Origin: a bacterium HR19 | Lineage (GTDB): Bacteria > Calescibacteriota > Calescibacteriia > Calescibacteriales > Calescibacteriaceae | Assembly (NCBI GenBank): GCA_002898315.1 | Contig: BEHV01000005.1 | Coordinates: 8,859-72,858, forward strand | DNA: 64,000 bases | Reading direction: 5' to 3' | Shown here: piece by piece, positions 1 through 64,000 of the stretch | How positions within the stretch are numbered: position 1 is the first letter of the stretch | Layout of the letters: every line of letters begins with the position of its first letter | The notes under the pieces: generated by a model | What the model saw: the letters and a program-made list of their open reading frames with translations, nothing else | What the model was told of the DNA's origin: nothing | Database searches by the model: none | Translations under genes and position numbers: made by a program

Positions 1-415
1 ACCCGGCACAAAAATGAAAGACATAAAAATAGATAGGGTATTTATAGGTTCTTGTACTAATGCTCGTCTTGAGGACCTTATTTTAGCTTCAAAGATAGTC
101 AAAGGAAGAAAAGTCGCTCCGCATGTCAGAGCTATGGTTGTTCCCGGTTCGCAGATGGTAAAATATCAAGCGGAAAAATTGGGACTTGATAAGATATTCA
201 AGGAAGCGGGCTTTGAGTGGAGAAACTCTGGTTGCTCAATGTGTCTTGGAATGAATGCAGATATATTGGCTCCCGGGGAAAGATGTGTTAGCACATCAAA
301 CAGAAACTATGAGGGGAGACAGGGAAGAGGAGGAAGGACTCATCTTGCAAGTCCTCTGGTTGCTGCTGCGTCTGCGATAGCTGGATTTATTGCTGACCCA
401 AGAGAGTTCTTATAA
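1..415 (+). CDS. leuC: 3-isopropylmalate dehydratase large subunit, C-terminal part (5'-truncated by window edge)
   Basis: Aconitase-family motifs [40 protein letters not shown]. Confidence 0.93.
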
Positions 416-465
416 AAATGTTTTTCAGCTCAGAAAGTTTTATTTTTTATTTTTTTGAAGTTTTT

Positions 466-537
<72 letters not shown>

Positions 538-538
<1 letters not shown>

Positions 539-1770
539 CAAAATCCCTTACCTAAAACTTCCTTTATTTTCCTATATATCCTATCCAACTCCTGCTCTGC
601 TCTGCTCCTCTTTCTTTCTACATAACCTAAAATCTTCACTCTATCAATTCCTTTCTTTATTATGCTTGCAAATTCCCCCGGGGACCGCACGACAAACATA
701 ACCCCACTTTCAATAAGCTCATTTTTCTCTTTTATGTTCCACAGGTTCTCCCCCACTACCACAGGAAGACCAAAAGATATTGGTTCCAGAACATTATGCC
801 CCCCAAAAGGAAGTATAGTCCCGCCTACAAAAGCAAAACTCGCATAAGGAAGAACTTTATCTACCATACCATATCCGTCAATGAGAACAATTCTTGATTT
901 TCCTTCGCTTAAAATACTCTTCAGAGTATCATCTGAAATATGCGTCAAGCTTATAAAATCTATTCCTTTTTCTGTCATGAACTTTTTTATTCCTTCAAAG
1001 TTGTGCCGTGGAGCTATAAAAAGAGTGTAATCTTTCAGAATCTCTTTCGTCTTCAGGAGGAATTCTAACTCTTCTATTCCTCTCAGTGATATTCCCACTA
1101 TTGCTTTGCTCTTTTGAGCTTTATCTACTGGGAGATTGTGGTTCTTGATAAATATGAGATTTTTGAGGTCAATAGATGTTTGGACATTCTTGAATCCAGC
1201 GTACTTGAACCTTTCTGTGAATTCATCTCCTGCAGAAAATACGAAGTCCACATAAGAGAAAATTTCTCTCATCCGAAGTTTCCTGTATAGTTCTGCTGAC
1301 CTTTTGGAGATTTTCCCGCTTACTATTCCAATATTGCTCCCTTTATATTTTGCAGAAAGTATGTATCCTGGCCAGATGTCTTTCTCGTAAAATATAAGAA
1401 GCTTCAAAGAGTCCGGAATGAACTTTACGAGAACCGAAAAAAGAGGGGTTGGAATGATATGAACATTCCGAAAAGTTTCAAATGGAGTTTCTGTAAATAC
1501 CGTGTGAGCTATATGAGGTTTTAAGCCATCGGTGTTCAACTTCTCTCTTATCAGCTCAGAAAAGATAAGCGAATTTTTCGTCTCTCCAAGAGAAGATGAG
1601 TGAATTACTATATCTGCTTTTTCAATCTTTGAGATAGATTTTGACCTTGCTTGAATCCACCTTTTTATCCTTGGTCTAGAACTTTTATTGAGGTAGCTAT
1701 AAAGAATATATGTAAGTCCCGAAGGTGCAAATAAAAGATCATGAATTATACCTTTCAACAAAATATCCAT
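538..1770 (-). CDS. waaA: 3-deoxy-D-manno-octulosonic acid (Kdo) transferase
   Basis: IHSSSLGE, EKDIWP, APRH and FVGGTILPFGGHNVLEP motifs of KdtA/WaaA. Confidence 0.88.
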
Positions 1771-1797
1771 CGGTATTTGAAAGAATCCTGAAAATTT

Positions 1798-2439
1798 TTA
1801 TGTCTCTTTTTCTACGTGTTCTATTTCTGTTTCAACAGGTGTCTGGCGACCAAAAATAGAAATGAGAATTCTGACCTTTGTTCTATCTTCATTCACCCAT
1901 TCAACTATTCCACCAAACCCTTTGAGAGGACCAGATTTTATTCTTACCCTATCACCTATTGATACACTGAAAATTTTTCCAAGCTCACCACCTACCGATT
2001 TTGATTTCAAACTCTCGACTTTTTCATAAGTTATCGGAGATGGAATTCCTCTCTCTCCTATAAGGGCAACAACATTTGGGATTTTCTTTATCTTATCCCA
2101 GAGGAGTTCATCAAGTTCCATTTTCGCATAAACATAGCCAGAAATAACCTTCCTTTTTTTTACGATTTCTTTTTCTCCTTCCTTTGTTTTTCTCTTAACC
2201 TTGACATCTTCCTCTGGAACAAACACCTCTTTTATTCTTGGGTCTTGTTTCATAAGTTTTTCCATTTCTGTTTTAACGAAATCCTCTTTTCCGCTTCTTA
2301 CTCTTATCACCCACCACTTAGCTTTTTCTTCTTCTGGTGAAGATGTTTGAGTTACCTCAGTGCTCTTTTCTTCAATTAATTTCTCGCTCTCCGACTTTTG
2401 GTTTTTACCGTTAGTGAATTCATCTATTTCTGACATCAT
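1798..2439 (-). CDS. nusG: transcription termination/antitermination factor NusG (acidic N-terminal extension)
   Basis: KWWVIRVRSGKE NGN start, KOW domain GDRVRIKSGPLKGFGG, IFGRQTPVE; follows secE. Confidence 0.95.
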   Translation of the reverse strand: MMSEIDEFTNGKNQKSESEKLIEEKSTEVTQTSSPEEEKAKWWVIRVRSGKEDFVKTEMEKLMKQDPRIKEVFVPEEDVKVKRKTKEGEKEIVKKRKVISGYVYAKMELDELLWDKIKKIPNVVALIGERGIPSPITYEKVESLKSKSVGGELGKIFSVSIGDRVRIKSGPLKGFGGIVEWVNEDRTKVRILISIFGRQTPVETEIEHVEKET

Positions 2440-2470
2440 ACTTTCTTACCTTCCTTTCTTCATTCAAAAA

Positions 2471-2650
2471 TCAGAATATCAGTTTGAAAATCCTTGAAAA
2501 CACAAAGTCAATCACTCCAATAATTGCAGAAACAATAAATACCATCGCGATAACCGAAAGAGTGGTTGCTCTCACTATATCAATTTTTGGGAATTCAACT
2601 TTCTTCAGCTCGCCTACTGATTCGCTCACGAACTTAGTTATCTTTTCCAT
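2471..2650 (-). CDS. secE: preprotein translocase subunit SecE (59 aa, absent from ORF track)
   Basis: Manual translation MEKITKFVSESVGELKKVEFPKIDIVRATTLSVIAMVFIVSAIIGVIDFVFSRIFKLIF: ELKKVxFP motif plus one TM helix, between tRNA-Trp and nusG. Confidence 0.93.
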   Translation of the reverse strand: MEKITKFVSESVGELKKVEFPKIDIVRATTLSVIAMVFIVSAIIGVIDFVFSRIFKLIF

Positions 2651-2672
2651 AATTAAATTGAACTTATACGGG

Positions 2673-2745
2673 TAGGTCCGGCAGGACTCGAACCTGCAAC
2701 CTTCGGATTTGGAATCCGATGCTCTACCTGTTGAGCTACGGACCT
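2673..2745 (-). tRNA. tRNA-Trp(CCA)
   Basis: AGGTCCG/CGGACCT acceptor stem, anticodon arm TCGGA-TTCCAAA-TCCGA, GTTCGAGTC; canonical position between rpmG and secE. Confidence 0.95.
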
Positions 2746-2799
2746 ACCTCACCAATCTTGATATTAATAATTTTTTCAAACTTTCTTTTATTTTTTGAT

Positions 2800-2952
2800 T
2801 TATTTAACTTCCTTGTGGATAGTATGTTTTCTACACCACTTACAGTATTTCCTGACCTGTAATTTCTCTTTCTTCTTTCTTGTGTTTTTTGTTGTTGAGT
2901 AATTTCTCCTCTGACACTCTGAACATTCAAGTTCTATCGGTTCTCTTTCCAT
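2800..2952 (-). CDS. rpmG: 50S ribosomal protein L33, Zn-binding type (50 aa, absent from ORF track)
   Basis: Manual translation MEREPIELECSECQRRNYSTTKNTRKKKEKLQVRKYCKWCRKHTIHKEVK; directly after tuf. Confidence 0.95.
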   Translation of the reverse strand: MEREPIELECSECQRRNYSTTKNTRKKKEKLQVRKYCKWCRKHTIHKEVK

Positions 2953-2977
2953 AGCTTATTTACCAAGTTACTTGAAG

Positions 2978-4180
2978 TTATTCAATAATTTCGGTCACAA
3001 CTCCGGCACCTACTGTTCTTCCTCCCTCTCTTATAGCGAACCTCATTCCTTTTTCTATGGCAACATATTCTATAAGCTCAATAGTCAGGTTCACATTGTC
3101 TCCCGGCATAACCATTTCAACTCCTTCTGGCAGTATTATCTCTCCGGTGACATCAGCGGTTCTTATATAAAACTGAGGTTTGTAGTGTGAGTAAAACGGA
3201 GTGTGTCTTCCTCCCTCTTCTTTTGTGAGGACATAAACTTCTGCTTTGAATTTCTTGTGTGGTTTGATAGTTCCGGGTTTTGCGACGACCTGCCCCCTCC
3301 AGACCTCTTCTTTTGATACACCTCTCAGAAGTATTCCTACATTATCACCCGGGAGAGCTTCATCAAGGATTTTCCTGAACATTTCAATAGATACCGCAAC
3401 TGTTTTTATGGGTCTATCTGAACCACCTATTATTTCTACTTCTTCTCCTGGTTTGAGGACTCCTCTTTCTACTCTTCCTGTCACAACCGTTCCTCTACCT
3501 TGAATCAGGAAAACATCTTCTATGGGCATAAGGAATGGTTTATCTACATCTCTTATGGGTTCTTCTATATACGAATCAACGGCATCGAGAAGTTCCCATA
3601 TTTTTCCGCACCATTGGCATTCTCTTTTTCCGCATCCACATTGGACTGCTTTGAGAGCGCTTCCTTTGATAACGGGTACTTCGTCTCCGGGGTATCCATA
3701 TTTTGAGAGTAAATCTCTGACCTCAGCTTCAACGAGGTCAACTATTTCAGGGTCATCAACATCGTCTATCTTATTTATGAAGACAACGATTTTTTTGACA
3801 TTAACCTGTCTTGAAAGGAGTATATGTTCTCTTGTTTGAGGCATTGCTCCATCTGTGGCTGAAACAACGAGTATTGCACCATCCATCTGAGCTGCTCCTG
3901 TTATCATGTTTTTTACATAGTCGGCATGCCCTGGGCAGTCAATATGAGCGTAATGTCTTTTTTCGGTCTCGTATTCAATATGAGATATGTTTATGGTCAG
4001 CCCTCTTGCTTTTTCTTCGGGAGCTTTGTCTATTGCTTCATAAGGCAGGTACTGAGCTAACCCGTGCTGAGATAGAACCCTTGTTATGGCAGAAGAAAGA
4101 GTAGTTTTCCCGTGGTCTACATGCCCTATTGTTCCTACATTTACGTGAGGTTTCTTCCTTTCAAACTTAGGTTTTGCCAT
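2978..4180 (-). CDS. tuf: elongation factor Tu
   Basis: [40 protein letters not shown]; GGAGG RBS. Confidence 0.99.
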
Positions 4181-4380
4181 AATGCTTTACCTCCTTTTTA
4201 TTTTGCCATGATAAAAAAATTAATCTCTAAAACCTTTCATACAAAAAAATAAAAATGCTCAATAAATAAAAGTGATTTGCTAAATAAGAACAACATAATA
4301 ATAAAAACCCGAAATCGTATCTAAAATTCAGGAAATTTCACTTTTCACATAAAAGATAGGGGAGAAAAATTCTCGGCTTT

Positions 4381-4770
4381 TTATTCTATACCTTTTAACC
4401 TAAGCAGATTTCCTACCTTTGATAAAAACATGTCTATTTTTACCGGTTTGGTAAAATAGAGGTCTGCTCCTGCCTCAAAGGCGATCTGCATATCTTTCTC
4501 TCCCGCCTCAGTAGAAACGATTACAACAGGTGAATCTTTATACCTTGCAGTCTTTCTCAACCTTCTCACAAACGATATTCCATCAAGACCTGGCATGTTT
4601 ATATCAACAACAAAGAGTTTCACATCGTGCTCCAGTGATTTTTCTATCGCATCTATTCCATCTACCGCTTCTACTGGCTCAAAGCCAAGCTTCCTCACCA
4701 TGTTTGAAATTATCTTCCTCACTATCTCCGAATCATCTACAACAAGTGCTATTTTTTTGTTCCCCTCCAT
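4381..4770 (-). CDS. single-domain response regulator (CheY-like)
   Basis: VVDDS, DINMPGLDG phospho-acceptor, TKP motif. Confidence 0.9.
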   Translation of the reverse strand: MEGNKKIALVVDDSEIVRKIISNMVRKLGFEPVEAVDGIDAIEKSLEHDVKLFVVDINMPGLDGISFVRRLRKTARYKDSPVVIVSTEAGEKDMQIAFEAGADLYFTKPVKIDMFLSKVGNLLRLKGIE

Positions 4771-4922
4771 AGTTTCTATTTTTCGGAAATAAAAAAATTT
4801 TAAGAAGAAAAAAACAAAGGCAACTACAATAAATTTTAATCAAAGATCATAAAAAATTATGATTGATGAAAAATCACCTGAAAGATAAAAATAGAGAGCA
4901 ATAAAATTTAAAATCTCAAAAT

Positions 4923-6239
4923 ATGGGGAAGAAAAAGTTCAAGATTGGAGTTGTCGGGGCTGGATATGTGGGACTCGTGACATCATCATGTCTTGCTGAA
5001 CTCGGACACAATGTGATATGCTATGATAAAGATAAAGAAAAAATAAGAGAACTCAACAAAGGGAAAAGTCCAATATATGAGCCGGGATTAGAAGAACTGA
5101 TAAAAAATAATCTTGGGAGAAAACTTAATTTCACCGATAGAGCAGAAGATATATATCCGGAAAGCGAAGTTATTTTCATATGCGTTGGAACTCCTTCTTC
5201 GCAAGATGGAAAGCCCGATATGTCTTATGTTGAAACATGCGCTATTGAACTTGCAAAATTTATTACCGACTATAAACTCGTTGTGGAAAAAAGCACAGTC
5301 CCGATAAGAACAGCGGAGTGGATAGAAAGAACGATAAAACTTTACAACCCAAAAGCGAATTTTGATGTCGCGTCTAATCCGGAGTTTTTACGCGAAGGTT
5401 CCGGAATACACGACTTTTTTCAACCCGATAGAATAGTCATAGGAGTAAATTCTGAGAAGGCAAAAGAAATACTGCTTCAGATATACAACGATGATGATTT
5501 CAAGTGTCCAAAACTCATAACAGATGTGAAAACCGCAGAGGCAATAAAGCATGCTTCAAACTCTTTTTTAGCTCTCAAAATCTCATACATAAATATGGTT
5601 GCAGATTTTTGCGAGAAGGCAGGGATAGACGTAGATCTGGTAGCAGAAGGTATGGGACTTGACAAAAGGATAGGAAGAAGTTTCCTGAAAGCGGGATTAG
5701 GATGGGGGGGAAGTTGCTTCCCAAAAGATGTCAAGGCGTTCGTAAAAATGGCAGAAGACCTGCAAGTTGATTTCTCAATACTCAAAGAAGCATACAGAGT
5801 CAATGAAAGAAGAATAGAGGTTTTCATAAAGAAGGTGAAAGATGCTCTCTGGGTCATAAAGGGAAAAAGGATTGCTGTATGGGGGCTTTCTTTCAAGCCG
5901 AACACCGATGATATAAGAGAGTCACCCGCACTCAAAATAATTCCCTTACTTCTCAACGATGGTGCATTCCTTTCTTTGTATGACCCGAAAGCTATGGAAA
6001 ACGCAAAAAAAATCTTCCCCCCATCAGATAAAGTCCACTATGCTAACTCCCTTGAGGAATCTGTAATAGGTGCCCACGCTCTCGCAATAATAACAGATTG
6101 GGATGAATTCAAAAATGCAGACCTCAACAGAATAAAAGACCTTATGCTAACTCACATAATAATTGATGGAAGAAATATCTTTGACCCGAAAAAAGTGAGA
6201 GAAATGGGATTTTTATACTACCCTATGGGAAAGCCATAA
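4923..6239 (+). CDS. ugd: UDP-glucose/GDP-mannose 6-dehydrogenase
   Basis: GAGYVG, SNPEFLREG, GGSCFPKD catalytic Cys, FKPNTDDIRES, DGRN. Confidence 0.93.
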   Translation: MGKKKFKIGVVGAGYVGLVTSSCLAELGHNVICYDKDKEKIRELNKGKSPIYEPGLEELIKNNLGRKLNFTDRAEDIYPESEVIFICVGTPSSQDGKPDMSYVETCAIELAKFITDYKLVVEKSTVPIRTAEWIERTIKLYNPKANFDVASNPEFLREGSGIHDFFQPDRIVIGVNSEKAKEILLQIYNDDDFKCPKLITDVKTAEAIKHASNSFLALKISYINMVADFCEKAGIDVDLVAEGMGLDKRIGRSFLKAGLGWGGSCFPKDVKAFVKMAEDLQVDFSILKEAYRVNERRIEVFIKKVKDALWVIKGKRIAVWGLSFKPNTDDIRESPALKIIPLLLNDGAFLSLYDPKAMENAKKIFPPSDKVHYANSLEESVIGAHALAIITDWDEFKNADLNRIKDLMLTHIIIDGRNIFDPKKVREMGFLYYPMGKP

Positions 6240-6254
6240 ATTTTTACGATTTAT

Positions 6255-6329
6255 GTGCCTGTAGTTCAGAGGAAGAACGCCGGACTCCGGATCCGGAGGT
6301 CGCGGGTTCAAGTCCCGCCAGGCACGCCA
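6255..6329 (+). tRNA. tRNA-Arg(CCG)
   Basis: GTGCCTG/CAGGCAC acceptor stem, anticodon arm CCGGA-CTCCGGA-TCCGG, GTTCAAGTC, encoded CCA. Confidence 0.95.
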
Positions 6330-6340
6330 AAAATGTCTGG

Positions 6341-7246
6341 ATGGAACAAGAAAAACAAATCAAAATCGTAGAAGTATCACCAAGAGACGGACTTCAAAAC
6401 GAAAAAGAAATACTTCCACCAGAGAAGAAAAAAGAACTCATAGAATCACTCTGTGAAACTGGGGTTGATGAAATAGAGGTTGGTTCTTTTGTCTCTCCAA
6501 AAGCAGTCCCTCAGATGAAAGATACAGATAACCTCCTGCTTATGATAAACAAAAAAAACGGAGTGAAATTTTCTGTCCTGATACCAAATATGAAAGGATT
6601 TGAAAGGATGATGAACATACCCGAGTCAAAAAGACCGGAAAAAATAGCGGTATTCACAGCAGCATCAGATACATTCAACCTGAAAAACATAAACGCAACA
6701 GTAGAAGATTCTTTTAAAATTATAAAACCAGTTATAGAGGAGGCGAAAAAACTTAAATTTGAGGTGAGAGCTTATATTTCAACTGCATTCTGGTGTCCCT
6801 TTGAAGGAAAGGTAAAGCCAGAAAAAGTCATATATGTAGCAGAAAAATTATTTGAGCTCGGAGTAGATGAGGTTTCTGTTGGAGATACGATAGGCAGGGC
6901 TTCTCCGAAAGATGTCTCCGAACTTCTTTCTCTGCTCTTGAAGAAGATCAGCCGAGATAAAATAGCTCTTCACTTCCATAACACATACGGAATGGCTGTT
7001 TTGAACTCTTTCATATCATTCAGAGATTTTGGAATAAGAACTTTTGATAGTTCTGCTGGGGGACTTGGCGGATGTCCATTCGCTCCCGGAGCTTCCGGGA
7101 ATGTCGCAACAGAAGACCTCATCTTTATGTTTGAAAACTCGGGAGTAAAAACAGGGGTTGATTTCAAAAAGGTCATGTCAGCTGTTTTAAAGCTTGAAAT
7201 TCCTCTGAGATCCTCACTCTCAAAAATCCAAAAAATAATTGAGTAA
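6341..7246 (+). CDS. hydroxymethylglutaryl-CoA lyase
   Basis: EVSPRDGLQNE, LHFHNTYG, GGLGGCPFAPGASGNVATEDL. Confidence 0.92.
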   Translation: MEQEKQIKIVEVSPRDGLQNEKEILPPEKKKELIESLCETGVDEIEVGSFVSPKAVPQMKDTDNLLLMINKKNGVKFSVLIPNMKGFERMMNIPESKRPEKIAVFTAASDTFNLKNINATVEDSFKIIKPVIEEAKKLKFEVRAYISTAFWCPFEGKVKPEKVIYVAEKLFELGVDEVSVGDTIGRASPKDVSELLSLLLKKISRDKIALHFHNTYGMAVLNSFISFRDFGIRTFDSSAGGLGGCPFAPGASGNVATEDLIFMFENSGVKTGVDFKKVMSAVLKLEIPLRSSLSKIQKIIE

Positions 7247-7247
7247 G

Positions 7248-8327
7248 ATGATAGACGAGAGAGAAATAAAATCCCTTCTCAAAAAGCTCATAAGAATAAG
7301 GAGTGTATCGGGTCATGAAGGAGATATTTTAAAATTCATCAACTCTATTCTCTCTGACATCGGTTATAATACTGCAAAGATTTTCATTGAGAAAGGAAAA
7401 AGAGAACGATATAATCTTGTATGTGGAGATGGAGAGGTAGGAATATGCGCGCATGTTGACACTGTACCAGAACTCGGAATGAAAAACGCTTTTTCACCAT
7501 ACGAAAAAAATGGTATAATATACGGGCGAGGAAGCTCAGATAACAAAGGTTCAATCGCTGGACTCATATTATCTTTATATCACTACAAAAAGGTCGCAAA
7601 AAAGCTCCCAAAATTGTTTATCGCATTTACAGTAGATGAAGAAGAGTGGACTGCGGACGGAGCAAAAAAGCTGATAGAGCATCTTGACGGTCTGAAAGAG
7701 ATGATAGTGCTTGAACCCACAGACCTCAAAATATGCACAGAACAAGAAGGTTCTTTTGAGTTTGAATTAGAGGTTGAAGCCAATCTCTCTGCACACGCTT
7801 CATTTTTTGAAAAATACCATAACCCAATAAAAATACTCTTTCATGCGATTGAGAAAATAGAAAAAGATTTGAAGAGAAAAACTAACATTCTGGAAATAAG
7901 CGGAGGGTGGAGATACTACGCTGTTCCAAAAAACGCAAAGTCCCTCGTTGAAATAAAAATGAAAAAAGGAGAAAAAAAAGAGTGGATTGAAAACAGAATA
8001 AAAGAGATGATAAAATCTGAATCAAAAAAATTTGAAAATACCAGAATAAACTTCAAAATCATAGATATTGAAGAATACTTAATCTTCAAAAAGGGAAAAC
8101 TTGTAGAGAGATTAGAAAAAGCTTTTCGTAAAGAAGGATTAGCTCCCGCGTTCGGAGTTATGACTTCGTGGACCGAAGCTGCAGAGTTCCACAAGGCAGG
8201 TATTGAGTGTGTTGTGTTCGGTCCAGGAAACCTTGAACACTCACATACAGATAAAGAACACATAAAAATAAAAGATATAAAGACATTCTCAGAAATTCTC
8301 CTCAACCTTTTTGTGCTTTACCTTTGA
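7248..8327 (+). CDS. M20/M25/M40 family metallohydrolase (ArgE/DapE-like)
   Basis: AHVDTVP, YGRGSSDNKG, DEEE, EPT, GPG..HSHT..E; ATG at 7248 preferred over TTG at 7239. Confidence 0.88.
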   Translation: MIDEREIKSLLKKLIRIRSVSGHEGDILKFINSILSDIGYNTAKIFIEKGKRERYNLVCGDGEVGICAHVDTVPELGMKNAFSPYEKNGIIYGRGSSDNKGSIAGLILSLYHYKKVAKKLPKLFIAFTVDEEEWTADGAKKLIEHLDGLKEMIVLEPTDLKICTEQEGSFEFELEVEANLSAHASFFEKYHNPIKILFHAIEKIEKDLKRKTNILEISGGWRYYAVPKNAKSLVEIKMKKGEKKEWIENRIKEMIKSESKKFENTRINFKIIDIEEYLIFKKGKLVERLEKAFRKEGLAPAFGVMTSWTEAAEFHKAGIECVVFGPGNLEHSHTDKEHIKIKDIKTFSEILLNLFVLYL

Positions 8328-8329
8328 AA

Positions 8330-9775
8330 TCACTCTCCCAAAGTTATATCTGCTGATATAATTGAAGAAATATATTTCCCTTCGTTTTCTTCTCCTGATT
8401 GAAGTGTCTTTTGAAGTTCCTCTGCCATTTTTTTCTGTTCATCTACTCCGTACCGAGATAAGTCAAATGTCCAAGGACCGAGAACAATAAACCCTCCATC
8501 TGGAAACATTATCTCTCCTTTTTCTCCGTAAGTGAGTTTATCAAGAGGTAAAAGCCCGATATAATTTATATCTCTTCTTGTTCTTTTATCTCTTCCCGTT
8601 ATTGCTGTCTGTCCGTCAAAAGATATATCAAAAAGATTACCAACCATCATAGGATTTATGTTATATTTTATGCTTTTTTGCCTTATCTGGATTTTCTGAA
8701 ATTCACACTTTTTCTCTCCGGGTAGAAAAAGTGCTTGATGAGGATTTGTGCATCCGATATAGTAGTTCTGCTGTATGCTACCCATGGTTGAGCCAAGCCA
8801 CTCAAGAGGTTGCCAGTAGCCAAGTCCTCCCGTAGTAGCCCAAGCTCCGGAATTCGCATCGGGTTGAAGCAGGACATCGCACCCCTTCTTATCAAGCTCA
8901 TAAATGTACTCGGGAACAAAAGCATCTAAACTTATTGCAATACATAAATCAATTTCAGTCCCAGGAATTCTGAAAACAGTTAATTCTTCATATTTTCCAG
9001 ATGAGAGACTGAGAAGCTGAACCTCGGTGGGAACAAGATTCACCTTCTTTGTCTGATGAACTATTTTACCTTCTGGCGAGAAAATGAAGCAAGAATTCCA
9101 GACATCTGATGTTGTAGCTTTGTAGAAAAATTCACTTTGCACAAGGTCATCTACAAAGTCCGAAATTTTTCCTTCTCTCTCCTGTGTAATATACGGATAT
9201 GGAGAATCTTGACACGAGACCACCCATACCCCATAGCTTTTCGCAAAATATGAAAATGTGTTGAAAAAAATTCTCCACATCGTATCTGTAAGAGCTAAAA
9301 ATATCTGTCTCCCAAGCATAGTTGAGATTTCTGGAAAATTTTGAGTATAGTAGCTTATTGCATTTGACCATTTTTGAGATATAGAAGATGCTGCTACAAG
9401 TAAATTCTTCTCCTTTCTCGCTTCTTTACCTCTCTCTCCGAAGAAAATCAGAGGCAGTCCTGCGTGCTCCTCAAAAACAACAACATTTTGGTATTTTTTA
9501 GAAAAATAAGGTTTTATGAACTGAATAAACTTCTCATATGATGTGCGGAATTTCTCTTCGCTTTCAAGGTCTTCTATGTCAAACTTGTGTCCAATTGCAA
9601 AAGCTCTTATTGATTTTTCAGGAGCAAAAGATTCGTCGTATCTGGACATAAAAACAAACCTATCACCATCTTGAAAAACCCCTTCCGATTTTATACTCTC
9701 TTCTTCTTTTTTAGCGCACGATAAAAAAATCAATAGTAGCAGAAAAGAAATAAGCTCTCTTTTTGACATAATCAA
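8330..9775 (-). CDS. carbon-nitrogen hydrolase (nitrilase-superfamily) lipoprotein
   Basis: Lipobox IFLSC; VVVFEEH (Glu), WNSCFIFSPEG...TKKVNLVP (Lys), AISLDAFVPE at the nucleophile position. Confidence 0.7.
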   Translation of the reverse strand: MIMSKRELISFLLLLIFLSCAKKEEESIKSEGVFQDGDRFVFMSRYDESFAPEKSIRAFAIGHKFDIEDLESEEKFRTSYEKFIQFIKPYFSKKYQNVVVFEEHAGLPLIFFGERGKEARKEKNLLVAASSISQKWSNAISYYTQNFPEISTMLGRQIFLALTDTMWRIFFNTFSYFAKSYGVWVVSCQDSPYPYITQEREGKISDFVDDLVQSEFFYKATTSDVWNSCFIFSPEGKIVHQTKKVNLVPTEVQLLSLSSGKYEELTVFRIPGTEIDLCIAISLDAFVPEYIYELDKKGCDVLLQPDANSGAWATTGGLGYWQPLEWLGSTMGSIQQNYYIGCTNPHQALFLPGEKKCEFQKIQIRQKSIKYNINPMMVGNLFDISFDGQTAITGRDKRTRRDINYIGLLPLDKLTYGEKGEIMFPDGGFIVLGPWTFDLSRYGVDEQKKMAEELQKTLQSGEENEGKYISSIISADITLGE

Positions 9776-9873
9776 AATTTTAAAATTTCTTCTTCTCGTT
9801 TTGATTTTCTGGTAATGTAGTTTCTGAAAAAGTTTCCTGAAAAAATTTTAAGGTTTACAAAGAGGAGAAAAAT

Positions 9874-10950
9874 ATGACTGATATGAACCCCAAAACATTG
9901 GTAAAAGATGGATACGAGCAGAGATTAAGAGAGATGACAAAAAAAGTTCTTGAAGGAGCTGACATAACGAGAGAGGAAGCGATGTTTATCTTGAACTTTC
10001 CGTCAGATAAGATAGAGGTACTTTTTGAGTGTGCGACGATGATAAGAGAGAAGTTCAGAGGGAACAAGATTGACTTTTGTGCGATAGTGAATGCCAAAAG
10101 TGGGCTGTGTCCGGAGGACTGCAAGTTCTGCGCGCAGTCAACAAAATGGAAAACAAAGATACAAAGGTACCCAATTTTGCCTGTTGAAGTTGTCGTTCAA
10201 AAGGCGCGTGAAGCTTATGAGATGGGGGCAACAAAGTTCGGAATAGTCACATCCGGTCGTGGTCCAACAGACAAAGAAGTAGAAATAATATGCGAAATGA
10301 TAAGTGAGATAAGAAAAAAAGTTCCTGGAATAGAGCCAGACGCAACACTCGGAGAACTTACAGAAAAGCAAGCCCAAAAGCTCAAAGATGCAGGTGTATC
10401 TCACTCAAACCACAATATAGAAACATCTCCGAGATACTTCCCGAAAATCTGTCAGACCCATACATATGAAGATAGATTGAGAACAATAAAAATACTAAAA
10501 GAAAACGGAATAGGTGTTTGCTGTGGATGTATATTCGGCATGGGTGAAACAAATGAAGATAGAGTTGATATAGCTTTTGAGTTGAAAAAAATAGATCCCA
10601 AAATAATTCCTATCAACTTCCTCAATCCAAGACCAGGAACTCCGCTTGAGAGTATGCCAGTTATGCGTCCCGACGAAGCTGCAAAGTGTATATCTATGAT
10701 GAGGTTTGTAAATCCATCAAAACAGATAAAGGTTGCGGGAGGAAGAGAAGTCGTGTTCGGAGATAAACAGGATTGGGTGATAAAAGCAGGAGCAGATGAC
10801 CTTATGGTCGGAAACTATCTCACAACTCCGGGGCAAGATTATAGGAAAGATTGGGTTCTTGCTCTATCTTTGAAACTTGAACTCCCAGAACATATAAGAG
10901 AAAAAGCCCAAGCTGTGTCGGTTAATCTGTTGCAAAGCATAACAAGATAA
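9874..10950 (+). CDS. bioB: biotin synthase
   Basis: NAKSGLCPEDCKFCAQS radical-SAM motif, NHNIET, CCGCIFGMGET, IPINFLNP, GNYLTT. Confidence 0.95.
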   Translation: MTDMNPKTLVKDGYEQRLREMTKKVLEGADITREEAMFILNFPSDKIEVLFECATMIREKFRGNKIDFCAIVNAKSGLCPEDCKFCAQSTKWKTKIQRYPILPVEVVVQKAREAYEMGATKFGIVTSGRGPTDKEVEIICEMISEIRKKVPGIEPDATLGELTEKQAQKLKDAGVSHSNHNIETSPRYFPKICQTHTYEDRLRTIKILKENGIGVCCGCIFGMGETNEDRVDIAFELKKIDPKIIPINFLNPRPGTPLESMPVMRPDEAAKCISMMRFVNPSKQIKVAGGREVVFGDKQDWVIKAGADDLMVGNYLTTPGQDYRKDWVLALSLKLELPEHIREKAQAVSVNLLQSITR

Positions 10951-11053
10951 AAAATCCTTCTCAATCAAAAATTGAATTTGCTAATTAATCTCAATTGCAA
11001 TTTTATCAAATTATCAATATCATCAACTCGCTTTTCTTAAAATTAAAAGATAA

Positions 11054-13195
11054 ATGGAAGAAAAATTTAAATTATCAAAAGAGGAGAAAGACGAGTTGAA
11101 GGCAAAACTCAGAGAAATTGCTTATAACCTGTGGTGGTCATGGAATCCCCCGGCGAAAAAGCTCTTCAAAATGATAGATGAGATAATCTGGAAAGAATCA
11201 AAAGAAAATCCAGTGGTTTTTTTGAAAAATGAGGAAGCAATAGAAAAAGCGCTTGAAAATAAAAAATTTGTAAATACCCTGAACTTCACATATAGCCAGT
11301 TCAAAAAATACCTTGAAAGAATAACAAATTACACAGTTCTTTTCGGAGATAAAAACGTCATATTTTTTTCAGCAGAATATGGGCTTCACCAATCTCTTCT
11401 CATATACGCCGGGGGTCTTGGTTTTTTAAGCGGAGATATACTTAAAGAATCTTCTGACATCGGACTTCCTATGATAGGAATAGGTTTCATGTATCCGCAG
11501 GGATATGTGAGACAGAAGATAAGAGAAGACGGCTGGCAGGAAGATATTTTCCTTAACAATTCAAAAGATGTAATGCCAGCAAAAAAACTTGAAGATGAAA
11601 AAGGAAACTGGTTCAAAATATCAATAGATTATTCACAGGACGAGAGAATTTACTGTGGAATCTGGAAAGTTGAAATTGGTAAAACAACACTCTTCCTCCT
11701 TGATACAAACATAGAGGAAAATTCTCCATGGAATAGAGATATTTCATCTCGCCTTTATGTCTCCGATAAAGAGCTTAAATTGAAACAGCAATTTGTCTTG
11801 GGATTTGGCGGAATAACTCTGCTCAAATCTCTCGGAAAAAAATTAGGAATCCTCCACATAAATGAAGATTATCCTGTTTTTGCTCTTTTGGCTCAGGCGG
11901 TAGAATTTTTCAAAAGCGGAATGTCCCTCAAAGAAGCTCTTGATGCGGTAGGTCAAATCTCTCTCTTTACCACTCATACCCCACTTCAAACAGCAGTAAA
12001 TATCTACCCGTTCTACATGGTGGAAGAACATCTTTACTTCCTCAAAGATTTGGGAATAGACCTCAAAAAAATTCTTGAACTCGGAGTAAATCCTCAAAAC
12101 CCATCAGAAGGATTCAACACAACGGTTATGGGAATGAAAATAGCTAAAAACATCAACGCTGTCAGCAAAAAACATCTTGAAACAACAAAAAGGATATGGA
12201 AACAACTCTTTGATGAGTTTAAAAATGAGGAGAAGAAGATAGATTATGTGACAAATGGAGTGCATGTCCCGTCTTGGCTCTGTGCCTTCATAAGAAAACT
12301 CCTTGATAAATACCTTACCCCTTCATGGATAGACCTCATAGATGACGAAAGAGTGTGGCAGCTTATAGATGATATCCCAGACGAAGAACTCTGGTATGCA
12401 CACATGGAAAACAAAGAGAAAATGATAAATCACATCATTGATAGAGCAAAAGATAGCTGGCTGAAAGATAAATCCCATCCAACAGTGATATTGGCAGAAG
12501 GTATATTTCTTGAGCCAGACATACTCACAATATGCTTTGCAAGAAGAATGACAGGATACAAAAGACCGACTCTGATTTTCTCCGACCCGCAGAGATTGAA
12601 AAAGATTCTCGCAAACCCACTAAGACCCGTCCAGATTATATTTGCGGGAAAAGCTCATCCATCAGACCTTGAAGGTAAGAAGGCAATTCAGACAATATTT
12701 TCATTTGCGAAAAACCCAGATTTTGAGGGAAGAATAGCTTTCATAGAAGATTATGATGAAGAATTAGCTCACTACCTTGTGAGAGGAGCTGATGTGTGGC
12801 TTAATAATCCCCTACCCCCTCTTGAAGCCAGCGGAACGAGCGGAATGAAAGCCGGAATAAACGGAGTCCTAAACCTTTCCGTATCAGATGGATGGTGGAC
12901 AGAAGGTTATAACGGAAAAAACGGCTGGATATTTGGACAAGAAAACCCAGAAATCCCAAGAGAAGAGATAGATAAAAGACACGCAGAAGAAATATATAGC
13001 ATAATTGAAAACGAAATAGCCCCGCTCTACTATGAAAGAGATGAAAGAGGAATTCCAGTAAGATGGGTCAGGAAAATGAAAGAATCAATAAAGTCAATTC
13101 TACCAAAGTTCTCATCAAGAAGAATGCTCAAAGAATATATAGAAAAATTCTACATCAGCATGCTGAAAGCAGATTTACAAAAAAAGAATAAGTAG
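11054..13195 (+). CDS. glgP: alpha-glucan (glycogen) phosphorylase
   Basis: NLWWSW, YAGGLGFLSGD, FARRMTGYKR, PLP site EASGTSGMK, DGWW. Confidence 0.93.
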   Translation: MEEKFKLSKEEKDELKAKLREIAYNLWWSWNPPAKKLFKMIDEIIWKESKENPVVFLKNEEAIEKALENKKFVNTLNFTYSQFKKYLERITNYTVLFGDKNVIFFSAEYGLHQSLLIYAGGLGFLSGDILKESSDIGLPMIGIGFMYPQGYVRQKIREDGWQEDIFLNNSKDVMPAKKLEDEKGNWFKISIDYSQDERIYCGIWKVEIGKTTLFLLDTNIEENSPWNRDISSRLYVSDKELKLKQQFVLGFGGITLLKSLGKKLGILHINEDYPVFALLAQAVEFFKSGMSLKEALDAVGQISLFTTHTPLQTAVNIYPFYMVEEHLYFLKDLGIDLKKILELGVNPQNPSEGFNTTVMGMKIAKNINAVSKKHLETTKRIWKQLFDEFKNEEKKIDYVTNGVHVPSWLCAFIRKLLDKYLTPSWIDLIDDERVWQLIDDIPDEELWYAHMENKEKMINHIIDRAKDSWLKDKSHPTVILAEGIFLEPDILTICFARRMTGYKRPTLIFSDPQRLKKILANPLRPVQIIFAGKAHPSDLEGKKAIQTIFSFAKNPDFEGRIAFIEDYDEELAHYLVRGADVWLNNPLPPLEASGTSGMKAGINGVLNLSVSDGWWTEGYNGKNGWIFGQENPEIPREEIDKRHAEEIYSIIENEIAPLYYERDERGIPVRWVRKMKESIKSILPKFSSRRMLKEYIEKFYISMLKADLQKKNK

Positions 13196-13200
13196 AAGAA

Positions 13201-14649
13201 ATGAAAACACCCATGAGAGAAAAAAAGCTTTATCTTCTCCTCTGGTGGCACATGCATCAGCCACTTTACATCAACCCAAAATCAAAAACCTTTGAACTCC
13301 CTTGGACTCTGCTTCACTCAATAAAAGATTATCTTGACATGCTCAAATTTGCAGAAAAATTTGATATAAAAGTCAATTTCAATCTAACTCCTGTCCTTCT
13401 TGATCAGATAGAAAAGTATCCAGATATAATAGATGGCAAAAGCGAAATAAAATGCAGATTGATTGAAATTATCAAAAATCCAGATGGGAACCAGAACTCA
13501 GATTTTCTGAAAAGTTTGATAAAAGTCCTTTCTCCGCTTCTTTCTGCAAAGGTTCAAGATAAAATCAAGAGAGCAAAAAGCGAGAGAGACATCGCATTGC
13601 TTTACACTCTTTCTTGGTGTGGAAACATACTATCAGAAAGCAAAACAATAAAAACACTTGAAGAAAGAGAAAATAATTTCGGAGAAGGCGATGTTATATC
13701 TTTTCTCAAAGAAATAAGAAAGCATATATTGAAGATAATACCAAGCTATAAAAAGGCAAAAGATAGCGGAAAGATAGGGCTATCTACATCTCCTTATTAC
13801 CACCCTATAACTCCGCTTTTACTTGATATTGAATCCGCACGAGAATCGGTTCCAAACATCTCTCTCCCAGATATAGATAGGTTCTTATTTGAAAAAGACG
13901 CGCTAAAGCATATAAAAAAGTCGGTAGAAAGATTTGAAAATATATTCGGTGAGAAACCTTTTTCTTTCTGGCCATCGGAAGGAGCTGTGAGCAACAAATT
14001 CCTTGAAATCGCCAGCAAATACATCAAAGTTGTCGCAACAGATGAAAAGGTCTTCTTCAACTCAACAAAAGAACAGAGAAGAGAAAAAATATATTCAAGG
14101 TTCATTTTCAGAGATAGAATCTTTGTGCTTTTCAGAGATTCCGAACTCAGCGACCTCATAAGCTTTGTCTACCACAGCTGGGACCAAAAAAAAGCAGTAG
14201 AGGACTTCATCTCTCATCTCAAAAAAATATACGATAGCGTAAATTTTTCTCCAATTGTATCTGTAATACTTGATGGAGAAAACTGTTGGGAATACTACCC
14301 CCAAAACGGAAAGATTTTCCTTGAAAACCTCTACTCAACAATAGAGAAAGAAAAATGGATAGAAACAGTAAAGCTTGATGAGATAGAATACCTTGAAAAC
14401 AACCCCATAATATCTATAGATTATGTGAAGGCGGGAAGCTGGATAGATGGAACATTCCTAAAATGGATAGGTAATGAAAAGAAAAATAGATACTGGGAAG
14501 AACTTGGAAGAGCAAAGATGGAAAAAGGATATGAAAATGAGAGCGTTCTTCCAGCTGAGGGGAGCGACTGGTTCTGGTGGCAAGGTGAAAACGAAAATAT
14601 GGAGTTCATAGAAACATTTGACAAACTTTTCAGGTCTTTTCTCGTATGA
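13201..14649 (+). CDS. glycoside hydrolase family 57 (amylopullulanase-like)
   Basis: WHMHQP, PYYHPI, WPSEGAVS, ILDGENCWE, AEGSDWFWW. Confidence 0.9.
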   Translation: MKTPMREKKLYLLLWWHMHQPLYINPKSKTFELPWTLLHSIKDYLDMLKFAEKFDIKVNFNLTPVLLDQIEKYPDIIDGKSEIKCRLIEIIKNPDGNQNSDFLKSLIKVLSPLLSAKVQDKIKRAKSERDIALLYTLSWCGNILSESKTIKTLEERENNFGEGDVISFLKEIRKHILKIIPSYKKAKDSGKIGLSTSPYYHPITPLLLDIESARESVPNISLPDIDRFLFEKDALKHIKKSVERFENIFGEKPFSFWPSEGAVSNKFLEIASKYIKVVATDEKVFFNSTKEQRREKIYSRFIFRDRIFVLFRDSELSDLISFVYHSWDQKKAVEDFISHLKKIYDSVNFSPIVSVILDGENCWEYYPQNGKIFLENLYSTIEKEKWIETVKLDEIEYLENNPIISIDYVKAGSWIDGTFLKWIGNEKKNRYWEELGRAKMEKGYENESVLPAEGSDWFWWQGENENMEFIETFDKLFRSFLV

Positions 14650-14990
14650 ATGAAAAATTTACAAATCTTGTATCTCAATTGAAAAACACTTCACGTAGAG
14701 ATTTCCGTGCATTTTCACTTATATCTATCTCGCTTCTACTCACAAGTTCTTTGATGCTCTTTGCTTTCCAGATATCAAAATTATCCCCACTACCCTACCT
14801 TTCCCAGAGAATTGAAGATGATGTAAAAGCTATGAAAAAAGCGTACGATGACTGCAAAAAAGGATACGGAGAAAAATTTTCCAGGAAAACCATCATACAG
14901 ATAGAACTCTCTCCCCCTGAAACCAAAACCAACATAAAAAGAAAATTCATTTTAGACCGAGATTGCAAAATTATCTTCACAGTATGGTGA
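14646..14990 (+). CDS. hypothetical membrane-anchored protein
   Basis: ATGA overlap with GH57 stop; one hydrophobic segment; no recognised motif. Confidence 0.5.
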   Translation: MNEKFTNLVSQLKNTSRRDFRAFSLISISLLLTSSLMLFAFQISKLSPLPYLSQRIEDDVKAMKKAYDDCKKGYGEKFSRKTIIQIELSPPETKTNIKRKFILDRDCKIIFTVW

Positions 14991-15040
14991 TGCCCAAAAC
15001 CATAAAGCCACTACTTTAAGAATTATTAAAATAAAAATAG

Positions 15041-16966
15041 ATGACAGAAAAAGATATAGCTAAACTCAGAAAATTTTCAAGATTCGTCTTCCCTTTTGAC
15101 TTCCCGAGAAAAGAAGAAGAAATAGAAACGGTTGAGAAGCAAACACAGATTCTCCTACATGTTTTAAAAAAAGGAGACGAGAAAAAAAGAAATATAATTC
15201 AGATGTGCCTCTACTTTCTTGACATATACTCATTTTTCTCAGAAGGAGGCGACTTTCTTTCTCTTGATGATTACCGAACTCAAAGAGTGATACTCAGAAT
15301 GTCAAAATCAGAAAAAAAAATAGTTCAGAACATCTTCAGAATTTTGAGATTCATCTCAACTTCTTCTTTCTGGGACGCTTTTGGAAATCAAAAAGTCGGC
15401 TTTTCATTTGATGAAAAACCAATAATCTACGATATTCCAAAAATAGAGTGGGAGTTCCCTCCTGAACCAGAGGAAGTAAAATTTGAAGGAGCAGGAGAAA
15501 TAAAGTGGGATATAGAAAGAATAAGGTTGGGAAAATTTATAAGAAGAGATATCAGGATAGTTTCTGATGTTATAATAGTTGGGTCTGGAATATCTGCATG
15601 CATGATTGCCGAAAGATTAGCAAGAGAAGATATTTCTGTTTCAGTTCTTGAGAAAGGTTACTTTCAAGACGCCGATTTACCATCTATATACCTTGCACAG
15701 AGTACAGAAATGCTCTCCCTATTTCCTGTTTCTGGTCTGACAAACGCAAACGCTCTGTTCGGAAGAGGTGTTGGAGGGCTTGCTAATTTATCTTTCTCAA
15801 TCTTTGAAAGAATAGGAGACAAAACGAAAGAGAAATGGAGAAAATATCACGGCATATCAACGAAGGACATAATGTTTGATGATGCAGTTGAAATCGCAGA
15901 AAAAATAATAAACTCAAGAGCAAAGGGAGAAAATCACTCAAAAAGCAATGTGATAGAAAAAATATCAAACTACCTCAATTTGCCACATAAAAATTTCAGA
16001 AAACTTGAAGGAGATAAAATCAACCTGATAACAGGAGAGAAAATCCTTCCACTTGAAAAATTTGTAAAGTATGCTGTGCATTTTGGAGCAAATTTATATC
16101 TCGGCTTTGAAGTGGAAAGGATTTACAGGAATAGAAAGTGGTTTCTTGAAGGAAAAGTGAAAGATGAGTTTGGAAATATAAAAGCAAACTTTCTCGCGGA
16201 AGCGAAGGCGGTTTTCCTATGCGCTGGACCGTACGGCAATACAAAAATTCTTATGAACTCAAACTTCAAGGAAAAAACACTTGGAAAAAGAGTTAAAATA
16301 AATCCAGCTGGAATTGTCATAGGTATCTTCAACTCCCCACAAAACCAGATAGATTCATCAAACTATGTTGAATTTGAAAAGGAAGAGGTAATGGCGAAGG
16401 AAGTGAGATTTGCCCCGGGTATATGGTCGGCACTAAAACCACAAGCAGAAGGAAAAGAGCTTGTATCAGTATCAAAAAAATATCCCTTTGCTAAAACAAT
16501 ACTTTTTTGGTTCAGAGAAGAAGGAGAGTCGTTTTTTGTAAAGACCCCTTTTGGTCTGGTCCTGCGCTCAAACTTAAAAGGAGAAGATATCGCAAAATTC
16601 ATCTTTGCTGTAAAGGAGTTGTCTCTCGCACTCATTTTCAGCGGAGCGAGAGAGGTAATACACCCCATAAGAAATATTCCATCTTTTGAAAAAGTTGAAG
16701 ATGTGGAGAATTTGAGCATAGAAAAAATAAAACCTTCCTATATTGAGATGATAAGCTTGTTTCCAGTAGGCGGATGTTCAATGAGTTTCACATCAGAAAA
16801 AGGTCTTGTAGATTCTACCGGAAGGGTCTTTGGAGAAAAATCTCTCTTTGTGTGTGATACAAGTGCCCTTCCTGATTCTACGGAGGTTCCACCTATGCTC
16901 TCATCATCAGCCGTTGCCCAAATATGTGTGAGCTCATTTTTAGAAAGAAAAAGATTTATCCTTTAA
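15041..16966 (+). CDS. GMC oxidoreductase family protein (divergent)
   Basis: DVIIVGSG...VLEKG FAD fold, GRGVGG, FLCAGPYGNTKIL, GLVD..GRV, VCDTSALP. Confidence 0.72.
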   Translation: MTEKDIAKLRKFSRFVFPFDFPRKEEEIETVEKQTQILLHVLKKGDEKKRNIIQMCLYFLDIYSFFSEGGDFLSLDDYRTQRVILRMSKSEKKIVQNIFRILRFISTSSFWDAFGNQKVGFSFDEKPIIYDIPKIEWEFPPEPEEVKFEGAGEIKWDIERIRLGKFIRRDIRIVSDVIIVGSGISACMIAERLAREDISVSVLEKGYFQDADLPSIYLAQSTEMLSLFPVSGLTNANALFGRGVGGLANLSFSIFERIGDKTKEKWRKYHGISTKDIMFDDAVEIAEKIINSRAKGENHSKSNVIEKISNYLNLPHKNFRKLEGDKINLITGEKILPLEKFVKYAVHFGANLYLGFEVERIYRNRKWFLEGKVKDEFGNIKANFLAEAKAVFLCAGPYGNTKILMNSNFKEKTLGKRVKINPAGIVIGIFNSPQNQIDSSNYVEFEKEEVMAKEVRFAPGIWSALKPQAEGKELVSVSKKYPFAKTILFWFREEGESFFVKTPFGLVLRSNLKGEDIAKFIFAVKELSLALIFSGAREVIHPIRNIPSFEKVEDVENLSIEKIKPSYIEMISLFPVGGCSMSFTSEKGLVDSTGRVFGEKSLFVCDTSALPDSTEVPPMLSSSAVAQICVSSFLERKRFIL

Positions 16967-16975
16967 AAAAAAGAT

Positions 16976-17863
16976 ATGGTGAAGTCAAAAGAAAAGGAAG
17001 AGGAAAAAAATAAATCCAGCAATCAGGCAATATACATAACTATAAGCGAAGATAATATAGAAATTTCGGAGAAAAAACCGGATTTAGAAAACGAAAAAAG
17101 ATATATAGTTCTTGACTTCCAATCAGGTGAGAGAAAAGTTTTTCTTATAACTGATGAGCAACTTATCATCAAAAAAATCAGAGAGAAGATGCCAGAGATA
17201 TTTCTTGAAGAAAAATACGAAGGGATGAAGGAGATGCTTCTTTTCCTCACGCATGAAATAAAAAACCCCCTCTTTGCGCTTACAACCCGAATAATCTCTC
17301 TTGATATTGATAAAGAAAAGATGAAGCCGATAAAATCACTTCTTGATAGAGTAAACTCTATCTTTGACAACATAACAATATTCATAAAAGGGAAAACAGC
17401 AAACTTGAAAAAAGAAAATGTAGAATCAATAATTGAAGAATCAATAAAAGAAATAGAGGAGATAAAAGATGAAACATTCAGTTATGACTTTGAGATAAAA
17501 AGAGAATACCGCTCTGATAAAATTTTCATAAAAGGCGATAGATTCCTTTTGAAAAGAGCTTTTCTCAATATAATAATGAACTCAGCAGAAAGCCTTGAAA
17601 AATCCAAGAACAAAGTCATCGAGGTGAAAACTTACGATGAAGGAAACTTTATAAAATGTGAATTTTCAGATACAGGTTGCGGCATACCAGAAAACATAAA
17701 ACAGAAAATATTTATACCGTTTTTCACAACAAAAACAAAAGGTATGGGACTTGGAATGAGCACAGTGAAAAAAATAATTGAACTCCACAACGGAAAAATA
17801 GATGTTGAATCAGAAGAAGGAAAAGGAACAAAAGTAACAATCTTACTCCCATCATACGAATAA
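16976..17863 (+). CDS. cytoplasmic sensor histidine kinase (HisKA + HATPase)
   Basis: HEIKNPL H-box, NIIMNSAE N-box, DTGCGI, PFFTTK, GMGLGM; no TM segment. Confidence 0.9.
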   Translation: MVKSKEKEEEKNKSSNQAIYITISEDNIEISEKKPDLENEKRYIVLDFQSGERKVFLITDEQLIIKKIREKMPEIFLEEKYEGMKEMLLFLTHEIKNPLFALTTRIISLDIDKEKMKPIKSLLDRVNSIFDNITIFIKGKTANLKKENVESIIEESIKEIEEIKDETFSYDFEIKREYRSDKIFIKGDRFLLKRAFLNIIMNSAESLEKSKNKVIEVKTYDEGNFIKCEFSDTGCGIPENIKQKIFIPFFTTKTKGMGLGMSTVKKIIELHNGKIDVESEEGKGTKVTILLPSYE

Positions 17864-18018
17864 AAAAAGAATTCCAGAAAATCTCAGAAGAAAGCAAATT
17901 CTAAAACCCTTATGTGAAAATAAAAAGTGTAAATCTAAACTTTTCGTTTTTACGAAAAACAGAACATCAAGATATAAAAATGAAATAAATATTAAAGAAT
18001 GTAAGGAGGTTCAAAACC

Positions 18019-19602
18019 ATGGGACAAAAAATGAGGGAACTTGTAGAAGAACTTCATAAGATAAGAGCGGAAATCAAAAAGATGGGTGGTGAAGAAAAAA
18101 TAAAAAAACAGCACGAAAGAGGAAAACTCACAGTAAGAGAAAGAATAGACCTTCTCTTTGATAAAGATAGCTTTTTTGAAATCGGGATCTTGGGGACCGA
18201 ACCGGGACCAGAAAGAACGCCAGCAGATGGAGTCGTGACCGGGTTCGGAAAAATAGACAACAGATGGGTAGGTTGCATAGCATACGATTTCACAGTAAAA
18301 GGTGGTTCAATGGGTTTCGTAAACGAACATAAATGTACAAGAATAAGAGAGCTATCTTTGAGATTTAAAATACCTCTCGTATGGCTTATAGATTCCGGTG
18401 GAGCAAGGGTATCCCCAACGGGAGCGGCAGCAATAGGTGGAGGAATAGCCGGTGAGGCGATAGCATTTTTCGCAAACTCCGGATGGCTATTCAAAGAAGA
18501 ATCTCTTATGTCAGGTGTTATACCTCTTGTGTGCGCTCAGATGGGACCCGGCTACGCTGGAACCGCTTATATACCAGGACTTGCAGATGTCGTCTTTATG
18601 GTAAAAGGAACAAGCTCAATGGCTCTTGGCGGACCATCTCTTGTGAGAATGGTAACAGGTGAAGAAATAGATGAGGAAAATTTAGGTGGTTCTAAAATAC
18701 ATACAGAAATTTCTGGTTGTGCAGATAATGAGTATCCAGATGACCCCTCATGTCTAAAAGCGGTGAGAGATTATCTTTCGTATATGCCTTCTTCAAACGA
18801 AGAAAAACCTCCAAGAAAGAAATTTGATGGAGACCCGCTCGCACTCCTACCAGATGCAATACTTGATGTCCTTCCAGATAACCCAAAGCAAGCATACGAT
18901 ATGCACAAAATAATAAATCTCATTGTTGATGATGGTGAGTTCTTTGAGCTGAAACCAAAATGGGCAAGAAACATAATAGTTGGATTCGGAAGAATCGGAG
19001 GATATCCCGTAGGAATAGTAGCTAATAACCCCATGTTTTACGGAGGAGTTCTTGATGTGAATGCCTCCGATAAAGCGGCAAAGTTTATATGGCTCTGCGA
19101 TGCGTTCAATATACCGATAGTGTTCCTCGCAGATGTCCCAGGCTTTATGGTCTCTTCTAAAACAGAAAAAGACGGATTGATAAGACACGGAGCTAAGATG
19201 ATTCACGCAGTAGCAGAAGCATCAGTACCTAAATTCACGGTGATTATAAGAAAAGCTTATGGGGCAGGATACTATGCTATGTGTGGAAAATCCTTTGACC
19301 CAGATATAATAGTCGCCTGGCCAACAGGAGAAATATCTGTAATGGGACCCGAAGGTATGGTCTCTATATTTGCAAAAAAACAGATTGAAAATATGAGTCC
19401 CCAGGAGGCGAGGGAGTTCACTCAACAGATGTCAGAAGCAATAAGACCATATATAGACATCAAAAAACCCGCAGGATGGGCATTTATAGATGATGTTATA
19501 GACCCAAGAGAAACAAGAAGAGTTCTGTTCTGGGCACTAGAACTTACTGAAAAAAAGCAGGTTCTCCGAATGCGAAGAAAACACGGTGTCTATCCGGTCT
19601 GA
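18019..19602 (+). CDS. acyl-CoA carboxylase carboxyltransferase (beta) subunit
   Basis: GKLTVRERI, DFTVKGGS, DSGGAR, DVPGFMV, RKAYGAGYYAM, DDVIDPRETR. Confidence 0.92.
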   Translation: MGQKMRELVEELHKIRAEIKKMGGEEKIKKQHERGKLTVRERIDLLFDKDSFFEIGILGTEPGPERTPADGVVTGFGKIDNRWVGCIAYDFTVKGGSMGFVNEHKCTRIRELSLRFKIPLVWLIDSGGARVSPTGAAAIGGGIAGEAIAFFANSGWLFKEESLMSGVIPLVCAQMGPGYAGTAYIPGLADVVFMVKGTSSMALGGPSLVRMVTGEEIDEENLGGSKIHTEISGCADNEYPDDPSCLKAVRDYLSYMPSSNEEKPPRKKFDGDPLALLPDAILDVLPDNPKQAYDMHKIINLIVDDGEFFELKPKWARNIIVGFGRIGGYPVGIVANNPMFYGGVLDVNASDKAAKFIWLCDAFNIPIVFLADVPGFMVSSKTEKDGLIRHGAKMIHAVAEASVPKFTVIIRKAYGAGYYAMCGKSFDPDIIVAWPTGEISVMGPEGMVSIFAKKQIENMSPQEAREFTQQMSEAIRPYIDIKKPAGWAFIDDVIDPRETRRVLFWALELTEKKQVLRMRRKHGVYPV

Positions 19603-19614
19603 TAAATCAAAACC

Positions 19615-20670
19615 CTACTTCTTCTCTTTCGCTCTTATAGCTTGTATTTCTGTGAGAAGCTGAGTGAGGAGCCACGAAGGATAGAGTTTGTCTTTCAGTG
19701 GAACCCACACCCTTTCTCTAAATAGATTCTCCGCTCTTTCTACATCATCTGGTGGCAGAGATATTTTTGAAATACCTTTCTTTTCAAGCATAGCAATTGT
19801 TCTAGAATCTGCCTCTCTATTCATCTTTGTTAGGTTATCAAGGTATTTTTTCAAAATCTCTTCAACTTTGCCCTGATGTTGAGGCGGAATTTTTGAGAAT
19901 GAAGGATTAGAAAAAACGATAGCAACAAATGACCAGTTGAGGTGTGGAATTAAGATAAATTTCGCAACATTATCCCACCCCAAAACAGTCAAAGCGTAAG
20001 GAGTATTGTAAAATATTTCTAATGAATCAAGATTCCCTTTAACATCTGCTATCGGTATAGGGAATGGCTTTATTTTAAAATCTTCTGATAAAACTTTGCC
20101 GATGAATTCAGCCATATAGTCGCCTTTCCAAACCCATACCCTTTTGCCCTTCACATCATCTAACCTGCTGATAGGGAAATTAGAGAATATATACACAAAT
20201 CCAAGGTCAGCTATCCACAGAAATTTCATGTTGTAATCACGAGCGATGTTGATAAAAAACTTCTCCATTCTCTTTTTTATGTAATCTACCTCTGCGTAAC
20301 TTTTGAGCAGAAAAGGAAGTTCAAGTATTCTCAAAGGTGGTATAAGGTATGATATTCCGTTTCCTGTAAGTCCTGCGCAATCAATTTTTCCCTCTTTTAC
20401 TTTTTTAGCTAATTCAGGTTCGTCCCCAGCAGCTCCGCCAGTATACCACTCAAATCTCACCTCACCTCCTGTAGCATCGGAGATTTCTTTGCTGGCTTTT
20501 TCTACAAGGGCAGACCAAGGCGAATCCTTAGGAGAAATCGTTGCACATTTTATCACTACCTCGCAAAATCCCTCTCTGTGAGTCAATATGAGAAAAGTAA
20601 AGAAGACAAAAAGTGTGATTTGCCTTTTTAGACCTAATTCCCCATACTTTTTTGTTGATATTCCACTCAT
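19615..20670 (-). CDS. TRAP transporter substrate-binding protein DctP (TatP-like subtype)
   Basis: ATISPKDSPW, GGAAGDE, LTGNGI, LELPFL, VWVWKGD; N-terminal signal. Confidence 0.82.
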   Translation of the reverse strand: MSGISTKKYGELGLKRQITLFVFFTFLILTHREGFCEVVIKCATISPKDSPWSALVEKASKEISDATGGEVRFEWYTGGAAGDEPELAKKVKEGKIDCAGLTGNGISYLIPPLRILELPFLLKSYAEVDYIKKRMEKFFINIARDYNMKFLWIADLGFVYIFSNFPISRLDDVKGKRVWVWKGDYMAEFIGKVLSEDFKIKPFPIPIADVKGNLDSLEIFYNTPYALTVLGWDNVAKFILIPHLNWSFVAIVFSNPSFSKIPPQHQGKVEEILKKYLDNLTKMNREADSRTIAMLEKKGISKISLPPDDVERAENLFRERVWVPLKDKLYPSWLLTQLLTEIQAIRAKEKK

Positions 20671-20726
20671 GTTAGAATTACTCTCCTTTTATATTCAATC
20701 ATGTATCTTCGTTTTGGAGCGAAAAC

Positions 20727-20760
20727 TTTGACCCCGTTTGAAATTCACCCCGTTCAGAAA
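20727..20760. repeat. tandem imperfect repeat TTTGACCCCGTTTGAAA / TTCACCCCGTTCAGAAA
   Basis: ACCCCGTT core at 20731-20738 and 20747-20754 in an AT-rich divergent intergenic region. Confidence 0.4.
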
Positions 20761-20899
20761 AAATAGTCCTTCTGAAAAAATTTTAATCATAAAACACAAA
20801 AAATTTAAAAAAGTTGATTACCATAATCTGCCGAAATTCTTATCCAAAATGAGCAGAAAAAATAAAATAGATAGAGAGTAAAGAGAAAAATATTTATAA

Positions 20900-21295
20900 A
20901 TGCTGGGAAAAAATTGGAGGAAGATTCTGGCCGTTTTTATGTGTGTTGCAGGTATTGCTGGAAGTTTTTATGTTCAAATCTTTCAAGGTGAAAATCCGTG
21001 CAAGCTCTGCCTAATAATAAGGTATAGTTTGATAACAACTTTGATAGCTTTCCTGATAAGCTTTTTCGTCCAGAAATTTTCTGTCTTCGCCTTGTTCTCA
21101 GTTCTACCTGCAATAGTATCAGATATATTCCTTATCATATCAGAGCATAGGGAGATGAGTAATCCAGTACTATGCCAACCCAATTCATGCCATACCCCTG
21201 AATTCTTTGGAATAAAGATGTCAATCTGGGCGATTTCGGTAATAATCCCAATAATCGCAATATCTCTCCTTGAAATAAAAAACAGCTTCAAGTAA
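20900..21295 (+). CDS. disulfide bond formation protein, DsbB family
   Basis: PCKLCLIIRY first Cys pair, second pair CQPNSC, FFGIKMSIW, four TM segments. Confidence 0.82.
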   Translation: MLGKNWRKILAVFMCVAGIAGSFYVQIFQGENPCKLCLIIRYSLITTLIAFLISFFVQKFSVFALFSVLPAIVSDIFLIISEHREMSNPVLCQPNSCHTPEFFGIKMSIWAISVIIPIIAISLLEIKNSFK

Positions 21296-22282
21296 ATGAG
21301 AAAAAAAGTTATAGTGATACGATTGAGTTCGCTCGGAGATGTTGTGCTATCTACAAGTGTAATAGAAATACTTGAAAAAAAATTTGATGTATTTTTTGCT
21401 ACCAAGAAGTATTATCAGCATATCTTGAAAAATGATCCGAGAATAAAAGGTATCCTCACCGCAGAAGATTCATCTCTAAAAGAACTGATAAAATTAGCGA
21501 GAAAAATTAAAGAGATAAAGCCAGATGCGATTTTAGACCTTCACGACAAAATATCAACGAAACTTTTAAGGTTGATGGTTGACCCTTTTCAGAAAATCAC
21601 TTTTGTGTGGGATAGCCAGAGAATAGAAAGAAACAAAGCGCTTTTGAAAAAAGATTTCAGAAATGTAAGACCTGTTATTGTGAGGTTTTCGGAAATCGCA
21701 TCAAAATTAGCAGGAGAAAACCCCTCGCAAAACCACGCATTACCGAAAATCTTCCCCCCTCCACACCCAAAATCTCAAAAGTTGAAAAAATTCATTCAGG
21801 AAAGTCAAGAAAGAAGAAAAAATATAATCTGCGTAGCACCAGAATCAAGATGGAAGACAAAGATGTGGAACCTTACCGAATGCGATAAATTAATAAATTC
21901 GCTTGAAAAAAACAATTTCAGTGTAGCAGTGGTTGGAACGAAAAAAGAAATAGAAAAATACTTTTCAGGTGGAGAAAAATTTTTTGGAGAACTTGATATA
22001 GAAGATATAGTATATCTTATTTCAAAATCACACACAGTCGTCAGCGTTGATTCGGGAATAGCTCATATAGCATACGCCCTACAAAAACGACTTATTGTTA
22101 TCTTCACCTCAACAAAACCAGAGATGGGATTTTTCACTAACGATTATGGAAAATTTGTGGAATATGGGAATTTAAGATGTCGTCCGTGTTCGCTTATAGG
22201 TAAAGATCATTGTCCCCAAAGACACCATCTCTGCTCGCTTATACACTATCAAAAAGTTGAAAGAGAAATAAAGAATGCTTAA
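21296..22282 (+). CDS. glycosyltransferase family 9 (LPS heptosyltransferase)
   Basis: IRLSSLGDVVL, TKMW, SVDSGIAHIA, C-terminal CRPC..C..C. Confidence 0.9.
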   Translation: MRKKVIVIRLSSLGDVVLSTSVIEILEKKFDVFFATKKYYQHILKNDPRIKGILTAEDSSLKELIKLARKIKEIKPDAILDLHDKISTKLLRLMVDPFQKITFVWDSQRIERNKALLKKDFRNVRPVIVRFSEIASKLAGENPSQNHALPKIFPPPHPKSQKLKKFIQESQERRKNIICVAPESRWKTKMWNLTECDKLINSLEKNNFSVAVVGTKKEIEKYFSGGEKFFGELDIEDIVYLISKSHTVVSVDSGIAHIAYALQKRLIVIFTSTKPEMGFFTNDYGKFVEYGNLRCRPCSLIGKDHCPQRHHLCSLIHYQKVEREIKNA

Positions 22283-24294
22283 TTTTTCTTTTTCCCGTAA
22301 TCGTATTTTTGAACATAATAGCTCACATACGGCATTGCCTCCTCATCAACAAAGTTCAGAACCAAACCGTCAAAACCTGATTTTATCTGATTCACAATAG
22401 ATATAACCCTGTGGGACTGAATCTTTCCTGTAATTTTCATATTCAGTACTAAAATTTTGAAATCAGATAGAGGGAAAAGCAAAAGAGCGTCTGATACTTC
22501 CAGAAGTGGGGAAGTATCAAGAATTATACAATCAAACTTATTTTTCAGGTTCAGCAGAAAATTCCTGAACTCATCAGATGAAAGGAGAGTTGATGGAGAA
22601 GGGTGAATCACACCAGAAGGTATAAAATACAAATTTTCATCTATCTGCTTTATAAATCTCTCCTCTTCAAGGTTATATATAACAGCATCAACTATACCGG
22701 GAGATTTTTCCGTTCCGAATTTCAGATGAAGTTCGGAATGCCGTAAGTTGAGGTCTATCAGAAGTGTTCTCCTTTGCGATTTTGAAAAAATCTTTGCAAG
22801 CTCGTAAGTCAAAGTTGTCTTACCTTCTCCCGAACCCGAAGAAAAAACCGATATTATTATGTTGTTTTTTCTCATTGTAAGAAGCTCAATATTTATCTTG
22901 ATACCATCTACACCTAACTTGAATGATGAAAGAGAGCTATCATCTTTTACAGTGTTCAGAATACCAAGGATAGGCAACTTGAAAAAATCTTCTACTTCTC
23001 CTATATCTCTGAACCTGACATCAAATAGCTCTTTTATATAAATAGATATGAATCCTGCTATAAGTCCCACCATAAAGCTCAAAAAAATAATCCACGAGAG
23101 GTTTTTTCTCACTTTTCCTACTTCATACGCAAATTCGGCTTTCTCTATGCCCGAAATCATAGAGAATTTTACACCACCAAGCAGTGTAGCATTCATAAAG
23201 CTCTCATAGTAGTTCTCAAAGAGAGAGTTTATAAGGTCTATTCTCTCCCTCTTTTGAAGATAGCTTACAAACTGGTTTGATAGATTATAAATTGTCTTAT
23301 TTATCTCTTCTATCTCCGATAAAATTGATTTTCTCTCCAATTTCAGTTTTTCCAGCTCAAATTGAATTCTTTTTTTTATCTTATCTGCAACTTGGGAGAT
23401 CTGGTTATCTAGAGCAATAACTTTTGGGTGCTTTTCTGTGTAGAAAGATAGAAGTTCAGCTCTTTTTATCTGGAGGTTTTCATAATCTTCAATTATTTTT
23501 TCAAAACCATCGTACACGATAGCGAATTCGGAGACATCTATTTTTCTTTTTGATTCAACGGCGGAGAGAAAGTTCTGCAAAACGCCGATTTTTACTTCAA
23601 CCTCTCTCAACTTATCTTTAAGGTTTTGAAGTGAGTCAAATATGAGTTTTATCTGATACTTGGCATCTATTATTCCTGTTTGGGACGAGAATGTGGCGAA
23701 ATCAAGATACGCTTGCGAAAGAATTGATTCAAGCGAAGACAGAGCAACTTCTACCATAGATAAAGCTCTGGTTATTTCATCTTTGAAACGTTTTTGAGAA
23801 AATTCATAGTAAGCATCTGCAATTGCGTTCGCTATCATCACCGCTTCGTTCTTTTTAGTCCAGCTGATTGTAATTAGTATAGCGTTCTCTTTATCTTTTC
23901 TTTCATCAAGCTTTGAAATAGAGATAGAGTTTTTCACATTTTCTATGAACCATTTTTTCTCGTAGTTTATTTTGCCATCAAGAATTTCATATGCCTGTCC
24001 TATTACTTGGTCTGATTTTATTATCTTTGCTTCAAGGTCAAGGTCTGGTTTTATCTCATTTACATCAACTCCGAGTTTTTGCATTATGATTGGCAGATAC
24101 GAGAAGTTTCCAAAGTTTATTTTCACACTTGCCTGATATAAAATCGCTCTATCACTCTTTCCAGATAGTATAAAAAGTTGAAAAGAGATAGTCGCAAGAG
24201 AAAAAAGGAGGAATGAAGCAAGAAACAGCTTTCTTCCTCTTTTTATATAAAACAAAAGGTTTTTTATGTCAAACTCGTCGGTTTTTGAAGCCAT
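22279..24294 (-). CDS. Wzc/GumC-like polysaccharide co-polymerase with tyrosine-kinase domain
   Basis: Two TM segments flanking a coiled coil with YTEKHPKV; Walker A GEGKTT, DLNLR, LDTSP; Tyr-rich C-terminus. Confidence 0.88.
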   Translation of the reverse strand: MASKTDEFDIKNLLFYIKRGRKLFLASFLLFSLATISFQLFILSGKSDRAILYQASVKINFGNFSYLPIIMQKLGVDVNEIKPDLDLEAKIIKSDQVIGQAYEILDGKINYEKKWFIENVKNSISISKLDERKDKENAILITISWTKKNEAVMIANAIADAYYEFSQKRFKDEITRALSMVEVALSSLESILSQAYLDFATFSSQTGIIDAKYQIKLIFDSLQNLKDKLREVEVKIGVLQNFLSAVESKRKIDVSEFAIVYDGFEKIIEDYENLQIKRAELLSFYTEKHPKVIALDNQISQVADKIKKRIQFELEKLKLERKSILSEIEEINKTIYNLSNQFVSYLQKRERIDLINSLFENYYESFMNATLLGGVKFSMISGIEKAEFAYEVGKVRKNLSWIIFLSFMVGLIAGFISIYIKELFDVRFRDIGEVEDFFKLPILGILNTVKDDSSLSSFKLGVDGIKINIELLTMRKNNIIISVFSSGSGEGKTTLTYELAKIFSKSQRRTLLIDLNLRHSELHLKFGTEKSPGIVDAVIYNLEEERFIKQIDENLYFIPSGVIHPSPSTLLSSDEFRNFLLNLKNKFDCIILDTSPLLEVSDALLLFPLSDFKILVLNMKITGKIQSHRVISIVNQIKSGFDGLVLNFVDEEAMPYVSYYVQKYDYGKKKN

Positions 24295-24502
24295 TTTTGT
24301 TTCCTCTCTTAAATTATTAGCAAAGCTAAATAAAAATTTTCACACTCACTCTAATACACAAAACTTTTGCAAAAAATTAAATAAAATCTAAATATGAAAT
24401 TTAAAAAATAAAATAAAAAATATCAATTTTCTGCTTGATTTCTTCAAATATATTTTACAAATCGGATGAGATAATTTTTAAGTGAGAAAAAAGAAAATGA
24501 CT

Positions 24503-24736
24503 TCACCCACCTGATATGGCGGTGATGACCTTTATATCATCTGAAATATCTATTCTCTCATCTTCTGTTACTACTTGCCCGTTTTTCACTACGATGCAAA
24601 TATCGGGAGTCAGCCCGAGAGATGAGATTAAATCTTTTACCCTCATCCCCAAAAAGTAATCTACCTCTCTTTCCCTCCCCGCAAGCTTCACTTTCAGCTT
24701 CAACTTCTCTTTTTTCCCGGTCTCCATCTCATTCAA
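24503..24736 (-). CDS. ThiS/MoaD family sulfur-carrier protein
   Basis: VVKNGQVV, C-terminal ISGG. Confidence 0.85.
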   Translation of the reverse strand: MNEMETGKKEKLKLKVKLAGREREVDYFLGMRVKDLISSLGLTPDICIVVKNGQVVTEDERIDISDDIKVITAISGG

Positions 24737-24793
24737 AAATAAGTGCTAAAAGGATAATCAAAAAAATTTGCTTGTAAACTTAAATTTATTATC

Positions 24794-26656
24794 ATGAAAG
24801 AAAGAAAAAAAATCAGAATAAACAAAAAAATACTTTTTCTTGCAGGAAATGCGTTTATTCTCCTTTCAATTCTCGGAGCAGGTTGTGCGAAAAAACCGAA
24901 ATTCTACATCAAAGATAAGGTATCAGCTCCAGATGAAGAATCTCTATACTTTCAGGCAATATATGACATAAAAAGAGGAAGGTTACCCGAAGCAGAAGAA
25001 AAGTTGGAACTTCTCATTAAAGTTTCAGAGAAAGAAGGGAAAGAAATCGGATTTCAGCCATACTTTGACATAGCTAATCTGAAATACAGATTAGGCAAGA
25101 AATCCGAAGCGTCGGTATATGCAGAGAAAGCGGAGAAAAAAGCAAAAGATGAGAAAGATTTTGAAAGATTATACTCCCTATACATGCAGTTTGGTGAGAG
25201 AGAAAAAGCTTTGCAGGTTATAGAGAAAGCAAATGAGAAGTTTCCATCAGATGAGATGGTTTTCAGAACACTTATAATTGAGCTTATGAGAAGGGGAGCG
25301 ATAGATAAAGCTATATCAAGAGCAAAAAAATACACAGAAGTTAATCCCACAGACCCAGATGGTTTCATAATATACGGCAATCTTCTCAAATTTAAAGGAG
25401 AAAACGACCTTGCTGCTCAACAATTTGAAAAAGCTCTATCTCTTGGTTTCTACAATGAACAGCTTATTTCTGAACTTTTTGAAACCTACAAAGAAAAAGG
25501 AGAACTCCAAAAGGCCAAAAATATAATTGAAGAATACCTCCAGTATGAAGATTCTCTATCTTTGAAAAGGAAACTGGTTGATTTGCTCCTTGACATAGGA
25601 GAAAAAGAGAAAGCAATAAGCTATATGGAGCAAATCACAAAGAGCATTTCAGAGCCAGAGGTGATGATAGATTTTGCAAGAGTTCTTTTCAAAGCAGGAA
25701 AATATGAAGAAACTGTCTCACTTATAAACAGTATAGAAAGAGAGCTTGTCGGACAGCAGAAAGAAGTAGCAATATTACTCAAAGCTTATGCACTGAATGA
25801 ACTGAAAAAATACGAGGAATCAATAAAAGAATTTGAGAAAATAGATGAGACATCAAGCTTATACGATAACGCAATCGCAGGAAAAATAGATTCTCTAAAA
25901 GAACTCTCCCCGCAAAAAGCGATTGATTTTGGAGTAAGCATAACCCAGAAGGTTTTCTCCCCTGAAATAGCATACTCCATAGCATTCGCCATGAGAGAGA
26001 TAGAAGATTATGAGTCAGCTATACGATTTATTACAGAATCACAGAAGAAGCTCAAGGATAGCAAAGAACTCCTCTACGCTAAATCAATACTTCTTTACGA
26101 ATCAGGAAAGCTTGATGAAGCTTTGAAAGTTGCGGAGGAACTTCTGAACATTGACCCGAAAAATCCAAATTATCTGAACCTCAAAGCTTACTCAATTTGT
26201 GAGGTTGTGAGAGAATCAAAAGAAAAAAACGGTTATTTATCAGTTGAAGAGAAGCAAAAAATTCAGGAAGCCAAAAAGCTTGCAGAAGAAGCAATGGCAA
26301 AAAAACCAAACGACCCATATATCATAGATAGCCTCGGATGGTGCTACTTCGTAGAAGGAGAACTTGAAAAAGCAGAAGAGCTCATAAAGAAATCTTATGA
26401 GTTGAAAAATGATGACCCCGTTATTCTTGAACACATTGGAGATATACTCCTTGCTAAAAATCAAGTTGAAAAAGCATTTGAGATGTATAAAACCGCAATG
26501 GGCAAGAAACCCAAAGGATATGACAGAATAAGAATTCAGGCAAAATTAAGCAAACTTGAAAGAGAGGTGAAGGAAGAAAACCAAAAAACCCCACACAAAG
26601 AAAAAGGTAAAGGAAAAAGAAAATCTCCCGAGCAGAAAGAGATAATTCAAAATTGA
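24794..26656 (+). CDS. tetratricopeptide-repeat lipoprotein
   Basis: Lipobox LGAGC; many TPRs; PNDPYIIDSLGW...DPVILEHIGD. Confidence 0.85.
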   Translation: MKERKKIRINKKILFLAGNAFILLSILGAGCAKKPKFYIKDKVSAPDEESLYFQAIYDIKRGRLPEAEEKLELLIKVSEKEGKEIGFQPYFDIANLKYRLGKKSEASVYAEKAEKKAKDEKDFERLYSLYMQFGEREKALQVIEKANEKFPSDEMVFRTLIIELMRRGAIDKAISRAKKYTEVNPTDPDGFIIYGNLLKFKGENDLAAQQFEKALSLGFYNEQLISELFETYKEKGELQKAKNIIEEYLQYEDSLSLKRKLVDLLLDIGEKEKAISYMEQITKSISEPEVMIDFARVLFKAGKYEETVSLINSIERELVGQQKEVAILLKAYALNELKKYEESIKEFEKIDETSSLYDNAIAGKIDSLKELSPQKAIDFGVSITQKVFSPEIAYSIAFAMREIEDYESAIRFITESQKKLKDSKELLYAKSILLYESGKLDEALKVAEELLNIDPKNPNYLNLKAYSICEVVRESKEKNGYLSVEEKQKIQEAKKLAEEAMAKKPNDPYIIDSLGWCYFVEGELEKAEELIKKSYELKNDDPVILEHIGDILLAKNQVEKAFEMYKTAMGKKPKGYDRIRIQAKLSKLEREVKEENQKTPHKEKGKGKRKSPEQKEIIQN

Positions 26657-26722
26657 TAGAATCTGGAACAAAAATTGACATAAAACAAAAAACTCCAAAC
26701 AGAGAAATTTTCACAAATAAAA

Positions 26723-27877
26723 ATGGAAAATATAAGAGATTTCAACGAGCTGATTTTTGACCCACTGGTATGTGTAAAATGTGGATACTGTAAATCTACC
26801 TGTCCAACATATCTTGCAACAGGAGATGAAAGGTTCTCTCCACGAGGTCGTCTTATCATATCATACAAAATCTTGAAAGAAAACCTTGATATAAAAGAAA
26901 CTTTTGACTTTTACAGAGACCTTGATACATGTTCAAAATGCACAGAGTGTGAAAGAACCTGTCCGCTTGAGCTGAAACCATATATTACTTTTGTAAGGAC
27001 GAAAAACAAAACTTTGTTTGGCAAATTAGAAACACTGATGGCGAAAATCACCATAAGTAGTAAAACATTTTTCTCTTTATCTTTCAAAATTATATCAAAG
27101 ACGAGAGGAGCCAAACTGCCACAAGATAATGAACCTTCAAGTAGTTTTCAAGAAAAATTCACAGGAGTTCCTCAAAGTTCTGAGAAAGTTCTTTTTTTCC
27201 CTTCATGTTTTGGATATACTATATTTTCACCAGTAGCAAAAAAAGCAGAGATGCTCTTGAAAAAATTAGGAGTGAATTTCGTGGTTTCGCCAGCAAGTTT
27301 CTCATGCTGTTCGGCTCCTATACTGCTTTCAGGAGATATGGACTCTTTCAGAAAGAGAGCAGAAAAATTCGTTCGCAAACTTAAAAAAGATGCCGAAGGA
27401 GCAGAAGTGAAAAAAATTCTTGTAAATGGTCCAACATGCACATGGGTAATAAAAAACTTTATGAAAGATGAATTAGAAAAAGAGTTCAGTCATGAAATAG
27501 AAGTAAAAGAGGTGTCAGATTTTATCCTGAGCAAAATCACCGATATGCTGAAAGGCAGAAAGATTTCAGATGGTGATGAGATCATATTACATAAACCCTG
27601 CCATAGCGAAGTAAGAATGGGAGAAAAACTCAGAGAACTGGGATTTCAAGTGAAAGAGACAGATTTTTACTGCTGTGGATTCGGTGGTTCAATGTTTTTC
27701 AAAAACTGGTCAATGTCTGATGAACTCCTCAGAAAAACACTCGGAAGTTTTGAGCAGGATATAAAAAATGGTGCAAAGATATTTTCAAACTCTCCGGGAT
27801 GTGTTCTCCAGCTCTCAAGGTCTGCAAGTTCAGACCATATACTATCTCTGATCTCACAATATCTCAACAAGATATAA
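26723..27877 (+). CDS. Fe-S oxidoreductase, GlcF-like (2x[4Fe-4S] + CCG domains)
   Basis: CVKCGYCKSTCPTY, SPRGR, CSKCTECERTCP, SCCSAP, YCCGFGG. Confidence 0.85.
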   Translation: MENIRDFNELIFDPLVCVKCGYCKSTCPTYLATGDERFSPRGRLIISYKILKENLDIKETFDFYRDLDTCSKCTECERTCPLELKPYITFVRTKNKTLFGKLETLMAKITISSKTFFSLSFKIISKTRGAKLPQDNEPSSSFQEKFTGVPQSSEKVLFFPSCFGYTIFSPVAKKAEMLLKKLGVNFVVSPASFSCCSAPILLSGDMDSFRKRAEKFVRKLKKDAEGAEVKKILVNGPTCTWVIKNFMKDELEKEFSHEIEVKEVSDFILSKITDMLKGRKISDGDEIILHKPCHSEVRMGEKLRELGFQVKETDFYCCGFGGSMFFKNWSMSDELLRKTLGSFEQDIKNGAKIFSNSPGCVLQLSRSASSDHILSLISQYLNKI

Positions 27878-27917
27878 TTGAGATAGTTTTTGCATTATTA
27901 TTTCTATTATACACTTT

Positions 27918-29402
27918 ATGGATATAATTTTGAAATACCTTCAGAAAGATGGAATAATATCTGGGAAAGTAGCGGATGATATAAAAAACGAGATTTTAAA
28001 AAACCCGTCAAAGAGAATATCTGAAATTCTGATAGAAAAAGGTATATTTGGAGATGAATCATTCTGCGAGTGGATGAAAAGAACTTTCGGATTTGGAATA
28101 GTGAGCGATGAAAAAGAAATAGACATCTCTCTTTTTAACCTTTTTCCCAAAAGTATTCTGGAAAAAAACTTTTTCATACCGGTTAAATTTAACGATGGCA
28201 AGCTTGTGATAGCTTCACCGGAACCATTTGACCTACCACTGAAAAAAATAGCGGAGCTTTCAGGTATAGAAAAGATTGAAGTTCTCGTGATCTCTCCCTC
28301 GCTTGTGAAGAAGTTTTCAATCCACATCAGTTCGTCAAAAGAAGGAGGAATAGAAGAATATCTTGACTCAATACTTGAAAAGGCAATTGAAGTAGGAGCA
28401 ACAGATATACATCTTATACCCCTAAAAAAATCTGCTATCATAAAGTTCAGAGTAAATGGAAGATTAGAGAAATTTTCCGAAATCTCTCCTCTCGCTTTTC
28501 AGCTTATCACAAACAGAATAAAAGTTATATCACAGCTTGACATCTCTGAAAAAAGATTGCCACAGGACGGAAGGTTCTCACACAGAGAATATGATATAAG
28601 AGTATCAATAGTTCCAACAGTAGATGGAGAAAAAACAGCTCTCAGAATACTCAAAAAAAGTTTTGATTTCAACCTTGGAAAAATAGGATTAACCCAAGAA
28701 GAGATAGATATAATAAGAAGAAATCTCAACAAACAAAGCGGTTTCATATTTGTTTCTGGTCCAACTGGTTCAGGCAAAACAACGACCATATACTCTATGC
28801 TTATTGAAATAAATAGAGACGAGTTCAATGTTTTTTCAATTGAGGACCCTGTTGAGTATTTTGTTGAGGGAGTAAATCAAATTCAGATAAACGAAGAGAT
28901 AGGTTTGACATTTCCGAAAGTTCTAAAACATATTTTACGCCAAGACCCAGATGTTATCTTTTTAGGAGAGATGAGAGATTTTGAATCAGCAGATATAGCG
29001 ATAAAATCATCTCTCACCGGGCATCTTGTATTATCAACACTCCACGCAAAAGATGTCGCATCATCAATAATAAGAATAATAGATATGGGAATACCAGAAT
29101 ATATACTTTTTTCTGCTTTGCGTGTCGGAATCTCACAGAGGTTGGTCAGAGTTATCTGTCAGGACTGCAAAGGCAAATCATGTCAAAACTGCAAAAACGG
29201 ATTTTCAGGAAGAAAAGCTATCTTTGAAATTATAGAGTTTTCAGACGACCTGAAATCGGAGTTGAGAAAAATCAACAAACTCACCGAAAACGACATAAGA
29301 AAAATTTTCAGAAGCTTTGGTTTTAAACTTCTTGAAGATAGAATAAGCGAGAAGATCGCAAAGGGAGAGATAACAAGAGAAGAAGCAAACTATGTTCTTT
29401 GA
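27918..29402 (+). CDS. type II secretion/type IV pilus assembly ATPase (GspE/PilB family)
   Basis: ATDIHL, EKRLPQDGR, GPTGSGKTTT, IEDPVEY, LRQDPDVIFLGEMRD, TGHLVLSTLH, CxxC..CxxC. Confidence 0.92.
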   Translation: MDIILKYLQKDGIISGKVADDIKNEILKNPSKRISEILIEKGIFGDESFCEWMKRTFGFGIVSDEKEIDISLFNLFPKSILEKNFFIPVKFNDGKLVIASPEPFDLPLKKIAELSGIEKIEVLVISPSLVKKFSIHISSSKEGGIEEYLDSILEKAIEVGATDIHLIPLKKSAIIKFRVNGRLEKFSEISPLAFQLITNRIKVISQLDISEKRLPQDGRFSHREYDIRVSIVPTVDGEKTALRILKKSFDFNLGKIGLTQEEIDIIRRNLNKQSGFIFVSGPTGSGKTTTIYSMLIEINRDEFNVFSIEDPVEYFVEGVNQIQINEEIGLTFPKVLKHILRQDPDVIFLGEMRDFESADIAIKSSLTGHLVLSTLHAKDVASSIIRIIDMGIPEYILFSALRVGISQRLVRVICQDCKGKSCQNCKNGFSGRKAIFEIIEFSDDLKSELRKINKLTENDIRKIFRSFGFKLLEDRISEKIAKGEITREEANYVL

Positions 29403-29468
29403 AAAAACCTCTAATGCATTCTCAATACAACAAAAATCAAAAAATTATTAAAATATTAAAAAACAGAT

Positions 29469-30167
29469 ATGGCTTATTTTGAAATCCCTATAAAAGAATT
29501 TGATCAGAAAATAAAGGTAGGCGGAAAGATAAACGAGCTTATAGAGGAGATAGCTCAAAACATAACAGAGTTTGAAATAAAAGGTGATAAAGATGAAGAT
29601 TACTCAACGGGCTTTATTGTTGGCACAAAAGACCAAAATATCATCATAAGGATGAATAACTCCCTAACCCCCGGAAAAAAATATGAAATAAGGACGCTTT
29701 CTCAAAGAGGTATGATAGCTTTCAAATCAAAAGTCCTTGAAAAAATAGACAATACAAAGCCATACATATTTGTTATTGAAAAGCCGGAGCATATTTTTCT
29801 TTGCGAGAGAAGAAGGTTTCACAGATTAAAAGTTGATTCAAAAAGTGAGGTTTTGATAAAAAGAGCAACAGGTTACGCTTTCTTCTGTTCCCTTGTTGAC
29901 ATGAGTTTAGGAGGATTTTCTGCTCTGATGCAGATAAAAGATAGAATGATAGAGTATTTCCTCCCGCTAATAGAAGAGGAAATAGATTTCAGATTAAATA
30001 TAGAGCATAAGGGAAAGAAGTATGGTTTAGAAGGTAAGGCGAAGCTAAAGCATTACTCTCTTGACTCTCACGGGAGATATAAAGCGGGATTTGAGTTTAC
30101 AAAGATAAACAAAAAAGAGATTTCAAGAATAGTAAAACTTCTTGAAAGAAAAGGGAAAGCAAAGTAG
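29469..30167 (+). CDS. PilZ-domain c-di-GMP receptor (YcgR-like)
   Basis: ERRRFHR (RxxxR) and DMSLGG (DxSxxG) motifs. Confidence 0.8.
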   Translation: MAYFEIPIKEFDQKIKVGGKINELIEEIAQNITEFEIKGDKDEDYSTGFIVGTKDQNIIIRMNNSLTPGKKYEIRTLSQRGMIAFKSKVLEKIDNTKPYIFVIEKPEHIFLCERRRFHRLKVDSKSEVLIKRATGYAFFCSLVDMSLGGFSALMQIKDRMIEYFLPLIEEEIDFRLNIEHKGKKYGLEGKAKLKHYSLDSHGRYKAGFEFTKINKKEISRIVKLLERKGKAK

Positions 30168-30194
30168 AAAGCAGATTTTGGTAAGGACTTCTGA

Positions 30195-30995
30195 TCAGTT
30201 TTTTGAAGCAGATTCTTTCTCTTCTTTGTACTGCTTTATTCTTTCTAAAAATTCTTCTGCAAGAGAAGAAAACGCATCTGAACCTGGGGATGATGGTTTA
30301 TATAGAAGGACGGGAAGTCCAAAGCTTGGCGCTTCGGCTATTTTCACATTCTTTGGCACTCTCACACCAAAAACCTTACCCGGAAAATACTTCAAAAATT
30401 CTTCTTCAACTTCCCGTGTCAGCTTTGCTCTCTTGTCATACATATTTATCACTATGCCTAAAATTTCTAGTTTTGGGTTCAGTCCCTCTCTTATCTCCTC
30501 AACTGCCTTGAAAAATTTTGAAAATCCTTCAAGGGAGAAAAAATCAGCAAGAACAGGGATGATAACATAATCTGATGCACACAGAGCATTTACGGTATAA
30601 ATACCTATTGATGGCGGACAGTCTATAAATATAAAATCAAACCTATCCCTTATTTTATCTATCTCTTTTTTCAAGATGAATTGGTTTTCGCTTTTGTCAA
30701 AGAACTCAACTTCAAAGCCCGCAAGGTCTTCATTTGCTGGAACAACAAATAAGTTCTCCACCTTCGTAGGAAAAATAATCTCTTTTATATCTCTTTCTCC
30801 CAAAATTGCATGGTATATTGTGCCTTTATCTTCTGGCGATACTTCAAGCCCAACTGTAATATGAGCTTGCGGGTCAAAATCTACTATAAGAACTTTGAAA
30901 TCACTCATCGCAAGGGCGCTTCCGAGGTTTATCGCAAGAGTTGTCTTGCCCACTCCACCCTTCTGGTTCGCAAATGATACCACCAACCCACCCAT
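30195..30995 (-). CDS. parA: ParA/Soj family ATPase
   Basis: ANQKGGVGKTT, DFDPQ, IDCPPS, IAEAPSFG; ATG at 30995 preferred. Confidence 0.9.
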   Translation of the reverse strand: MGGLVVSFANQKGGVGKTTLAINLGSALAMSDFKVLIVDFDPQAHITVGLEVSPEDKGTIYHAILGERDIKEIIFPTKVENLFVVPANEDLAGFEVEFFDKSENQFILKKEIDKIRDRFDFIFIDCPPSIGIYTVNALCASDYVIIPVLADFFSLEGFSKFFKAVEEIREGLNPKLEILGIVINMYDKRAKLTREVEEEFLKYFPGKVFGVRVPKNVKIAEAPSFGLPVLLYKPSSPGSDAFSSLAEEFLERIKQYKEEKESASKN

Positions 30996-31082
30996 AAGTA
31001 AAAAAATAAAATTTATCTTGCCCAATCAATAACTGTATTTTTTCTGCTTTATCTTTTTTTCATCGCAAAAAATCTGAATTAT

Positions 31083-32147
31083 ATGAAAATAATAACCCAA
31101 GAAAAACCCGTATTAGACGAATCAAAGCGTATAAAACCAAAAATCTTTCTCACCCTATCGGAGTGGAGAAAAGGTGAAGGCGGAATGAGAAAAAAAGGTC
31201 TTTTCAAACACAACTACAAAAAAGTAGAAAACACCTGGTATATATGTGATCAATACCTAAATCCGGTAAAGCCGGCTCCATTTCAGATTCAAGAAAAAAT
31301 TGAGAAATTTTGCAGAGAGAGAAATTTTTTTTCAGATAAACTTCCTCTTGTCTCCGTAATAACCGCGTCCTTAAATTCAGAAAAAACAATTGAAGAAAGC
31401 ATAAAAAGCGTAATAGCACAATCTTATCCAAATCTGGAGTTCATAATAATTGATGGTGGAAGCACAGATAGAACACTGGAAATAATAAAAAAATACGAAG
31501 ATAGCATAGATTACTGGGTAAGTGAAAAAGACAGCGGAATATATGATGCATTCAACAAGGGTGTAATTTTATCTTTCGGAAAATGGATAGCATTTTTGGG
31601 TTCAGACGATATAATGTTTCAAGATGCAATAGAAACACTCATAAAGCATAGCATTCAATTTGAAAGAGAAAGAGGAACAGAACCCGACTATTGTTCGGGG
31701 AAGATAAAAATACTCTACGAAAATGGGAAATACGAAGGAATTTTTGGGAAAAGATGGAATTGGATAGAGTTCAGGTTTAAGATGACAACAGCTCATCCTG
31801 CCTCTCTTCACAACAGAAAACTGTTTGATGAAGTCGGACTCTTCAACGCTCAATATAAAATCGCAGGAGATTATGAACTGCTCCTCAGAAAAAAAGACAA
31901 ACTCAAAGCAGAATTTGTAGATAAAGTGGTATGCGTGGTTAGGGAAGGCGTTAGCAAAAAAAAAGGTAAGCTTGGGCTAAAAGAAGCGGTAGATGCACAG
32001 GTTAAACTCTCTATACTTCCCCCATCAATTGCAAACGCGTACTTTTATATTCACTACCTCAGATTTCTCGGTGGAAAATTGAAACGCAAAATCATATACT
32101 TCCTCAAAAACTTAAAAAACATCAGAATAAGAATTCAGATATTTTGA
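31083..32147 (+). CDS. glycosyltransferase family 2
   Basis: PLVSVIT, IIIDGGSTD, SEKDSGIYDAFNKG, FLGSDD, AGDYELLLR. Confidence 0.9.
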   Translation: MKIITQEKPVLDESKRIKPKIFLTLSEWRKGEGGMRKKGLFKHNYKKVENTWYICDQYLNPVKPAPFQIQEKIEKFCRERNFFSDKLPLVSVITASLNSEKTIEESIKSVIAQSYPNLEFIIIDGGSTDRTLEIIKKYEDSIDYWVSEKDSGIYDAFNKGVILSFGKWIAFLGSDDIMFQDAIETLIKHSIQFERERGTEPDYCSGKIKILYENGKYEGIFGKRWNWIEFRFKMTTAHPASLHNRKLFDEVGLFNAQYKIAGDYELLLRKKDKLKAEFVDKVVCVVREGVSKKKGKLGLKEAVDAQVKLSILPPSIANAYFYIHYLRFLGGKLKRKIIYFLKNLKNIRIRIQIF

Positions 32148-32199
32148 TAATCTCAGAAAACCGAATTATTAAAAAATACATAAAATAATTTTTAACCTT

Positions 32200-33573
32200 A
32201 TGAAAGTGTTCAGACAAACAATAATTCTTTTTGTTCTCTTTGTTCTTGTGGTAGGGGGATATTTTCTTTTTCTCAAACCAGCAGAAAAAAGGAAAAAGGA
32301 AAAGGAAGAGAGAGAGAAAAAACTCATAGAATACGATTCTTCAAAGGTTTCTGAAATATGGATAGAAAAACCAGATGGACAGAAAGTCGGTTTCAGAAAA
32401 AAAGATTCAAAGTGGGATATAATATATCCTGTCTGGGCAGAAGCAGACAGATTCTCCGTAGACCCGATCGCATCAAGGTACTCCTCCGTAGAGATTGAAA
32501 GATTAATAGAGAAAAATCCGAAAGACCTTAAAGAATTTGGTTTAGATAATCCGAGGTTCAAGGTAAGAATAAAACTTGATGACGGGAAGGAGTTCAGTAT
32601 TTTTATCGGGCTGAAATCACAGGTTGGCTACAGCGTATATGCAATGCGAGAGGATGACCCAGAAAAAAGGGTCGTTCTTGTAAGCGGAGCGCTTGAATCA
32701 GTCATAGATAAAAAATTTGAAGATTTCAGAGAGAGAAGACCTATGGACTTTGTAGTCCCAGATGTAAAGGAACTCACAATAGAAAAGGGGAGTCAGACCT
32801 ATCTTTTTGAAAAGAGAGAAGAGGGAGGTACAACCTGGTATATAAAATTTCCAGAAAACACAACTTTTGCGAAAGCAAAAGAAAGCGAAGTGAGGGACCT
32901 TCTCTACAAAATAAACGGAATAAAAGTTGTAAGCTTCGTTTCAGACACAACAGAACCTCATTTTGATTTCGGCGAGCCAGATATAATAATAAGGGCTTTA
33001 ACTCAGGGCGGAGAAAAATTTGAACTTTTGCTGAAGCTGAAAGATAAACAGATATATGCAAAAAGACCAGATAGACCTAATATCTTTACTGTGGAGGTTG
33101 GCGGAGATTTCTACAATACCCTTTTTGCATCAAAGTACAGAGAGAGAAAAGTGATAAGCTACTATGTATGGAGAGTAAAAGAGATAGCAATTGAAAGAAA
33201 AGATAAATCAACAATAATCCAGAGAGATAGAGAAAATGTTGAAAAGTGGTACCTTTTGGGAAAAGACCAGAAAAAAGAACTTGACTCTTCAAAAGTAAAA
33301 GAGCTCCTCTCTCAACTTTCTAATGTAGAAGTGGTAGATTTCGTAGAAGATAATGTGAAAGATATAACAAAATATATTCCAGAAGAGAAGGTGAGAATTA
33401 AAATAGAAGTAGAAGGTAAAGCGATACCTTATTACCTTGTTTTAGGTGAAGAAAAAAATATAAAGGGAACGAAAGGAATTTTAGGAGCTTTGCAAGACCA
33501 AAACGCAGTATACATCTTCCCCCCTTCTATCACAAACATAATATCACAGATTGAAAACCTTGCAGGAACCTAA
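32200..33573 (+). CDS. DUF4340 domain protein
   Basis: N-terminal TM anchor; three repeats including LKEFGLDNP and FRERR motifs. Confidence 0.72.
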   Translation: MKVFRQTIILFVLFVLVVGGYFLFLKPAEKRKKEKEEREKKLIEYDSSKVSEIWIEKPDGQKVGFRKKDSKWDIIYPVWAEADRFSVDPIASRYSSVEIERLIEKNPKDLKEFGLDNPRFKVRIKLDDGKEFSIFIGLKSQVGYSVYAMREDDPEKRVVLVSGALESVIDKKFEDFRERRPMDFVVPDVKELTIEKGSQTYLFEKREEGGTTWYIKFPENTTFAKAKESEVRDLLYKINGIKVVSFVSDTTEPHFDFGEPDIIIRALTQGGEKFELLLKLKDKQIYAKRPDRPNIFTVEVGGDFYNTLFASKYRERKVISYYVWRVKEIAIERKDKSTIIQRDRENVEKWYLLGKDQKKELDSSKVKELLSQLSNVEVVDFVEDNVKDITKYIPEEKVRIKIEVEGKAIPYYLVLGEEKNIKGTKGILGALQDQNAVYIFPPSITNIISQIENLAGT

Positions 33574-33679
33574 AAATTCAAAATGTAAAAACTGAAAAGA
33601 ATTAAGATTTAACAAGAAATAATAAGAGATAAGTAAATAATTCTCAATAAACTACGATAAAATATTTCTTTGAAGAAAA

Positions 33680-36600
33680 ATGTCGGGAAAGAAAAACGAT
33701 AATTCCAGAAAGGTCGGTTGTCATATATCTTATCAAAATTTCTCGTTCTACTTTTTCTGCTTTCTATTTCTTATTTTTTCCTGTGCAAGAGGTACTGGAA
33801 AACCCACTCCGGAGTTCAGGATACTTGATTTCTTCCCGCCGAGCGGATTTCAACTTCCCCTCACTTCCATTCCGCTGAAAATTTCCATTTCGTTCTCAAA
33901 AATCTTAGATGAAACCACTATATCAGATGACACAATAAAGGTGTTCAAAGACGGAGTAGAGATAAAAAAGCAGATAAAGATCATAAATAGACAGAAAGTA
34001 GAACTAACCCCTGACATAACAGGTTTGGGAAAATATAAGGTCTTCGTCTCAAAAAAGGTAAAGAGCATAATAGGACAAGAACTTCAAGACGATTTCTCTT
34101 GGGAATTTTTGGTTGTTGAAGGTCAAATCTCTGTTATTCCTCCACCTACTCTCCCCCCACTCGTAAAAAAAATATACCCCCCACACCTTTCAGTTGTCAG
34201 ACGAGACACAATTATATACGCTGTCTTTTCAAAAAGAATAGTTAATATAAACTCCTCAAACTTTTTCCTCCAAGATATAAACGGGAAGATAATTGATTCA
34301 ACAATAACTTACATAGAAGAAGAAAACATTGCTATTTTGAAGCCAAAAAATCTTCTTGAACCTTCTCAAACATATATAGTAACTTTACGAGAAGACATAA
34401 CCGCTTTTGATGGAGAAAAATTAGGAGTAAATGTTGTATGGCTTTTCAGCACTTTTGGAATCTCCGCAGATACAAATCCGCCAGAAGTTATCTTCATCTC
34501 TCCACCCCCAAACTCCACAGGAGTTCCACTGAACACCAAAATAATAATCCTCTTTTCAGAAGATATAGATACATCAGATATAACATCAAGAGTAAATATT
34601 CTTGAAGGAGGTATAACTCCCGTAAATTATACTTTCAACTATGACCCTACTTTCTATCAGCTCACAATTTCTCCTCTAAATCTTCTAAAACCAAACACTC
34701 AGTACACAGCTAAGGTGAGAGTAAAAGACAAGAGCGGAAACGAAATGGTTCAAGATTTTATATCTGAATTCTCAACAGGAACAGCCACAGGTGTAGGAGG
34801 AGATAATATCCCCCCACAGCTCCTTGAAATATACATAGATAACAGAAAGGTAAATTTACCCGAACAGCCCACAAATGTGTCTTTGAACCCAACAATAAAG
34901 CTTGTATTCTCTAAACCTATAAACCCCTCAACGGTAAATTCATCTTCACTTTTCATAAGCGATTCCGCAAATAAAATAAACTCAAACATAACATTCAGCA
35001 CAGACCTGAGAACAGTTTCAATATCTCCGATTTCTTCTTTACAGCTTGGAAAAACATATTGGGTATACATAACAGGAGATATAAAGGACCTCGCAGGAAA
35101 TTCCCTTTCTAATCCCATCACATTTTCATTTACGACCCAATCTAACCCTTCAATTATCATAACTTCACCTTCGCCAAACTCATATATAAAAGGTATAATG
35201 AATGTTGAGGTGAGTTTTTCTGGAAACTTCCAGAAACTTGAACTCTGGATAAATTCATTGAGAAGACAGACAGCTACTCCTCCGTTCTCATCTCCCTTTG
35301 TTTTTCAAGAAGACACACGATTACACGCAGATGGACAAAAAGCAATAAGAGTTATAGGATACTTTTCAGGTGGCTCGACATCTTACTCTGTAAATGTGAC
35401 ATTTGACAATACCCCTCCCATAGCTTCAATTCAGAGTCCGCCAGAAGGTGGAGTGCTAACGGGCTCATCTGCGGAAATAACATCAGTAGTAAATGATTCC
35501 CCTGACGGAATCCTGAAAAGAGTTGAGCTCTATGTAGATGGAATATTTCATTCTATCCTTACGAGTCCGACAATCTCCCCAAATGTCTTCAAATTTAACC
35601 TCAATACGCTCTCTTACTCAGATGGCACACATACGATAGAGATAAAAGCAGAAGACCTCGCCGGGAACAGAGCTTCATCTGGAATAAGAAACATAAGAAT
35701 AGATAACACACCTCCGACAGGAAATTTCGTAAGTCCCTTACCGGAAGCAGTGGTGGGCGGATTGGTTACGCTTGAAGTAAATGCGTCAGATAACATAGGA
35801 ATTAAAAAAGTTGAGTTCTTTGTGAATAGTGTAAGAGTATGCGATGCAGAAACACTGATTTGCGAAAAAACATCTCCTCCTTACAAAATAGTATGGGATT
35901 CCACATCTATATCCTCTTTTCCATCAGCTTCTATTACAGCTTCTGTTGAAGACCTTGCTGGATTTAAAACAGTGTTCGGAATTTCCGTAACCATAGATAA
36001 TGTCTCCCCTTCTGTTGGTATAATAACTCCTCCGTCTGGCTCTTACATAAGGGGTTCAACACCGGTTCAGATTGCCAATTTTGATGCAAACGGAGTGACA
36101 GCGCTATCAATCTTTATAGATAGCGTAAAACTCTTTGATGTCTCAAATCCGTCAAATCCATACACCTTTATCTTAAACACATCACTTTATTCAGATGGAA
36201 CTCATTCAATAAGAGGAGTAGCATACGATAAAGCCGGGAATTCAAGTTTCTCTGAGATATTTGTTGTGATAGATAATACTCCACCGTCGGGAAGTATATC
36301 GGCTCCACCTTTGGGCTTTTTCACAAACTCAAATGGTCTGACAGTTCAGGTTTCAGCATCAGATAACATCCTCTTGAACAGAGTTGAGGTATATATAGAT
36401 GGGAATCTTGCAGGAACAGATAATTCGTCTCCCTATTCCATCGCAGCAGATATTTCTCTGCTTTTGGAAGGCACTCACAGCATAACAGCTGCGATATTTG
36501 ACGAAGCGGGAAACAGCTTTGTTACTCCTTCTCCAACAACTTTTATAATAGATAGAACTCCTCCAACCGCCTTCTTCGCTGAACCTTCAACTGATTCGGT

Positions 36601-39148
36601 TTTACAAGGAACAGTTACAATAAGAGTATCGGGAGTTGATTTGAACAGGGTTTCTTCTATAAGCATAACTGCTGGTTCAACTTCTCTTGGTTCATGCACG
36701 ATAAACGCTCCTTCTGGAACATGCATCAAAAACTGGGCTACAATGGGAGATGCAAACGATGTCGTTTTAACAGGGGTCGTCATAGACTCAGCCGGAAATC
36801 AAGAAGTAACTCAGATTGTTGTGATGGTAGATAATATCGCACCGTCAGCTTCTATTACATCTCCTACCGCGTTTTATCTTACTTGTCCTACAAATACTGT
36901 TATAGGAGTTTCAACTTCTGACATCAACACAATCACAGCAGTTGTTATAAGAGTAGTAGATGTAGCAACATCTTCAGAGCTTGCGAACATAGTATTTAAT
37001 ATATCACCTCCACAAACTCCTGTAAATGTGTTTGCAACTCTAACCCCAGTTCAGTGTGGTTCAGATGGTCTAAAGAGAATTTTTGCGACTTCCTACGATA
37101 AAGGTGGCAAAGCAAACACGCAAGTAAGAGATTTCACGGTTGATAATACACCTCCGGGGATAAGTATAATCTTTCCTTCTGCAAGCGAATGCGTTTCAAA
37201 TAGCCCTTCTGGTTCAACCAGAGTTGTATTTTCGGCGTGTGATAACGGATTTTTGCAGAAAGTAAGCTTCTATGTTGATACAACTCTGATAAACACAATA
37301 TCTCCGAACTCGTCAATTTCCTGCTCTACTCCGCAGACATACCAGATACCATGGAATTCATCATCTTTTTCAGATGGTCCTCACACAATTCAAATAATAG
37401 GTATTGACCTTGCAGGAAATACCAATACTCAAAGCGTACCGATATTAGTAGATAACACACCTCCTACTGTTACAATAATGTCACCACCCAACAACTCATC
37501 AATAAACTCTCCGATAGTTGTGAATGTAAATCTCGGGGATACAGGATGTGCTCCACCATCATATCCCTTCAAAAAAGTTGAGTATCAGATAAAGGTTTCT
37601 GATGTAGGTTCATTTATCTCATCAACGCGAGATTGCTCTACTTCGCGAAGAATTCCTTGCGTAGATACAAATGTGGGTTCCGGGACATCAACATTCCCTT
37701 GGGATGCAACAGAGTACTGTGGATTTTTCATCGTAAAAGCGATAGGCTACGATTACGCAGGAAATAAAGCAGAGGCAACATCAACTGTGAAGATTCAGCC
37801 ACCGGGATGCCCCATAGAGAAGTCGTGGAGTCCATTTAATGCAGTTGGCTCAATAAGTACAACACCAATTTTGAGAGACCTTGAAGGAGATGGAAAGAAA
37901 GAGATAATATTTGGAACATCTACCGGAAGAGTTTATGCTGTATCGCAAGCGACCGCAATTCAAAACTCAGATGCGGTGGGAAGCCCGATAAAAGGTGTGT
38001 TTTTAGAAATTCTTGTATCAGCTGTGAGAAAGCTTGTTTTCGGCACAGGAGACCCAGACAGAAAAATAAGAGTTCTCAACCTCACAGCTCCCTTCCTTTC
38101 ATCTTTTTCATCTCAAAGCACAGAAACCGCTGTTTTCTCTCCACCATCTACAATCTTCACAGATGGTTCTACCACAGTTGTTCTGGTTGGGGACCTCAAA
38201 GGGAGAGTTACAGCTTACGAGGTTGGATCATCTGGATTTACTTTCAGGCAGTGCTATCCAGCGGGAGCGCCTCTTGAATGCGGATTGAACAGCGCTCCAA
38301 TATCAGATATAAACGGAGACCTTCAACCAGATATAGTTTCCTCTCCGCTTCCCGTAGACACAAATTGTGACGGAAGCTATGACACAATAATAGTTACCGC
38401 ATCTGATGGATACATAACTGCGATAAACCTTGCAACACGGACTAAAATATGGACTATCTACACTGGAACCTCACTTGATTCATCTCCAATTCTGGCTGAC
38501 TTCGGAAACGATTGCAACTTTGAAATATTGGTTGCAACCAAAGGAGGAGCGCTCTACTGCGTCAGCGAAACCGGTGGATTGTGTTCAGGATGGACATCAC
38601 AGTATTTCACAGCAGGAGCTCAGATAATCTCTCCACCCGCAGTTACAGATGTTGATTCCTGTCTCCCAGCAATAGGGGACACAAATCAGGAGATAATATT
38701 TGGCAACACGGGAGGAAATTTATATATTCTCTCTCAATCGGGGAACCTGAAATCACAGCGGAATCTCGGCTCATTTATAGTATCTACTCCTGCAATAGCA
38801 GACATAAACGGAGACGGCTGTGGAGAGATATTTGTTGCAACAGGTGATGGTAAAGTTCACGGGTTTTATCTTGTAAATAGGGCTGGTCAGCTCTATCCCG
38901 AATATATAACAGGATTCCCCAAATCAACGGGTGGAAACATATCTTCAAATCCTATCTCTCCGATAGTATGTGATATAGATGGTGATTCAAGTTTAGACCT
39001 CATAATAGGAAATGATTCCGGCTCTTTGAGAATTTATGATCTTGGAACTTCGGGCGGTACAGCGAAGTGGATACCGGGCGGTAGGTTCTGTGCTCCAAAT
39101 GCATTCGGATGCCAGACAAGATGGGAAACTTCAATCTGTGGTTGGTAA
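33680..39148 (+). CDS. large surface lipoprotein: SbsA-type Ig domains, tandem bacterial Ig domains, C-terminal FG-GAP/VCBS propeller
   Basis: Lipobox FLIFSC; recurring D(L/K)AGN...DNTPP units; DLEGDG, DINGDL, DINGDG, DIDGD motifs; Ser/Thr/Pro-rich. Confidence 0.85.
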   Translation: MSGKKNDNSRKVGCHISYQNFSFYFFCFLFLIFSCARGTGKPTPEFRILDFFPPSGFQLPLTSIPLKISISFSKILDETTISDDTIKVFKDGVEIKKQIKIINRQKVELTPDITGLGKYKVFVSKKVKSIIGQELQDDFSWEFLVVEGQISVIPPPTLPPLVKKIYPPHLSVVRRDTIIYAVFSKRIVNINSSNFFLQDINGKIIDSTITYIEEENIAILKPKNLLEPSQTYIVTLREDITAFDGEKLGVNVVWLFSTFGISADTNPPEVIFISPPPNSTGVPLNTKIIILFSEDIDTSDITSRVNILEGGITPVNYTFNYDPTFYQLTISPLNLLKPNTQYTAKVRVKDKSGNEMVQDFISEFSTGTATGVGGDNIPPQLLEIYIDNRKVNLPEQPTNVSLNPTIKLVFSKPINPSTVNSSSLFISDSANKINSNITFSTDLRTVSISPISSLQLGKTYWVYITGDIKDLAGNSLSNPITFSFTTQSNPSIIITSPSPNSYIKGIMNVEVSFSGNFQKLELWINSLRRQTATPPFSSPFVFQEDTRLHADGQKAIRVIGYFSGGSTSYSVNVTFDNTPPIASIQSPPEGGVLTGSSAEITSVVNDSPDGILKRVELYVDGIFHSILTSPTISPNVFKFNLNTLSYSDGTHTIEIKAEDLAGNRASSGIRNIRIDNTPPTGNFVSPLPEAVVGGLVTLEVNASDNIGIKKVEFFVNSVRVCDAETLICEKTSPPYKIVWDSTSISSFPSASITASVEDLAGFKTVFGISVTIDNVSPSVGIITPPSGSYIRGSTPVQIANFDANGVTALSIFIDSVKLFDVSNPSNPYTFILNTSLYSDGTHSIRGVAYDKAGNSSFSEIFVVIDNTPPSGSISAPPLGFFTNSNGLTVQVSASDNILLNRVEVYIDGNLAGTDNSSPYSIAADISLLLEGTHSITAAIFDEAGNSFVTPSPTTFIIDRTPPTAFFAEPSTDSVLQGTVTIRVSGVDLNRVSSISITAGSTSLGSCTINAPSGTCIKNWATMGDANDVVLTGVVIDSAGNQEVTQIVVMVDNIAPSASITSPTAFYLTCPTNTVIGVSTSDINTITAVVIRVVDVATSSELANIVFNISPPQTPVNVFATLTPVQCGSDGLKRIFATSYDKGGKANTQVRDFTVDNTPPGISIIFPSASECVSNSPSGSTRVVFSACDNGFLQKVSFYVDTTLINTISPNSSISCSTPQTYQIPWNSSSFSDGPHTIQIIGIDLAGNTNTQSVPILVDNTPPTVTIMSPPNNSSINSPIVVNVNLGDTGCAPPSYPFKKVEYQIKVSDVGSFISSTRDCSTSRRIPCVDTNVGSGTSTFPWDATEYCGFFIVKAIGYDYAGNKAEATSTVKIQPPGCPIEKSWSPFNAVGSISTTPILRDLEGDGKKEIIFGTSTGRVYAVSQATAIQNSDAVGSPIKGVFLEILVSAVRKLVFGTGDPDRKIRVLNLTAPFLSSFSSQSTETAVFSPPSTIFTDGSTTVVLVGDLKGRVTAYEVGSSGFTFRQCYPAGAPLECGLNSAPISDINGDLQPDIVSSPLPVDTNCDGSYDTIIVTASDGYITAINLATRTKIWTIYTGTSLDSSPILADFGNDCNFEILVATKGGALYCVSETGGLCSGWTSQYFTAGAQIISPPAVTDVDSCLPAIGDTNQEIIFGNTGGNLYILSQSGNLKSQRNLGSFIVSTPAIADINGDGCGEIFVATGDGKVHGFYLVNRAGQLYPEYITGFPKSTGGNISSNPISPIVCDIDGDSSLDLIIGNDSGSLRIYDLGTSGGTAKWIPGGRFCAPNAFGCQTRWETSICGW

Positions 39149-39244
39149 TGAATATTGACAAAAAATTCAGGGAAGCTAAAAAATTCTGAAAAAGTGGAAC
39201 TTGGAAATTTTTATTTTATCTAATTTATTGATTTTATTCTTTCT

Positions 39245-39319
39245 GCCCCCATCGTCTAGCCCGGACTAGGACACCGGTCTTTCAAGCCGGGAACGGGGGT
39301 TCAAATCCCCCTGGGGGCG
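39245..39319 (+). tRNA. tRNA-Glu(TTC)
   Basis: GCCCCCA/TGGGGGC acceptor stem, anticodon arm CCGGT-CTTTCAA-GCCGG, GTTCAAATC; CCA not encoded. Confidence 0.95.
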
Positions 39320-39329
39320 CAAAAAATCA

Positions 39330-40400
39330 GTGGAAAATCATAAAGATTCACTAAAAGAGCTTGAACAAATAGCTAAAAACGCAGAAAAAAAGACGAAAAT
39401 AAAAGTAAGCCCAAAAGATGTAGAGGATATAATATCTGCTGTAAAAACAACCGGAAATTTCTGGCAGATTGTAAATTTCTCACAAAAACCTATTCCTGTT
39501 GTCGCAGAAACTATAAGGTTGCTGAAAAAATCTGGTTACATTGATTTTGAGAACGAAAACATAAAAGTTCTTGAGAAGTTTGAAAAAAAATTTGACTATA
39601 TTCCAAAGTTCATGAGCGAACTGATTTGCCCGGAGTGTCAAGGAAGAGGAATAAACATAAAAGCAATAGGAATATATGAAGAGTTTTTTGAAATACAGAA
39701 AAACAGACCCAAGCCCATTCAGGAATACGACCAGGGGAATATAACACCAGATAGCACCATAGCAAGGGTCTCTATGATGCGATTGAGAGGCGACATAGCA
39801 AAAAAGAAGATAATAGTTTTGGGAGATGATGATCTTGTTGGAATAGCTCTCGCACTGACAGAACTCCCAGAAGAAGTCGTAGTTCTTGATATAGATAAAC
39901 GACTTATTGATTTCACAAACGAAGTTGCGCAGAGCAAAGGTTTAAAACTCAAAGCAGAAGTTTTTGACCTCAGAAAGCCACTGCCCAGAGAGTTCAACAG
40001 AAGATTTGATGTGTTTGTTACAGACCCACCAGAAGCAAAAAAAGCATTTGAAACATTCATTCAAAAATCTATCTGGTGCCTCAAAGGTGTTGGTTCCGTC
40101 GGATACATAGGTATGACACTTATTGATTCCTCTCTATATAAATGGAGTGAATTACAAAAAATAATACTCAGCTCCGGAGCAGTAATAACCGATATAATAA
40201 GAGATTTCAATAAATACGAAAATTGGGATTACCATCAGAACACCCTCGCATGGAAAATAGCTCCCGTGAAAAGTCCAGCAAACACCATCTGGTATGTTTC
40301 AGTGATGGTGAGAATACAGATTGTCAGAAAACCTGTTGCGAAAAACACTTTGATGAAAGATAAAGATATTTATATTGATACAGAAAGCACTACCACATAA
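39330..40400 (+). CDS. bpsA: branched-chain polyamine synthase (N4-bis(aminopropyl)spermidine synthase, DUF43)
   Basis: CPECQGRG, RPKPIQEYDQG, LGDDDLVG, VLDIDKRL, DLRKPLP, TDPPE. Confidence 0.88.
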   Translation: MENHKDSLKELEQIAKNAEKKTKIKVSPKDVEDIISAVKTTGNFWQIVNFSQKPIPVVAETIRLLKKSGYIDFENENIKVLEKFEKKFDYIPKFMSELICPECQGRGINIKAIGIYEEFFEIQKNRPKPIQEYDQGNITPDSTIARVSMMRLRGDIAKKKIIVLGDDDLVGIALALTELPEEVVVLDIDKRLIDFTNEVAQSKGLKLKAEVFDLRKPLPREFNRRFDVFVTDPPEAKKAFETFIQKSIWCLKGVGSVGYIGMTLIDSSLYKWSELQKIILSSGAVITDIIRDFNKYENWDYHQNTLAWKIAPVKSPANTIWYVSVMVRIQIVRKPVAKNTLMKDKDIYIDTESTTT

Positions 40401-40424
40401 AAATTTCAAGATTACGCGGAAAAG

Positions 40425-41435
40425 TTATTCTTCTGAATGAATTTGAGATATGTGTTTCCCTCCGAAGAGCAAAGATATAGTTTTTGCTTCGCGCATCCAT
40501 TTTTCAACCGGATGATCCTTTACAAAACCGTGTCCCCCGAGTATCTGGACTCCCCATACGGTAAATTTTTCGGCATTTTCGGAAATGAACGAGAATGCAT
40601 CTGCACACACCTGAAAGAAGTTTTCTTGTTTCGTGTCAAGCGACCAAGCCGCCTTCCATAAGTAAAGCTGACAGGCAGAAGCAGCAATGGAAAAATCAGA
40701 AAGTAAAAAAGCCATACCCTGATGATGAGCTATCTTTTTCCCGAAAGCTTCCCTCTCCATAGCGTAAGCAGAAGAGTATTCAAAACTCGCTCTCAAAATT
40801 CCAGTATCAATCGCAGAAAGATATAACCTCGCAACAGATAAAAAATACCTGCCCTTATCTTTTAGCTCAAAAACATCTTCTGGTTCGGAACCAGAGAGTT
40901 TCACTTCATTCACTCCCACAGCATCTAATCCAAGTGGTTTTTTTCTCTGAATCTCAAAATTTCTGAACACAAGAACTTTCCCATCTTTTATGAGAAAGAA
41001 AAACTCTATATCTCTCCCGAGAACCGCCTTTGCATAACCGGTGTATTTCCCTTTTTCCTCAGAGAAATTGTTATCAAAATCAATGTATATTCCAACCTTG
41101 CTCATTTTTTCTTTGTATTTTGATTTTGCATTCTCATCAGCAAAAACGAGAATATGTGAGTTAAAAGATGGGAGTTCAAGGAAAAGTGTAGCACCCGCAC
41201 ATCCCCATGCCATATTCTCAAGAGCTAAAACTTTCTTGAAAAATCCCGCGTTCATACCTCCGAGTTCTTCTGGTATGTCAATAAGAGCAAAACCTGTTTC
41301 CTGATATTTTTTTATAATTTCGGGAGATACTCCATCTTTCTCCCACTTTCTCATACCATCTCTGAGAAGTTTCCCAAAGTTCTTGGCTGTATCTTCTATC
41401 ATTCTCTCCTCATCATCTAATGCAAAGCTTATCAT
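40425..41435 (-). CDS. acyl-CoA dehydrogenase family protein (short, divergent)
   Basis: IPEELGG, EREAFGKKIAHHQG, VQILGGHGFVKDHPVEKWMREAK. Confidence 0.85.
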   Translation of the reverse strand: MISFALDDEERMIEDTAKNFGKLLRDGMRKWEKDGVSPEIIKKYQETGFALIDIPEELGGMNAGFFKKVLALENMAWGCAGATLFLELPSFNSHILVFADENAKSKYKEKMSKVGIYIDFDNNFSEEKGKYTGYAKAVLGRDIEFFFLIKDGKVLVFRNFEIQRKKPLGLDAVGVNEVKLSGSEPEDVFELKDKGRYFLSVARLYLSAIDTGILRASFEYSSAYAMEREAFGKKIAHHQGMAFLLSDFSIAASACQLYLWKAAWSLDTKQENFFQVCADAFSFISENAEKFTVWGVQILGGHGFVKDHPVEKWMREAKTISLLFGGKHISQIHSEE

Positions 41436-41462
41436 ACTTTTTTCACCTCCATTTTGGGTGCT

Positions 41463-42560
41463 TTATTCTGAAATTTTAATTTGGACTCTTGGATATTTTC
41501 TTTCTACTGCTGACCGGAACGCCTCATTTATTTTCTCAAAATCAAAGACATAAAACATCTTCCCAAAAGGAATTTTATCTTTGTTCCTTCTTATGAAGTT
41601 CTGAGAAAGAAGGATTGTATGCGGATGATAAAGTGAAACACCTTTTAAAGTTAGGTTTTCTCCTATCCAAACAGACGGGTCTGCGTCAAATTTCTGCTTT
41701 GGATTGATAGCTCCCATAACAAGGTATCTTCCGCCTCTTCGCATGTATTTTATACCTTCCGCAACAGCTTTTGGGTTTCCTGCGAGTTCAACAACAACAT
41801 CTGCACCACCTTCTGTAATCTCTTTAACTTTGGCTATTCTTCCTCTGAAATCTTCATCAAGTTTTATAGTGTAGTCGGCTCCGAACTCTTTTGCAAGTTC
41901 AAGACGCGATTCAATCGCATCAACCACTATAACTTTTCCTGCTCCCATATCTTTCGCTACAGCAACTGCTAAAAGTCCAAGCCCTCCCGCCCCCTGTATA
42001 ACAACACTATCTCCGTACCCCAAACCTATCTCTCTGAGTCCAAACAAAACCTGTGATAATGCACAGTTTATCGCTGCTGATATATCTAATGGAATATCAT
42101 CGTCTAACTTATAGAATTTTTGTCCGGGTCTTACAAAGTAAAAGTCAGCAAAACCTCCGACAAAAAACGGGGGTTTTTCTGCCTCTCTGAGAACTGAAAC
42201 CAAGCTTTGAAAGCACGCATACTCTTGACCAAGAGAACAGTTCTTACATCTTCCACACCCTCTGAAATAACACACAGAAACCAGATCTCCTTCCGATATA
42301 CTTTTGCCGATGCTGTCCTTTTCAACTCCTTTTCCAAGTTTTTCTATTCTCCCCACAAACTCGTGTCCAAGAACAATAGGATAAAAAAGCCCGCCGAACG
42401 CCTTGAAAGCTTCACCAGAAAACATGTGTATATCTGAACCACATATATTTGCTCTCAAAACTCTCACCACAACTTCTCCTTCCTTCGGGTCAGGGACTTC
42501 AAACTCCTTTATCTCAAGCGGTTTCCCAGTATCCCTGAATATGCTAACCCTTCCTTTCAT
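41463..42560 (-). CDS. zinc-dependent medium-chain alcohol dehydrogenase
   Basis: ICGSD, LGHE, CGRCKNC..C, INCA, GAGGLG; start MKGRV at 42560 has a GGAGG RBS. Confidence 0.9.
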   Translation of the reverse strand: MKGRVSIFRDTGKPLEIKEFEVPDPKEGEVVVRVLRANICGSDIHMFSGEAFKAFGGLFYPIVLGHEFVGRIEKLGKGVEKDSIGKSISEGDLVSVCYFRGCGRCKNCSLGQEYACFQSLVSVLREAEKPPFFVGGFADFYFVRPGQKFYKLDDDIPLDISAAINCALSQVLFGLREIGLGYGDSVVIQGAGGLGLLAVAVAKDMGAGKVIVVDAIESRLELAKEFGADYTIKLDEDFRGRIAKVKEITEGGADVVVELAGNPKAVAEGIKYMRRGGRYLVMGAINPKQKFDADPSVWIGENLTLKGVSLYHPHTILLSQNFIRRNKDKIPFGKMFYVFDFEKINEAFRSAVERKYPRVQIKISE

Positions 42561-42582
42561 ACTCTTTTGAACCTCCCTAGAT

Positions 42583-43644
42583 TTACTGAATATATGGTAG
42601 AACTTTTTCAGCAAAGAGTTTCATTGATTTTTTGACAAGTTCAGTAGGCATAGCTCCCATATTAAAACCCCCTATGAACATCGTCACGCCTTGCTCTTTG
42701 AGCAAACTCATAATATCTTTTATCTTCTCAGGGTCTCCCCATGCACATGTTGTGTACTCAATATTGCCCGTGAGGACTTCAAAGTTTATCTCGTTTTCTT
42801 TTCCCGGCCATGGTTTATCTTTTGGCCATGTTTCCCTGAGCTTTCTTGCAAGAAGGTTATATAGATGTTCTCCCCCCTGAAAGAAAGCAAAAAGCGTTTT
42901 CATAAAGTATTTTTCGGCAAGCTCTCTCGCTTTCTTCAAGCTTCTGTCAACATATATCCACTTGAAAGCTATCTTTTCTGGCATATCCTGATTTCCCAAA
43001 CTTTCAGCTTCCCTTTTATAAAGATCAAACACGTGTTTTAGTTCATATATTGAAAATCCCGCGGCGGGGATAACATAAATCCCTCTTTCAGCAGCCCACT
43101 TTATCTGGTCATCTCTTGTTGTAGTTATGTATATGGGCGGATGTGGTTTTTGGTATGGCTTTGGTTGAATCTCAACATCCTTTACTTTTATGAATTCTCC
43201 TTCGTATGAAACTTTTCCATTTATCCATACTTTCTGGCAGAACTCAATTGATTCTCTCATCATCTTCCAGTTATTTTTTATGTCATATCCGAAAGGAAGG
43301 AACTCGTATGCTCTATAACCCGAACCTAATGAGAAAACGACCCTGCCTTCTGAGAACTGGTCAAGCATAGCTACTCTTTCTGCAAGGCGAATTGGCTCAT
43401 TAAGTGGGGAAACGATCACCATCGGCCAGAGTTTCATTTTTTTAGTCCTCGCTGCAACCCACGATAAAAAGTCAAGGGTGTCGGGCATTATTCCATAGTG
43501 TTCTGCAAAGTGATGTTCAGCGGGGCAAACAGCATAGAAACCGATTTTCTCCGCAAATACCGCTTCCTCAACTGCCTCTTTATAAGCTTGGCTCGGAGTT
43601 TTCTCACCAAGCGTCTCAAAAAGATAAAAAGCTCCAACCTTCAT
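42583..43644 (-). CDS. luciferase-like (LLM) flavin-dependent monooxygenase/oxidoreductase
   Basis: AEHHF, PIRLAERVAMLDQFSEGR, GSGYRAYEF, PKPYQKPHPPI, SMKLFAEKVLP. Confidence 0.9.
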   Translation of the reverse strand: MKVGAFYLFETLGEKTPSQAYKEAVEEAVFAEKIGFYAVCPAEHHFAEHYGIMPDTLDFLSWVAARTKKMKLWPMVIVSPLNEPIRLAERVAMLDQFSEGRVVFSLGSGYRAYEFLPFGYDIKNNWKMMRESIEFCQKVWINGKVSYEGEFIKVKDVEIQPKPYQKPHPPIYITTTRDDQIKWAAERGIYVIPAAGFSIYELKHVFDLYKREAESLGNQDMPEKIAFKWIYVDRSLKKARELAEKYFMKTLFAFFQGGEHLYNLLARKLRETWPKDKPWPGKENEINFEVLTGNIEYTTCAWGDPEKIKDIMSLLKEQGVTMFIGGFNMGAMPTELVKKSMKLFAEKVLPYIQ

Positions 43645-43787
43645 AACGACTCAAAATTAAATCATAAAGTTAAAATTTACACTTTATACAAGAATTTTTA
43701 CCATGAACCAAACAGAAAAAATTTCCCCATAAAAAATTTTCCCATCTGGACAGAAATTTGAAAAAATCACATTCAAACTTGAAAAAA

Positions 43788-44333
43788 CTAAGCTGGCTTG
43801 AAATCTGGACAGGAAACCTGAAGCGTCTCTGCTGAAAGTTTTTTCTTCAAAAACAAGCAATACATATCGTGAAAATAAACACACGAAAAACACATCTTCT
43901 GCGGAGAAATAAGCCCTTTTTCTTGCATCAGCTTTGCAAGATTCATGAGTAAAACAAGAAACTGATGTTTCTCACTCCTTCTGAGGTGTGAAATTGACTC
44001 CGAAAAAACCGAATACCAGTTCAAACTTTTTGCTAACTCTCTCCCAGCATTTGTGAGAGAAATCATCTTGAACCTTCTGTCGGTTTTTCCCTCGTAAATG
44101 ATTATAAGTTTTTTTCGTGAAAGAGCTTTCAGTGCAGAATTACATGCAGAATGCTTGACATTAACCTCACTTACAACCTCCTTTATACTTGCTTCCCCTT
44201 TCCTCAGAAGGTATGTGATTATCTTAGCTTGAAGAGGGCTTAAATTGTTTTGAATCGCAATATCTCGCACAACCTTCTCAAAAGCAATCCATAACCTCTC
44301 CAAAATAAAAAGAACCTTCCATTCTATATCCAT
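43788..44333 (-). CDS. MarR-family transcriptional regulator with C-terminal 4-Cys domain
   Basis: LSPLQAKII, wHTH, DRR wing, LTNAGR; C-terminal MCFSCVYF..YC...SCPDF. Confidence 0.85.
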   Translation of the reverse strand: MDIEWKVLFILERLWIAFEKVVRDIAIQNNLSPLQAKIITYLLRKGEASIKEVVSEVNVKHSACNSALKALSRKKLIIIYEGKTDRRFKMISLTNAGRELAKSLNWYSVFSESISHLRRSEKHQFLVLLMNLAKLMQEKGLISPQKMCFSCVYFHDMYCLFLKKKLSAETLQVSCPDFKPA

Positions 44334-44355
44334 AAAAATTTCCCCAAACAAATTT

Positions 44356-45045
44356 CTATTTATTTATGGAATCAACGGAATTCAAAAGTACACAAACATT
44401 ACTCCAAATACTACCATCTTTTTCTCTCACTATCTTTTCAATATCGCTTGCTATCTCATACGAATTCATCTCAACAGGAAACATAAGTTCAGCGTAGCCC
44501 CTATCATCTACCAAAACCGCATAGCTTGAGTGCTCTATTTCCCCATCTCCTGTAACCACAGCCTCTATGCCAAGAGCACTTGCTACTTTATTTAACTCTT
44601 TTTTTGGAAGTAATTTCCATGAAAAATTCTCATTAAAACTCTTCACATACTTTCCCATTCTCTCGGGAGTGTCGTTTTCAGGGTCAAGTCCAACCATAAC
44701 GACCCTGACTATTCTCCGAGTTTTGTCATCAAGTAAAGAATAAGCATCTGCTAACTTTTTCATCATAATAGAGCAAACACTGCGACAACCTGTGTATCCA
44801 AAATACAAAATCAAGAATTTCCCCGAGTATTCATCAAAATAACTTATCTTTTTTCTTTCGGCAAACTTAAAACCATTCAGTTTTCTATCGCAATATGAAC
44901 TTTTATAGAACTTCGCAAGTGAGAAAAAGAAGAACAGAAAAGCTCCCCCCAGAAAGAGGAAAAGGAAAATATTTTTAAACACATCTTTTTTCCGCAAATG
45001 TTTTTCTCTCTCTATGTTTTTCCGTTTTATGAATATCATAAGCAA
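44356..45045 (-). CDS. SCO1/SenC family copper chaperone
   Basis: TM anchor, YFGYTGCRSVC (CxxxC), DPENDTPE, IEHSS His ligand. Confidence 0.9.
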   Translation of the reverse strand: MLMIFIKRKNIEREKHLRKKDVFKNIFLFLFLGGAFLFFFFSLAKFYKSSYCDRKLNGFKFAERKKISYFDEYSGKFLILYFGYTGCRSVCSIMMKKLADAYSLLDDKTRRIVRVVMVGLDPENDTPERMGKYVKSFNENFSWKLLPKKELNKVASALGIEAVVTGDGEIEHSSYAVLVDDRGYAELMFPVEMNSYEIASDIEKIVREKDGSIWSNVCVLLNSVDSINK

Positions 45046-45077
45046 TCTCTCTCCATCTGGGGGGAGCTGTATATGTT

Positions 45078-45500
45078 TTATGGTATGACAGAGAACGAAC
45101 CGGGAAGATGGATGTTTTTCGGATGTAGCTTACACCATATCGTATATGAGCCGGGCTTTGATGCCTTGAACTTTACTTCCTTTGTTTCCTTTGCTTTCAG
45201 TGTTGTATCAACATCATATCCCTCAATAGAGTAGTTCTCACTTATAGGTGATTCATTAACTATCTTGATATTCACAGTATCTCCCACTCTCGCAACGAGG
45301 TTTTCGGGTTCATTCAGCACATTGAACTGCCTCACATTTTTTATCATCACTCCTTCTATCGTGGCTTCGGGGATTGTGGTATCGTATGCTCTGATATAAA
45401 CGGTGAAGTTAAGTTCTTTTCCTCTTTCCGCTGATGCCGATAGCCAGAGACCTGCTATAATTAATCCAACACCTAAAAACAATAGTGCTACCTTGTTCAT
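45078..45500 (-). CDS. ncyA: nitrosocyanin (red copper cupredoxin)
   Basis: Signal peptide ending ASA; AYDTTIPE, FNVLNEPE, SPISE (Glu ligand), TIWCKLHPKNIHLPG (Cys/His/His ligands) match nitrosocyanin as recalled; AAGGAGG RBS. Confidence 0.88.
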   Translation of the reverse strand: MNKVALLFLGVGLIIAGLWLSASAERGKELNFTVYIRAYDTTIPEATIEGVMIKNVRQFNVLNEPENLVARVGDTVNIKIVNESPISENYSIEGYDVDTTLKAKETKEVKFKASKPGSYTIWCKLHPKNIHLPGSFSVIP

Positions 45501-45526
45501 AAGTTTGCACCTCCTTATTTATTTTT

Positions 45527-45559
45527 AACTTCAAAATAAATATTTACAACTTCAAAATA
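45527..45559 (-). promoter_or_regulatory. candidate operator: 12-bp direct repeat TATTTTGAAGTT, 21-bp period, upstream of ncyA
   Basis: AACTTCAAAATA at 45527-45538 and 45548-45559 on the + strand. Confidence 0.45.
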
Positions 45560-45647
45560 TTTTCACAAAAAACAAAAAATTTCCCTCCTGAATTCTCTTC
45601 TTAACTAAAAAACTTCTCCTAAAAAATAAAATATAAGATGGAAGCTT

Positions 45648-46415
45648 GTGAACTTCACTATGGATAACGAGATTATAATAAAAGTAGAGAATCTGTGGAA
45701 ATACTTTGACGGGAAGCCCGTTCTCAAAAACATAAATGCAGAGATAGAAAAAGGGAAAATAACGGTGGTTATGGGAAGGTCCGGATGTGGAAAAACTGTT
45801 CTTATGAAAAATATAGTGGGGATTTTAAAACCAGAAAAAGGGAAAATTATTTTTGAAGGGCGAGTTATAAACGAATTATCTGGTGAGGAAAAACTTGAAA
45901 TTATTCAGAATTTTGGTTTTCTATTTCAGAACTCTGCTCTATTTGACTGGCTTACAGTAGAAGAAAACATCGCATTTCCTCTCGTTGAGATAAACAGAAT
46001 AAAAGACAAAAACATAATAAAAGAGAAGGTATATCAGTTAATTGAAATTATAGGGTTAAAGGGGCATGAGAAAAAATATCCTGCCGAGCTATCTGGTGGG
46101 ATGCAAAAAAGGACTGCACTTGCGAGAGCTATAATTCACAACCCCAAAATAGTCATTTTAGATGAACCAACTTCTGGAATTGATCCGGCGACTTCTTCTT
46201 CTATTGAAGAGCTAATACTTGACCTCAAAAAAAGATTTGGCTCAACATTTCTTGTTATAACGCACGACATAAAAAGCGCAATAAGACTCGCAGATAAAAT
46301 AATATTTATGAAAGACGGAGAAATAATATGGCAGGGAAAACCGCAGGAGATAGTAAATCAAAAAGAAGAAGAAATAAGAATTTTTCTCAAACGTCTTGAA
46401 TTCTCGCAAGATTGA
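45648..46415 (+). CDS. ABC transporter ATP-binding protein, MlaF/Mkl family
   Basis: GRSGCGKT, FQNSALFDWLTVEENI, PAELSGGMQKR, LDEPTSGIDP, ITHD. Confidence 0.85.
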   Translation: MNFTMDNEIIIKVENLWKYFDGKPVLKNINAEIEKGKITVVMGRSGCGKTVLMKNIVGILKPEKGKIIFEGRVINELSGEEKLEIIQNFGFLFQNSALFDWLTVEENIAFPLVEINRIKDKNIIKEKVYQLIEIIGLKGHEKKYPAELSGGMQKRTALARAIIHNPKIVILDEPTSGIDPATSSSIEELILDLKKRFGSTFLVITHDIKSAIRLADKIIFMKDGEIIWQGKPQEIVNQKEEEIRIFLKRLEFSQD

Positions 46416-46420
46416 AAAGA

Positions 46421-46852
46421 TCACCTTGATGAATTTAGCAGATCTTGATACCACTTTTTCAGTTCTTCTTCCGGAATTTCTTTTTTCAGGTGGGAGAGAA
46501 ATTCTGCCAAGATCTTTAACTCTTCATCACTCCCCTTCCACTTCACTTTATGTTTTCTTCCTTTTTCGTTTTCTATTTCCTTTTTGAGCCATTTTTGAAT
46601 CCATTCACTATCACGCCTCAAGCCAACTCCCGAATGATCTATTATTTTCCTTCCTTTGAGAAGAGATTCCTTTTGTGGTTCTATTCCTTCGGATTTTATG
46701 GAGTGGCATTTTGTACAGTTCTCCCGGGTGAAAAGTTCTTTACCATCATCACCCATCAGTTTCTCTATCAGAAGAAGAAAGAAAGATACACAAAAAATAA
46801 AAATATTAAGAGAGTGATATTTTTTGTTTCCCTTCCAGATATTCTGCATCAT
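46421..46852 (-). CDS. monoheme cytochrome c
   Basis: Hydrophobic leader, DGKELF...CTKCH heme motif, WIQKWL. Confidence 0.85.
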   Translation of the reverse strand: MMQNIWKGNKKYHSLNIFIFCVSFFLLLIEKLMGDDGKELFTRENCTKCHSIKSEGIEPQKESLLKGRKIIDHSGVGLRRDSEWIQKWLKKEIENEKGRKHKVKWKGSDEELKILAEFLSHLKKEIPEEELKKWYQDLLNSSR

Positions 46853-46947
46853 ATTGAATTTTTTTCCTATATGCGATATTTTTCTTTTTACAAATCTTTT
46901 CTGAAAAGCTCATAAAAATTATCTCTGTGAAAGTATGGAGTTTTCGG

Positions 46948-47439
46948 TTAATCTTTCATCTTCTCTATTATTCTTGCTATTATGTTTGTTGTTGAAAGTC
47001 CTTTGATGAGCTTTACTCTTACAATCTTCCCCCCTCTTGATTTCACTATATCTGCTCCAACTATCTTATCCTCTTCCCAGTCCTCACCTTTTACAAGAAC
47101 ATCTGGCTCTATCTTCTCTATAAGAGAAAGGGGGGTATCATCATCAAATGGTATAACATAATCTACTGCTTCTACTGATGCGACCACTATCATTCTCATC
47201 TCAAGCGGTAAGATTGGTCTTTTTTCACCTTTCAGGCGTCTTACAGATTGGTCAGAATTGATCCCAACAAAAAGTATATCTGCGTATTTTTTTGCCTCAA
47301 AGAATGTCTTTATATGTCCTGCATGTATTATATCAAAGCATCCGTTCGTAAATGCAATTGACTTTTTCTCACTCCTTATATTTTGCACAACCGAATCAAG
47401 TTTATCTAAGCTCAGTATTTTTTCCTCTGGGAACCTCAT
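46948..47439 (-). CDS. rfaE2: D-glycero-beta-D-manno-heptose 1-phosphate adenylyltransferase
   Basis: FTNGCFDIIHAGH, NSDQSVRRLKG, PDVLVKG, STTNII. Confidence 0.93.
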   Translation of the reverse strand: MRFPEEKILSLDKLDSVVQNIRSEKKSIAFTNGCFDIIHAGHIKTFFEAKKYADILFVGINSDQSVRRLKGEKRPILPLEMRMIVVASVEAVDYVIPFDDDTPLSLIEKIEPDVLVKGEDWEEDKIVGADIVKSRGGKIVRVKLIKGLSTTNIIARIIEKMKD

Positions 47440-48098
47440 ATATTTTTCAAAGCTGATTTTATATCTCTTTTTATATCTTGGAGGACTTTTTGTGGGGATT
47501 CAGAATATATAACTGGTCTCCCCACAACTATCATATCTACTTTTTCCTCTACTGCTTCTGATGGGGTCAGATATTCTTTGTGTTCATCTTGTGTTTGAGG
47601 CGAAATTCTTATTCCCGGAGAAATAACTTTGATTTTACCTTCAAGTTCAGATTTTATTTTTTTTGCAAATTTTGGTGGGGCTACGACATATGAAGCTTGC
47701 CACCCAAAAGCTCTCCGAGCCCTTTCTAAAATAACTTTCTCGTCGTAGTTTTCAGAGGTGAGCATAGTGACTCCTGCGATTTCGGCTTTGTGAATTTTAG
47801 CTTCCTCCACCGCTGACCTGAAAATTTCCTCTCCCGCAGATACATGGACTGTAAATATTTTAGCTCCGAAAGAGCAGAAGTTCTTTATGCTCCTTCTAAC
47901 AACAGATGGAATATCATAAAATTTCAGGTCTACAAATATTTCTTTTTCAAGGCACGATATTATCTCAAGAGAGACAATACCAATTGAAGACAGAGCAACA
48001 GGTCCTATTTTATATACATCAACATAATCTTTTGTGGCTTTGACTACATCTATGAATCTCTTTTTATCTTCTATGTCAAGGGCTAAACAAATCTTCAT
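47436..48098 (-). CDS. pyrF: orotidine 5'-phosphate decarboxylase
   Basis: LALD, DLKFYDIP, VTMLTS, PGIR, VVGRP. Confidence 0.93.
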   Translation of the reverse strand: MKICLALDIEDKKRFIDVVKATKDYVDVYKIGPVALSSIGIVSLEIISCLEKEIFVDLKFYDIPSVVRRSIKNFCSFGAKIFTVHVSAGEEIFRSAVEEAKIHKAEIAGVTMLTSENYDEKVILERARRAFGWQASYVVAPPKFAKKIKSELEGKIKVISPGIRISPQTQDEHKEYLTPSEAVEEKVDMIVVGRPVIYSESPQKVLQDIKRDIKSALKNI

Positions 48099-48100
48099 TT

Positions 48101-48469
48101 TTATTTATTTTCTCCGACCGGGTTAGCAGGTTGAGATTGAATTTGTTCTTGGTGATAAGAAGAAAGTTCTGTTTCAAGAGCTTTTATTTTTTCATCTCTC
48201 ATCTGGTTTTCTGCTTCAAGTTCTTCAATTTTCTTTTTCAATTTTTCAACTTCTCTTCCTCTGGAAAATGCCTTAACTTGGGATGGAACAGCCCTTAGGT
48301 ATCCTATGAGGAATCCAGCAGAAAATATAAGGAGAAACCAGATACCTATCGGCAATCCCCTTATTGTAATGTGAAAAATCTGGAGAGTAAGGGGTTGGGT
48401 AAATGAGTAATAATTTTGAATGAGCACAACAAAGACGGCTGCGAATATAACGAAGTATATTATTCCCAT
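48101..48469 (-). CDS. LapA-family membrane protein
   Basis: Start MGIIYF at 48469; two TM helices around a QN motif, coiled-coil tail; upstream of pyrF as is usual for lapA. Confidence 0.72.
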   Translation of the reverse strand: MGIIYFVIFAAVFVVLIQNYYSFTQPLTLQIFHITIRGLPIGIWFLLIFSAGFLIGYLRAVPSQVKAFSRGREVEKLKKKIEELEAENQMRDEKIKALETELSSYHQEQIQSQPANPVGENK

Positions 48470-48480
48470 CTTATCGGTAT

Positions 48481-48556
48481 TGGTCGGGGCGACCGGACTT
48501 GAACCGGCGACCTCCGGCTCCCGAAGCCGGCGCGCTACCACCTACGCTACGCCCCG
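48481..48556 (-). tRNA. tRNA-Pro(CGG)
   Basis: CGGGGCG/CGCCCCG acceptor stem, anticodon arm CCGGC-TTCGGGA-GCCGG, encoded CCA. Confidence 0.95.
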
Positions 48557-48626
48557 AAATCAAAATAAAAAATAGAAAAAAGCAAAACAAAAAACAATTC
48601 AACAAAATAAATTAAACCAAAATAAA

Positions 48627-48795
48627 GTGACTTCCTCCCCTCAATGAAATGAGAGGCTTCCCGCTTCAGGATGGAACTTTCGCTCCCTCTGATGGGCATA
48701 AGTTCGGGACAGCCCATCCCTACCACCCTTTTTAGGCGGGTGAGACCCTTTAAGGCAGCCTTTTAAAGCAGCTTTGTTATCGCTGCTTTTTTCAT
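48627..48795 (-). mobile_element. non-autonomous IS200/IS605-family remnant / orphan TnpB omegaRNA-like element
   Basis: GC-rich island ending GAAGCGGGAAGCCTCTCATTTCATTGAGGGGAGGAAGTCAC (subterminal hairpin + TCAC end); several hairpins and a possible pseudoknot; no tnpA or tnpB ORF. Confidence 0.65.
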
Positions 48796-48835
48796 ATAAT
48801 TTTAAATATCTTGTATCTAAAAATTTTAAATAAAA

Positions 48836-49744
48836 ATGATTAATTTATTTTCACAAAAGATAATGGCTCATCAGATAAAAATAACAGATAAAGACCTTTC
48901 AGAAGCGCTTGAAAAGATCCCCCCTCTCTCCCCTGTTGTAGCAAATGTTCTCAAACTCATAAGAGACCCGCTTTCTTCATCTTCTAAAATAGCACAAGAA
49001 ATAGCAAAGGACCCCGTCTTATCATTTGAGGTGATGAAACTTGTTAACTCCCCCCTTTATGGGTTCTCAAGAAAAATAGAAACACTTGAACACGCAGTAG
49101 CCCTCCTCGGTTTAAAATCTCTTGAATCTATAATAATATCTGCTCAGGCGAAAAACTCCTTTGATATAGAACTAAAATACTTCAGGCTAAAAAGAGGAGA
49201 ACTCAGCTTACAGGCATTCATAGGAGCATACACATCTAAACTCGTATCTCAAGACAAATGGCCAGGAGTTGAAGATGTCGCCTTCACAGCAGGAGTCCTC
49301 AGAGTAATAGGTAAAATAGCTATGGATTACTTCATCTCAAAAAACTTTCCCGAAGTAGAAGCGGAAATGAAAAAGGGGGAAAGCTTTGATAAAATAGAAA
49401 AAAAACTTTTCGGACTTACCTCATCAGACCTTTCATCTATCATTCTTGAAAAGTGGAAAATTCCCGAAGAAATAAGGGAAATTGTGTCAAAGTTCAATAA
49501 ACTCCATCTGATAAAAGATAAATCAAGCAGATTATACAGGTTAGCTGTATCGGTCCATATAGGAGATAGAGTGGCCATGATGACAGGAATAGGAGCGTCA
49601 ATAGATTCTATGTTGTACCAGATAGATGAAGAGATTTTCAAAAACGCAGGCATAAAGCCAGAAGATATTGAAAAATACCTTGAAGAAACATTAAAAATAT
49701 ATCCTTTGCTTGTGAAGGAGTTGTCGTATATATTACCTCCATAA
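48836..49744 (+). CDS. HDOD domain protein
   Basis: IPPLSPV, DPVLSFEVMKLVNSPLYG, AVALLG, AFTAGVLRVIGK, EKWKIP; start may be ATG at 48863. Confidence 0.88.
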   Translation: MINLFSQKIMAHQIKITDKDLSEALEKIPPLSPVVANVLKLIRDPLSSSSKIAQEIAKDPVLSFEVMKLVNSPLYGFSRKIETLEHAVALLGLKSLESIIISAQAKNSFDIELKYFRLKRGELSLQAFIGAYTSKLVSQDKWPGVEDVAFTAGVLRVIGKIAMDYFISKNFPEVEAEMKKGESFDKIEKKLFGLTSSDLSSIILEKWKIPEEIREIVSKFNKLHLIKDKSSRLYRLAVSVHIGDRVAMMTGIGASIDSMLYQIDEEIFKNAGIKPEDIEKYLEETLKIYPLLVKELSYILPP

Positions 49745-49770
49745 ATCTTTAAATCTTTTCTTTTTTTGAG

Positions 49771-50583
49771 GTGAAGAAAATGGATTATAAAAATAAGAAA
49801 GAAAAAAATGAAGAAAAGATATCTCCTTGGAGGAATCTTGCAAGTCAGATATGGAAACACCCCTACGACCCTTCAATATACGGATTTATAGAAGTAGATA
49901 CAACAGAAATGCAAAAGTACATAGTAAAAAAAAGGGAAGAAACAGGCGAGAAAATAACAATAACGCACATTATAGGGAAAGCGCTGGGAGATACTCTCGG
50001 AGAGCTTCCTCACCTTAACTTGATAATGAGGAGAGGAAAACTTGTTCGGCGAGAATCTGTTGATATATTCTTCCAAGTTGAATTCGGCGGAGGTCAGCTT
50101 GCTGGAGTAAAAATAAAAGATGTAGATAAAAAGAAGATTGAAGAGATAGCAAGAGAGCTAAGGGAAAAAGCACAGGAGATAAGGGAAGGGAAAGAGAAAA
50201 AAATGTTATCAATGATAAAGTTGTTCGGAAAAATGCCAGTTCCTATACTCAAAGTACTTTTGCGTCTATCACATTTCCTTTCTTATGAACTCGGAATCTC
50301 AATCGGAGGGCTTGATAAGGACCCATTTGGTTCTGCCATGGTCACAAATGTAGGAATCTTCGGACTTGAAATAGGTTTTGCCCCCCTTTTCCCTCTTTCA
50401 AGAACTCCAATAGTAGCTACTGTTGGGAAAATAAGGTTGAAACCCTTTATTGTTGGAGAGAACATAGAACCAAGACCAATTCTGACAATAGGGGCGACAA
50501 TAGACCACAGATACTACGATGGCTATCACATAGCACTGCTGACTCAAAAGTTCATTGAAAAAATAGAAGGGTTCAGAGCTTGA
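49771..50583 (+). CDS. stand-alone 2-oxoacid dehydrogenase acyltransferase (E2) catalytic-domain protein
   Basis: KITITH, FGSAMVTNVG, TIDHRYYDG; no lipoyl domain. Confidence 0.82.
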   Translation: MKKMDYKNKKEKNEEKISPWRNLASQIWKHPYDPSIYGFIEVDTTEMQKYIVKKREETGEKITITHIIGKALGDTLGELPHLNLIMRRGKLVRRESVDIFFQVEFGGGQLAGVKIKDVDKKKIEEIARELREKAQEIREGKEKKMLSMIKLFGKMPVPILKVLLRLSHFLSYELGISIGGLDKDPFGSAMVTNVGIFGLEIGFAPLFPLSRTPIVATVGKIRLKPFIVGENIEPRPILTIGATIDHRYYDGYHIALLTQKFIEKIEGFRA

Positions 50584-50627
50584 TTCTAACTCAATTATAA
50601 ATAAAAATAGCTTCAATCAGCGCTAAT

Positions 50628-50906
50628 TTATCTTTCTCTTCTTGGAGACCCTCTGAAATTTTTTCCTCCTTTTTGCTGTCTCGGAGTGGAACGAGGAGGA
50701 GATAACCTCTGGACCTCCACCGCTCTTACGCCCTTCTGGTCCTCCTTCAAGCTGAACTCAACTTGCTCACCTTGGACAAGCGTTTTAAACCCTTCACTCT
50801 TTATTTCTGTCCAGTGAACGAAGACATCACCCTGTCCATCTTCCCGAGATATAAAACCATAACCTTTCTTTGAATCAAACCATTTTACTGTTCCTTTTAA
50901 CCTCAT
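50628..50906 (-). CDS. cold-shock domain protein
   Basis: GTVKWFDSKKGYGFI (RNP1), DVFVHW (RNP2), basic C-terminal tail; AGGAGG RBS. Confidence 0.95.
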   Translation of the reverse strand: MRLKGTVKWFDSKKGYGFISREDGQGDVFVHWTEIKSEGFKTLVQGEQVEFSLKEDQKGVRAVEVQRLSPPRSTPRQQKGGKNFRGSPRRER

Positions 50907-50931
50907 TGTTTATTCCTCCTGATAACAATTT

Positions 50932-50985
50932 TGAGATACTCACAGCGCGAGTACCTCAGTTAAACCAGCTGAAAGCTGATTTAAC
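50932..50985 (-). promoter_or_regulatory. twin-hairpin 5' leader of the csp gene
   Basis: Two abutting 27-nt stem-loops: GTTAAATCAGCT-TTC-AGCTGGTTTAAC and TGAGGTACTCGC-GCT-GTGAGTATCTCA. Confidence 0.6.
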
Positions 50986-51088
50986 CCAAAAAATTTATGT
51001 ATTATTTCAAAAAAAACAAGAAAAACAAAAAAAAAGCAAAAAGGAATAATTTTTTCTCTGCAAAAAACTTCTCTATAAGGAGGTAATT

Positions 51089-51541
51089 TTGCAGATGGAA
51101 GAAAAAGAAAAGAGAAGGAGAGGTAAGGAAGGGAGAAAAGGTTCCAGAGCAAAAGCGCAAAGAAAGCAAGATACCCCAGAGGTTGAACAAAATATCCAGA
51201 GCGAAGAAAAAACTCATATACAAGAGGAATTCAGAGCAGAAACTGAAATCCCGCAGGTGGAGCAAACTGCCGAAGATTATCAGAAAAAAGAAACTCTACC
51301 CTTTCCCATCAGCATTGCGATTAATGAGTTCAATAAAATAAAAGAGAAGATAAGCTCACGGGTTCAGGTGGCAAAAAATCTTTATTCTCTTTTTCAGGGG
51401 ATGAGACAGATGTATGGGGGAGATACAAGAAAGGTAATTCAAGTTATTGCTGGGTTTGCAAAAGAGGAAGCAAAAAGGAGAATAAACGAAGCAAAAAACA
51501 AAGTGAAAGAGAAAATAGGGCTGAAAACAAAAGAAAAATAA
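51089..51541 (+). CDS. hypothetical protein
   Basis: TAAGGAGG RBS; charged N-terminus and helical C-terminus; no recognised motif. Confidence 0.65.
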   Translation: MQMEEKEKRRRGKEGRKGSRAKAQRKQDTPEVEQNIQSEEKTHIQEEFRAETEIPQVEQTAEDYQKKETLPFPISIAINEFNKIKEKISSRVQVAKNLYSLFQGMRQMYGGDTRKVIQVIAGFAKEEAKRRINEAKNKVKEKIGLKTKEK

Positions 51542-51630
51542 AACAGAAAAACAGAAATCATCTTTAATTTTTTGCAATTTGGTAAATATAATAGTGAGAG
51601 GCATTAGTAGAGGAAAGGAGGCAGGGTAAG

Positions 51631-52800
51631 ATGGTTAAGCTCTTTTCATCAGAATCTGTCACAGAGGGACATCCGGATAAGATGTGTGATAAAATTGCTG
51701 ATGCAATACTTGATGAATACATAAGAAAAGACAAATTCTCACGAGTCGCCTGCGAGGTTATGGCAACAGGAAACATAATATTTATAACAGGAGAATTCGC
51801 ATCATCTGCAACAGTAGACCACGAAGAAATAGCACGCAGAGTTGTCAGAGAAATAGGATATGAAGATGAAAAAAACTCAATAGATTGGAGAACTTGCAGA
51901 ATAGAAAAATATATAAAGGAGCAGTCAAGAGACATAGCAATAGGAGTTATAAAAGGTGAAGATATAGGAGCAGGAGACCAAGGGACTATGTTTGGGTATG
52001 CGGTAGATGAAACCCCAGAGCTCATGCCTCTTTCTATAATGCTCGCTCACAAAATAGTAAAAACAGTGTCAGAAAAAAGAAAAAGCGGAGAGGCACCTTT
52101 TTTAAGACCAGATGGGAAAAGTCAGGTCACAATTGAATATGAAAACGGAAAACCAAAAAGAGTTCATACAGTCGTTGTATCAGTTCAGCACTCAGAAGAA
52201 TATTCCTCTGAATCACATCAGAAAAAACTCAGAGATTTCATAATAGAGGAGGTGATTAAAAAAGTCATTCCAGCAGAATTCCTTATAAACACGAGATTTT
52301 TCATCAATCCAACGGGAAGATTTGTGATAGGGGGACCGCTTGGAGACGCAGGGTTGACAGGAAGGAAAATAGTAGTTGATACTTATGGTGGGCATTCAAG
52401 ACACGGTGGAGGTGCTTTTTCAGGAAAAGACCCAACAAAGGTAGACCGTTCAGCTAACTACATGGCAAGAAGAATAGCTAAAACAATAGTTGCATCGGGA
52501 ATCGCAAAAAAATGCGAAGTGAATTTGACTTATGTAATAGGGGTTTCTGACCCTGTACACATAACAGTAGAAACTTTCGGAACTTCAAAAGTTCCAGAAG
52601 AAAAAATTCAAAAGCTTGTCCACGAAATCTTTCCTCTTCGTCCAAAAGAGATTATTGAATTCCTTGACCTCAGAAGACCAATATACGAAAAAACAGCTAC
52701 ATACGGGCACTTTGGCAGAGAAGATGATGACTTCACTTGGGAAAAATTAAACCAAGAGGAAGTGGAAATGTTCAGAAACCTTCTCAAAAACTACAAATGA
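51631..52800 (+). CDS. metK: S-adenosylmethionine synthetase
   Basis: SESVTEGHPDK, GAGDQG, RPDGKSQVT, GGGAFSGKDPTKVDRS, YGHFGR. Confidence 0.98.
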   Translation: MVKLFSSESVTEGHPDKMCDKIADAILDEYIRKDKFSRVACEVMATGNIIFITGEFASSATVDHEEIARRVVREIGYEDEKNSIDWRTCRIEKYIKEQSRDIAIGVIKGEDIGAGDQGTMFGYAVDETPELMPLSIMLAHKIVKTVSEKRKSGEAPFLRPDGKSQVTIEYENGKPKRVHTVVVSVQHSEEYSSESHQKKLRDFIIEEVIKKVIPAEFLINTRFFINPTGRFVIGGPLGDAGLTGRKIVVDTYGGHSRHGGGAFSGKDPTKVDRSANYMARRIAKTIVASGIAKKCEVNLTYVIGVSDPVHITVETFGTSKVPEEKIQKLVHEIFPLRPKEIIEFLDLRRPIYEKTATYGHFGREDDDFTWEKLNQEEVEMFRNLLKNYK

Positions 52801-52922
52801 AATGAAAAAATGAACAGGAATTTAAGAAATATAAGAAGGTGCAGAAAAATTCTTCACAAAACAACTACCAAGCTCAAACAACTTAAAAATTAATCTTATG
52901 GTTTGAGGGAGGTAAAACCATC

Positions 52923-53546
52923 ATGGAATCAGAAAAAAAAGCAGATAAAATAGACAATGTAAAAGTTTATTTTTTTTCAAAGAACACAAATATAACCGAC
53001 TTTGTAAAAAACTACTTTCTGGAAAAATTTTCAAAGACGGTACAGAAAATTCCTGAAAACATAAGAGAGAACGCAAAGATTTATTTCATATACAAAAAAG
53101 AAGGTAAGAGCAAAAGCGGAGAGGTCATAATAACTACCACAAAAAAGACATTCCCATCAATCTACACAGAGGAAGAAGGCACGGACCCGAGAGTCATTAT
53201 AGATAAACTTTCGGAAGAGATTGAAAGACAAATAGATAGGTTCAAGACAGAATTCTGGAAAGAAATAAGAGAGGAAATGCAGACAAAAAGAGAAATTTCC
53301 TTGGAACCAGCAGAAGTAAAAGCAGAAGAAGAAATCTCATATCAGGAAGAACCAGAAATAGAAAGAATAAGAGTGAACATTGAAAAACCTATGACCGTAG
53401 ATGATGCGATAGCAATTATGAAAGAGAATGAGAAAAAAAAGAGCGGAAGGAAAATTCCTGTCTTCGTTTTCAACGACTTTGACGGGAAGATAAAAATAAT
53501 TTTCAAGCAAAACGAAAAAAAATTCTTACTTTTTGAAGTAGAGTGA
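52923..53546 (+). CDS. ribosome hibernation promoting factor, long HPF type (divergent)
   Basis: [15 protein letters not shown]-terminus, IDKL...IERQI, C-terminal KPMTVDDAI...FVFND. Confidence 0.65.
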
Positions 53547-53652
53547 TTTTCAGCCATCTTCAAGAAATCAGAAAGAAAATCTGCTCAAAATTCACACAGA
53601 TATAAAAAACGGAAATAAGATAAAAATTCTGAAAAATTTTAAAATAAACTGT

Positions 53653-54729
53653 ATGTTAGGAGTTTTAATTGGAACATCTTTGATTTTGATAACCTTTATT
53701 GTATATGTAGTAGTAGCAGGTTTTTCTGTTGGAACACTTATCATAGCAATCGCAGGAATAATAGCAGTTCTCGGAGTGTTCCTTCTTCTAAAAATTGAGG
53801 AAAGAAGGAAATTTGAGAGGTTTATTGAAGACGCAAAGAGCGAAAGCCCAAAAACCCAAAATGGTCAAAGAATAAAAGAACTCATAAAAGATATGATTGA
53901 AGCCGAGAAAAGAGCAATAGAATCAAAGATGATGTCTATTCAGAAAGATTTTGACGAACTGGAGAAAAAGTTTGATAAATTAGAGAAAGATTTAGACCTG
54001 CAACTTAACAAGGTGAATGTTATAGTCACAGCTTCGGAGGAGCTTTCTGCTTCCTCAGCAGAGGTAGCTTCAAGAATAGTTCTTATTGCGTCAACAGTAG
54101 AGGAAACCGCAAAATCTTCTCGTCAAGGCGTTGAAAAAATGGACTCAATCGTAAAATTCATAAACGAAATAGCTACAACTATGGAGAATGTCATTGATAT
54201 GGCGAGAAACCTTGAAAAAGAAACAAAAGAGATATCGGAGATAATCTCTATAATAGAAGATATAACAGATCAGACAAACCTTCTTGCTCTGAACGCAGCG
54301 ATAGAGGCAGCAAGAGCAGGAGAACAAGGTAAAGGTTTCGCTGTCGTCGCGGGAGAGGTGCGAAAACTTGCAGAAAGAACCTACGGTGCAGCAAGAGAAA
54401 TAGCAGAAAAAATAAACCTTATCATATCAAGAGTTGGGCAGACCTATGAGGCGATAGAAAAAGAATTTGAGGTGGTAAAAAGAGGTGTTGAGGCAGTTCA
54501 GGAAGGTAAGAAAAGTTTTGATGAAGTCACACAATCTACCGATAAAATAAACACAGAAATAACAGCTATCTCTTCTGCAACAGAAGAGCAATCAAAAGTC
54601 ACAGATGAAATTTCAAGAAACCTGCTCTCGCTTCTTGAAGGAGTTAAAAATATTGAATCAGAATATAAACAAGCAATGATATATATGAAAAAATTCAAAG
54701 AAGAACTTCTCAACTCAATGAAGAAATAA
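53653..54729 (+). CDS. methyl-accepting chemotaxis protein
   Basis: [37 protein letters not shown]; two adjacent N-terminal TM segments. Confidence 0.93.
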
Positions 54730-54741
54730 ATAAATCTGGAT

Positions 54742-55494
54742 TTATTTTTTAAAGAACGGCGGGAGAACTTCAAGTTTATGCTTTACCCCTTTTTGACAAG
54801 CCAGAGCGAAAAAGTCAGCGCTTTTATCAAAAGAGTGATGGAAAAATCTGATGAAAACCGGTTTTAGTCGAAACTTGAAGAAGGTAGATAAAACCTCTCC
54901 TAACCTGTAAGATGGATACACTACAAAAACAAATCCTCTGTTTTTTACAAGACGTGAAGAAACTTCCGCAAAGGTTCTGAGGTTAAGAGTTATCTCCCAT
55001 TTAGCAATAGCATATTTATCTGATTTTTTTCCTTCTTCTGGGGGGATGTATGGTGGGTTTGAAACTATAATGTCAAAAGATTCTGGTCTGAAAGGATAAA
55101 ATCTTATATCACCGCAAACTGAAAAAGCTCTCACTCCATTACTCTGAAAGTTAAGGAGAGATAAATTTGACATAAGCTTATCTATATCTATGGCGAAGAA
55201 CTTATAGTTTTTCAATTCTCTTGCGAGCAAAAGTGTTATTATTCCACAACCAGCTCCTATATCAACACAGAACTTCACATTACTGCTCCTTTCTATATTT
55301 TCGTTTCTTTCCTCGGTTTCTTTTTCTATTTTCCTGATTATTTGAATAACAAACTCAGAGAGAAAAACAGAGTCATCTGAAAAGTGCCAACCCTCAATAG
55401 GTTGAAATATTCTGAGTCCTGATATACTTGTTTCAAATATTTGAGATGGGGAGAGATTGCCAGATAAGCCGGTTTCTGTGTTTTTGGGTATCAT
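54742..55494 (-). CDS. SAM-dependent N6-adenine methyltransferase, tRNA1(Val) m6A37 TrmN6/YfiC-like (start uncertain)
   Basis: IFQPIEGWHFSDDSVFL, DIGAGCG, IVSNPPY, AKWE; candidate starts ATG 55494 (inside rnpB) or GTG 55278. Confidence 0.8.
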   Translation of the reverse strand: MIPKNTETGLSGNLSPSQIFETSISGLRIFQPIEGWHFSDDSVFLSEFVIQIIRKIEKETEERNENIERSSNVKFCVDIGAGCGIITLLLARELKNYKFFAIDIDKLMSNLSLLNFQSNGVRAFSVCGDIRFYPFRPESFDIIVSNPPYIPPEEGKKSDKYAIAKWEITLNLRTFAEVSSRLVKNRGFVFVVYPSYRLGEVLSTFFKFRLKPVFIRFFHHSFDKSADFFALACQKGVKHKLEVLPPFFKK

Positions 55495-55884
55495 TACTCT
55501 AAGCGGCCTACCCGGGGGTAAATGGCGGTAAGGAGCGACCCGCAAGGAGAGAGAAGTGGAACAAGCTCAAAAACATTTTTATTTTTCTTCATCCTCTCTC
55601 TCCTTTCCCCCCTGCTTGGCCTTGCCCGGGGTGGGGTTTACCAAGCAAACCCGGTTGCCCGGGTTTCTGGTGCGCTCTTACCGCACCTTTTCACCCTTGC
55701 GGTATGTATGAAAATACATACCGCGGTATGTTTTCTGTGGCACTTTCCAGCACTCTCATGCCCCCGCTCCACCCTAACGAAAAATAGGGCTTAACGGGCA
55801 CCCCGCTCCTTATGGGACCGGACTTTCCTCACAGGGACTTCAAAAACGAAGTCCCTGCGCGATACCCTCTCGCAATCTCTCCCC
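55448..55884 (-). ncRNA. rnpB: RNase P RNA, bacterial type A, lacking P18
   Basis: GAGGAAAGTCCGG and ACAGAAACCGGCTTA (P4), AGTGCCACAGAAA, GGGTGAAAAGGTGCGGTAAGAGCGCACC, GGTAAACCCC, P1 GGGGAGAGATTGC/GCAATCTCTCCCC. Confidence 0.95.
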
Positions 55885-55965
55885 TATATATATAAATCTA
55901 ATCAATAAATCACATCTCTGATGAATTGTTCAAAACGTTAATACTCTACCACAGAAATAAACCTA

Positions 55966-57228
55966 CTATGTAAATAACTCAACATCTTCACTATCTTCCT
56001 TACCGCTCTCTTTTCGTTCATTTCTCTTTGTTATCTTCACAAGATTTATCTTATTTTTTGAAATATCAACAACTTCAAACTGATAGCCATCAAAATATAT
56101 TTTCTCTCCCTTCTCGGGAAGCTGTCCCAGAACTGAAAGAATAGTTGATGAAACCGTTGGATATTTTTCTGAAATTTGCAAACCAAGTTCTCTATTTATA
56201 TCTCTTATAGCTGCCTCTCCTTTAACATATATGTTTTCTCCCGACACCCAGAAAAATTCCTTTTTCTCGGAGAACTCATCTTCTATGTCTCCTATTATTT
56301 CTTCAAGAATATCTTCAAGAGTTGCTATCCCTTCAAATTCGCCCCTATCGTTTATTATACAGACCATATGAGTTCTCCATTTTTTGAAGTCAGTAAGTTG
56401 TTCAAGTACAGATTTTGAAGGAGCAGAGATTCTCGCAGGGGCAACTATATCTGGATTCTCAAAAATCAAATCACCCAATTTCTTTTTGGCTATTTCACCG
56501 CTACCCCTTTGCTTAAACAGAAGTGGAATAAGATTTTTTGAAAGGCATATTCCGACGACCTTCCCATCAGATAATACAGGATACCTCGTATGCTTGGTTT
56601 TCTCTATAAGTTTTATAACTTCTTCCAATGTCATGTTAACATCAAGAGTTCTCACCTCGTTGCGATGGATCATAATATCTTGGAGTTCAAGTTCTGCAAG
56701 ACGAGAAACGCCTTCTACCATTTTTATTTGCTCTTTGCTGAATCTATCTAAACTTAGTACAGCTTTTAGTTCCTCTGTTGAAGAAGTCCTCATTATCTTC
56801 TCTATTGGTTTGAGAAATGGGGAGAGAAATCTGTACGGTAAGATGATGATCTTTATTATAATTTTTGCGAGCTCATATGAGTTTTTCAATCCCCAAGCCT
56901 TCGGTATAACCTCTCCAAAAAGAATTATACTGATTGTGACAAAAACTGTTGCTATCGCCACCCAGAGCTCACCTCCTAACTCCTTCGCCTTAGTCGTTAT
57001 GATAACCGTGATAGATATGTTGAAGATGTTATTTAGTGCGAGAGTTGTTGAGAAAAATTTTTCTGGATTCTTCAGAAGTTCGTATAAATTTCTATCTTTT
57101 TCTTTATCTATGCTATAAAGGAGTTTCTTTCTTTCTGCTGAATAGACCACCTCTGCAACAGAAGTGAAAGCAGAAAGAAATATAAAGATGAGAAAAACAA
57201 TTAATACTGTGTAGATTTCAGCAACCAC
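55966..57228 (-). CDS. CNNM/hemolysin family protein (DUF21 + CBS pair + CorC domain)
   Basis: LFGEVIPK, HTRYPV, TLEDILEEIIGDIEDE. Confidence 0.9.
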   Translation of the reverse strand: MVAEIYTVLIVFLIFIFLSAFTSVAEVVYSAERKKLLYSIDKEKDRNLYELLKNPEKFFSTTLALNNIFNISITVIITTKAKELGGELWVAIATVFVTISIILFGEVIPKAWGLKNSYELAKIIIKIIILPYRFLSPFLKPIEKIMRTSSTEELKAVLSLDRFSKEQIKMVEGVSRLAELELQDIMIHRNEVRTLDVNMTLEEVIKLIEKTKHTRYPVLSDGKVVGICLSKNLIPLLFKQRGSGEIAKKKLGDLIFENPDIVAPARISAPSKSVLEQLTDFKKWRTHMVCIINDRGEFEGIATLEDILEEIIGDIEDEFSEKKEFFWVSGENIYVKGEAAIRDINRELGLQISEKYPTVSSTILSVLGQLPEKGEKIYFDGYQFEVVDISKNKINLVKITKRNERKESGKEDSEDVELFT

Positions 57229-57331
57229 TTTCTGTATTTCTTTTCAGAGAAATATATAATTTAATACGGGATTTTCTAAGAAGTTGATTTTTGGAAAATG
57301 GCTCTGTCGGAAAGCAAGTTTCAGTTTCTGC

Positions 57332-58279
57332 CTATTTTTTTCTACTCCTTATTTCTTTCAGCTCTTTCTCAATAAGGACATAAAAGTCCTTTATCTCTGG
57401 ATTTGACTCTATGACTCTCTTTTTTATTTTTTCAAGAGCATTTTTTAGCTCTTCAATCTTTCTTGGGTCGTTTTCTACTCTGACCCTTTTAGAAAGTTCT
57501 TCCTGAGTTTGTTTTTCAAGTTTAACTATACCTTCCTCAACAGAGAGAGAGTTCTCAAGGATAAATTTTTCTCCCCTTCTTCTTGTTTCTTCTGGTATTT
57601 TATCCCATACATCTTTTCTGACAACTATTCCTGCAGAGTAAATGTACTGTGGCATGGGTATATATGACTTTATGAATTTGCTCCACTGCAAAGCATGAAG
57701 AGCGTAAAAGGTATTGAAAACAGTATCAACAATTCCTGTGGCGAGAGCTTGGAGGACATCTATTATTTGGAGAGGTACTATTTTAAAAATACCTTGGAGT
57801 TCTTTTGCTTGGGCTTCGGCGAGAGTATCTCCTATCCATACCCATAAATTTGACCCCCATATATTCTCTGACTTTGAAAAGATATAGACAAAACCTATGG
57901 CAAAATGAGAAAGAAGCTTATAACCTTTTTTCTCGTATCTCCTTGCTAATTCGGGAAAAAGTTTTGTTCTCACCTCAAAAAACTCTTCCCAGGAGTTAAA
58001 CACAAGAGGGATATCGTATGCTCTTATTTCGGGTGATATCATCTCTAACCCGTGGCTTGTGAGTCCAGCGGCGTGAAGTTGCCCAATTCTCAATTTCCTA
58101 ACTATATCTGCTTCGTCTCCCATAGCTGTTCCACTATATACTACAATTTTTGTGGTCTGGTCTTTTTCAAGTTCTTGTTTAATTTTCAGAGCCATATCAT
58201 ACCAGAAAGAACCTTCGGGGGCTATTGATGCGAGCTTCACAGTAAGACCTACAAAAAAAAGATTTACCAGAAGAAGCAT
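57332..58279 (-). CDS. TRAP transporter substrate-binding protein DctP (TatP-like subtype)
   Basis: KLASIAPEGSFW, MGDEADIVRKLRIGQLHAAGLT, WVWIGD, ALQW; start MLLLV at 58279 preferred. Confidence 0.85.
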   Translation of the reverse strand: MLLLVNLFFVGLTVKLASIAPEGSFWYDMALKIKQELEKDQTTKIVVYSGTAMGDEADIVRKLRIGQLHAAGLTSHGLEMISPEIRAYDIPLVFNSWEEFFEVRTKLFPELARRYEKKGYKLLSHFAIGFVYIFSKSENIWGSNLWVWIGDTLAEAQAKELQGIFKIVPLQIIDVLQALATGIVDTVFNTFYALHALQWSKFIKSYIPMPQYIYSAGIVVRKDVWDKIPEETRRRGEKFILENSLSVEEGIVKLEKQTQEELSKRVRVENDPRKIEELKNALEKIKKRVIESNPEIKDFYVLIEKELKEIRSRKK

Positions 58280-58501
58280 AAATATATTATTATATTTATT
58301 TATAGAAGAGTAAAATTGAGATTGATTTTTTTTCAGCAAATATCTTTCAGAAGATAAAATTACCTTGACGAAAAATTCTTTGAGCTTGAATTTCTTTCCA
58401 TAAGAAAACGCGCATACAAATAAAAACAAAAAATTTTTTATTTTAAAATTTAAATTGAAAAAATATTTAGGAAAGGAATGGTAATTTTGAATTTGAAAAA
58501 G

Positions 58502-59506
58502 ATGTATTCCATTTTTTCTCATGCTGTACTTATCAATTTAATTTCTATTGCAAGTGCTGGAGCTAACATAAAAATATCATGTTCTTCAATAGCTCCAAAA
58601 GGAAGCTTATTTGAAAAGATTTTACAAGAAGCTTCAAGTAGAATAAAGCAGGAAACAGAAGTAGAGATAGTGTGGATTCCAGGTCAGGTTTTTGGCGATG
58701 AAATAGATATAGCAAGAGCTTTGAAAGAAAAAAAGATAGATTGCGCTGTTCTCACCGTAAATGGACTCAGAATTATAATACCCTACTTTTCTATTCTTGA
58801 TATGCCGTATCTTGTGAAAAATTATGAAGAAGGCGATTTTATAAGAAAAGAAGTTCTACCTCCGCTCTTATCAAAACTGCTTGAAAACGAAGAGTATATT
58901 CTCGGAGGATTGATAGAGATAGGTTTTGTACATTTTTATTCCAAGTATCCCCTGCGAAAAATTCAGGATTTTCAAGGCAAAAGCTTTTGGGCATGGCCAA
59001 AAAACATAATTCAAGAGGGAACTTTCAAACAGCTGAAAAAGTTTGGAGTAAAACCCGTATATGCGAATATATGGGATGTTGAAAAGCTTTCTCCGAACAT
59101 AGACATAGTTTGGGGTCCGCACTATGCAGTTTTGATATATGGATGGTATAAATATTTTCAATTTATCATAGATGAACCACTGATATATTTTATGGCTGGC
59201 GTGGTGATAAGAAAAGATACTATGAAGAAATTGAGCAAAGAGACACAGGAAAAAGTCATAAACATAATTCGTGATTTCTCAAATAAAGCTTCTTACCTTA
59301 TAAGAAAGGAAAATGAGAGAACAGAAAGCTATCTGCTCAGCAATCATAAATATCAGAAGATAAGTTTTGAAGATTCAGAAAATTTGGAGAAAATTCTGAA
59401 AGATGATCTGTGGCAAGAATTAAAAAGCAAGTATAGCTTACCGGAGTGGCTCTTTTTATCACTGGTCAAAGAAGTAATAAAGTTCAGATTGAACATAAAA
59501 AAGTAG
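58502..59506 (+). CDS. TRAP transporter substrate-binding protein DctP (TatP-like subtype)
   Basis: SSIAPKGS, FGDEIDI, LTVNGL, LDMPYL, IGFVHFYS; signal peptide ending ASA. Confidence 0.8.
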   Translation: MYSIFSHAVLINLISIASAGANIKISCSSIAPKGSLFEKILQEASSRIKQETEVEIVWIPGQVFGDEIDIARALKEKKIDCAVLTVNGLRIIIPYFSILDMPYLVKNYEEGDFIRKEVLPPLLSKLLENEEYILGGLIEIGFVHFYSKYPLRKIQDFQGKSFWAWPKNIIQEGTFKQLKKFGVKPVYANIWDVEKLSPNIDIVWGPHYAVLIYGWYKYFQFIIDEPLIYFMAGVVIRKDTMKKLSKETQEKVINIIRDFSNKASYLIRKENERTESYLLSNHKYQKISFEDSENLEKILKDDLWQELKSKYSLPEWLFLSLVKEVIKFRLNIKK

Positions 59507-59581
59507 ATTTTCTTGAACTCATCACGATATAAAAATACAAGAGATATTAAACTTAAATTTATGATGTTTTGGAAAGAAAAG

Positions 59582-62143
59582 ATGAAGTTAAAAGAGACCA
59601 CCTTTCTGAACTTTTTGATAATAGTTATGCTTTTGTTTTTCAGCTGTGAGAAAGAAAAAATAAAGGTAGAAAATCCATTATACGACACTGAAATATCAAG
59701 AATAATTGAAAAGAACTCTTTGCCTTGCTCTGATGAAGAAGGGAAAAATTATACCGGAGGGGAATTTGCTCTTATAAGAAATATAAAATACCATAAAAAC
59801 CTATACGGAGACCTGTACTTACCCAAAGGAATAAAAAATTTTCCTGTTGCAATACACATTCATGGTGGGGGCTGGTCAGCAGGGACTCGTAGATTACCTA
59901 TGGGGCAGTGGTGGGGAGAACTTTTTGCATGCAGTGGGATAGCTCTCTTTGATGTGGAGTACACACTCTACCCAAAAGCAAAAGTAAAAGACCAGATAAA
60001 GGAGTTGAAGTGTGCAATACTTTGGACACAAACAGAAGGAAAAAAGTTCGGTATAGGAGATAAAGTTATTGTTCTCGGAGGTAGCGCTGGCGGACATCTT
60101 ACCGCAATGGTATCCTTCACAAAAGATGATTTCTTTCCAGAAGAATGCACATACGCAAACTATAAAAGAGAAATAAAAATATCTGCTGCAATACCCTTTT
60201 ACGGAGTTTACGACCTTTCACAAGGATACATAAAAGATCTTGAAGTTTTCAGAAAAGAAAACGAAAATCTTTCCGAAACCATAACATCTCTCTCACCTAT
60301 AAATTATGTTCAAAATGTAGATTTCCCAGTTCTTATAATACACGGGCAAGCCGATTTTTTAGTCCCACTCAATCAATCTGTAAATCTCTGGAGAGAAATT
60401 TCAAAGCGGAGGGAAGATGCAGAGATATTTGTAGTAGAAGATGGCGCGCACGGATTTGACGCTTTTCCACAAAACGAATACACAAAAAAAGCCAAAGGAA
60501 AAATTTTAGAGTTCTTGGAAAAACATAATTTTTTATCAGGCATATCAGAGGAAAAAGTTCCCGAACACAATCACATAGAAAAAGGAAGGTATTACTTGAA
60601 AGAAGGTTTTCTCAAGCATGCATATTTAGAATTCTCAAAAGCAGGAGTAAAAGATTGTGAGACAGAATATGGAAAGCTTCTTGCAAAAACATTTGATTTG
60701 CTCTCTCTTACAATAAATCAAGCTCAATCAGGAATGCTGAACTTACTTACTCCACAGCAAACGCTATCTTTCTCTATATCTTTACGCGGAAATAACTTTG
60801 CAAGCAGGATTTCGGACAAGCAGAACAGCTTTGAGTGGAAGCCAAACCTTAACCTTCTTTATGAAAACTACATAAAACCTACAGAAGATATACTGCAAGA
60901 GATACAATCCCTCGCTCTCTTCGTATATGAAAAAAGCTGTACTTTTTATGAAGAAGATGGAATACCAATCTACACCGATGCTTTCACCTCAGAAGTAAGA
61001 ATAGGTAGAAAGTTTGGAAAAGAATTTGCTCTCGCCTCTCTTACCATATCTGAGATTGTAAAGCTTCTTCTTAACTTCTCTTTTTCACACGATATAAACT
61101 TCTCGCTAGAAGGTGAGAAAACCTCAAAATATCTTATACCCTTCTTTCTTACTGAGCAAGATGATATAGTAGGGTTAATAAGATTAGCAGGAATCTTATA
61201 CCAAGAGAATCCGAATATTTTGGAATTTAAACGTCCTGAAAAATACGAGAAGGTCAAGGGAAACTTGATCTCATCTCTTTCGTATGCTGAAAAATTTATA
61301 GATTCTGCACTTTTAGAAAATTGCGACTCTGATGTTCTCTGCTACAAGAACGGTAAAGTTTTGACAGGAAAGTTATCGGTAAATCCCCCTGATTTCCGAA
61401 ACTCATTCGCAATTTTTCTTGACCTTATAGAAGTTGGTTCGTCATTTTTAAACAGAGCTTATTTTTCTGAACTGAAAGCATTTTTAAGCAACATCAGAGA
61501 AAAAATAAAGAATAACGAATACATAAATCTTTCAGAGTTCAACTCGGCCATTCCTGATATTGTCAAAAATTTTGTTGGCAACATATTTCCTGATTTTATT
61601 TCAATAAATGTTGGAAAATTTTTAGATTCCAAAAAACCTCTGCGAGAGTTTCTTCCAGAAGTAGTTGAGACAGACATAATTCCCGATATGAAGGTATTAA
61701 GAGACATTGAACCCTCTTTTGAACCAGCTATAGCTTTGCCATCTTTTTTAATTGAAGGAGAACTCGGAAAAATGAGCACCATTGAAGATGAAATCCCGAA
61801 CCATGAAAACTGCTATGTGTGTTTGCCAGGGGTAAGATTCTCAAAGTATGATGGAAAAATATCAATTGACGGAAATAAAATAGAAAAACTCCAAGATGAT
61901 TGTCTATCGCTTGATGGGAAATTTATTTTTGAAAAGTTCTCAACTCAGAAATTGCCTCTCATATATGTGTACTTCAAAAACCCATCATTTGATGAAAGTT
62001 TATTTATAGGTAAAAATCCTTATGGATGCGGAGAGAATGAAAAAATTTCGGACTTCAAGCCAGCAAGTAATTTTACATTGAATAAATCTATAAGTTATTT
62101 TATCACAAAGTTAGATTCTATTTTGCGGATGTTAAATTTCTGA
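59582..62143 (+). CDS. alpha/beta-hydrolase (HSL-type esterase) lipoprotein with long C-terminal region of unknown function
   Basis: Lipobox LFFSC; HGGGW, GGSAGGHL, HGQADFLVP, GAHGF; start uncertain (59513-59582). Confidence 0.8.
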   Translation: MKLKETTFLNFLIIVMLLFFSCEKEKIKVENPLYDTEISRIIEKNSLPCSDEEGKNYTGGEFALIRNIKYHKNLYGDLYLPKGIKNFPVAIHIHGGGWSAGTRRLPMGQWWGELFACSGIALFDVEYTLYPKAKVKDQIKELKCAILWTQTEGKKFGIGDKVIVLGGSAGGHLTAMVSFTKDDFFPEECTYANYKREIKISAAIPFYGVYDLSQGYIKDLEVFRKENENLSETITSLSPINYVQNVDFPVLIIHGQADFLVPLNQSVNLWREISKRREDAEIFVVEDGAHGFDAFPQNEYTKKAKGKILEFLEKHNFLSGISEEKVPEHNHIEKGRYYLKEGFLKHAYLEFSKAGVKDCETEYGKLLAKTFDLLSLTINQAQSGMLNLLTPQQTLSFSISLRGNNFASRISDKQNSFEWKPNLNLLYENYIKPTEDILQEIQSLALFVYEKSCTFYEEDGIPIYTDAFTSEVRIGRKFGKEFALASLTISEIVKLLLNFSFSHDINFSLEGEKTSKYLIPFFLTEQDDIVGLIRLAGILYQENPNILEFKRPEKYEKVKGNLISSLSYAEKFIDSALLENCDSDVLCYKNGKVLTGKLSVNPPDFRNSFAIFLDLIEVGSSFLNRAYFSELKAFLSNIREKIKNNEYINLSEFNSAIPDIVKNFVGNIFPDFISINVGKFLDSKKPLREFLPEVVETDIIPDMKVLRDIEPSFEPAIALPSFLIEGELGKMSTIEDEIPNHENCYVCLPGVRFSKYDGKISIDGNKIEKLQDDCLSLDGKFIFEKFSTQKLPLIYVYFKNPSFDESLFIGKNPYGCGENEKISDFKPASNFTLNKSISYFITKLDSILRMLNF

Positions 62144-62176
62144 AATCAATTGGTAAGGGAGAGAATATTAGGGGGA

Positions 62177-63139
62177 CTATGATATTATACCTATGCTTTC
62201 AAGGAATCGTTGAGCATCAAGCGCAGCCATACATCCTGACCCAGCAGCAGTTATAGCCTGCCTGTATCTATGGTCCTGAACATCTCCCGCTGCAAATATA
62301 CCGGGTACAGAAGTTTGAGTGGTTTTATCCTTCGTTATTATATAACCATTCTCATCCATCTCAACTTTACCTTTAAGGAATTCTGTGTTTGGTTTATGAC
62401 CTATTGCGATAAAAACACCATCTGTTTCTAAGAAGTTTTTTTCTCCTGTGATAACATTTTTCAAAACAACACCGACAACTCTGCCTTTCTCTGCATCTAA
62501 AATATCTTCAACAACGGAGTTCCAAATGAAAGATATTTTGGGATTTTTAAAAGCTCTTTCTTGCATTATTTTTGAAGCTCTGAGTTTATCTCTTCTATGT
62601 ATTACTTTTACCTCTGATGCAAATCTTGTGAGAAACAGCGCCTCTTCCATTGCTGAATCTCCTCCTCCGACAACGACAACTTTTTTATTCCTGAAAAATG
62701 CTCCATCGCATGTGGCGCATGTAGAAACACCTCTACCAACAAGTTTTTTTTCAGATTCAAGACCGAGCATTTTTGCGCTTGCTCCCGTCGCCACAATAAC
62801 GCTCCAGGTAAGAAACTCCCTCCCTCCATCTGTCTTGACTTTAAATGGAACTCTTTCAAGTGGATTTCCAAGCTCAATATCAACAACATTTTCATAGATT
62901 ATTTCTGCTCCAAACCTTTCTGCCTGTCTCCTCATATACTCCATAAGGTCTGGTCCCATCACTCCATCTGGAAATCCGGGGAAGTTTTCAACTTCTGTTG
63001 TGAGCATAAGTTGTCCACCGGGTTGAATACCGGCGATCACAACAGGGTTAAGGAGTGCTCTTGCGGTGTAAATTCCAGCAGTATAACCAGCCGGACCAGA
63101 ACCTATTATAACAACATTTCTTACTCCATCTTTTTGCAT
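62177..63139 (-). CDS. trxB: thioredoxin-disulfide reductase
   Basis: IGSGPAGYTA, GGQL..TTEVENFPGF, CATCDG, GGGDSAMEEA, RQAITAAGSG. Confidence 0.97.
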   Translation of the reverse strand: MQKDGVRNVVIIGSGPAGYTAGIYTARALLNPVVIAGIQPGGQLMLTTEVENFPGFPDGVMGPDLMEYMRRQAERFGAEIIYENVVDIELGNPLERVPFKVKTDGGREFLTWSVIVATGASAKMLGLESEKKLVGRGVSTCATCDGAFFRNKKVVVVGGGDSAMEEALFLTRFASEVKVIHRRDKLRASKIMQERAFKNPKISFIWNSVVEDILDAEKGRVVGVVLKNVITGEKNFLETDGVFIAIGHKPNTEFLKGKVEMDENGYIITKDKTTQTSVPGIFAAGDVQDHRYRQAITAAGSGCMAALDAQRFLESIGIIS

Positions 63140-63189
63140 AACAAAATTTTAATTTGAATTGTTTTACATTTGAGAGAATTCTGAAATAT

Positions 63190-64000
63190 TCATATTTTCA
63201 AAATGTCAAATATCTTTCTCACATCTTCAAGTTGAGATGTTGTCATTGAAGCAATTTTTTCTTCTATTTTTTCTCTTATCTTGTTCTTCAAATTCTCTGA
63301 TATATTTTTTTCGTTTTTTCTTATGAACGATAAAAGCGATTCAAGAGCTTCCTTTCTCATGTTTTCTTCATCAATAGCACTCAAAATATCGTCTATCGCG
63401 TTGAGATCAGATGATATGCCACAAGCTCTCAGATATACTCCCGCTATAATGGGGTCTTTCACATCATCAAACTTCTCTTTCAGGAGAAGATGGGCTTTAT
63501 CATAATCTAACCTGATTATAGCTTCTATCAAGAACATCAGAGAGTAAAGATCGTCTTTTGAAACTTTTCTGAACAGCTCTATGATTTTGCTCAAAGAAGA
63601 AGTATCTCCAAGACGCGATAGATATTCAGCAGAAGAAACAAAAACATTGGTATCAGGATCATCAAGCCCTCGTCTTATAAGATCTGCATCTCCCAGCTCA
63701 AAAGCAATGTCAAGAGCAAATTTCCTTATATCTCTATCATGGTCTTTCATTAACCTTGGAAGGACTGATTTATCTCTGTTATTTATAATTATCCTTTGTG
63801 CAACACTCCTTATATATGCGTTATCTGACCAGAGAAGCTTGACAACTTTTTCTTTAACTTTTGGGTAAAGAGCTGTCAGAATTTCTTCCGCCCTTTTTCC
63901 GGGAATTCCCTTTCTTTTTTCTAAGATTTTAACAAGAACATCAAAAAGTTCATTCAATTCCTGTTGGTTTAAGCTATGTAGTTTCAGCTCAATAACATCA
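63190..64000 (-). CDS. HEAT-repeat protein (frame open to window edge, 5'-truncated)
   Basis: DHDRDIRKFALD, DDPDTNVFVSSAEYL repeats; no in-frame stop between 63957 and 64000. Confidence 0.75.
   Translation of the reverse strand, partial: DVIELKLHSLNQQELNELFDVLVKILEKRKGIPGKRAEEILTALYPKVKEKVVKLLWSDNAYIRSVAQRIIINNRDKSVLPRLMKDHDRDIRKFALDIAFELGDADLIRRGLDDPDTNVFVSSAEYLSRLGDTSSLSKIIELFRKVSKDDLYSLMFLIEAIIRLDYDKAHLLLKEKFDDVKDPIIAGVYLRACGISSDLNAIDDILSAIDEENMRKEALESLLSFIRKNEKNISENLKNKIREKIEEKIASMTTSQLEDVRKIFDILKI

Follow-up and report, generated by a model that had tools for sequence, protein, structure and literature searches.

The function of nitrosocyanin has been open since 2001. The locus described here raises the question of what a nitrosocyanin gene (ncyA) is for in a hot-spring bacterium that carries it beside genes for an SCO paralog and a MarR-family regulator. 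This regulator and chaperone context hints at nitrosocyanin's purpose. Excerpts of PMC5960693 place nitrosocyanin among the most abundant proteins of ammonia-oxidizing bacteria (AOB), and excerpts of PMC13170337 and PMC13746201 treat it as a disputed candidate for the missing NO-to-nitrite enzyme.

Results

Three co-oriented genes on the minus strand

The ORF list of the window (the whole 64,000-nucleotide stretch of DNA analyzed) places three co-oriented reading frames on the minus strand in the order ncyA, SCO paralog, MarR. The ncyA frame runs from 45500 to 45078 and encodes 140 residues. The longest SCO frame opens at a TTG (45045..44356), and the ATG at 45039 is the likelier start; the resulting 227-residue protein (44356..45039) coincides with the database gene call. 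The longest MarR frame likewise opens at a TTG (44351..43788), with the ATG at 44333 as the likelier start of a 181-residue protein (43788..44333) that again matches the database gene call. The gap after the ncyA stop is 32 nt to the TTG at 45045 and 38 nt to the ATG at 45039, and 22 nt separate the SCO stop from the MarR ATG. A strong Shine-Dalgarno sequence, AAGGAGGTG (45508..45516, minus strand), lies 7 nt 5' of the ncyA ATG. The original prediction had described three closely spaced co-oriented genes behind a strong ribosome-binding site; the same positions, gaps of 32 and 22 nt and the ribosome-binding site were all recovered. Promoter-like sites (6 vs 6.6 expected) and terminator-like sites (2 vs 1.2 expected) do not rise above shuffled sequence. 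Judged by layout, the set would be a three-gene operon of a hot-spring denitrifier, and the best explanation of which this forms one part is given, taken jointly, about an even chance.

The first gene product scores 166.3 bits against the NCBIfam equivalog TIGR03096 (cut-off 142.85; model positions 12-134 of 135), and its residues 29-139 align with residues 1-111 of chain 1iby_A with E = 5.7e-42. The candidate copper ligands E88, C123, H126 and H131 fall on chain positions 60, 95, 98 and 103, which we take to be the 1IBY ligand residues Glu60, Cys95, His98 and His103. An alignment of 19 NcyA sequences shows no variation at E88, C123 or H131 and at least 90% conservation at H126. One Cys, two His and one Glu are the ligand types given for the red copper of nitrosocyanin in excerpts of PMC3603459. 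A Sec-type signal peptide is predicted at about residues 1-24, ending in SASA/ER. By family score and four-ligand set, the protein is predicted to be a true nitrosocyanin. It is 51-55% identical to the named AOB nitrosocyanins and has its ligand positions and signal peptide in common with the Nitrosomonas europaea protein (1IBY).

The second gene product matches PF02630 (SCO1/SenC) with 73.7 bits (gathering score 22.8; E = 1.8e-20) and PF13905 weakly; a word-index protein search returned 3 relatives. It has the motif C85-R-S-V-C89 and H170, as originally predicted from an intact CxxxC and His, and an alignment of 8 SCO proteins shows all three residues to be invariant. The sequence predicts a basic N terminus, then a single transmembrane helix spanning about residues 24-44, with the thioredoxin-fold domain in the periplasm. 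The thioredoxin fold and the CxxxC and His triad are shared with the SCO1/SenC/PrrC chaperones of CuA centers (e.g. the Sco proteins of B. subtilis and S. lividans), in which a membrane anchor or lipobox also puts the domain in the periplasm. Those chaperones serve a binuclear CuA site, whereas the presumed client here is a mononuclear red-copper cupredoxin, and the window protein is an extra paralog that is very divergent in sequence.

A MarR protein with a four-cysteine tail

The third gene product matches PF12802 (MarR_2) with 30.1 bits against a cut-off of 27, and a profile search finds MepR at E = 1e-17; with the NcyA and SCO matches above, this bears out the three gene identities first proposed. 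Its AF2 model has a pLDDT of 95.5 and matches many MarR structures in Foldseek with probability 1.00, and the coverage extends over only about 138 residues. The winged-helix core thus occupies residues 1-138 and is followed by a tail domain (residues 140-181 with the stop codon, 43788..43916, minus strand). The Cys-rich tail noted earlier has the pattern C148-x2-C151-x7-C159-x15-C175, and its four cysteines are invariant in 74 family members and in 44 tails. Four such cysteines could equally bind zinc or serve as a thiol switch. The regulator family comprises 411 clusters at E<=1e-30; a word-index protein search returned 2 relatives of the MarR.

The tail belongs to no Pfam family, has no solved homolog by sequence and no family named in the Atlas, and Foldseek gave no match to it in the PDB. 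A tail profile searched against PDB sequences returned nothing significant: the ferritin rows (E 0.06-6) seem to be spurious, and those for HiPIP reach E values of 0.47 and 0.67. A fold search of 48,161 chains gave five matches with Z>=2, and all five are HiPIP-like [4Fe-4S] proteins; the matches are weak (Z 2.1-3.8; tail model pLDDT 78). These sole structural matches are HiPIPs and the HiPIP-like small subunits of glycyl radical enzymes (HPAD gamma, 2y8n_B; BSS beta, 4pkf_B). We take the spacing of the tail cysteines to resemble that of HiPIP. The tail is a candidate HiPIP-like [4Fe-4S] site. Neither HiPIPs nor the glycyl radical enzyme subunits have significant sequence similarity to the tail, and unlike both of them the module here is fused to a transcription factor. 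According to excerpts of PMC13450708, the matched HiPIP-like proteins all hold [4Fe-4S] clusters.

Known regulators offer partial parallels. NsrR (Rrf2) and HcpR (CRP/FNR) are NO-responsive regulators of hcp, hmp and nirK, and NsrR uses an Fe-S cluster. Their targets are of a similar kind (hcp and NO-handling proteins) but their DNA-binding fold family is different; no Rrf2 or CRP model was found among the Pfam/NCBIfam matches to the MarR at E<=0.1. Closer in architecture is ArnR of Corynebacterium glutamicum, which excerpts of PMC12343034 describe as a winged-helix protein of MarR/ArsR-like type whose C-terminal part holds a [4Fe-4S] cluster. ArnR represses the NO-detoxifying gene hmp and loses DNA binding on exposure to NO, and its cluster also reacts with O2. 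In common with ArnR are the winged helix, a dimerization helix and a C-terminal Cys-bearing part, which in ArnR is sensory and Cys-ligated as far as the excerpts describe it. With the ArnR model NF041016 the window protein scores only 15.6 bits (cut-off 400), and the match is confined to residues 39-129, the HTH region. ArnR has three cysteines in a sensory domain that its authors liken to TRAPPC3 (PMC12343034, in part), whereas here four cysteines fall within about 40 residues.

A repeat search identified two 19-nt near-palindromes on the minus strand, TATTTTGAAGTTGTAAATA and TATTTTGAAGTTAAAAATA, spaced 21 nt start to start (45520..45559) and ending just 5' of the ncyA ribosome-binding site. 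They are kept in two same-genus loci, which are too closely related to be informative, and a similar twin-box layout precedes cytochrome P460 in the kin locus L137. Upstream of ncyA in the other lineages no shared repeats were found. We infer that the twin boxes, which lie in AT-rich DNA, are a candidate MarR operator.

Conservation of the ncyA neighborhood

The survey of ncyA loci covered 80 of 102 genome matches, among the matches listed, and a metagenome scan with a single protein as query gave 4 loci. An SCO gene adjoins ncyA in 7 of the 9 non-AOB lineage groups among the matches listed (L012, L013, L014, L015, L019, L060, L017 and L096-L099), and in four lineages the ncyA stop and SCO start overlap as ATGA (L013, L014, L019, L098). 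A four-Cys MarR gene adjoins it in 4 of these 9 groups, again among the matches listed: the host's own genus, Thermodesulfatator (L017), Thermoflexus (L088/L089) with its kin L151, L157 and L158, and a high-GC lineage (L097-L099). The SCO gene is not adjacent in the Thermoflexus group or in L016, MarR is absent from five WOR-3/Hydrothermia lineage groups, and neither gene adjoins ncyA in the 69 AOB loci among the matches listed. NcyA can therefore mature without an adjacent SCO in the Thermoflexus group, L016 and AOB. The original prediction had called for such a survey of ncyA homologs, and the linkage recurs beyond close kin. This recurrence extends to unrelated lineages, so chance does not account for the arrangement.

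The layout differs between lineages: marR is divergent from ncyA in L017, the order in Thermoflexus is marR-ncyA-protoglobin, and WOR-3 has ncyA-sco without marR. The GC content of the loci compared runs from 26% to 75%. In a quick-search tree, the ncyA-linked MarR proteins fall in at least three separate places of the family (at least 3 changes), which argues for repeated recruitment. The gene itself is patchy, occurring in 2 of 7 genomes of the host's phylum and 6 of 272 of the WOR-3 phylum. In an unrooted NcyA tree from quick searches the diversity of the non-AOB sequences greatly exceeds that of the AOB sequences, and the window, L017 and L098 proteins form one clade (95*). The literature covered, with subscription journals outside it, yielded no paper that brings nitrosocyanin together with WOR-3, Thermoflexus, Hydrothermia or Thermodesulfatator.

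A denitrifier-like host with separate copper factors

The host is a metagenome-assembled genome (MAG) from a hot spring, 82% complete, and the only run listed as containing it is a DNA run labeled hot springs metagenome. It encodes NirS (426 bits) and a Sec-type NosZ (866 bits) together with NosD, NosF, NosL and NosY, as well as a divergent heme-copper enzyme. AmoA was not found in this 82% complete MAG, nor in any of the 9 non-AOB ncyA genomes searched, while both AOB controls were positive; with no HAO-type cytochrome either, the host is ruled out as an AOB. The AOB setting implied by the original prediction accordingly gave way, since AmoA is missing from all nine genomes and the partner genes adjoin ncyA in 0 of 69 AOB loci among the matches listed. 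The window gene thus differs from the AOB nitrosocyanin genes both in its denitrifier-like host and in its neighbors. A search of five other non-AOB ncyA genomes, run without a positive control, detected no NirS, so denitrification is not a trait of all hosts.

Within the host's phylum the ncyA-linked SCO paralog is present in 2 of 7 genomes, exactly those with ncyA. The heme-copper enzyme cluster contains its own SCO and the nos cluster its own NosL, and the paralog was rejected on these grounds as the genome's general CuA chaperone. The proposal that it is dedicated to NcyA gains from these separate factors, from its restriction to ncyA-bearing genomes and from the adjacency and ATGA overlaps described above.

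Cargo of the regulator family

Adjacent cargo was found at 8 of 29 family loci outside the host's kin: Hcp (3), protoglobin (3), cytochrome P460 (1) and a NapC with an HAO-like multiheme protein (1). In a second sample protoglobin is present at 28 of 30 loci. In three kin genomes that lack ncyA, the gene preceding the MarR paralog encodes cytochrome P460, which takes the position of ncyA-sco. Away from ncyA, then, the family cargo is heme or Fe-S proteins linked to NO or hydroxylamine, not copper proteins. This result went against the predicted sensing of a metal (copper) by the MarR, and a copper sensor was rejected in view of the adjacent Hcp, protoglobin, cytochrome P460 and multiheme cytochromes. 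In the literature covered, again with subscription journals outside, no paper was found that connects a MarR with protoglobin, hcp or P460. Excerpts of PMC6956133 present O2 sensing as the usual role of protoglobins, so the family may share a response to O2 or redox state instead of NO.

Discussion

The best explanation starts from what the three genes encode, from the linkages that are conserved, and from the association of the regulator family with cargo related to NO or hydroxylamine. It holds that a periplasmic red-copper protein with a dedicated SCO is under the control of an Fe-S regulator that responds to NO or redox state, and it may be right or wrong with roughly equal probability. 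For cluster binding, signal, repression at the boxes, copper transfer and NcyA chemistry it proposes the following course. NcyA would be exported by Sec to the periplasm, where the host NirS makes NO. The membrane-anchored SCO would be NcyA's own maturation factor; its most likely task is to supply the Cys/His/His/Glu site with copper, and it may also maintain the one ligand cysteine in its reduced form. The C-terminal four-Cys domain of the MarR most likely holds a [4Fe-4S] cluster. With its cluster intact, the MarR would bind the twin boxes before ncyA and hold the whole operon, its own gene included, in a repressed state. Attack of NO (or O2) on the cluster would release the MarR, so that the appearance of reactive nitrogen oxides would induce the operon; NcyA may then bind or oxidize NO in the periplasm. 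Two published statements bear on this chemistry. Excerpts of PMC3603459 describe similar Cys-to-Cu(II) sites in Cu(II)-Sco and nitrosocyanin, which favors the SCO-NcyA link, and an excerpt of PMC13170337 states that nitrosocyanin is unlikely to be redox-active, which counts against the best explanation.

The first of the alternatives differs from NO sensing in the identity of the signal. Fe-S clusters are generally O2-labile, and protoglobin is by far the commonest partner of the family. The regulator could then be an O2 or general redox sensor, acting through FNR-like cluster loss or a CxxC thiol switch, with the operon taking part in an oxic/anoxic switch and NcyA being an electron carrier or oxygen-linked. 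The O2-reactive cluster of ArnR (PMC12343034, in part) and the description of protoglobin as an oxygen sensor (PMC6956133, in part) also favor this reading. Hcp, cytochrome P460 and the NapC/HAO-like pair, however, are nitrogen-oxide and hydroxylamine enzymes, and the host makes NO with NirS, so O2 or general redox sensing is considered rather unlikely. Much less credence is given to the self-contained copper module of the original prediction, in which the cysteines of the MarR would detect copper or some other metal and the MarR would switch on a cuproprotein together with its chaperone. Cys-rich tails can bind Cu(I) and two of the three genes are copper-related, but the copper-free adjacent cargo of the family, the exclusive fold matches of the tail to [4Fe-4S] proteins and the location of a cytoplasmic regulator apart from a periplasmic NcyA and SCO all oppose it, making it very improbable.

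SCO proteins act as reductases for CuA sites. The SCO here might accordingly be a thiol-disulfide reductase that keeps or restores NcyA C123, for example after oxidation or S-nitrosation, or it might serve the CuA site of NosZ or the heme-copper enzyme. The thioredoxin fold with its weak PF13905 match fits a reductase, as does model chemistry in excerpts of PMC13746201 in which the thiolate of a red-copper site is prone to oxidation by nitrite or NO. This alternative is unlikely given that the copper-binding CxxxC and His triad is invariant and that the CuA enzymes have their own factors. Reductase and copper-donor roles of an SCO are not mutually exclusive. Finally, the adjacency could lack functional meaning if the three genes were carried together on one transferred island. 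The patchy distribution of ncyA suggests transfer, and the window, L017 and L098 proteins share a clade; but gene order and partners vary by lineage, the linked MarR proteins are not one clade and the loci span the GC range given above, so that a passively carried island has very little probability.

The explanation of an Fe-S regulator acting on a red-copper protein and its SCO leads to a broader and more tentative proposal, which is possible but on balance doubtful. Nitrosocyanin would not have arisen in nitrifiers but would be an NO-handling periplasmic protein of thermophilic non-nitrifiers that was later acquired by ammonia oxidizers. In its older hosts it would share regulons with hcp, protoglobin and cytochrome P460 under an undescribed MarR class that senses NO via a HiPIP-like [4Fe-4S] mini-domain. 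The SCO that builds its copper site would be the first such chaperone to serve a mononuclear (red) copper center as its dedicated client.

The occurrence of ncyA in organisms without ammonia monooxygenase makes the nitrosocyanin question testable without growing nitrifiers. Its tie to a regulator family with NO- or hydroxylamine-related targets, and the cytochrome P460 at the equivalent place in sister genomes, add to this. The proteins of thermophiles should be stable, the regulator can report which signal induces the operon, and the SCO offers a way to obtain copper-loaded protein. More widely, the MarR regulators form a large family that has no name and probably carries Fe-S clusters, and SCO chaperones may have a further class of client.

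Nitrosocyanin, SCO and MarR genes of HR19

The minus strand between 43788 and 45560 contains three ORFs in one orientation. The nitrosocyanin gene ncyA (45500..45078, minus strand) encodes 140 aa. The SCO gene (45045..44356, minus strand) has a TTG start, and an ATG at 45039 fits the same-genus orthologue and a 227-aa database gene call. The MarR gene (44351..43788, minus strand) also has a TTG start, and the ATG at 44333 is that of a 181-aa database gene call. ncyA and the SCO gene are separated by 32 nt (38 nt if counted to the ATG), the SCO and MarR genes by 22 nt, and AAGGAGGTG lies 7 nt ahead of the ncyA start. The gene positions, spacing and ribosome-binding site in the original prediction were thus accurate, and the three gene identities hold by matches to TIGR03096, PF02630 and PF12802.

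Two 19-nt near-palindromes, 21 nt apart, are located at 45520-45559 directly before the ncyA ribosome-binding site and are retained in the same-genus loci. Two direct boxes with equal TATTT...AAATA ends occupy the same place ahead of a cytochrome P460 gene at L137, a locus from the host's phylum. The DNA is AT-rich, so these boxes as a candidate operator are suggestive only. Just upstream of the cluster are an MlaF-like ABC ATPase (45648-46415, plus strand) and a small mono-haem cytochrome c (46421-46852, minus strand), and synteny of both is kept at L012, a locus of the same genus. NcyA could have this cytochrome as a redox partner; it has no link to ncyA in other lineages.

The Cu of nitrosocyanin is ligated by one Cys, two His and water, with a Glu in the axial position (PMC3603459). 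NcyA scores 166.3 bits against NCBIfam TIGR03096 (nitrosocyanin; cut-off 142.85), and residues 29-139 align without gaps to the N. europaea crystal chain 1iby_A (E = 5.7e-42). Across 19 sequences from ammonia-oxidising bacteria (AOB) and other hosts, E88, C123 and H131 do not vary and H126 hardly varies. E88, C123, H126 and H131 correspond to chain positions 60, 95, 98 and 103, which we take to be the residue numbers of the Cu ligands in the nitrosocyanin structure. SCO matches PF02630 (E = 1.8e-20), and its C85xxxC89 motif and H170 are present and invariant in 8 SCOs. Its basic N-terminus followed by a single hydrophobic helix, read from the sequence, would place the SCO domain in the periplasm, the compartment that NcyA would reach via its signal peptide. 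A 279-aa SCO relative, P0297, has a CusF-like domain in precomputed Pfam annotation and appears to be a copper-binding module fused to SCO.

Nitrosocyanin outside the ammonia oxidisers

The window belongs to a 1.88-Mb metagenome-assembled genome (82% complete, GC ~37%) from a GTDB phylum of only 7 genomes; the stretch is present in a single DNA run, which carries the label hot springs metagenome. AmoA was found neither in the host genome nor in 8 other non-AOB genomes with ncyA (G003, G401-G405, G408, G409), using a search that was positive in both AOB controls. [quoted passage not shown] HR19 is not an ammonia oxidiser, and the AOB frame of the original prediction is not supported. The host encodes a cd1 NirS (426 bits; cluster G000:C20:6697-11742, L141-L144) and a Sec-type NosZ (866 bits) with NosD, NosF, NosL and NosY (L094, G000:C5:108000-127000). 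A very divergent heme-copper enzyme with a COX1 domain is encoded at L092 (G000:C12:19000-32000, genes 4309-9127). It scores 82 bits against CtaD (cut-off 670), is accompanied by a CuA-type subunit, a second SCO and a cytochrome b/4Fe-4S ferredoxin fusion, and may serve the host as NO reductase. Despite its 'nitrifier' protein nitrosocyanin, HR19 has the appearance of a denitrifier.

Relatives of ncyA occur in 102 stretches, one genome per species. The best 80 of the 102 comprise 69 with AOB-type labels and 11 others, from the host's own genus, WOR-3, Hydrothermia, Thermodesulfatator, Thermoflexus, one uncultured bacterium and one Bacteroidota-labelled contig. The last, L087, is a 1174-base contig whose NcyA and start of the next protoglobin are identical to those of Thermoflexus japonica (L089); it is probably mis-binned. 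The window NcyA is 51-55% identical to named AOB nitrosocyanins, and its closest relatives include proteins labelled as from WOR-3 genomes. Distribution is patchy, with ncyA in 2 of 7 genomes of the host's phylum and 6 of 272 of the WOR-3 phylum. In a quick, unrooted tree of 98 NcyA rows, a branch (SH-aLRT 85) separates the 69 AOB rows from the remaining 29. The latter split into several deep clades, of which Thermoflexus is placed on the AOB side (99*). This unrooted topology fits, and does not prove, a nitrosocyanin origin outside the nitrifiers.

Linkage of SCO and MarR genes to ncyA

HMMs built from the window's partner genes were run on six-frame translations of ncyA loci. The non-AOB loci form nine lineage groups: the own genus (window, L012, L096), L013, L014, L015 with L060, L016, L017, L019, the Thermoflexus group (L087-L089, L151, L157, L158) and a high-GC metagenome lineage (L097-L099). 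SCO directly follows ncyA in 7/9 groups, the exceptions being L016 and Thermoflexus, and the ncyA stop and SCO start overlap as ATGA at L013, L014, L019 and L098. A MarR with four C-terminal cysteines (4-Cys MarR) adjoins ncyA in 4/9 groups: adjacent in the own genus, divergent upstream at L017, upstream in Thermoflexus and ordered as in the window in the high-GC lineage. The trio is complete in 3/9 groups, and L016 alone has neither partner. Neither SCO, even at E ≤ 10, nor the 4-Cys MarR was found at the 69 AOB loci (among the best 80 of 102), 56 of which had flanks of 1 kb or more on each side; the SCO model picks up the host's distant second SCO at E = 1e-9. The linkage recurs beyond close relatives. 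Of the seven genomes in the host's phylum, exactly the two that bear ncyA also have the SCO paralog linked to it. The conserved, partly overlapping gene pairs support the proposal that SCO would mature NcyA. At L060 5001-5800, from a WOR-3 genome, ncyA (112 bits, below cut-off) and the following SCO read frameshifted, through either decay or assembly error.

The cysteine tail of MarR

The window MarR matches PF12802 and has five cysteines, four of them within the last 34 residues (C148, C151, C159 and C175). The AF2 model of the whole protein has high confidence along its entire length (pLDDT 95.5), and PDB matches by profile and Foldseek end near residue 140. The tail modelled alone (pLDDT 78) gave no Foldseek match. 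Exhaustive structural alignment of this model to 48,161 chains gave Z ≥ 2 for five chains only, with scores that are weak singly. Chain 2y8n_B, the small subunit of HPAD, scores highest (Z = 3.8, with 29% identity and an rmsd of 1.7 across 35 residues), followed by benzylsuccinate synthase beta (Z = 2.7 and 2.6) and a pair of HiPIPs (Z = 2.2 and 2.1). Small subunits of this kind, from HPAD and benzylsuccinate synthase, are described as HiPIP-like with [4Fe-4S] clusters in a 2026 review (PMC13450708). The four cysteines could also bind zinc or work as a thiol switch; a [4Fe-4S] site is the best guess because the five weak matches agree and none of the four cysteines varies among 74 full-length family members and 44 tails. 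Among characterised proteins the nearest analogue is ArnR, which has a MarR/ArsR-like winged helix and a C-terminal [4Fe-4S] cluster, represses hmp and loses its DNA binding with NO (PMC12343034). The window MarR fails the ArnR model (15.6 bits versus 400).

Partners of the 4-Cys MarR family

At E ≤ 1e-30, a profile of seven 4-Cys MarRs matched 411 representative clusters; almost all are ~200 aa long and matched end to end, and their source names say 'MarR family' only. A family member was present in 35 of 401 diverse genomes (28 of 394 outside the host's phylum). A Pfam scan of flanks found a directly adjacent cargo gene at 8/29 loci outside the phylum, a lower bound because these flanks span only 1.5-2.5 kb and four high-GC loci lack any Pfam call. 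The cargo was Hcp/prismane at three loci (two in one genus), protoglobin at three, cytochrome P460 at one and a NapC/NirT plus HAO-like multihaem pair at one. A second sample, of relatives of the Thermoflexus genome G404, had a family member in 32/401 genomes. Purpose-built HMMs placed a protoglobin within 1.5 kb at 28 of the 30 loci retrieved from it (L151-L179), and Pfam confirmed the L089 protoglobin. This nearly fixed pair has the look of a self-standing, undescribed regulator-globin unit, and ncyA lies between MarR and protoglobin at 4/30 loci.

All seven genomes of the host's phylum carry two 4-Cys MarR copies, one being a long paralog by housekeeping genes. In the host it is encoded at L093 5984-6694 (G000:C10), has 236 aa and a lysine-rich end, and lies by ispG/GcpE and a response regulator; it is present in 7/7 genomes. 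The other copy follows ncyA-sco in two genomes (the host and G003) and cytochrome P460 in three (G001, G002 and G004); neither was seen at the G005 and G006 copies, and cytochrome P460 was not found in the host. In the three P460-bearing sister genomes, which lack ncyA, the P460 gene directly precedes the MarR paralog (L136 3231-3749, L137 3107-3610, L138 1904-2416). Upstream of P460, a perfect inverted repeat of 14 nt, AAATAGTTGAAAAA / TTTTTCAACTATTT, is present at both L136 and L138. In a quick tree of 48 MarRs, with two row labels wrong owing to fragments, accounting for the ncyA-linked MarRs takes 3 or more changes on starred branches. This count and the neighbour surveys argue that different family members have been paired with ncyA repeatedly.

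The family's other partners bind or convert NO, hydroxylamine or O2, which does not support copper sensing by MarR. That MarR binds a cluster, which signal it senses, that it represses, that Cu is transferred and that the three genes are co-transcribed are all inferences. Most likely, MarR is an Fe-S protein that would sense NO (or O2 or redox state) and control periplasmic nitrosocyanin together with its dedicated SCO.

Follow-up and report, generated by a model that had tools for sequence, protein, structure and literature searches.

A gene for nitrosocyanin (NcyA) lies on the minus strand at positions 45078-45500 of a 64,000-nucleotide stretch of DNA (the window) from a hot-spring bacterium whose gene content is that of a NirS- and NosZ-bearing denitrifier with an aerobic respiratory set besides, and in whose genome ammonia-oxidation genes are not detectable. 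By its sequence and its predicted fold the gene product is an intact, exported orthologue of nitrosocyanin, in which the predicted copper ligands are one Cys, one Glu and a pair of His. That it is a true NcyA orthologue is close to certain; that it functions outside any ammonia-oxidation pathway in this host is very probable. In ammonia-oxidizing bacteria (AOB), NcyA equals AMO and HAO in abundance and is, in the available text of three sources (PMC6478695, PMC5960693, PMC13746201), the foremost candidate for the enzyme, still missing from nitrification, that turns NO into nitrite, its function being as yet unproven. What follows sets out the identity of the protein, the nature of its host, the small gene cassette in which it resides, and what these facts suggest about its function.

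The gene product and its family

The ncyA open reading frame specifies a 140-aa nitrosocyanin precursor, identified by the ORF call, the match to the Nitrosomonas europaea structure 1IBY and the family profile TIGR03096. The four blocks that a first, sequence-only reading of this DNA had singled out (AYDTTIPE, FNVLNEPE, SPISE and TIWCKLHPKNIHLPG) are all present in the translation. The N-terminus, MNKVALLFLGVGLIIAGLWLSASA/ERGKE, resembles a Sec signal peptide when read by eye from the translation, with cleavage predicted after SASA; the signal peptide would thus comprise residues 1-24 (45429-45500, minus strand). The AlphaFold model has a helix at residues 4-21, and an alignment of NcyA homologues has variable N-termini followed by a conserved mature part. 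The hydrophobic N-terminus ending in SASA and the modeled helix bear out, as a prediction, the earlier claim that the protein is secreted.

A gapless alignment with 1IBY places the copper ligands of the encoded protein at E88, C123, H126 and H131, the counterparts of Glu60, Cys95, His98 and His103. Their codons can be read directly in the DNA, at 45237-45239 (E88), 45132-45134 (C123), 45123-45125 (H126) and 45108-45110 (H131), and the four residues are invariant, or nearly so, across 20 aligned NcyA homologues. The copper loop, C-K-L-H-P-K-N-I-H (CKLHPKNIHLPG), contains no Met. The absence of a loop Met had been noted at the outset, along with a match to N. europaea nitrosocyanin, whose copper site uses this ligand set; the alignment, the codons and the translation uphold both.

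When the protein is compared by phmmer with all PDB chains, nitrosocyanin (1IBY/1IBZ/1IC0) is the best match, at E 5.7e-42, with residues 29-139 of the query aligned to residues 1-111 of the chain without a gap; the next match after nitrosocyanin is a NirK, at E 7.9e-4. On TIGR03096, the NCBIfam equivalog model for nitrosocyanin, the protein scores 166.3 bits, or 165.7 when the whole genome is scanned; the cut-off is 142.85. By BLASTP it is 54% identical, over 128 residues, to its N. europaea counterpart, P0087. Pfam assigns just the generic Cupredoxin_1 domain (39 bits, a weak match); the NosZ C-terminus is also matched weakly, at 25-27 bits. The AF2 model (pLDDT 82.6), with long strands at residues 29-48 and 51-64, has the cupredoxin fold together with the N-terminal β-hairpin extension of 1IBY. 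Foldseek ranks 1 to 4 for this model are taken by 1IBY, 1IC0 and 1IBZ (E 5e-15 to ~1e-14, TMt 0.80-0.82, 58% identity), and the next match beyond the nitrosocyanin entries, at E 2e-6, is about nine orders weaker. The likeness to N. europaea nitrosocyanin that was proposed at the outset is real, and the best matches are nitrosocyanins instead of the generic cupredoxins that might have displaced them.

The two proteins are alike in length class, in alignment without gaps over the whole mature protein (54-58% identity), in their four copper ligands, in lacking a loop Met and in being secreted (by prediction, for the window protein), and the N. europaea structure is the top fold match. They differ in their clade signatures, which are ISEN, RQFNV and C(K/N)LHP on the window side but ISEG, RAFNV and CQLHP on the AOB side, and in their hosts, the window's being a non-proteobacterial thermophile without detected amo or hao. 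The N. europaea protein is red (a band at about 390 nm), has a tetragonal EPR signal and an E of about +85 mV, according to the available text of PMC13746201. The blue cupredoxins and CuA domains (CoxB, the NosZ C-terminus) share with window NcyA the cupredoxin fold and a C-terminal Cys/His loop; window NcyA is unlike them in having no axial Met, in taking a Glu ligand from an inner strand, and in having one Cys as against the two of CuA. Assignment as a type 1 blue copper protein was rejected: the plastocyanin model TIGR02656 reaches 13.4 bits against a cut-off of 87.85, the pseudoazurin model TIGR02375 reaches 15.4 against 109.85, and the Met is missing from the loop.

A word-indexed protein search with NcyA yields 282 candidates, of which 264 are matched at E<=0.001. 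Apart from the protein itself, the list is headed by proteins from metagenomes, along with three that carry the name 'nitrosocyanin [candidate division WOR-3 bacterium]'; proteins of Nitrosomonas, Nitrosospira, Nitrosovibrio and Nitrosococcus stand further down. An exhaustive search of 1.84 billion representatives clustered at 50% identity finds six proteins at E<=1e-10 and 72 at 1e-3, and after four nitrosocyanin-like representatives the list falls to generic cupredoxin domains. The NcyA family is small and tight. A 'nitrosocyanin family' said in the available text of PMC2147054 to be present in 15% of copper-using bacteria was taken to reflect a loose cupredoxin definition, and was set aside in view of the six proteins found at E<=1e-10.

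The host and its respiratory genes

The assembly, 1,875,992 bases long and divided among 22 contigs, has an estimated completeness of 82% and an estimated contamination of 0.02%. Its GC content is 36.9% overall and uniform (35.9-38.3% per contig), in agreement with the AT-rich host that had been described from the window. EF-Tu, encoded at 2978-4180 on the minus strand, is 86-92% identical to proteins of 'Candidatus Calescibacterium sp.', and the next named group is the Thermodesulfobacteria, at 78-79% identity; NCBI taxonomy places Candidatus Calescibacterium in Candidatus Calescibacteriota. The host is, by these sequence comparisons, a member of the Calescibacteriota (Calescamantes), represented by a metagenome-assembled genome (MAG). 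The genome collection holds seven species genomes of this phylum, all in one family. Among public sequencing runs, one DNA run, a hot springs metagenome that may be the source sample, contains the cassette described below, and no RNA run does. The IVYWREL fraction of the host's 1,412 long ORFs is 0.421, a value reportedly suggestive, by the formula of Zeldovich and colleagues, of growth near 60°C.

The search for ammonia oxidation covered amoA, amoC and counts of the haem-binding motif CxxCH. Neither AMO (PF02461) nor AmoC (PF04896) has a match at E<=0.01 in the whole, 82% complete assembly. Among 5,174 ORFs of at least 60 aa, the largest number of CxxCH motifs in any one ORF is five, so that no HAO-like octahaem protein is assembled. 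(The multihaem probe PF13447 gave zero matches with its control also silent, and is uninformative; the motif count was used instead.) The sister genome with the same cassette (G003, also handled as G007) is amoA-free too. The absence of amo and hao from the window, on which the sequence-only reading had built its case, extends in these terms to the assembled genome. Nitrosocyanin as an AOB marker would go with a host that encodes amoCAB and hao; this host, as far as the search reaches, is not one.

Genes for nitrogen-oxide respiration are present. A cd1 nitrite reductase, NirS, is encoded on contig C20 (PF02239, E 3.8e-128) with nirN-, nirJ- and nirF-like neighbors; NirK was not found in the host genome by profile search. 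A Sec-type, clade II nitrous oxide reductase, NosZ, whose TIGR04246 score of 866 bits exceeds the cut-off of 625, has nosD-, nosF- and nosY-like neighbors, and its cluster also includes a c7-type trihaem cytochrome (TIGR04257). The nos cluster is on the same contig as ncyA, 65 kb away, and nirS is on another. An A-family haem-copper oxidase is encoded on contig C16. A second haem-copper enzyme, on contig C12, matches the ba3 oxidase of T. thermophilus at E 4e-52 and is accompanied by a CuA-type subunit II and a Sco-like neighbor, but has GHPAQQ in place of the GHPIVY of ba3, Gln replacing the cross-linked Tyr. B-family relatives that have a CuA subunit and lack the active-site Tyr bear, in the available text of PMC11214002, the mark of NO reductases; the C12 enzyme is, by its sequence, a candidate NO reductase. 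Published Calescamantes genomes are likewise those of heterotrophs with nirS and nosZ, as described in the accessible text of PMC4791363 and PMC5877337.

The ncyA cassette and its distribution

The ncyA gene heads a cassette of three genes, ncyA-sco-marR(Cys4), spanning ~2 kb, all on the minus strand. The second gene (44356-45045, minus strand) encodes a membrane-anchored copper chaperone of the SCO1/SenC type (PF02630, E 1.8e-20, with 73.7 bits where 22.8 is required), whose CxxxC motif (C87, C91) and His172 are invariant in five homologues that follow ncyA. The third (43788-44351, minus strand) encodes a winged-helix regulator of the MarR family (PF12802, with 30.1 bits where 27 is required). 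The genes are closely spaced on the one strand, with at most 32 nt between ncyA and sco and 4-22 nt between sco and marR. A predicted complex of NcyA with the soluble domain of Sco scored 0.00, which is evidence neither way.

The C-terminus of the regulator carries a CxxC...C...C motif (C154, C157, C165, C181) that is invariant in an alignment with the regulators encoded beside ncyA in Thermoflexus and in a Thermodesulfatator MAG. This Cys4 motif is an addition without a named family. The Protein Atlas structural neighbors of the regulator are generic MarR clusters alone (TM 0.8-0.95), and its sequence family comprises 296 proteins at E<=1e-5, with the motif in all 120 of the 120 listed and two members fused to glutaredoxin. 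The Cys4-MarR family is thus much wider than ncyA, which argues that a general type of sensor has been recruited here.

The region upstream of ncyA (45501-45647, minus strand) contains a strong ribosome-binding site (AAGGAGGTG) and, at 45516-45542, an imperfect 13-nt palindrome that emerged from an inverted-repeat scan and is a candidate operator. In the sister genome G003 the corresponding ~70 nt immediately upstream of the ATG are almost the same. A motif scan found promoter-like matches no more frequently than in shuffled sequence (8 against 6.6 expected), and the same holds for terminators (2 against 1.6). Comparison of the host (G000) and G003 copies gives dN/dS of 0.06 for ncyA (dS 0.67) and 0.11 for the regulator; ratios this low mean that the cassette genes are maintained by strong purifying selection. 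Recent transfer finds no support in base composition, since the cassette genes, at 35-41% GC, fall inside the window range of 37.5 ± 3.3%. No tRNA or mobile-element gene adjoins the cassette; the nearest tRNA gene, for tRNA-Pro, is at 48481-48556. A gene for a monohaem cytochrome c lies at 46421-46852, 0.9 kb upstream of ncyA. Elsewhere in the window, at 33680-39148, is the gene for a large surface protein of 1822 aa with Big-type Ig-like domains.

The borders of the cassette are defined by comparison of window positions 41463-48541 (7,079 bases) with five relatives, G001-G005. G003 is colinear with the query over its full 7,079 bases, at 87% identity. In G001, G002, G004 and G005 the left flank alone matches, as far as query position 2224-2235, which is the border of the cassette; different genes lie beyond, and the genes of the right flank, which encode an ABC ATPase and the cytochrome c, are located elsewhere in these genomes. 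About 2 kb (roughly 43690-45673) is accordingly specific to two of the seven phylum genomes, G000 and G003. Because G003 is colinear through the locus and the left flank is kept in the other four relatives, all of the same family, the contig is judged not to be chimeric at ncyA; the uniform GC content likewise gives no indication of it.

In a scan of one genome per species, 80 NcyA loci were found: 70 in Pseudomonadota, nearly all of these in Nitrosomonadaceae, and ten in other groups. The ten are L003 (in G003); L004, L005 and L049 (WOR-3); L007 (Hydrothermia); L006; L008, on a 2.3-kb contig of a Thermodesulfatator MAG; L077 and L078 (Thermoflexus); and L076, on a 1.2-kb contig binned as Bacteroidota. 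The last of these differs little from the locus of Thermoflexus japonica, and its bin assignment is probably wrong.

The NcyA tree has 95 rows and 141 columns, with a bootstrap that settled only incompletely. One branch (98/90), recovered in 100% of 200 bootstrap trees, places all 70 proteobacterial rows and two further proteins on one side and the remaining 23 rows on the other. The window protein pairs with L003 (100/88) in an 11-row group (99/82) that includes the Thermodesulfatator sequence, and its gene is not nested among AOB genes. The original placement of the protein in the nitrosocyanin family therefore stands, but it does not extend to the proteobacterial (AOB) clade, outside of which the window protein falls. 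Rooting with the distant cupredoxins P0131 and P0132 was tried and abandoned: their branches have lengths of 5-10 and the outgroup is not monophyletic. With outgroups this long the tree has no usable root and gives no direction of transfer.

Another close comparison is with the WOR-3/Hydrothermia entries (P0005, P0007, P0014; L004-L007, L049), which belong to the same non-AOB clade and are 57-66% identical to the window protein. They resemble the window in having a Sco gene after ncyA and in hosts that are amoA-free and carry clade II NosZ; they differ from it in phylum, in that no Cys4-MarR was found alongside, and in that most of the hosts are without NirS. In one of their subclades a lipobox (LYGC) takes the place of the plain signal peptide, and this subclade includes variants with Tyr for His98 (P0014) and with an 11-residue deletion (L049).

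A panel of ten non-AOB NcyA genomes (including G000, and G003 as G007), with N. europaea as control, was extended to 11 by the later addition of G076. None of the ten has amoA, which is readily found in the control (E 1.1e-115). NirS is present in two of the 11 (G000 and G007; two of the panel of ten), NirK is above cut-off in one of the 11, and haem-copper oxidases occur in ten. Clade II NosZ is carried by nine of the 11 (eight of the panel of ten) and not by the N. europaea control; the carriers without it are G012, a 1.2-Mb MAG, and G014, a Thermoflexus whose NcyA has Arg for His103. In WOR-3 (the phylum of G008), NcyA is found in 6/272 genomes, five of these above cut-off, and clade II NosZ in 20/272. 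Each of the six genomes with NcyA also has NosZ, for a naive Fisher value of 7e-8 that treats kin as independent and overstates the case, since the carriers look clustered and may represent few related lineages. Within the Calescibacteriota the association is uninformative, because NosZ is universal (7/7) and NcyA is found in two of the seven.

The partner genes have a distribution of their own. A Sco gene or fragment follows ncyA in six of 11 non-AOB loci (the window, L003, L004, L005, L006 and L049), a count to be read with the fact that the L008 and L076 contigs end just downstream of ncyA, as against one of 70 AOB loci (L041). The Cys4-MarR gene is beside ncyA in five of 11 non-AOB loci in three phyla (the window, L003, L077, L078 and L008) as against none of 70 AOB loci at E<=1e-3. 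The window NcyA belongs, as judged from these sequences, to a patchy, non-proteobacterial lineage that extends over several phyla and is scattered thinly among mostly NosZ-bearing, amoA-free, aerobic thermophiles.

A probable role for nitrosocyanin outside ammonia oxidation

None of the three tests to which the proposal of a role outside nitrification was put (family membership, the presence of amo or hao, chimerism of the contig) went against it, and the proposal is to that extent supported. What the role might be is a separate matter. The favored explanation is that NcyA is an NO-handling periplasmic copper protein of N-oxide-respiring thermophiles. For the explanation as a whole, mechanism included, the chances appear to be even; for NO handling, as opposed to plain electron carriage or copper handling, they are put a little short of even. 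NcyA would be exported by Sec and loaded with copper by the co-transcribed, membrane-anchored Sco. In the periplasm, it would bind NO, or interconvert NO and nitrite, at an open, water-bound copper site. The source of the NO would be either the NirS of the host itself or nitrifiers living nearby; by removing it, NcyA would keep NO off NO-sensitive copper enzymes such as NosZ, might pass an electron to the respiratory chain, or might do both. Expression would be under the control of the Cys4 MarR regulator, which would sense redox state, a metal or NO. An NO role for the window protein is taken over by analogy from the AOB proposal, itself unproven: NcyA is called 'the most compelling candidate' for the NO oxidoreductase of AOB in the available text of PMC6478695, and red-copper models oxidize NO to nitrite, according to that of PMC13746201. 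With NirS in just two of the 11 carriers and NirK in one, most of them would need an outside source of NO. The link to NosZ is statistically weak; two carriers are without NosZ, and the window's ncyA is 65 kb from the nos cluster.

Two other assignments make use of the same genes. NcyA might simply shuttle single electrons in the periplasm, as blue cupredoxins do, between the cytochrome bc/c pool and a terminal copper enzyme, be it clade II NosZ, the A-family oxidase or, through its CuA subunit, the ba3-like enzyme. Its cupredoxin fold would suit it to that task, haem-copper oxidases (10/11) and NosZ (9/11) are there to be served in most non-AOB hosts, a cytochrome c gene lies close upstream, and electron transfer is among the roles given for NcyA in the available text of PMC13746201; but the same text gives NcyA a Glu ligand, an open water position and a potential of +85 mV that are unlike those of dedicated carriers, and the nos cluster has a c-type cytochrome of its own in the c7-type trihaem protein. 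The upstream cytochrome c, moreover, is outside the cassette, as is evident from the relatives without ncyA that keep it elsewhere, and the presence of ncyA in just two of seven genomes that all have NosZ means that NosZ works without NcyA. Plain electron carriage is for these reasons rather unlikely. That NcyA and Sco together buffer periplasmic copper, or deliver it for assembly of CuA and CuZ, under control of a metal-sensing MarR is less likely still. The operon, which combines a copper chaperone with a regulator that may sense metals, would suit such a task equally well: ncyA directly precedes a SCO1/SenC gene with an intact CxxxC...His in two phyla, the regulator has its four invariant Cys, and the hosts are rich in copper enzymes. 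Against it, the copper site of NcyA is single, rigid, fully liganded and of the redox-protein type, in a protein 50-60% identical to that of AOB; NcyA is among the most abundant AOB proteins (PMC5960693, available text), which is atypical of a chaperone; the adjacency of the genes is more simply read as Sco serving NcyA; and five of the seven phylum genomes mature NosZ and their oxidases without the cassette.

It is also conceivable that the host is an ammonia or hydroxylamine oxidizer after all, its genes unassembled or too divergent to be recognized, and that NcyA plays its AOB role. An assembly that is 82% complete, the silent PF13447 control, and a search limited to amoA, amoC and haem motifs leave some room for this. 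It is nevertheless highly improbable: amoA and amoC are absent and no ORF has more than five CxxCH motifs; amoA is missing from every one of the ten non-AOB NcyA genomes, as the search that found it in N. europaea shows; and the Calescamantes genomes have been published as those of heterotrophs with nirS and nosZ (PMC4791363, PMC5877337, in the text accessible).

Non-AOB homologues of nitrosocyanin are already on record, in that the WOR-3 copies are auto-labeled as such in public databases; the window gene is a further member of this known family, in a host and an operon setting that were not expected. Nitrosocyanin was found nowhere together with WOR-3 or Thermoflexus in a literature search confined to articles without their supplements (those of PMC5877337 and PMC4791363 may include ncyA in their gene tables), and together with nosZ and clade II just in a soil review.

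A conserved, selected NcyA orthologue in bacteria that make and consume nitrogen oxides but do not oxidize ammonia separates the protein from ammonia oxidation, and whatever NcyA does is probably independent of ammonia oxidation as such. The context that its carriers share is narrowed to NO, N2O and copper respiration, and new experimental handles become available: a probably thermostable NcyA, a dedicated Sco partner and a dedicated regulator. A bolder generalization, which is on balance doubtful, is that nitrosocyanin is not an ammonia-oxidation protein but a mobile periplasmic module for oxidizing or buffering NO (ncyA with its own Sco), common to AOB and to thermophilic N2O- and NO-respiring heterotrophs of at least four phyla, with the AOB one recipient lineage and not its origin. 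If that were true, NcyA would allow N2O reducers of hot springs to coexist with NO-leaking nitrifiers, or with a NirS of their own, in that it would protect their NosZ or even gain them an electron from NO.

Nitrosocyanin precursors and natural variants

A lipobox-like motif (LYGC, VASC or FAAC) closes the signal peptides of the nitrosocyanin (NcyA) precursors of a WOR-3 subclade (loci L006 and L049, and protein P0014) and of Thermoflexus (loci L076-L078). Judged from the motif, these proteins may be lipid-anchored, in contrast to NcyA of the window and of ammonia-oxidising bacteria. On the L076 contig (1,174 bases, 61% GC), which is labelled uncultured Bacteroidota, NcyA and the beginning of the ORF after it are almost the same as their counterparts at L078 in Candidatus Thermoflexus japonica; the contig was probably binned wrongly and belongs to Thermoflexus.

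Some NcyA proteins vary naturally in the core or at the copper site. NcyA of Thermoflexus sp. (L077:5527-5964) reads NIRLRG, replacing the ligand His103 with Arg, and NosZ is absent from that genome; WOR-3 protein P0014 reads LYPKN, replacing His98 with Tyr; NcyA at L049:10001-10393 lacks 11 residues, deleted in frame after NVR.

Sco beside ncyA, and the cassette's regulator

Among 70 loci of ammonia oxidisers, a single one has a Sco gene 3' of ncyA: a contig of Nitrosomonas sp. UBA8640 (L041, ncyA at 39-401 and Sco at 520-1146). The same MAG holds a second ncyA copy (L030).

The cassette's regulator (window 43788-44351) belongs, with P0193-P0312, to an uncharacterised Cys4 MarR subfamily of ~205-209 amino acids whose C-terminal signature is EMCWxCxFF...HHCAF.DAPL...ECPDF. 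Many of the matches listed come from Chloroflexota, and Armatimonadota and Acidobacteria are represented too; at least two members (P0277, P0289) are fused to glutaredoxin.

Other features of the window

A class A RNase P RNA (225 bits) occupies 55449-55879 on the minus strand, overlapping two mechanically called ORFs. That at 55522-55794 is probably not a gene, because it lies wholly within the RNA gene; the overlap also makes the start of the other (54742-55545) doubtful. On the plus strand, 33680-39148 encodes an 1822-residue protein that contains numerous bacterial Ig-like domains (Big_7, Big_5, Big_3_3) and ends in a beta-propeller/FG-GAP region. It may be the BpsA of the sequence-only reading, a large surface protein.

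A haem-copper enzyme elsewhere in the genome

Outside the window, host contig C12 encodes a ba3-like (B-family) haem-copper enzyme (25798-27471, minus strand; L094:5799-7472) in which Gln takes the place of the cross-linked Tyr (GHPAQQ versus GHPIVY). Genes for a CuA subunit II, a Sco-like protein and a cytochrome b/4Fe-4S fusion adjoin its own. By its sequence, the enzyme is a candidate B-family-derived NO reductase.
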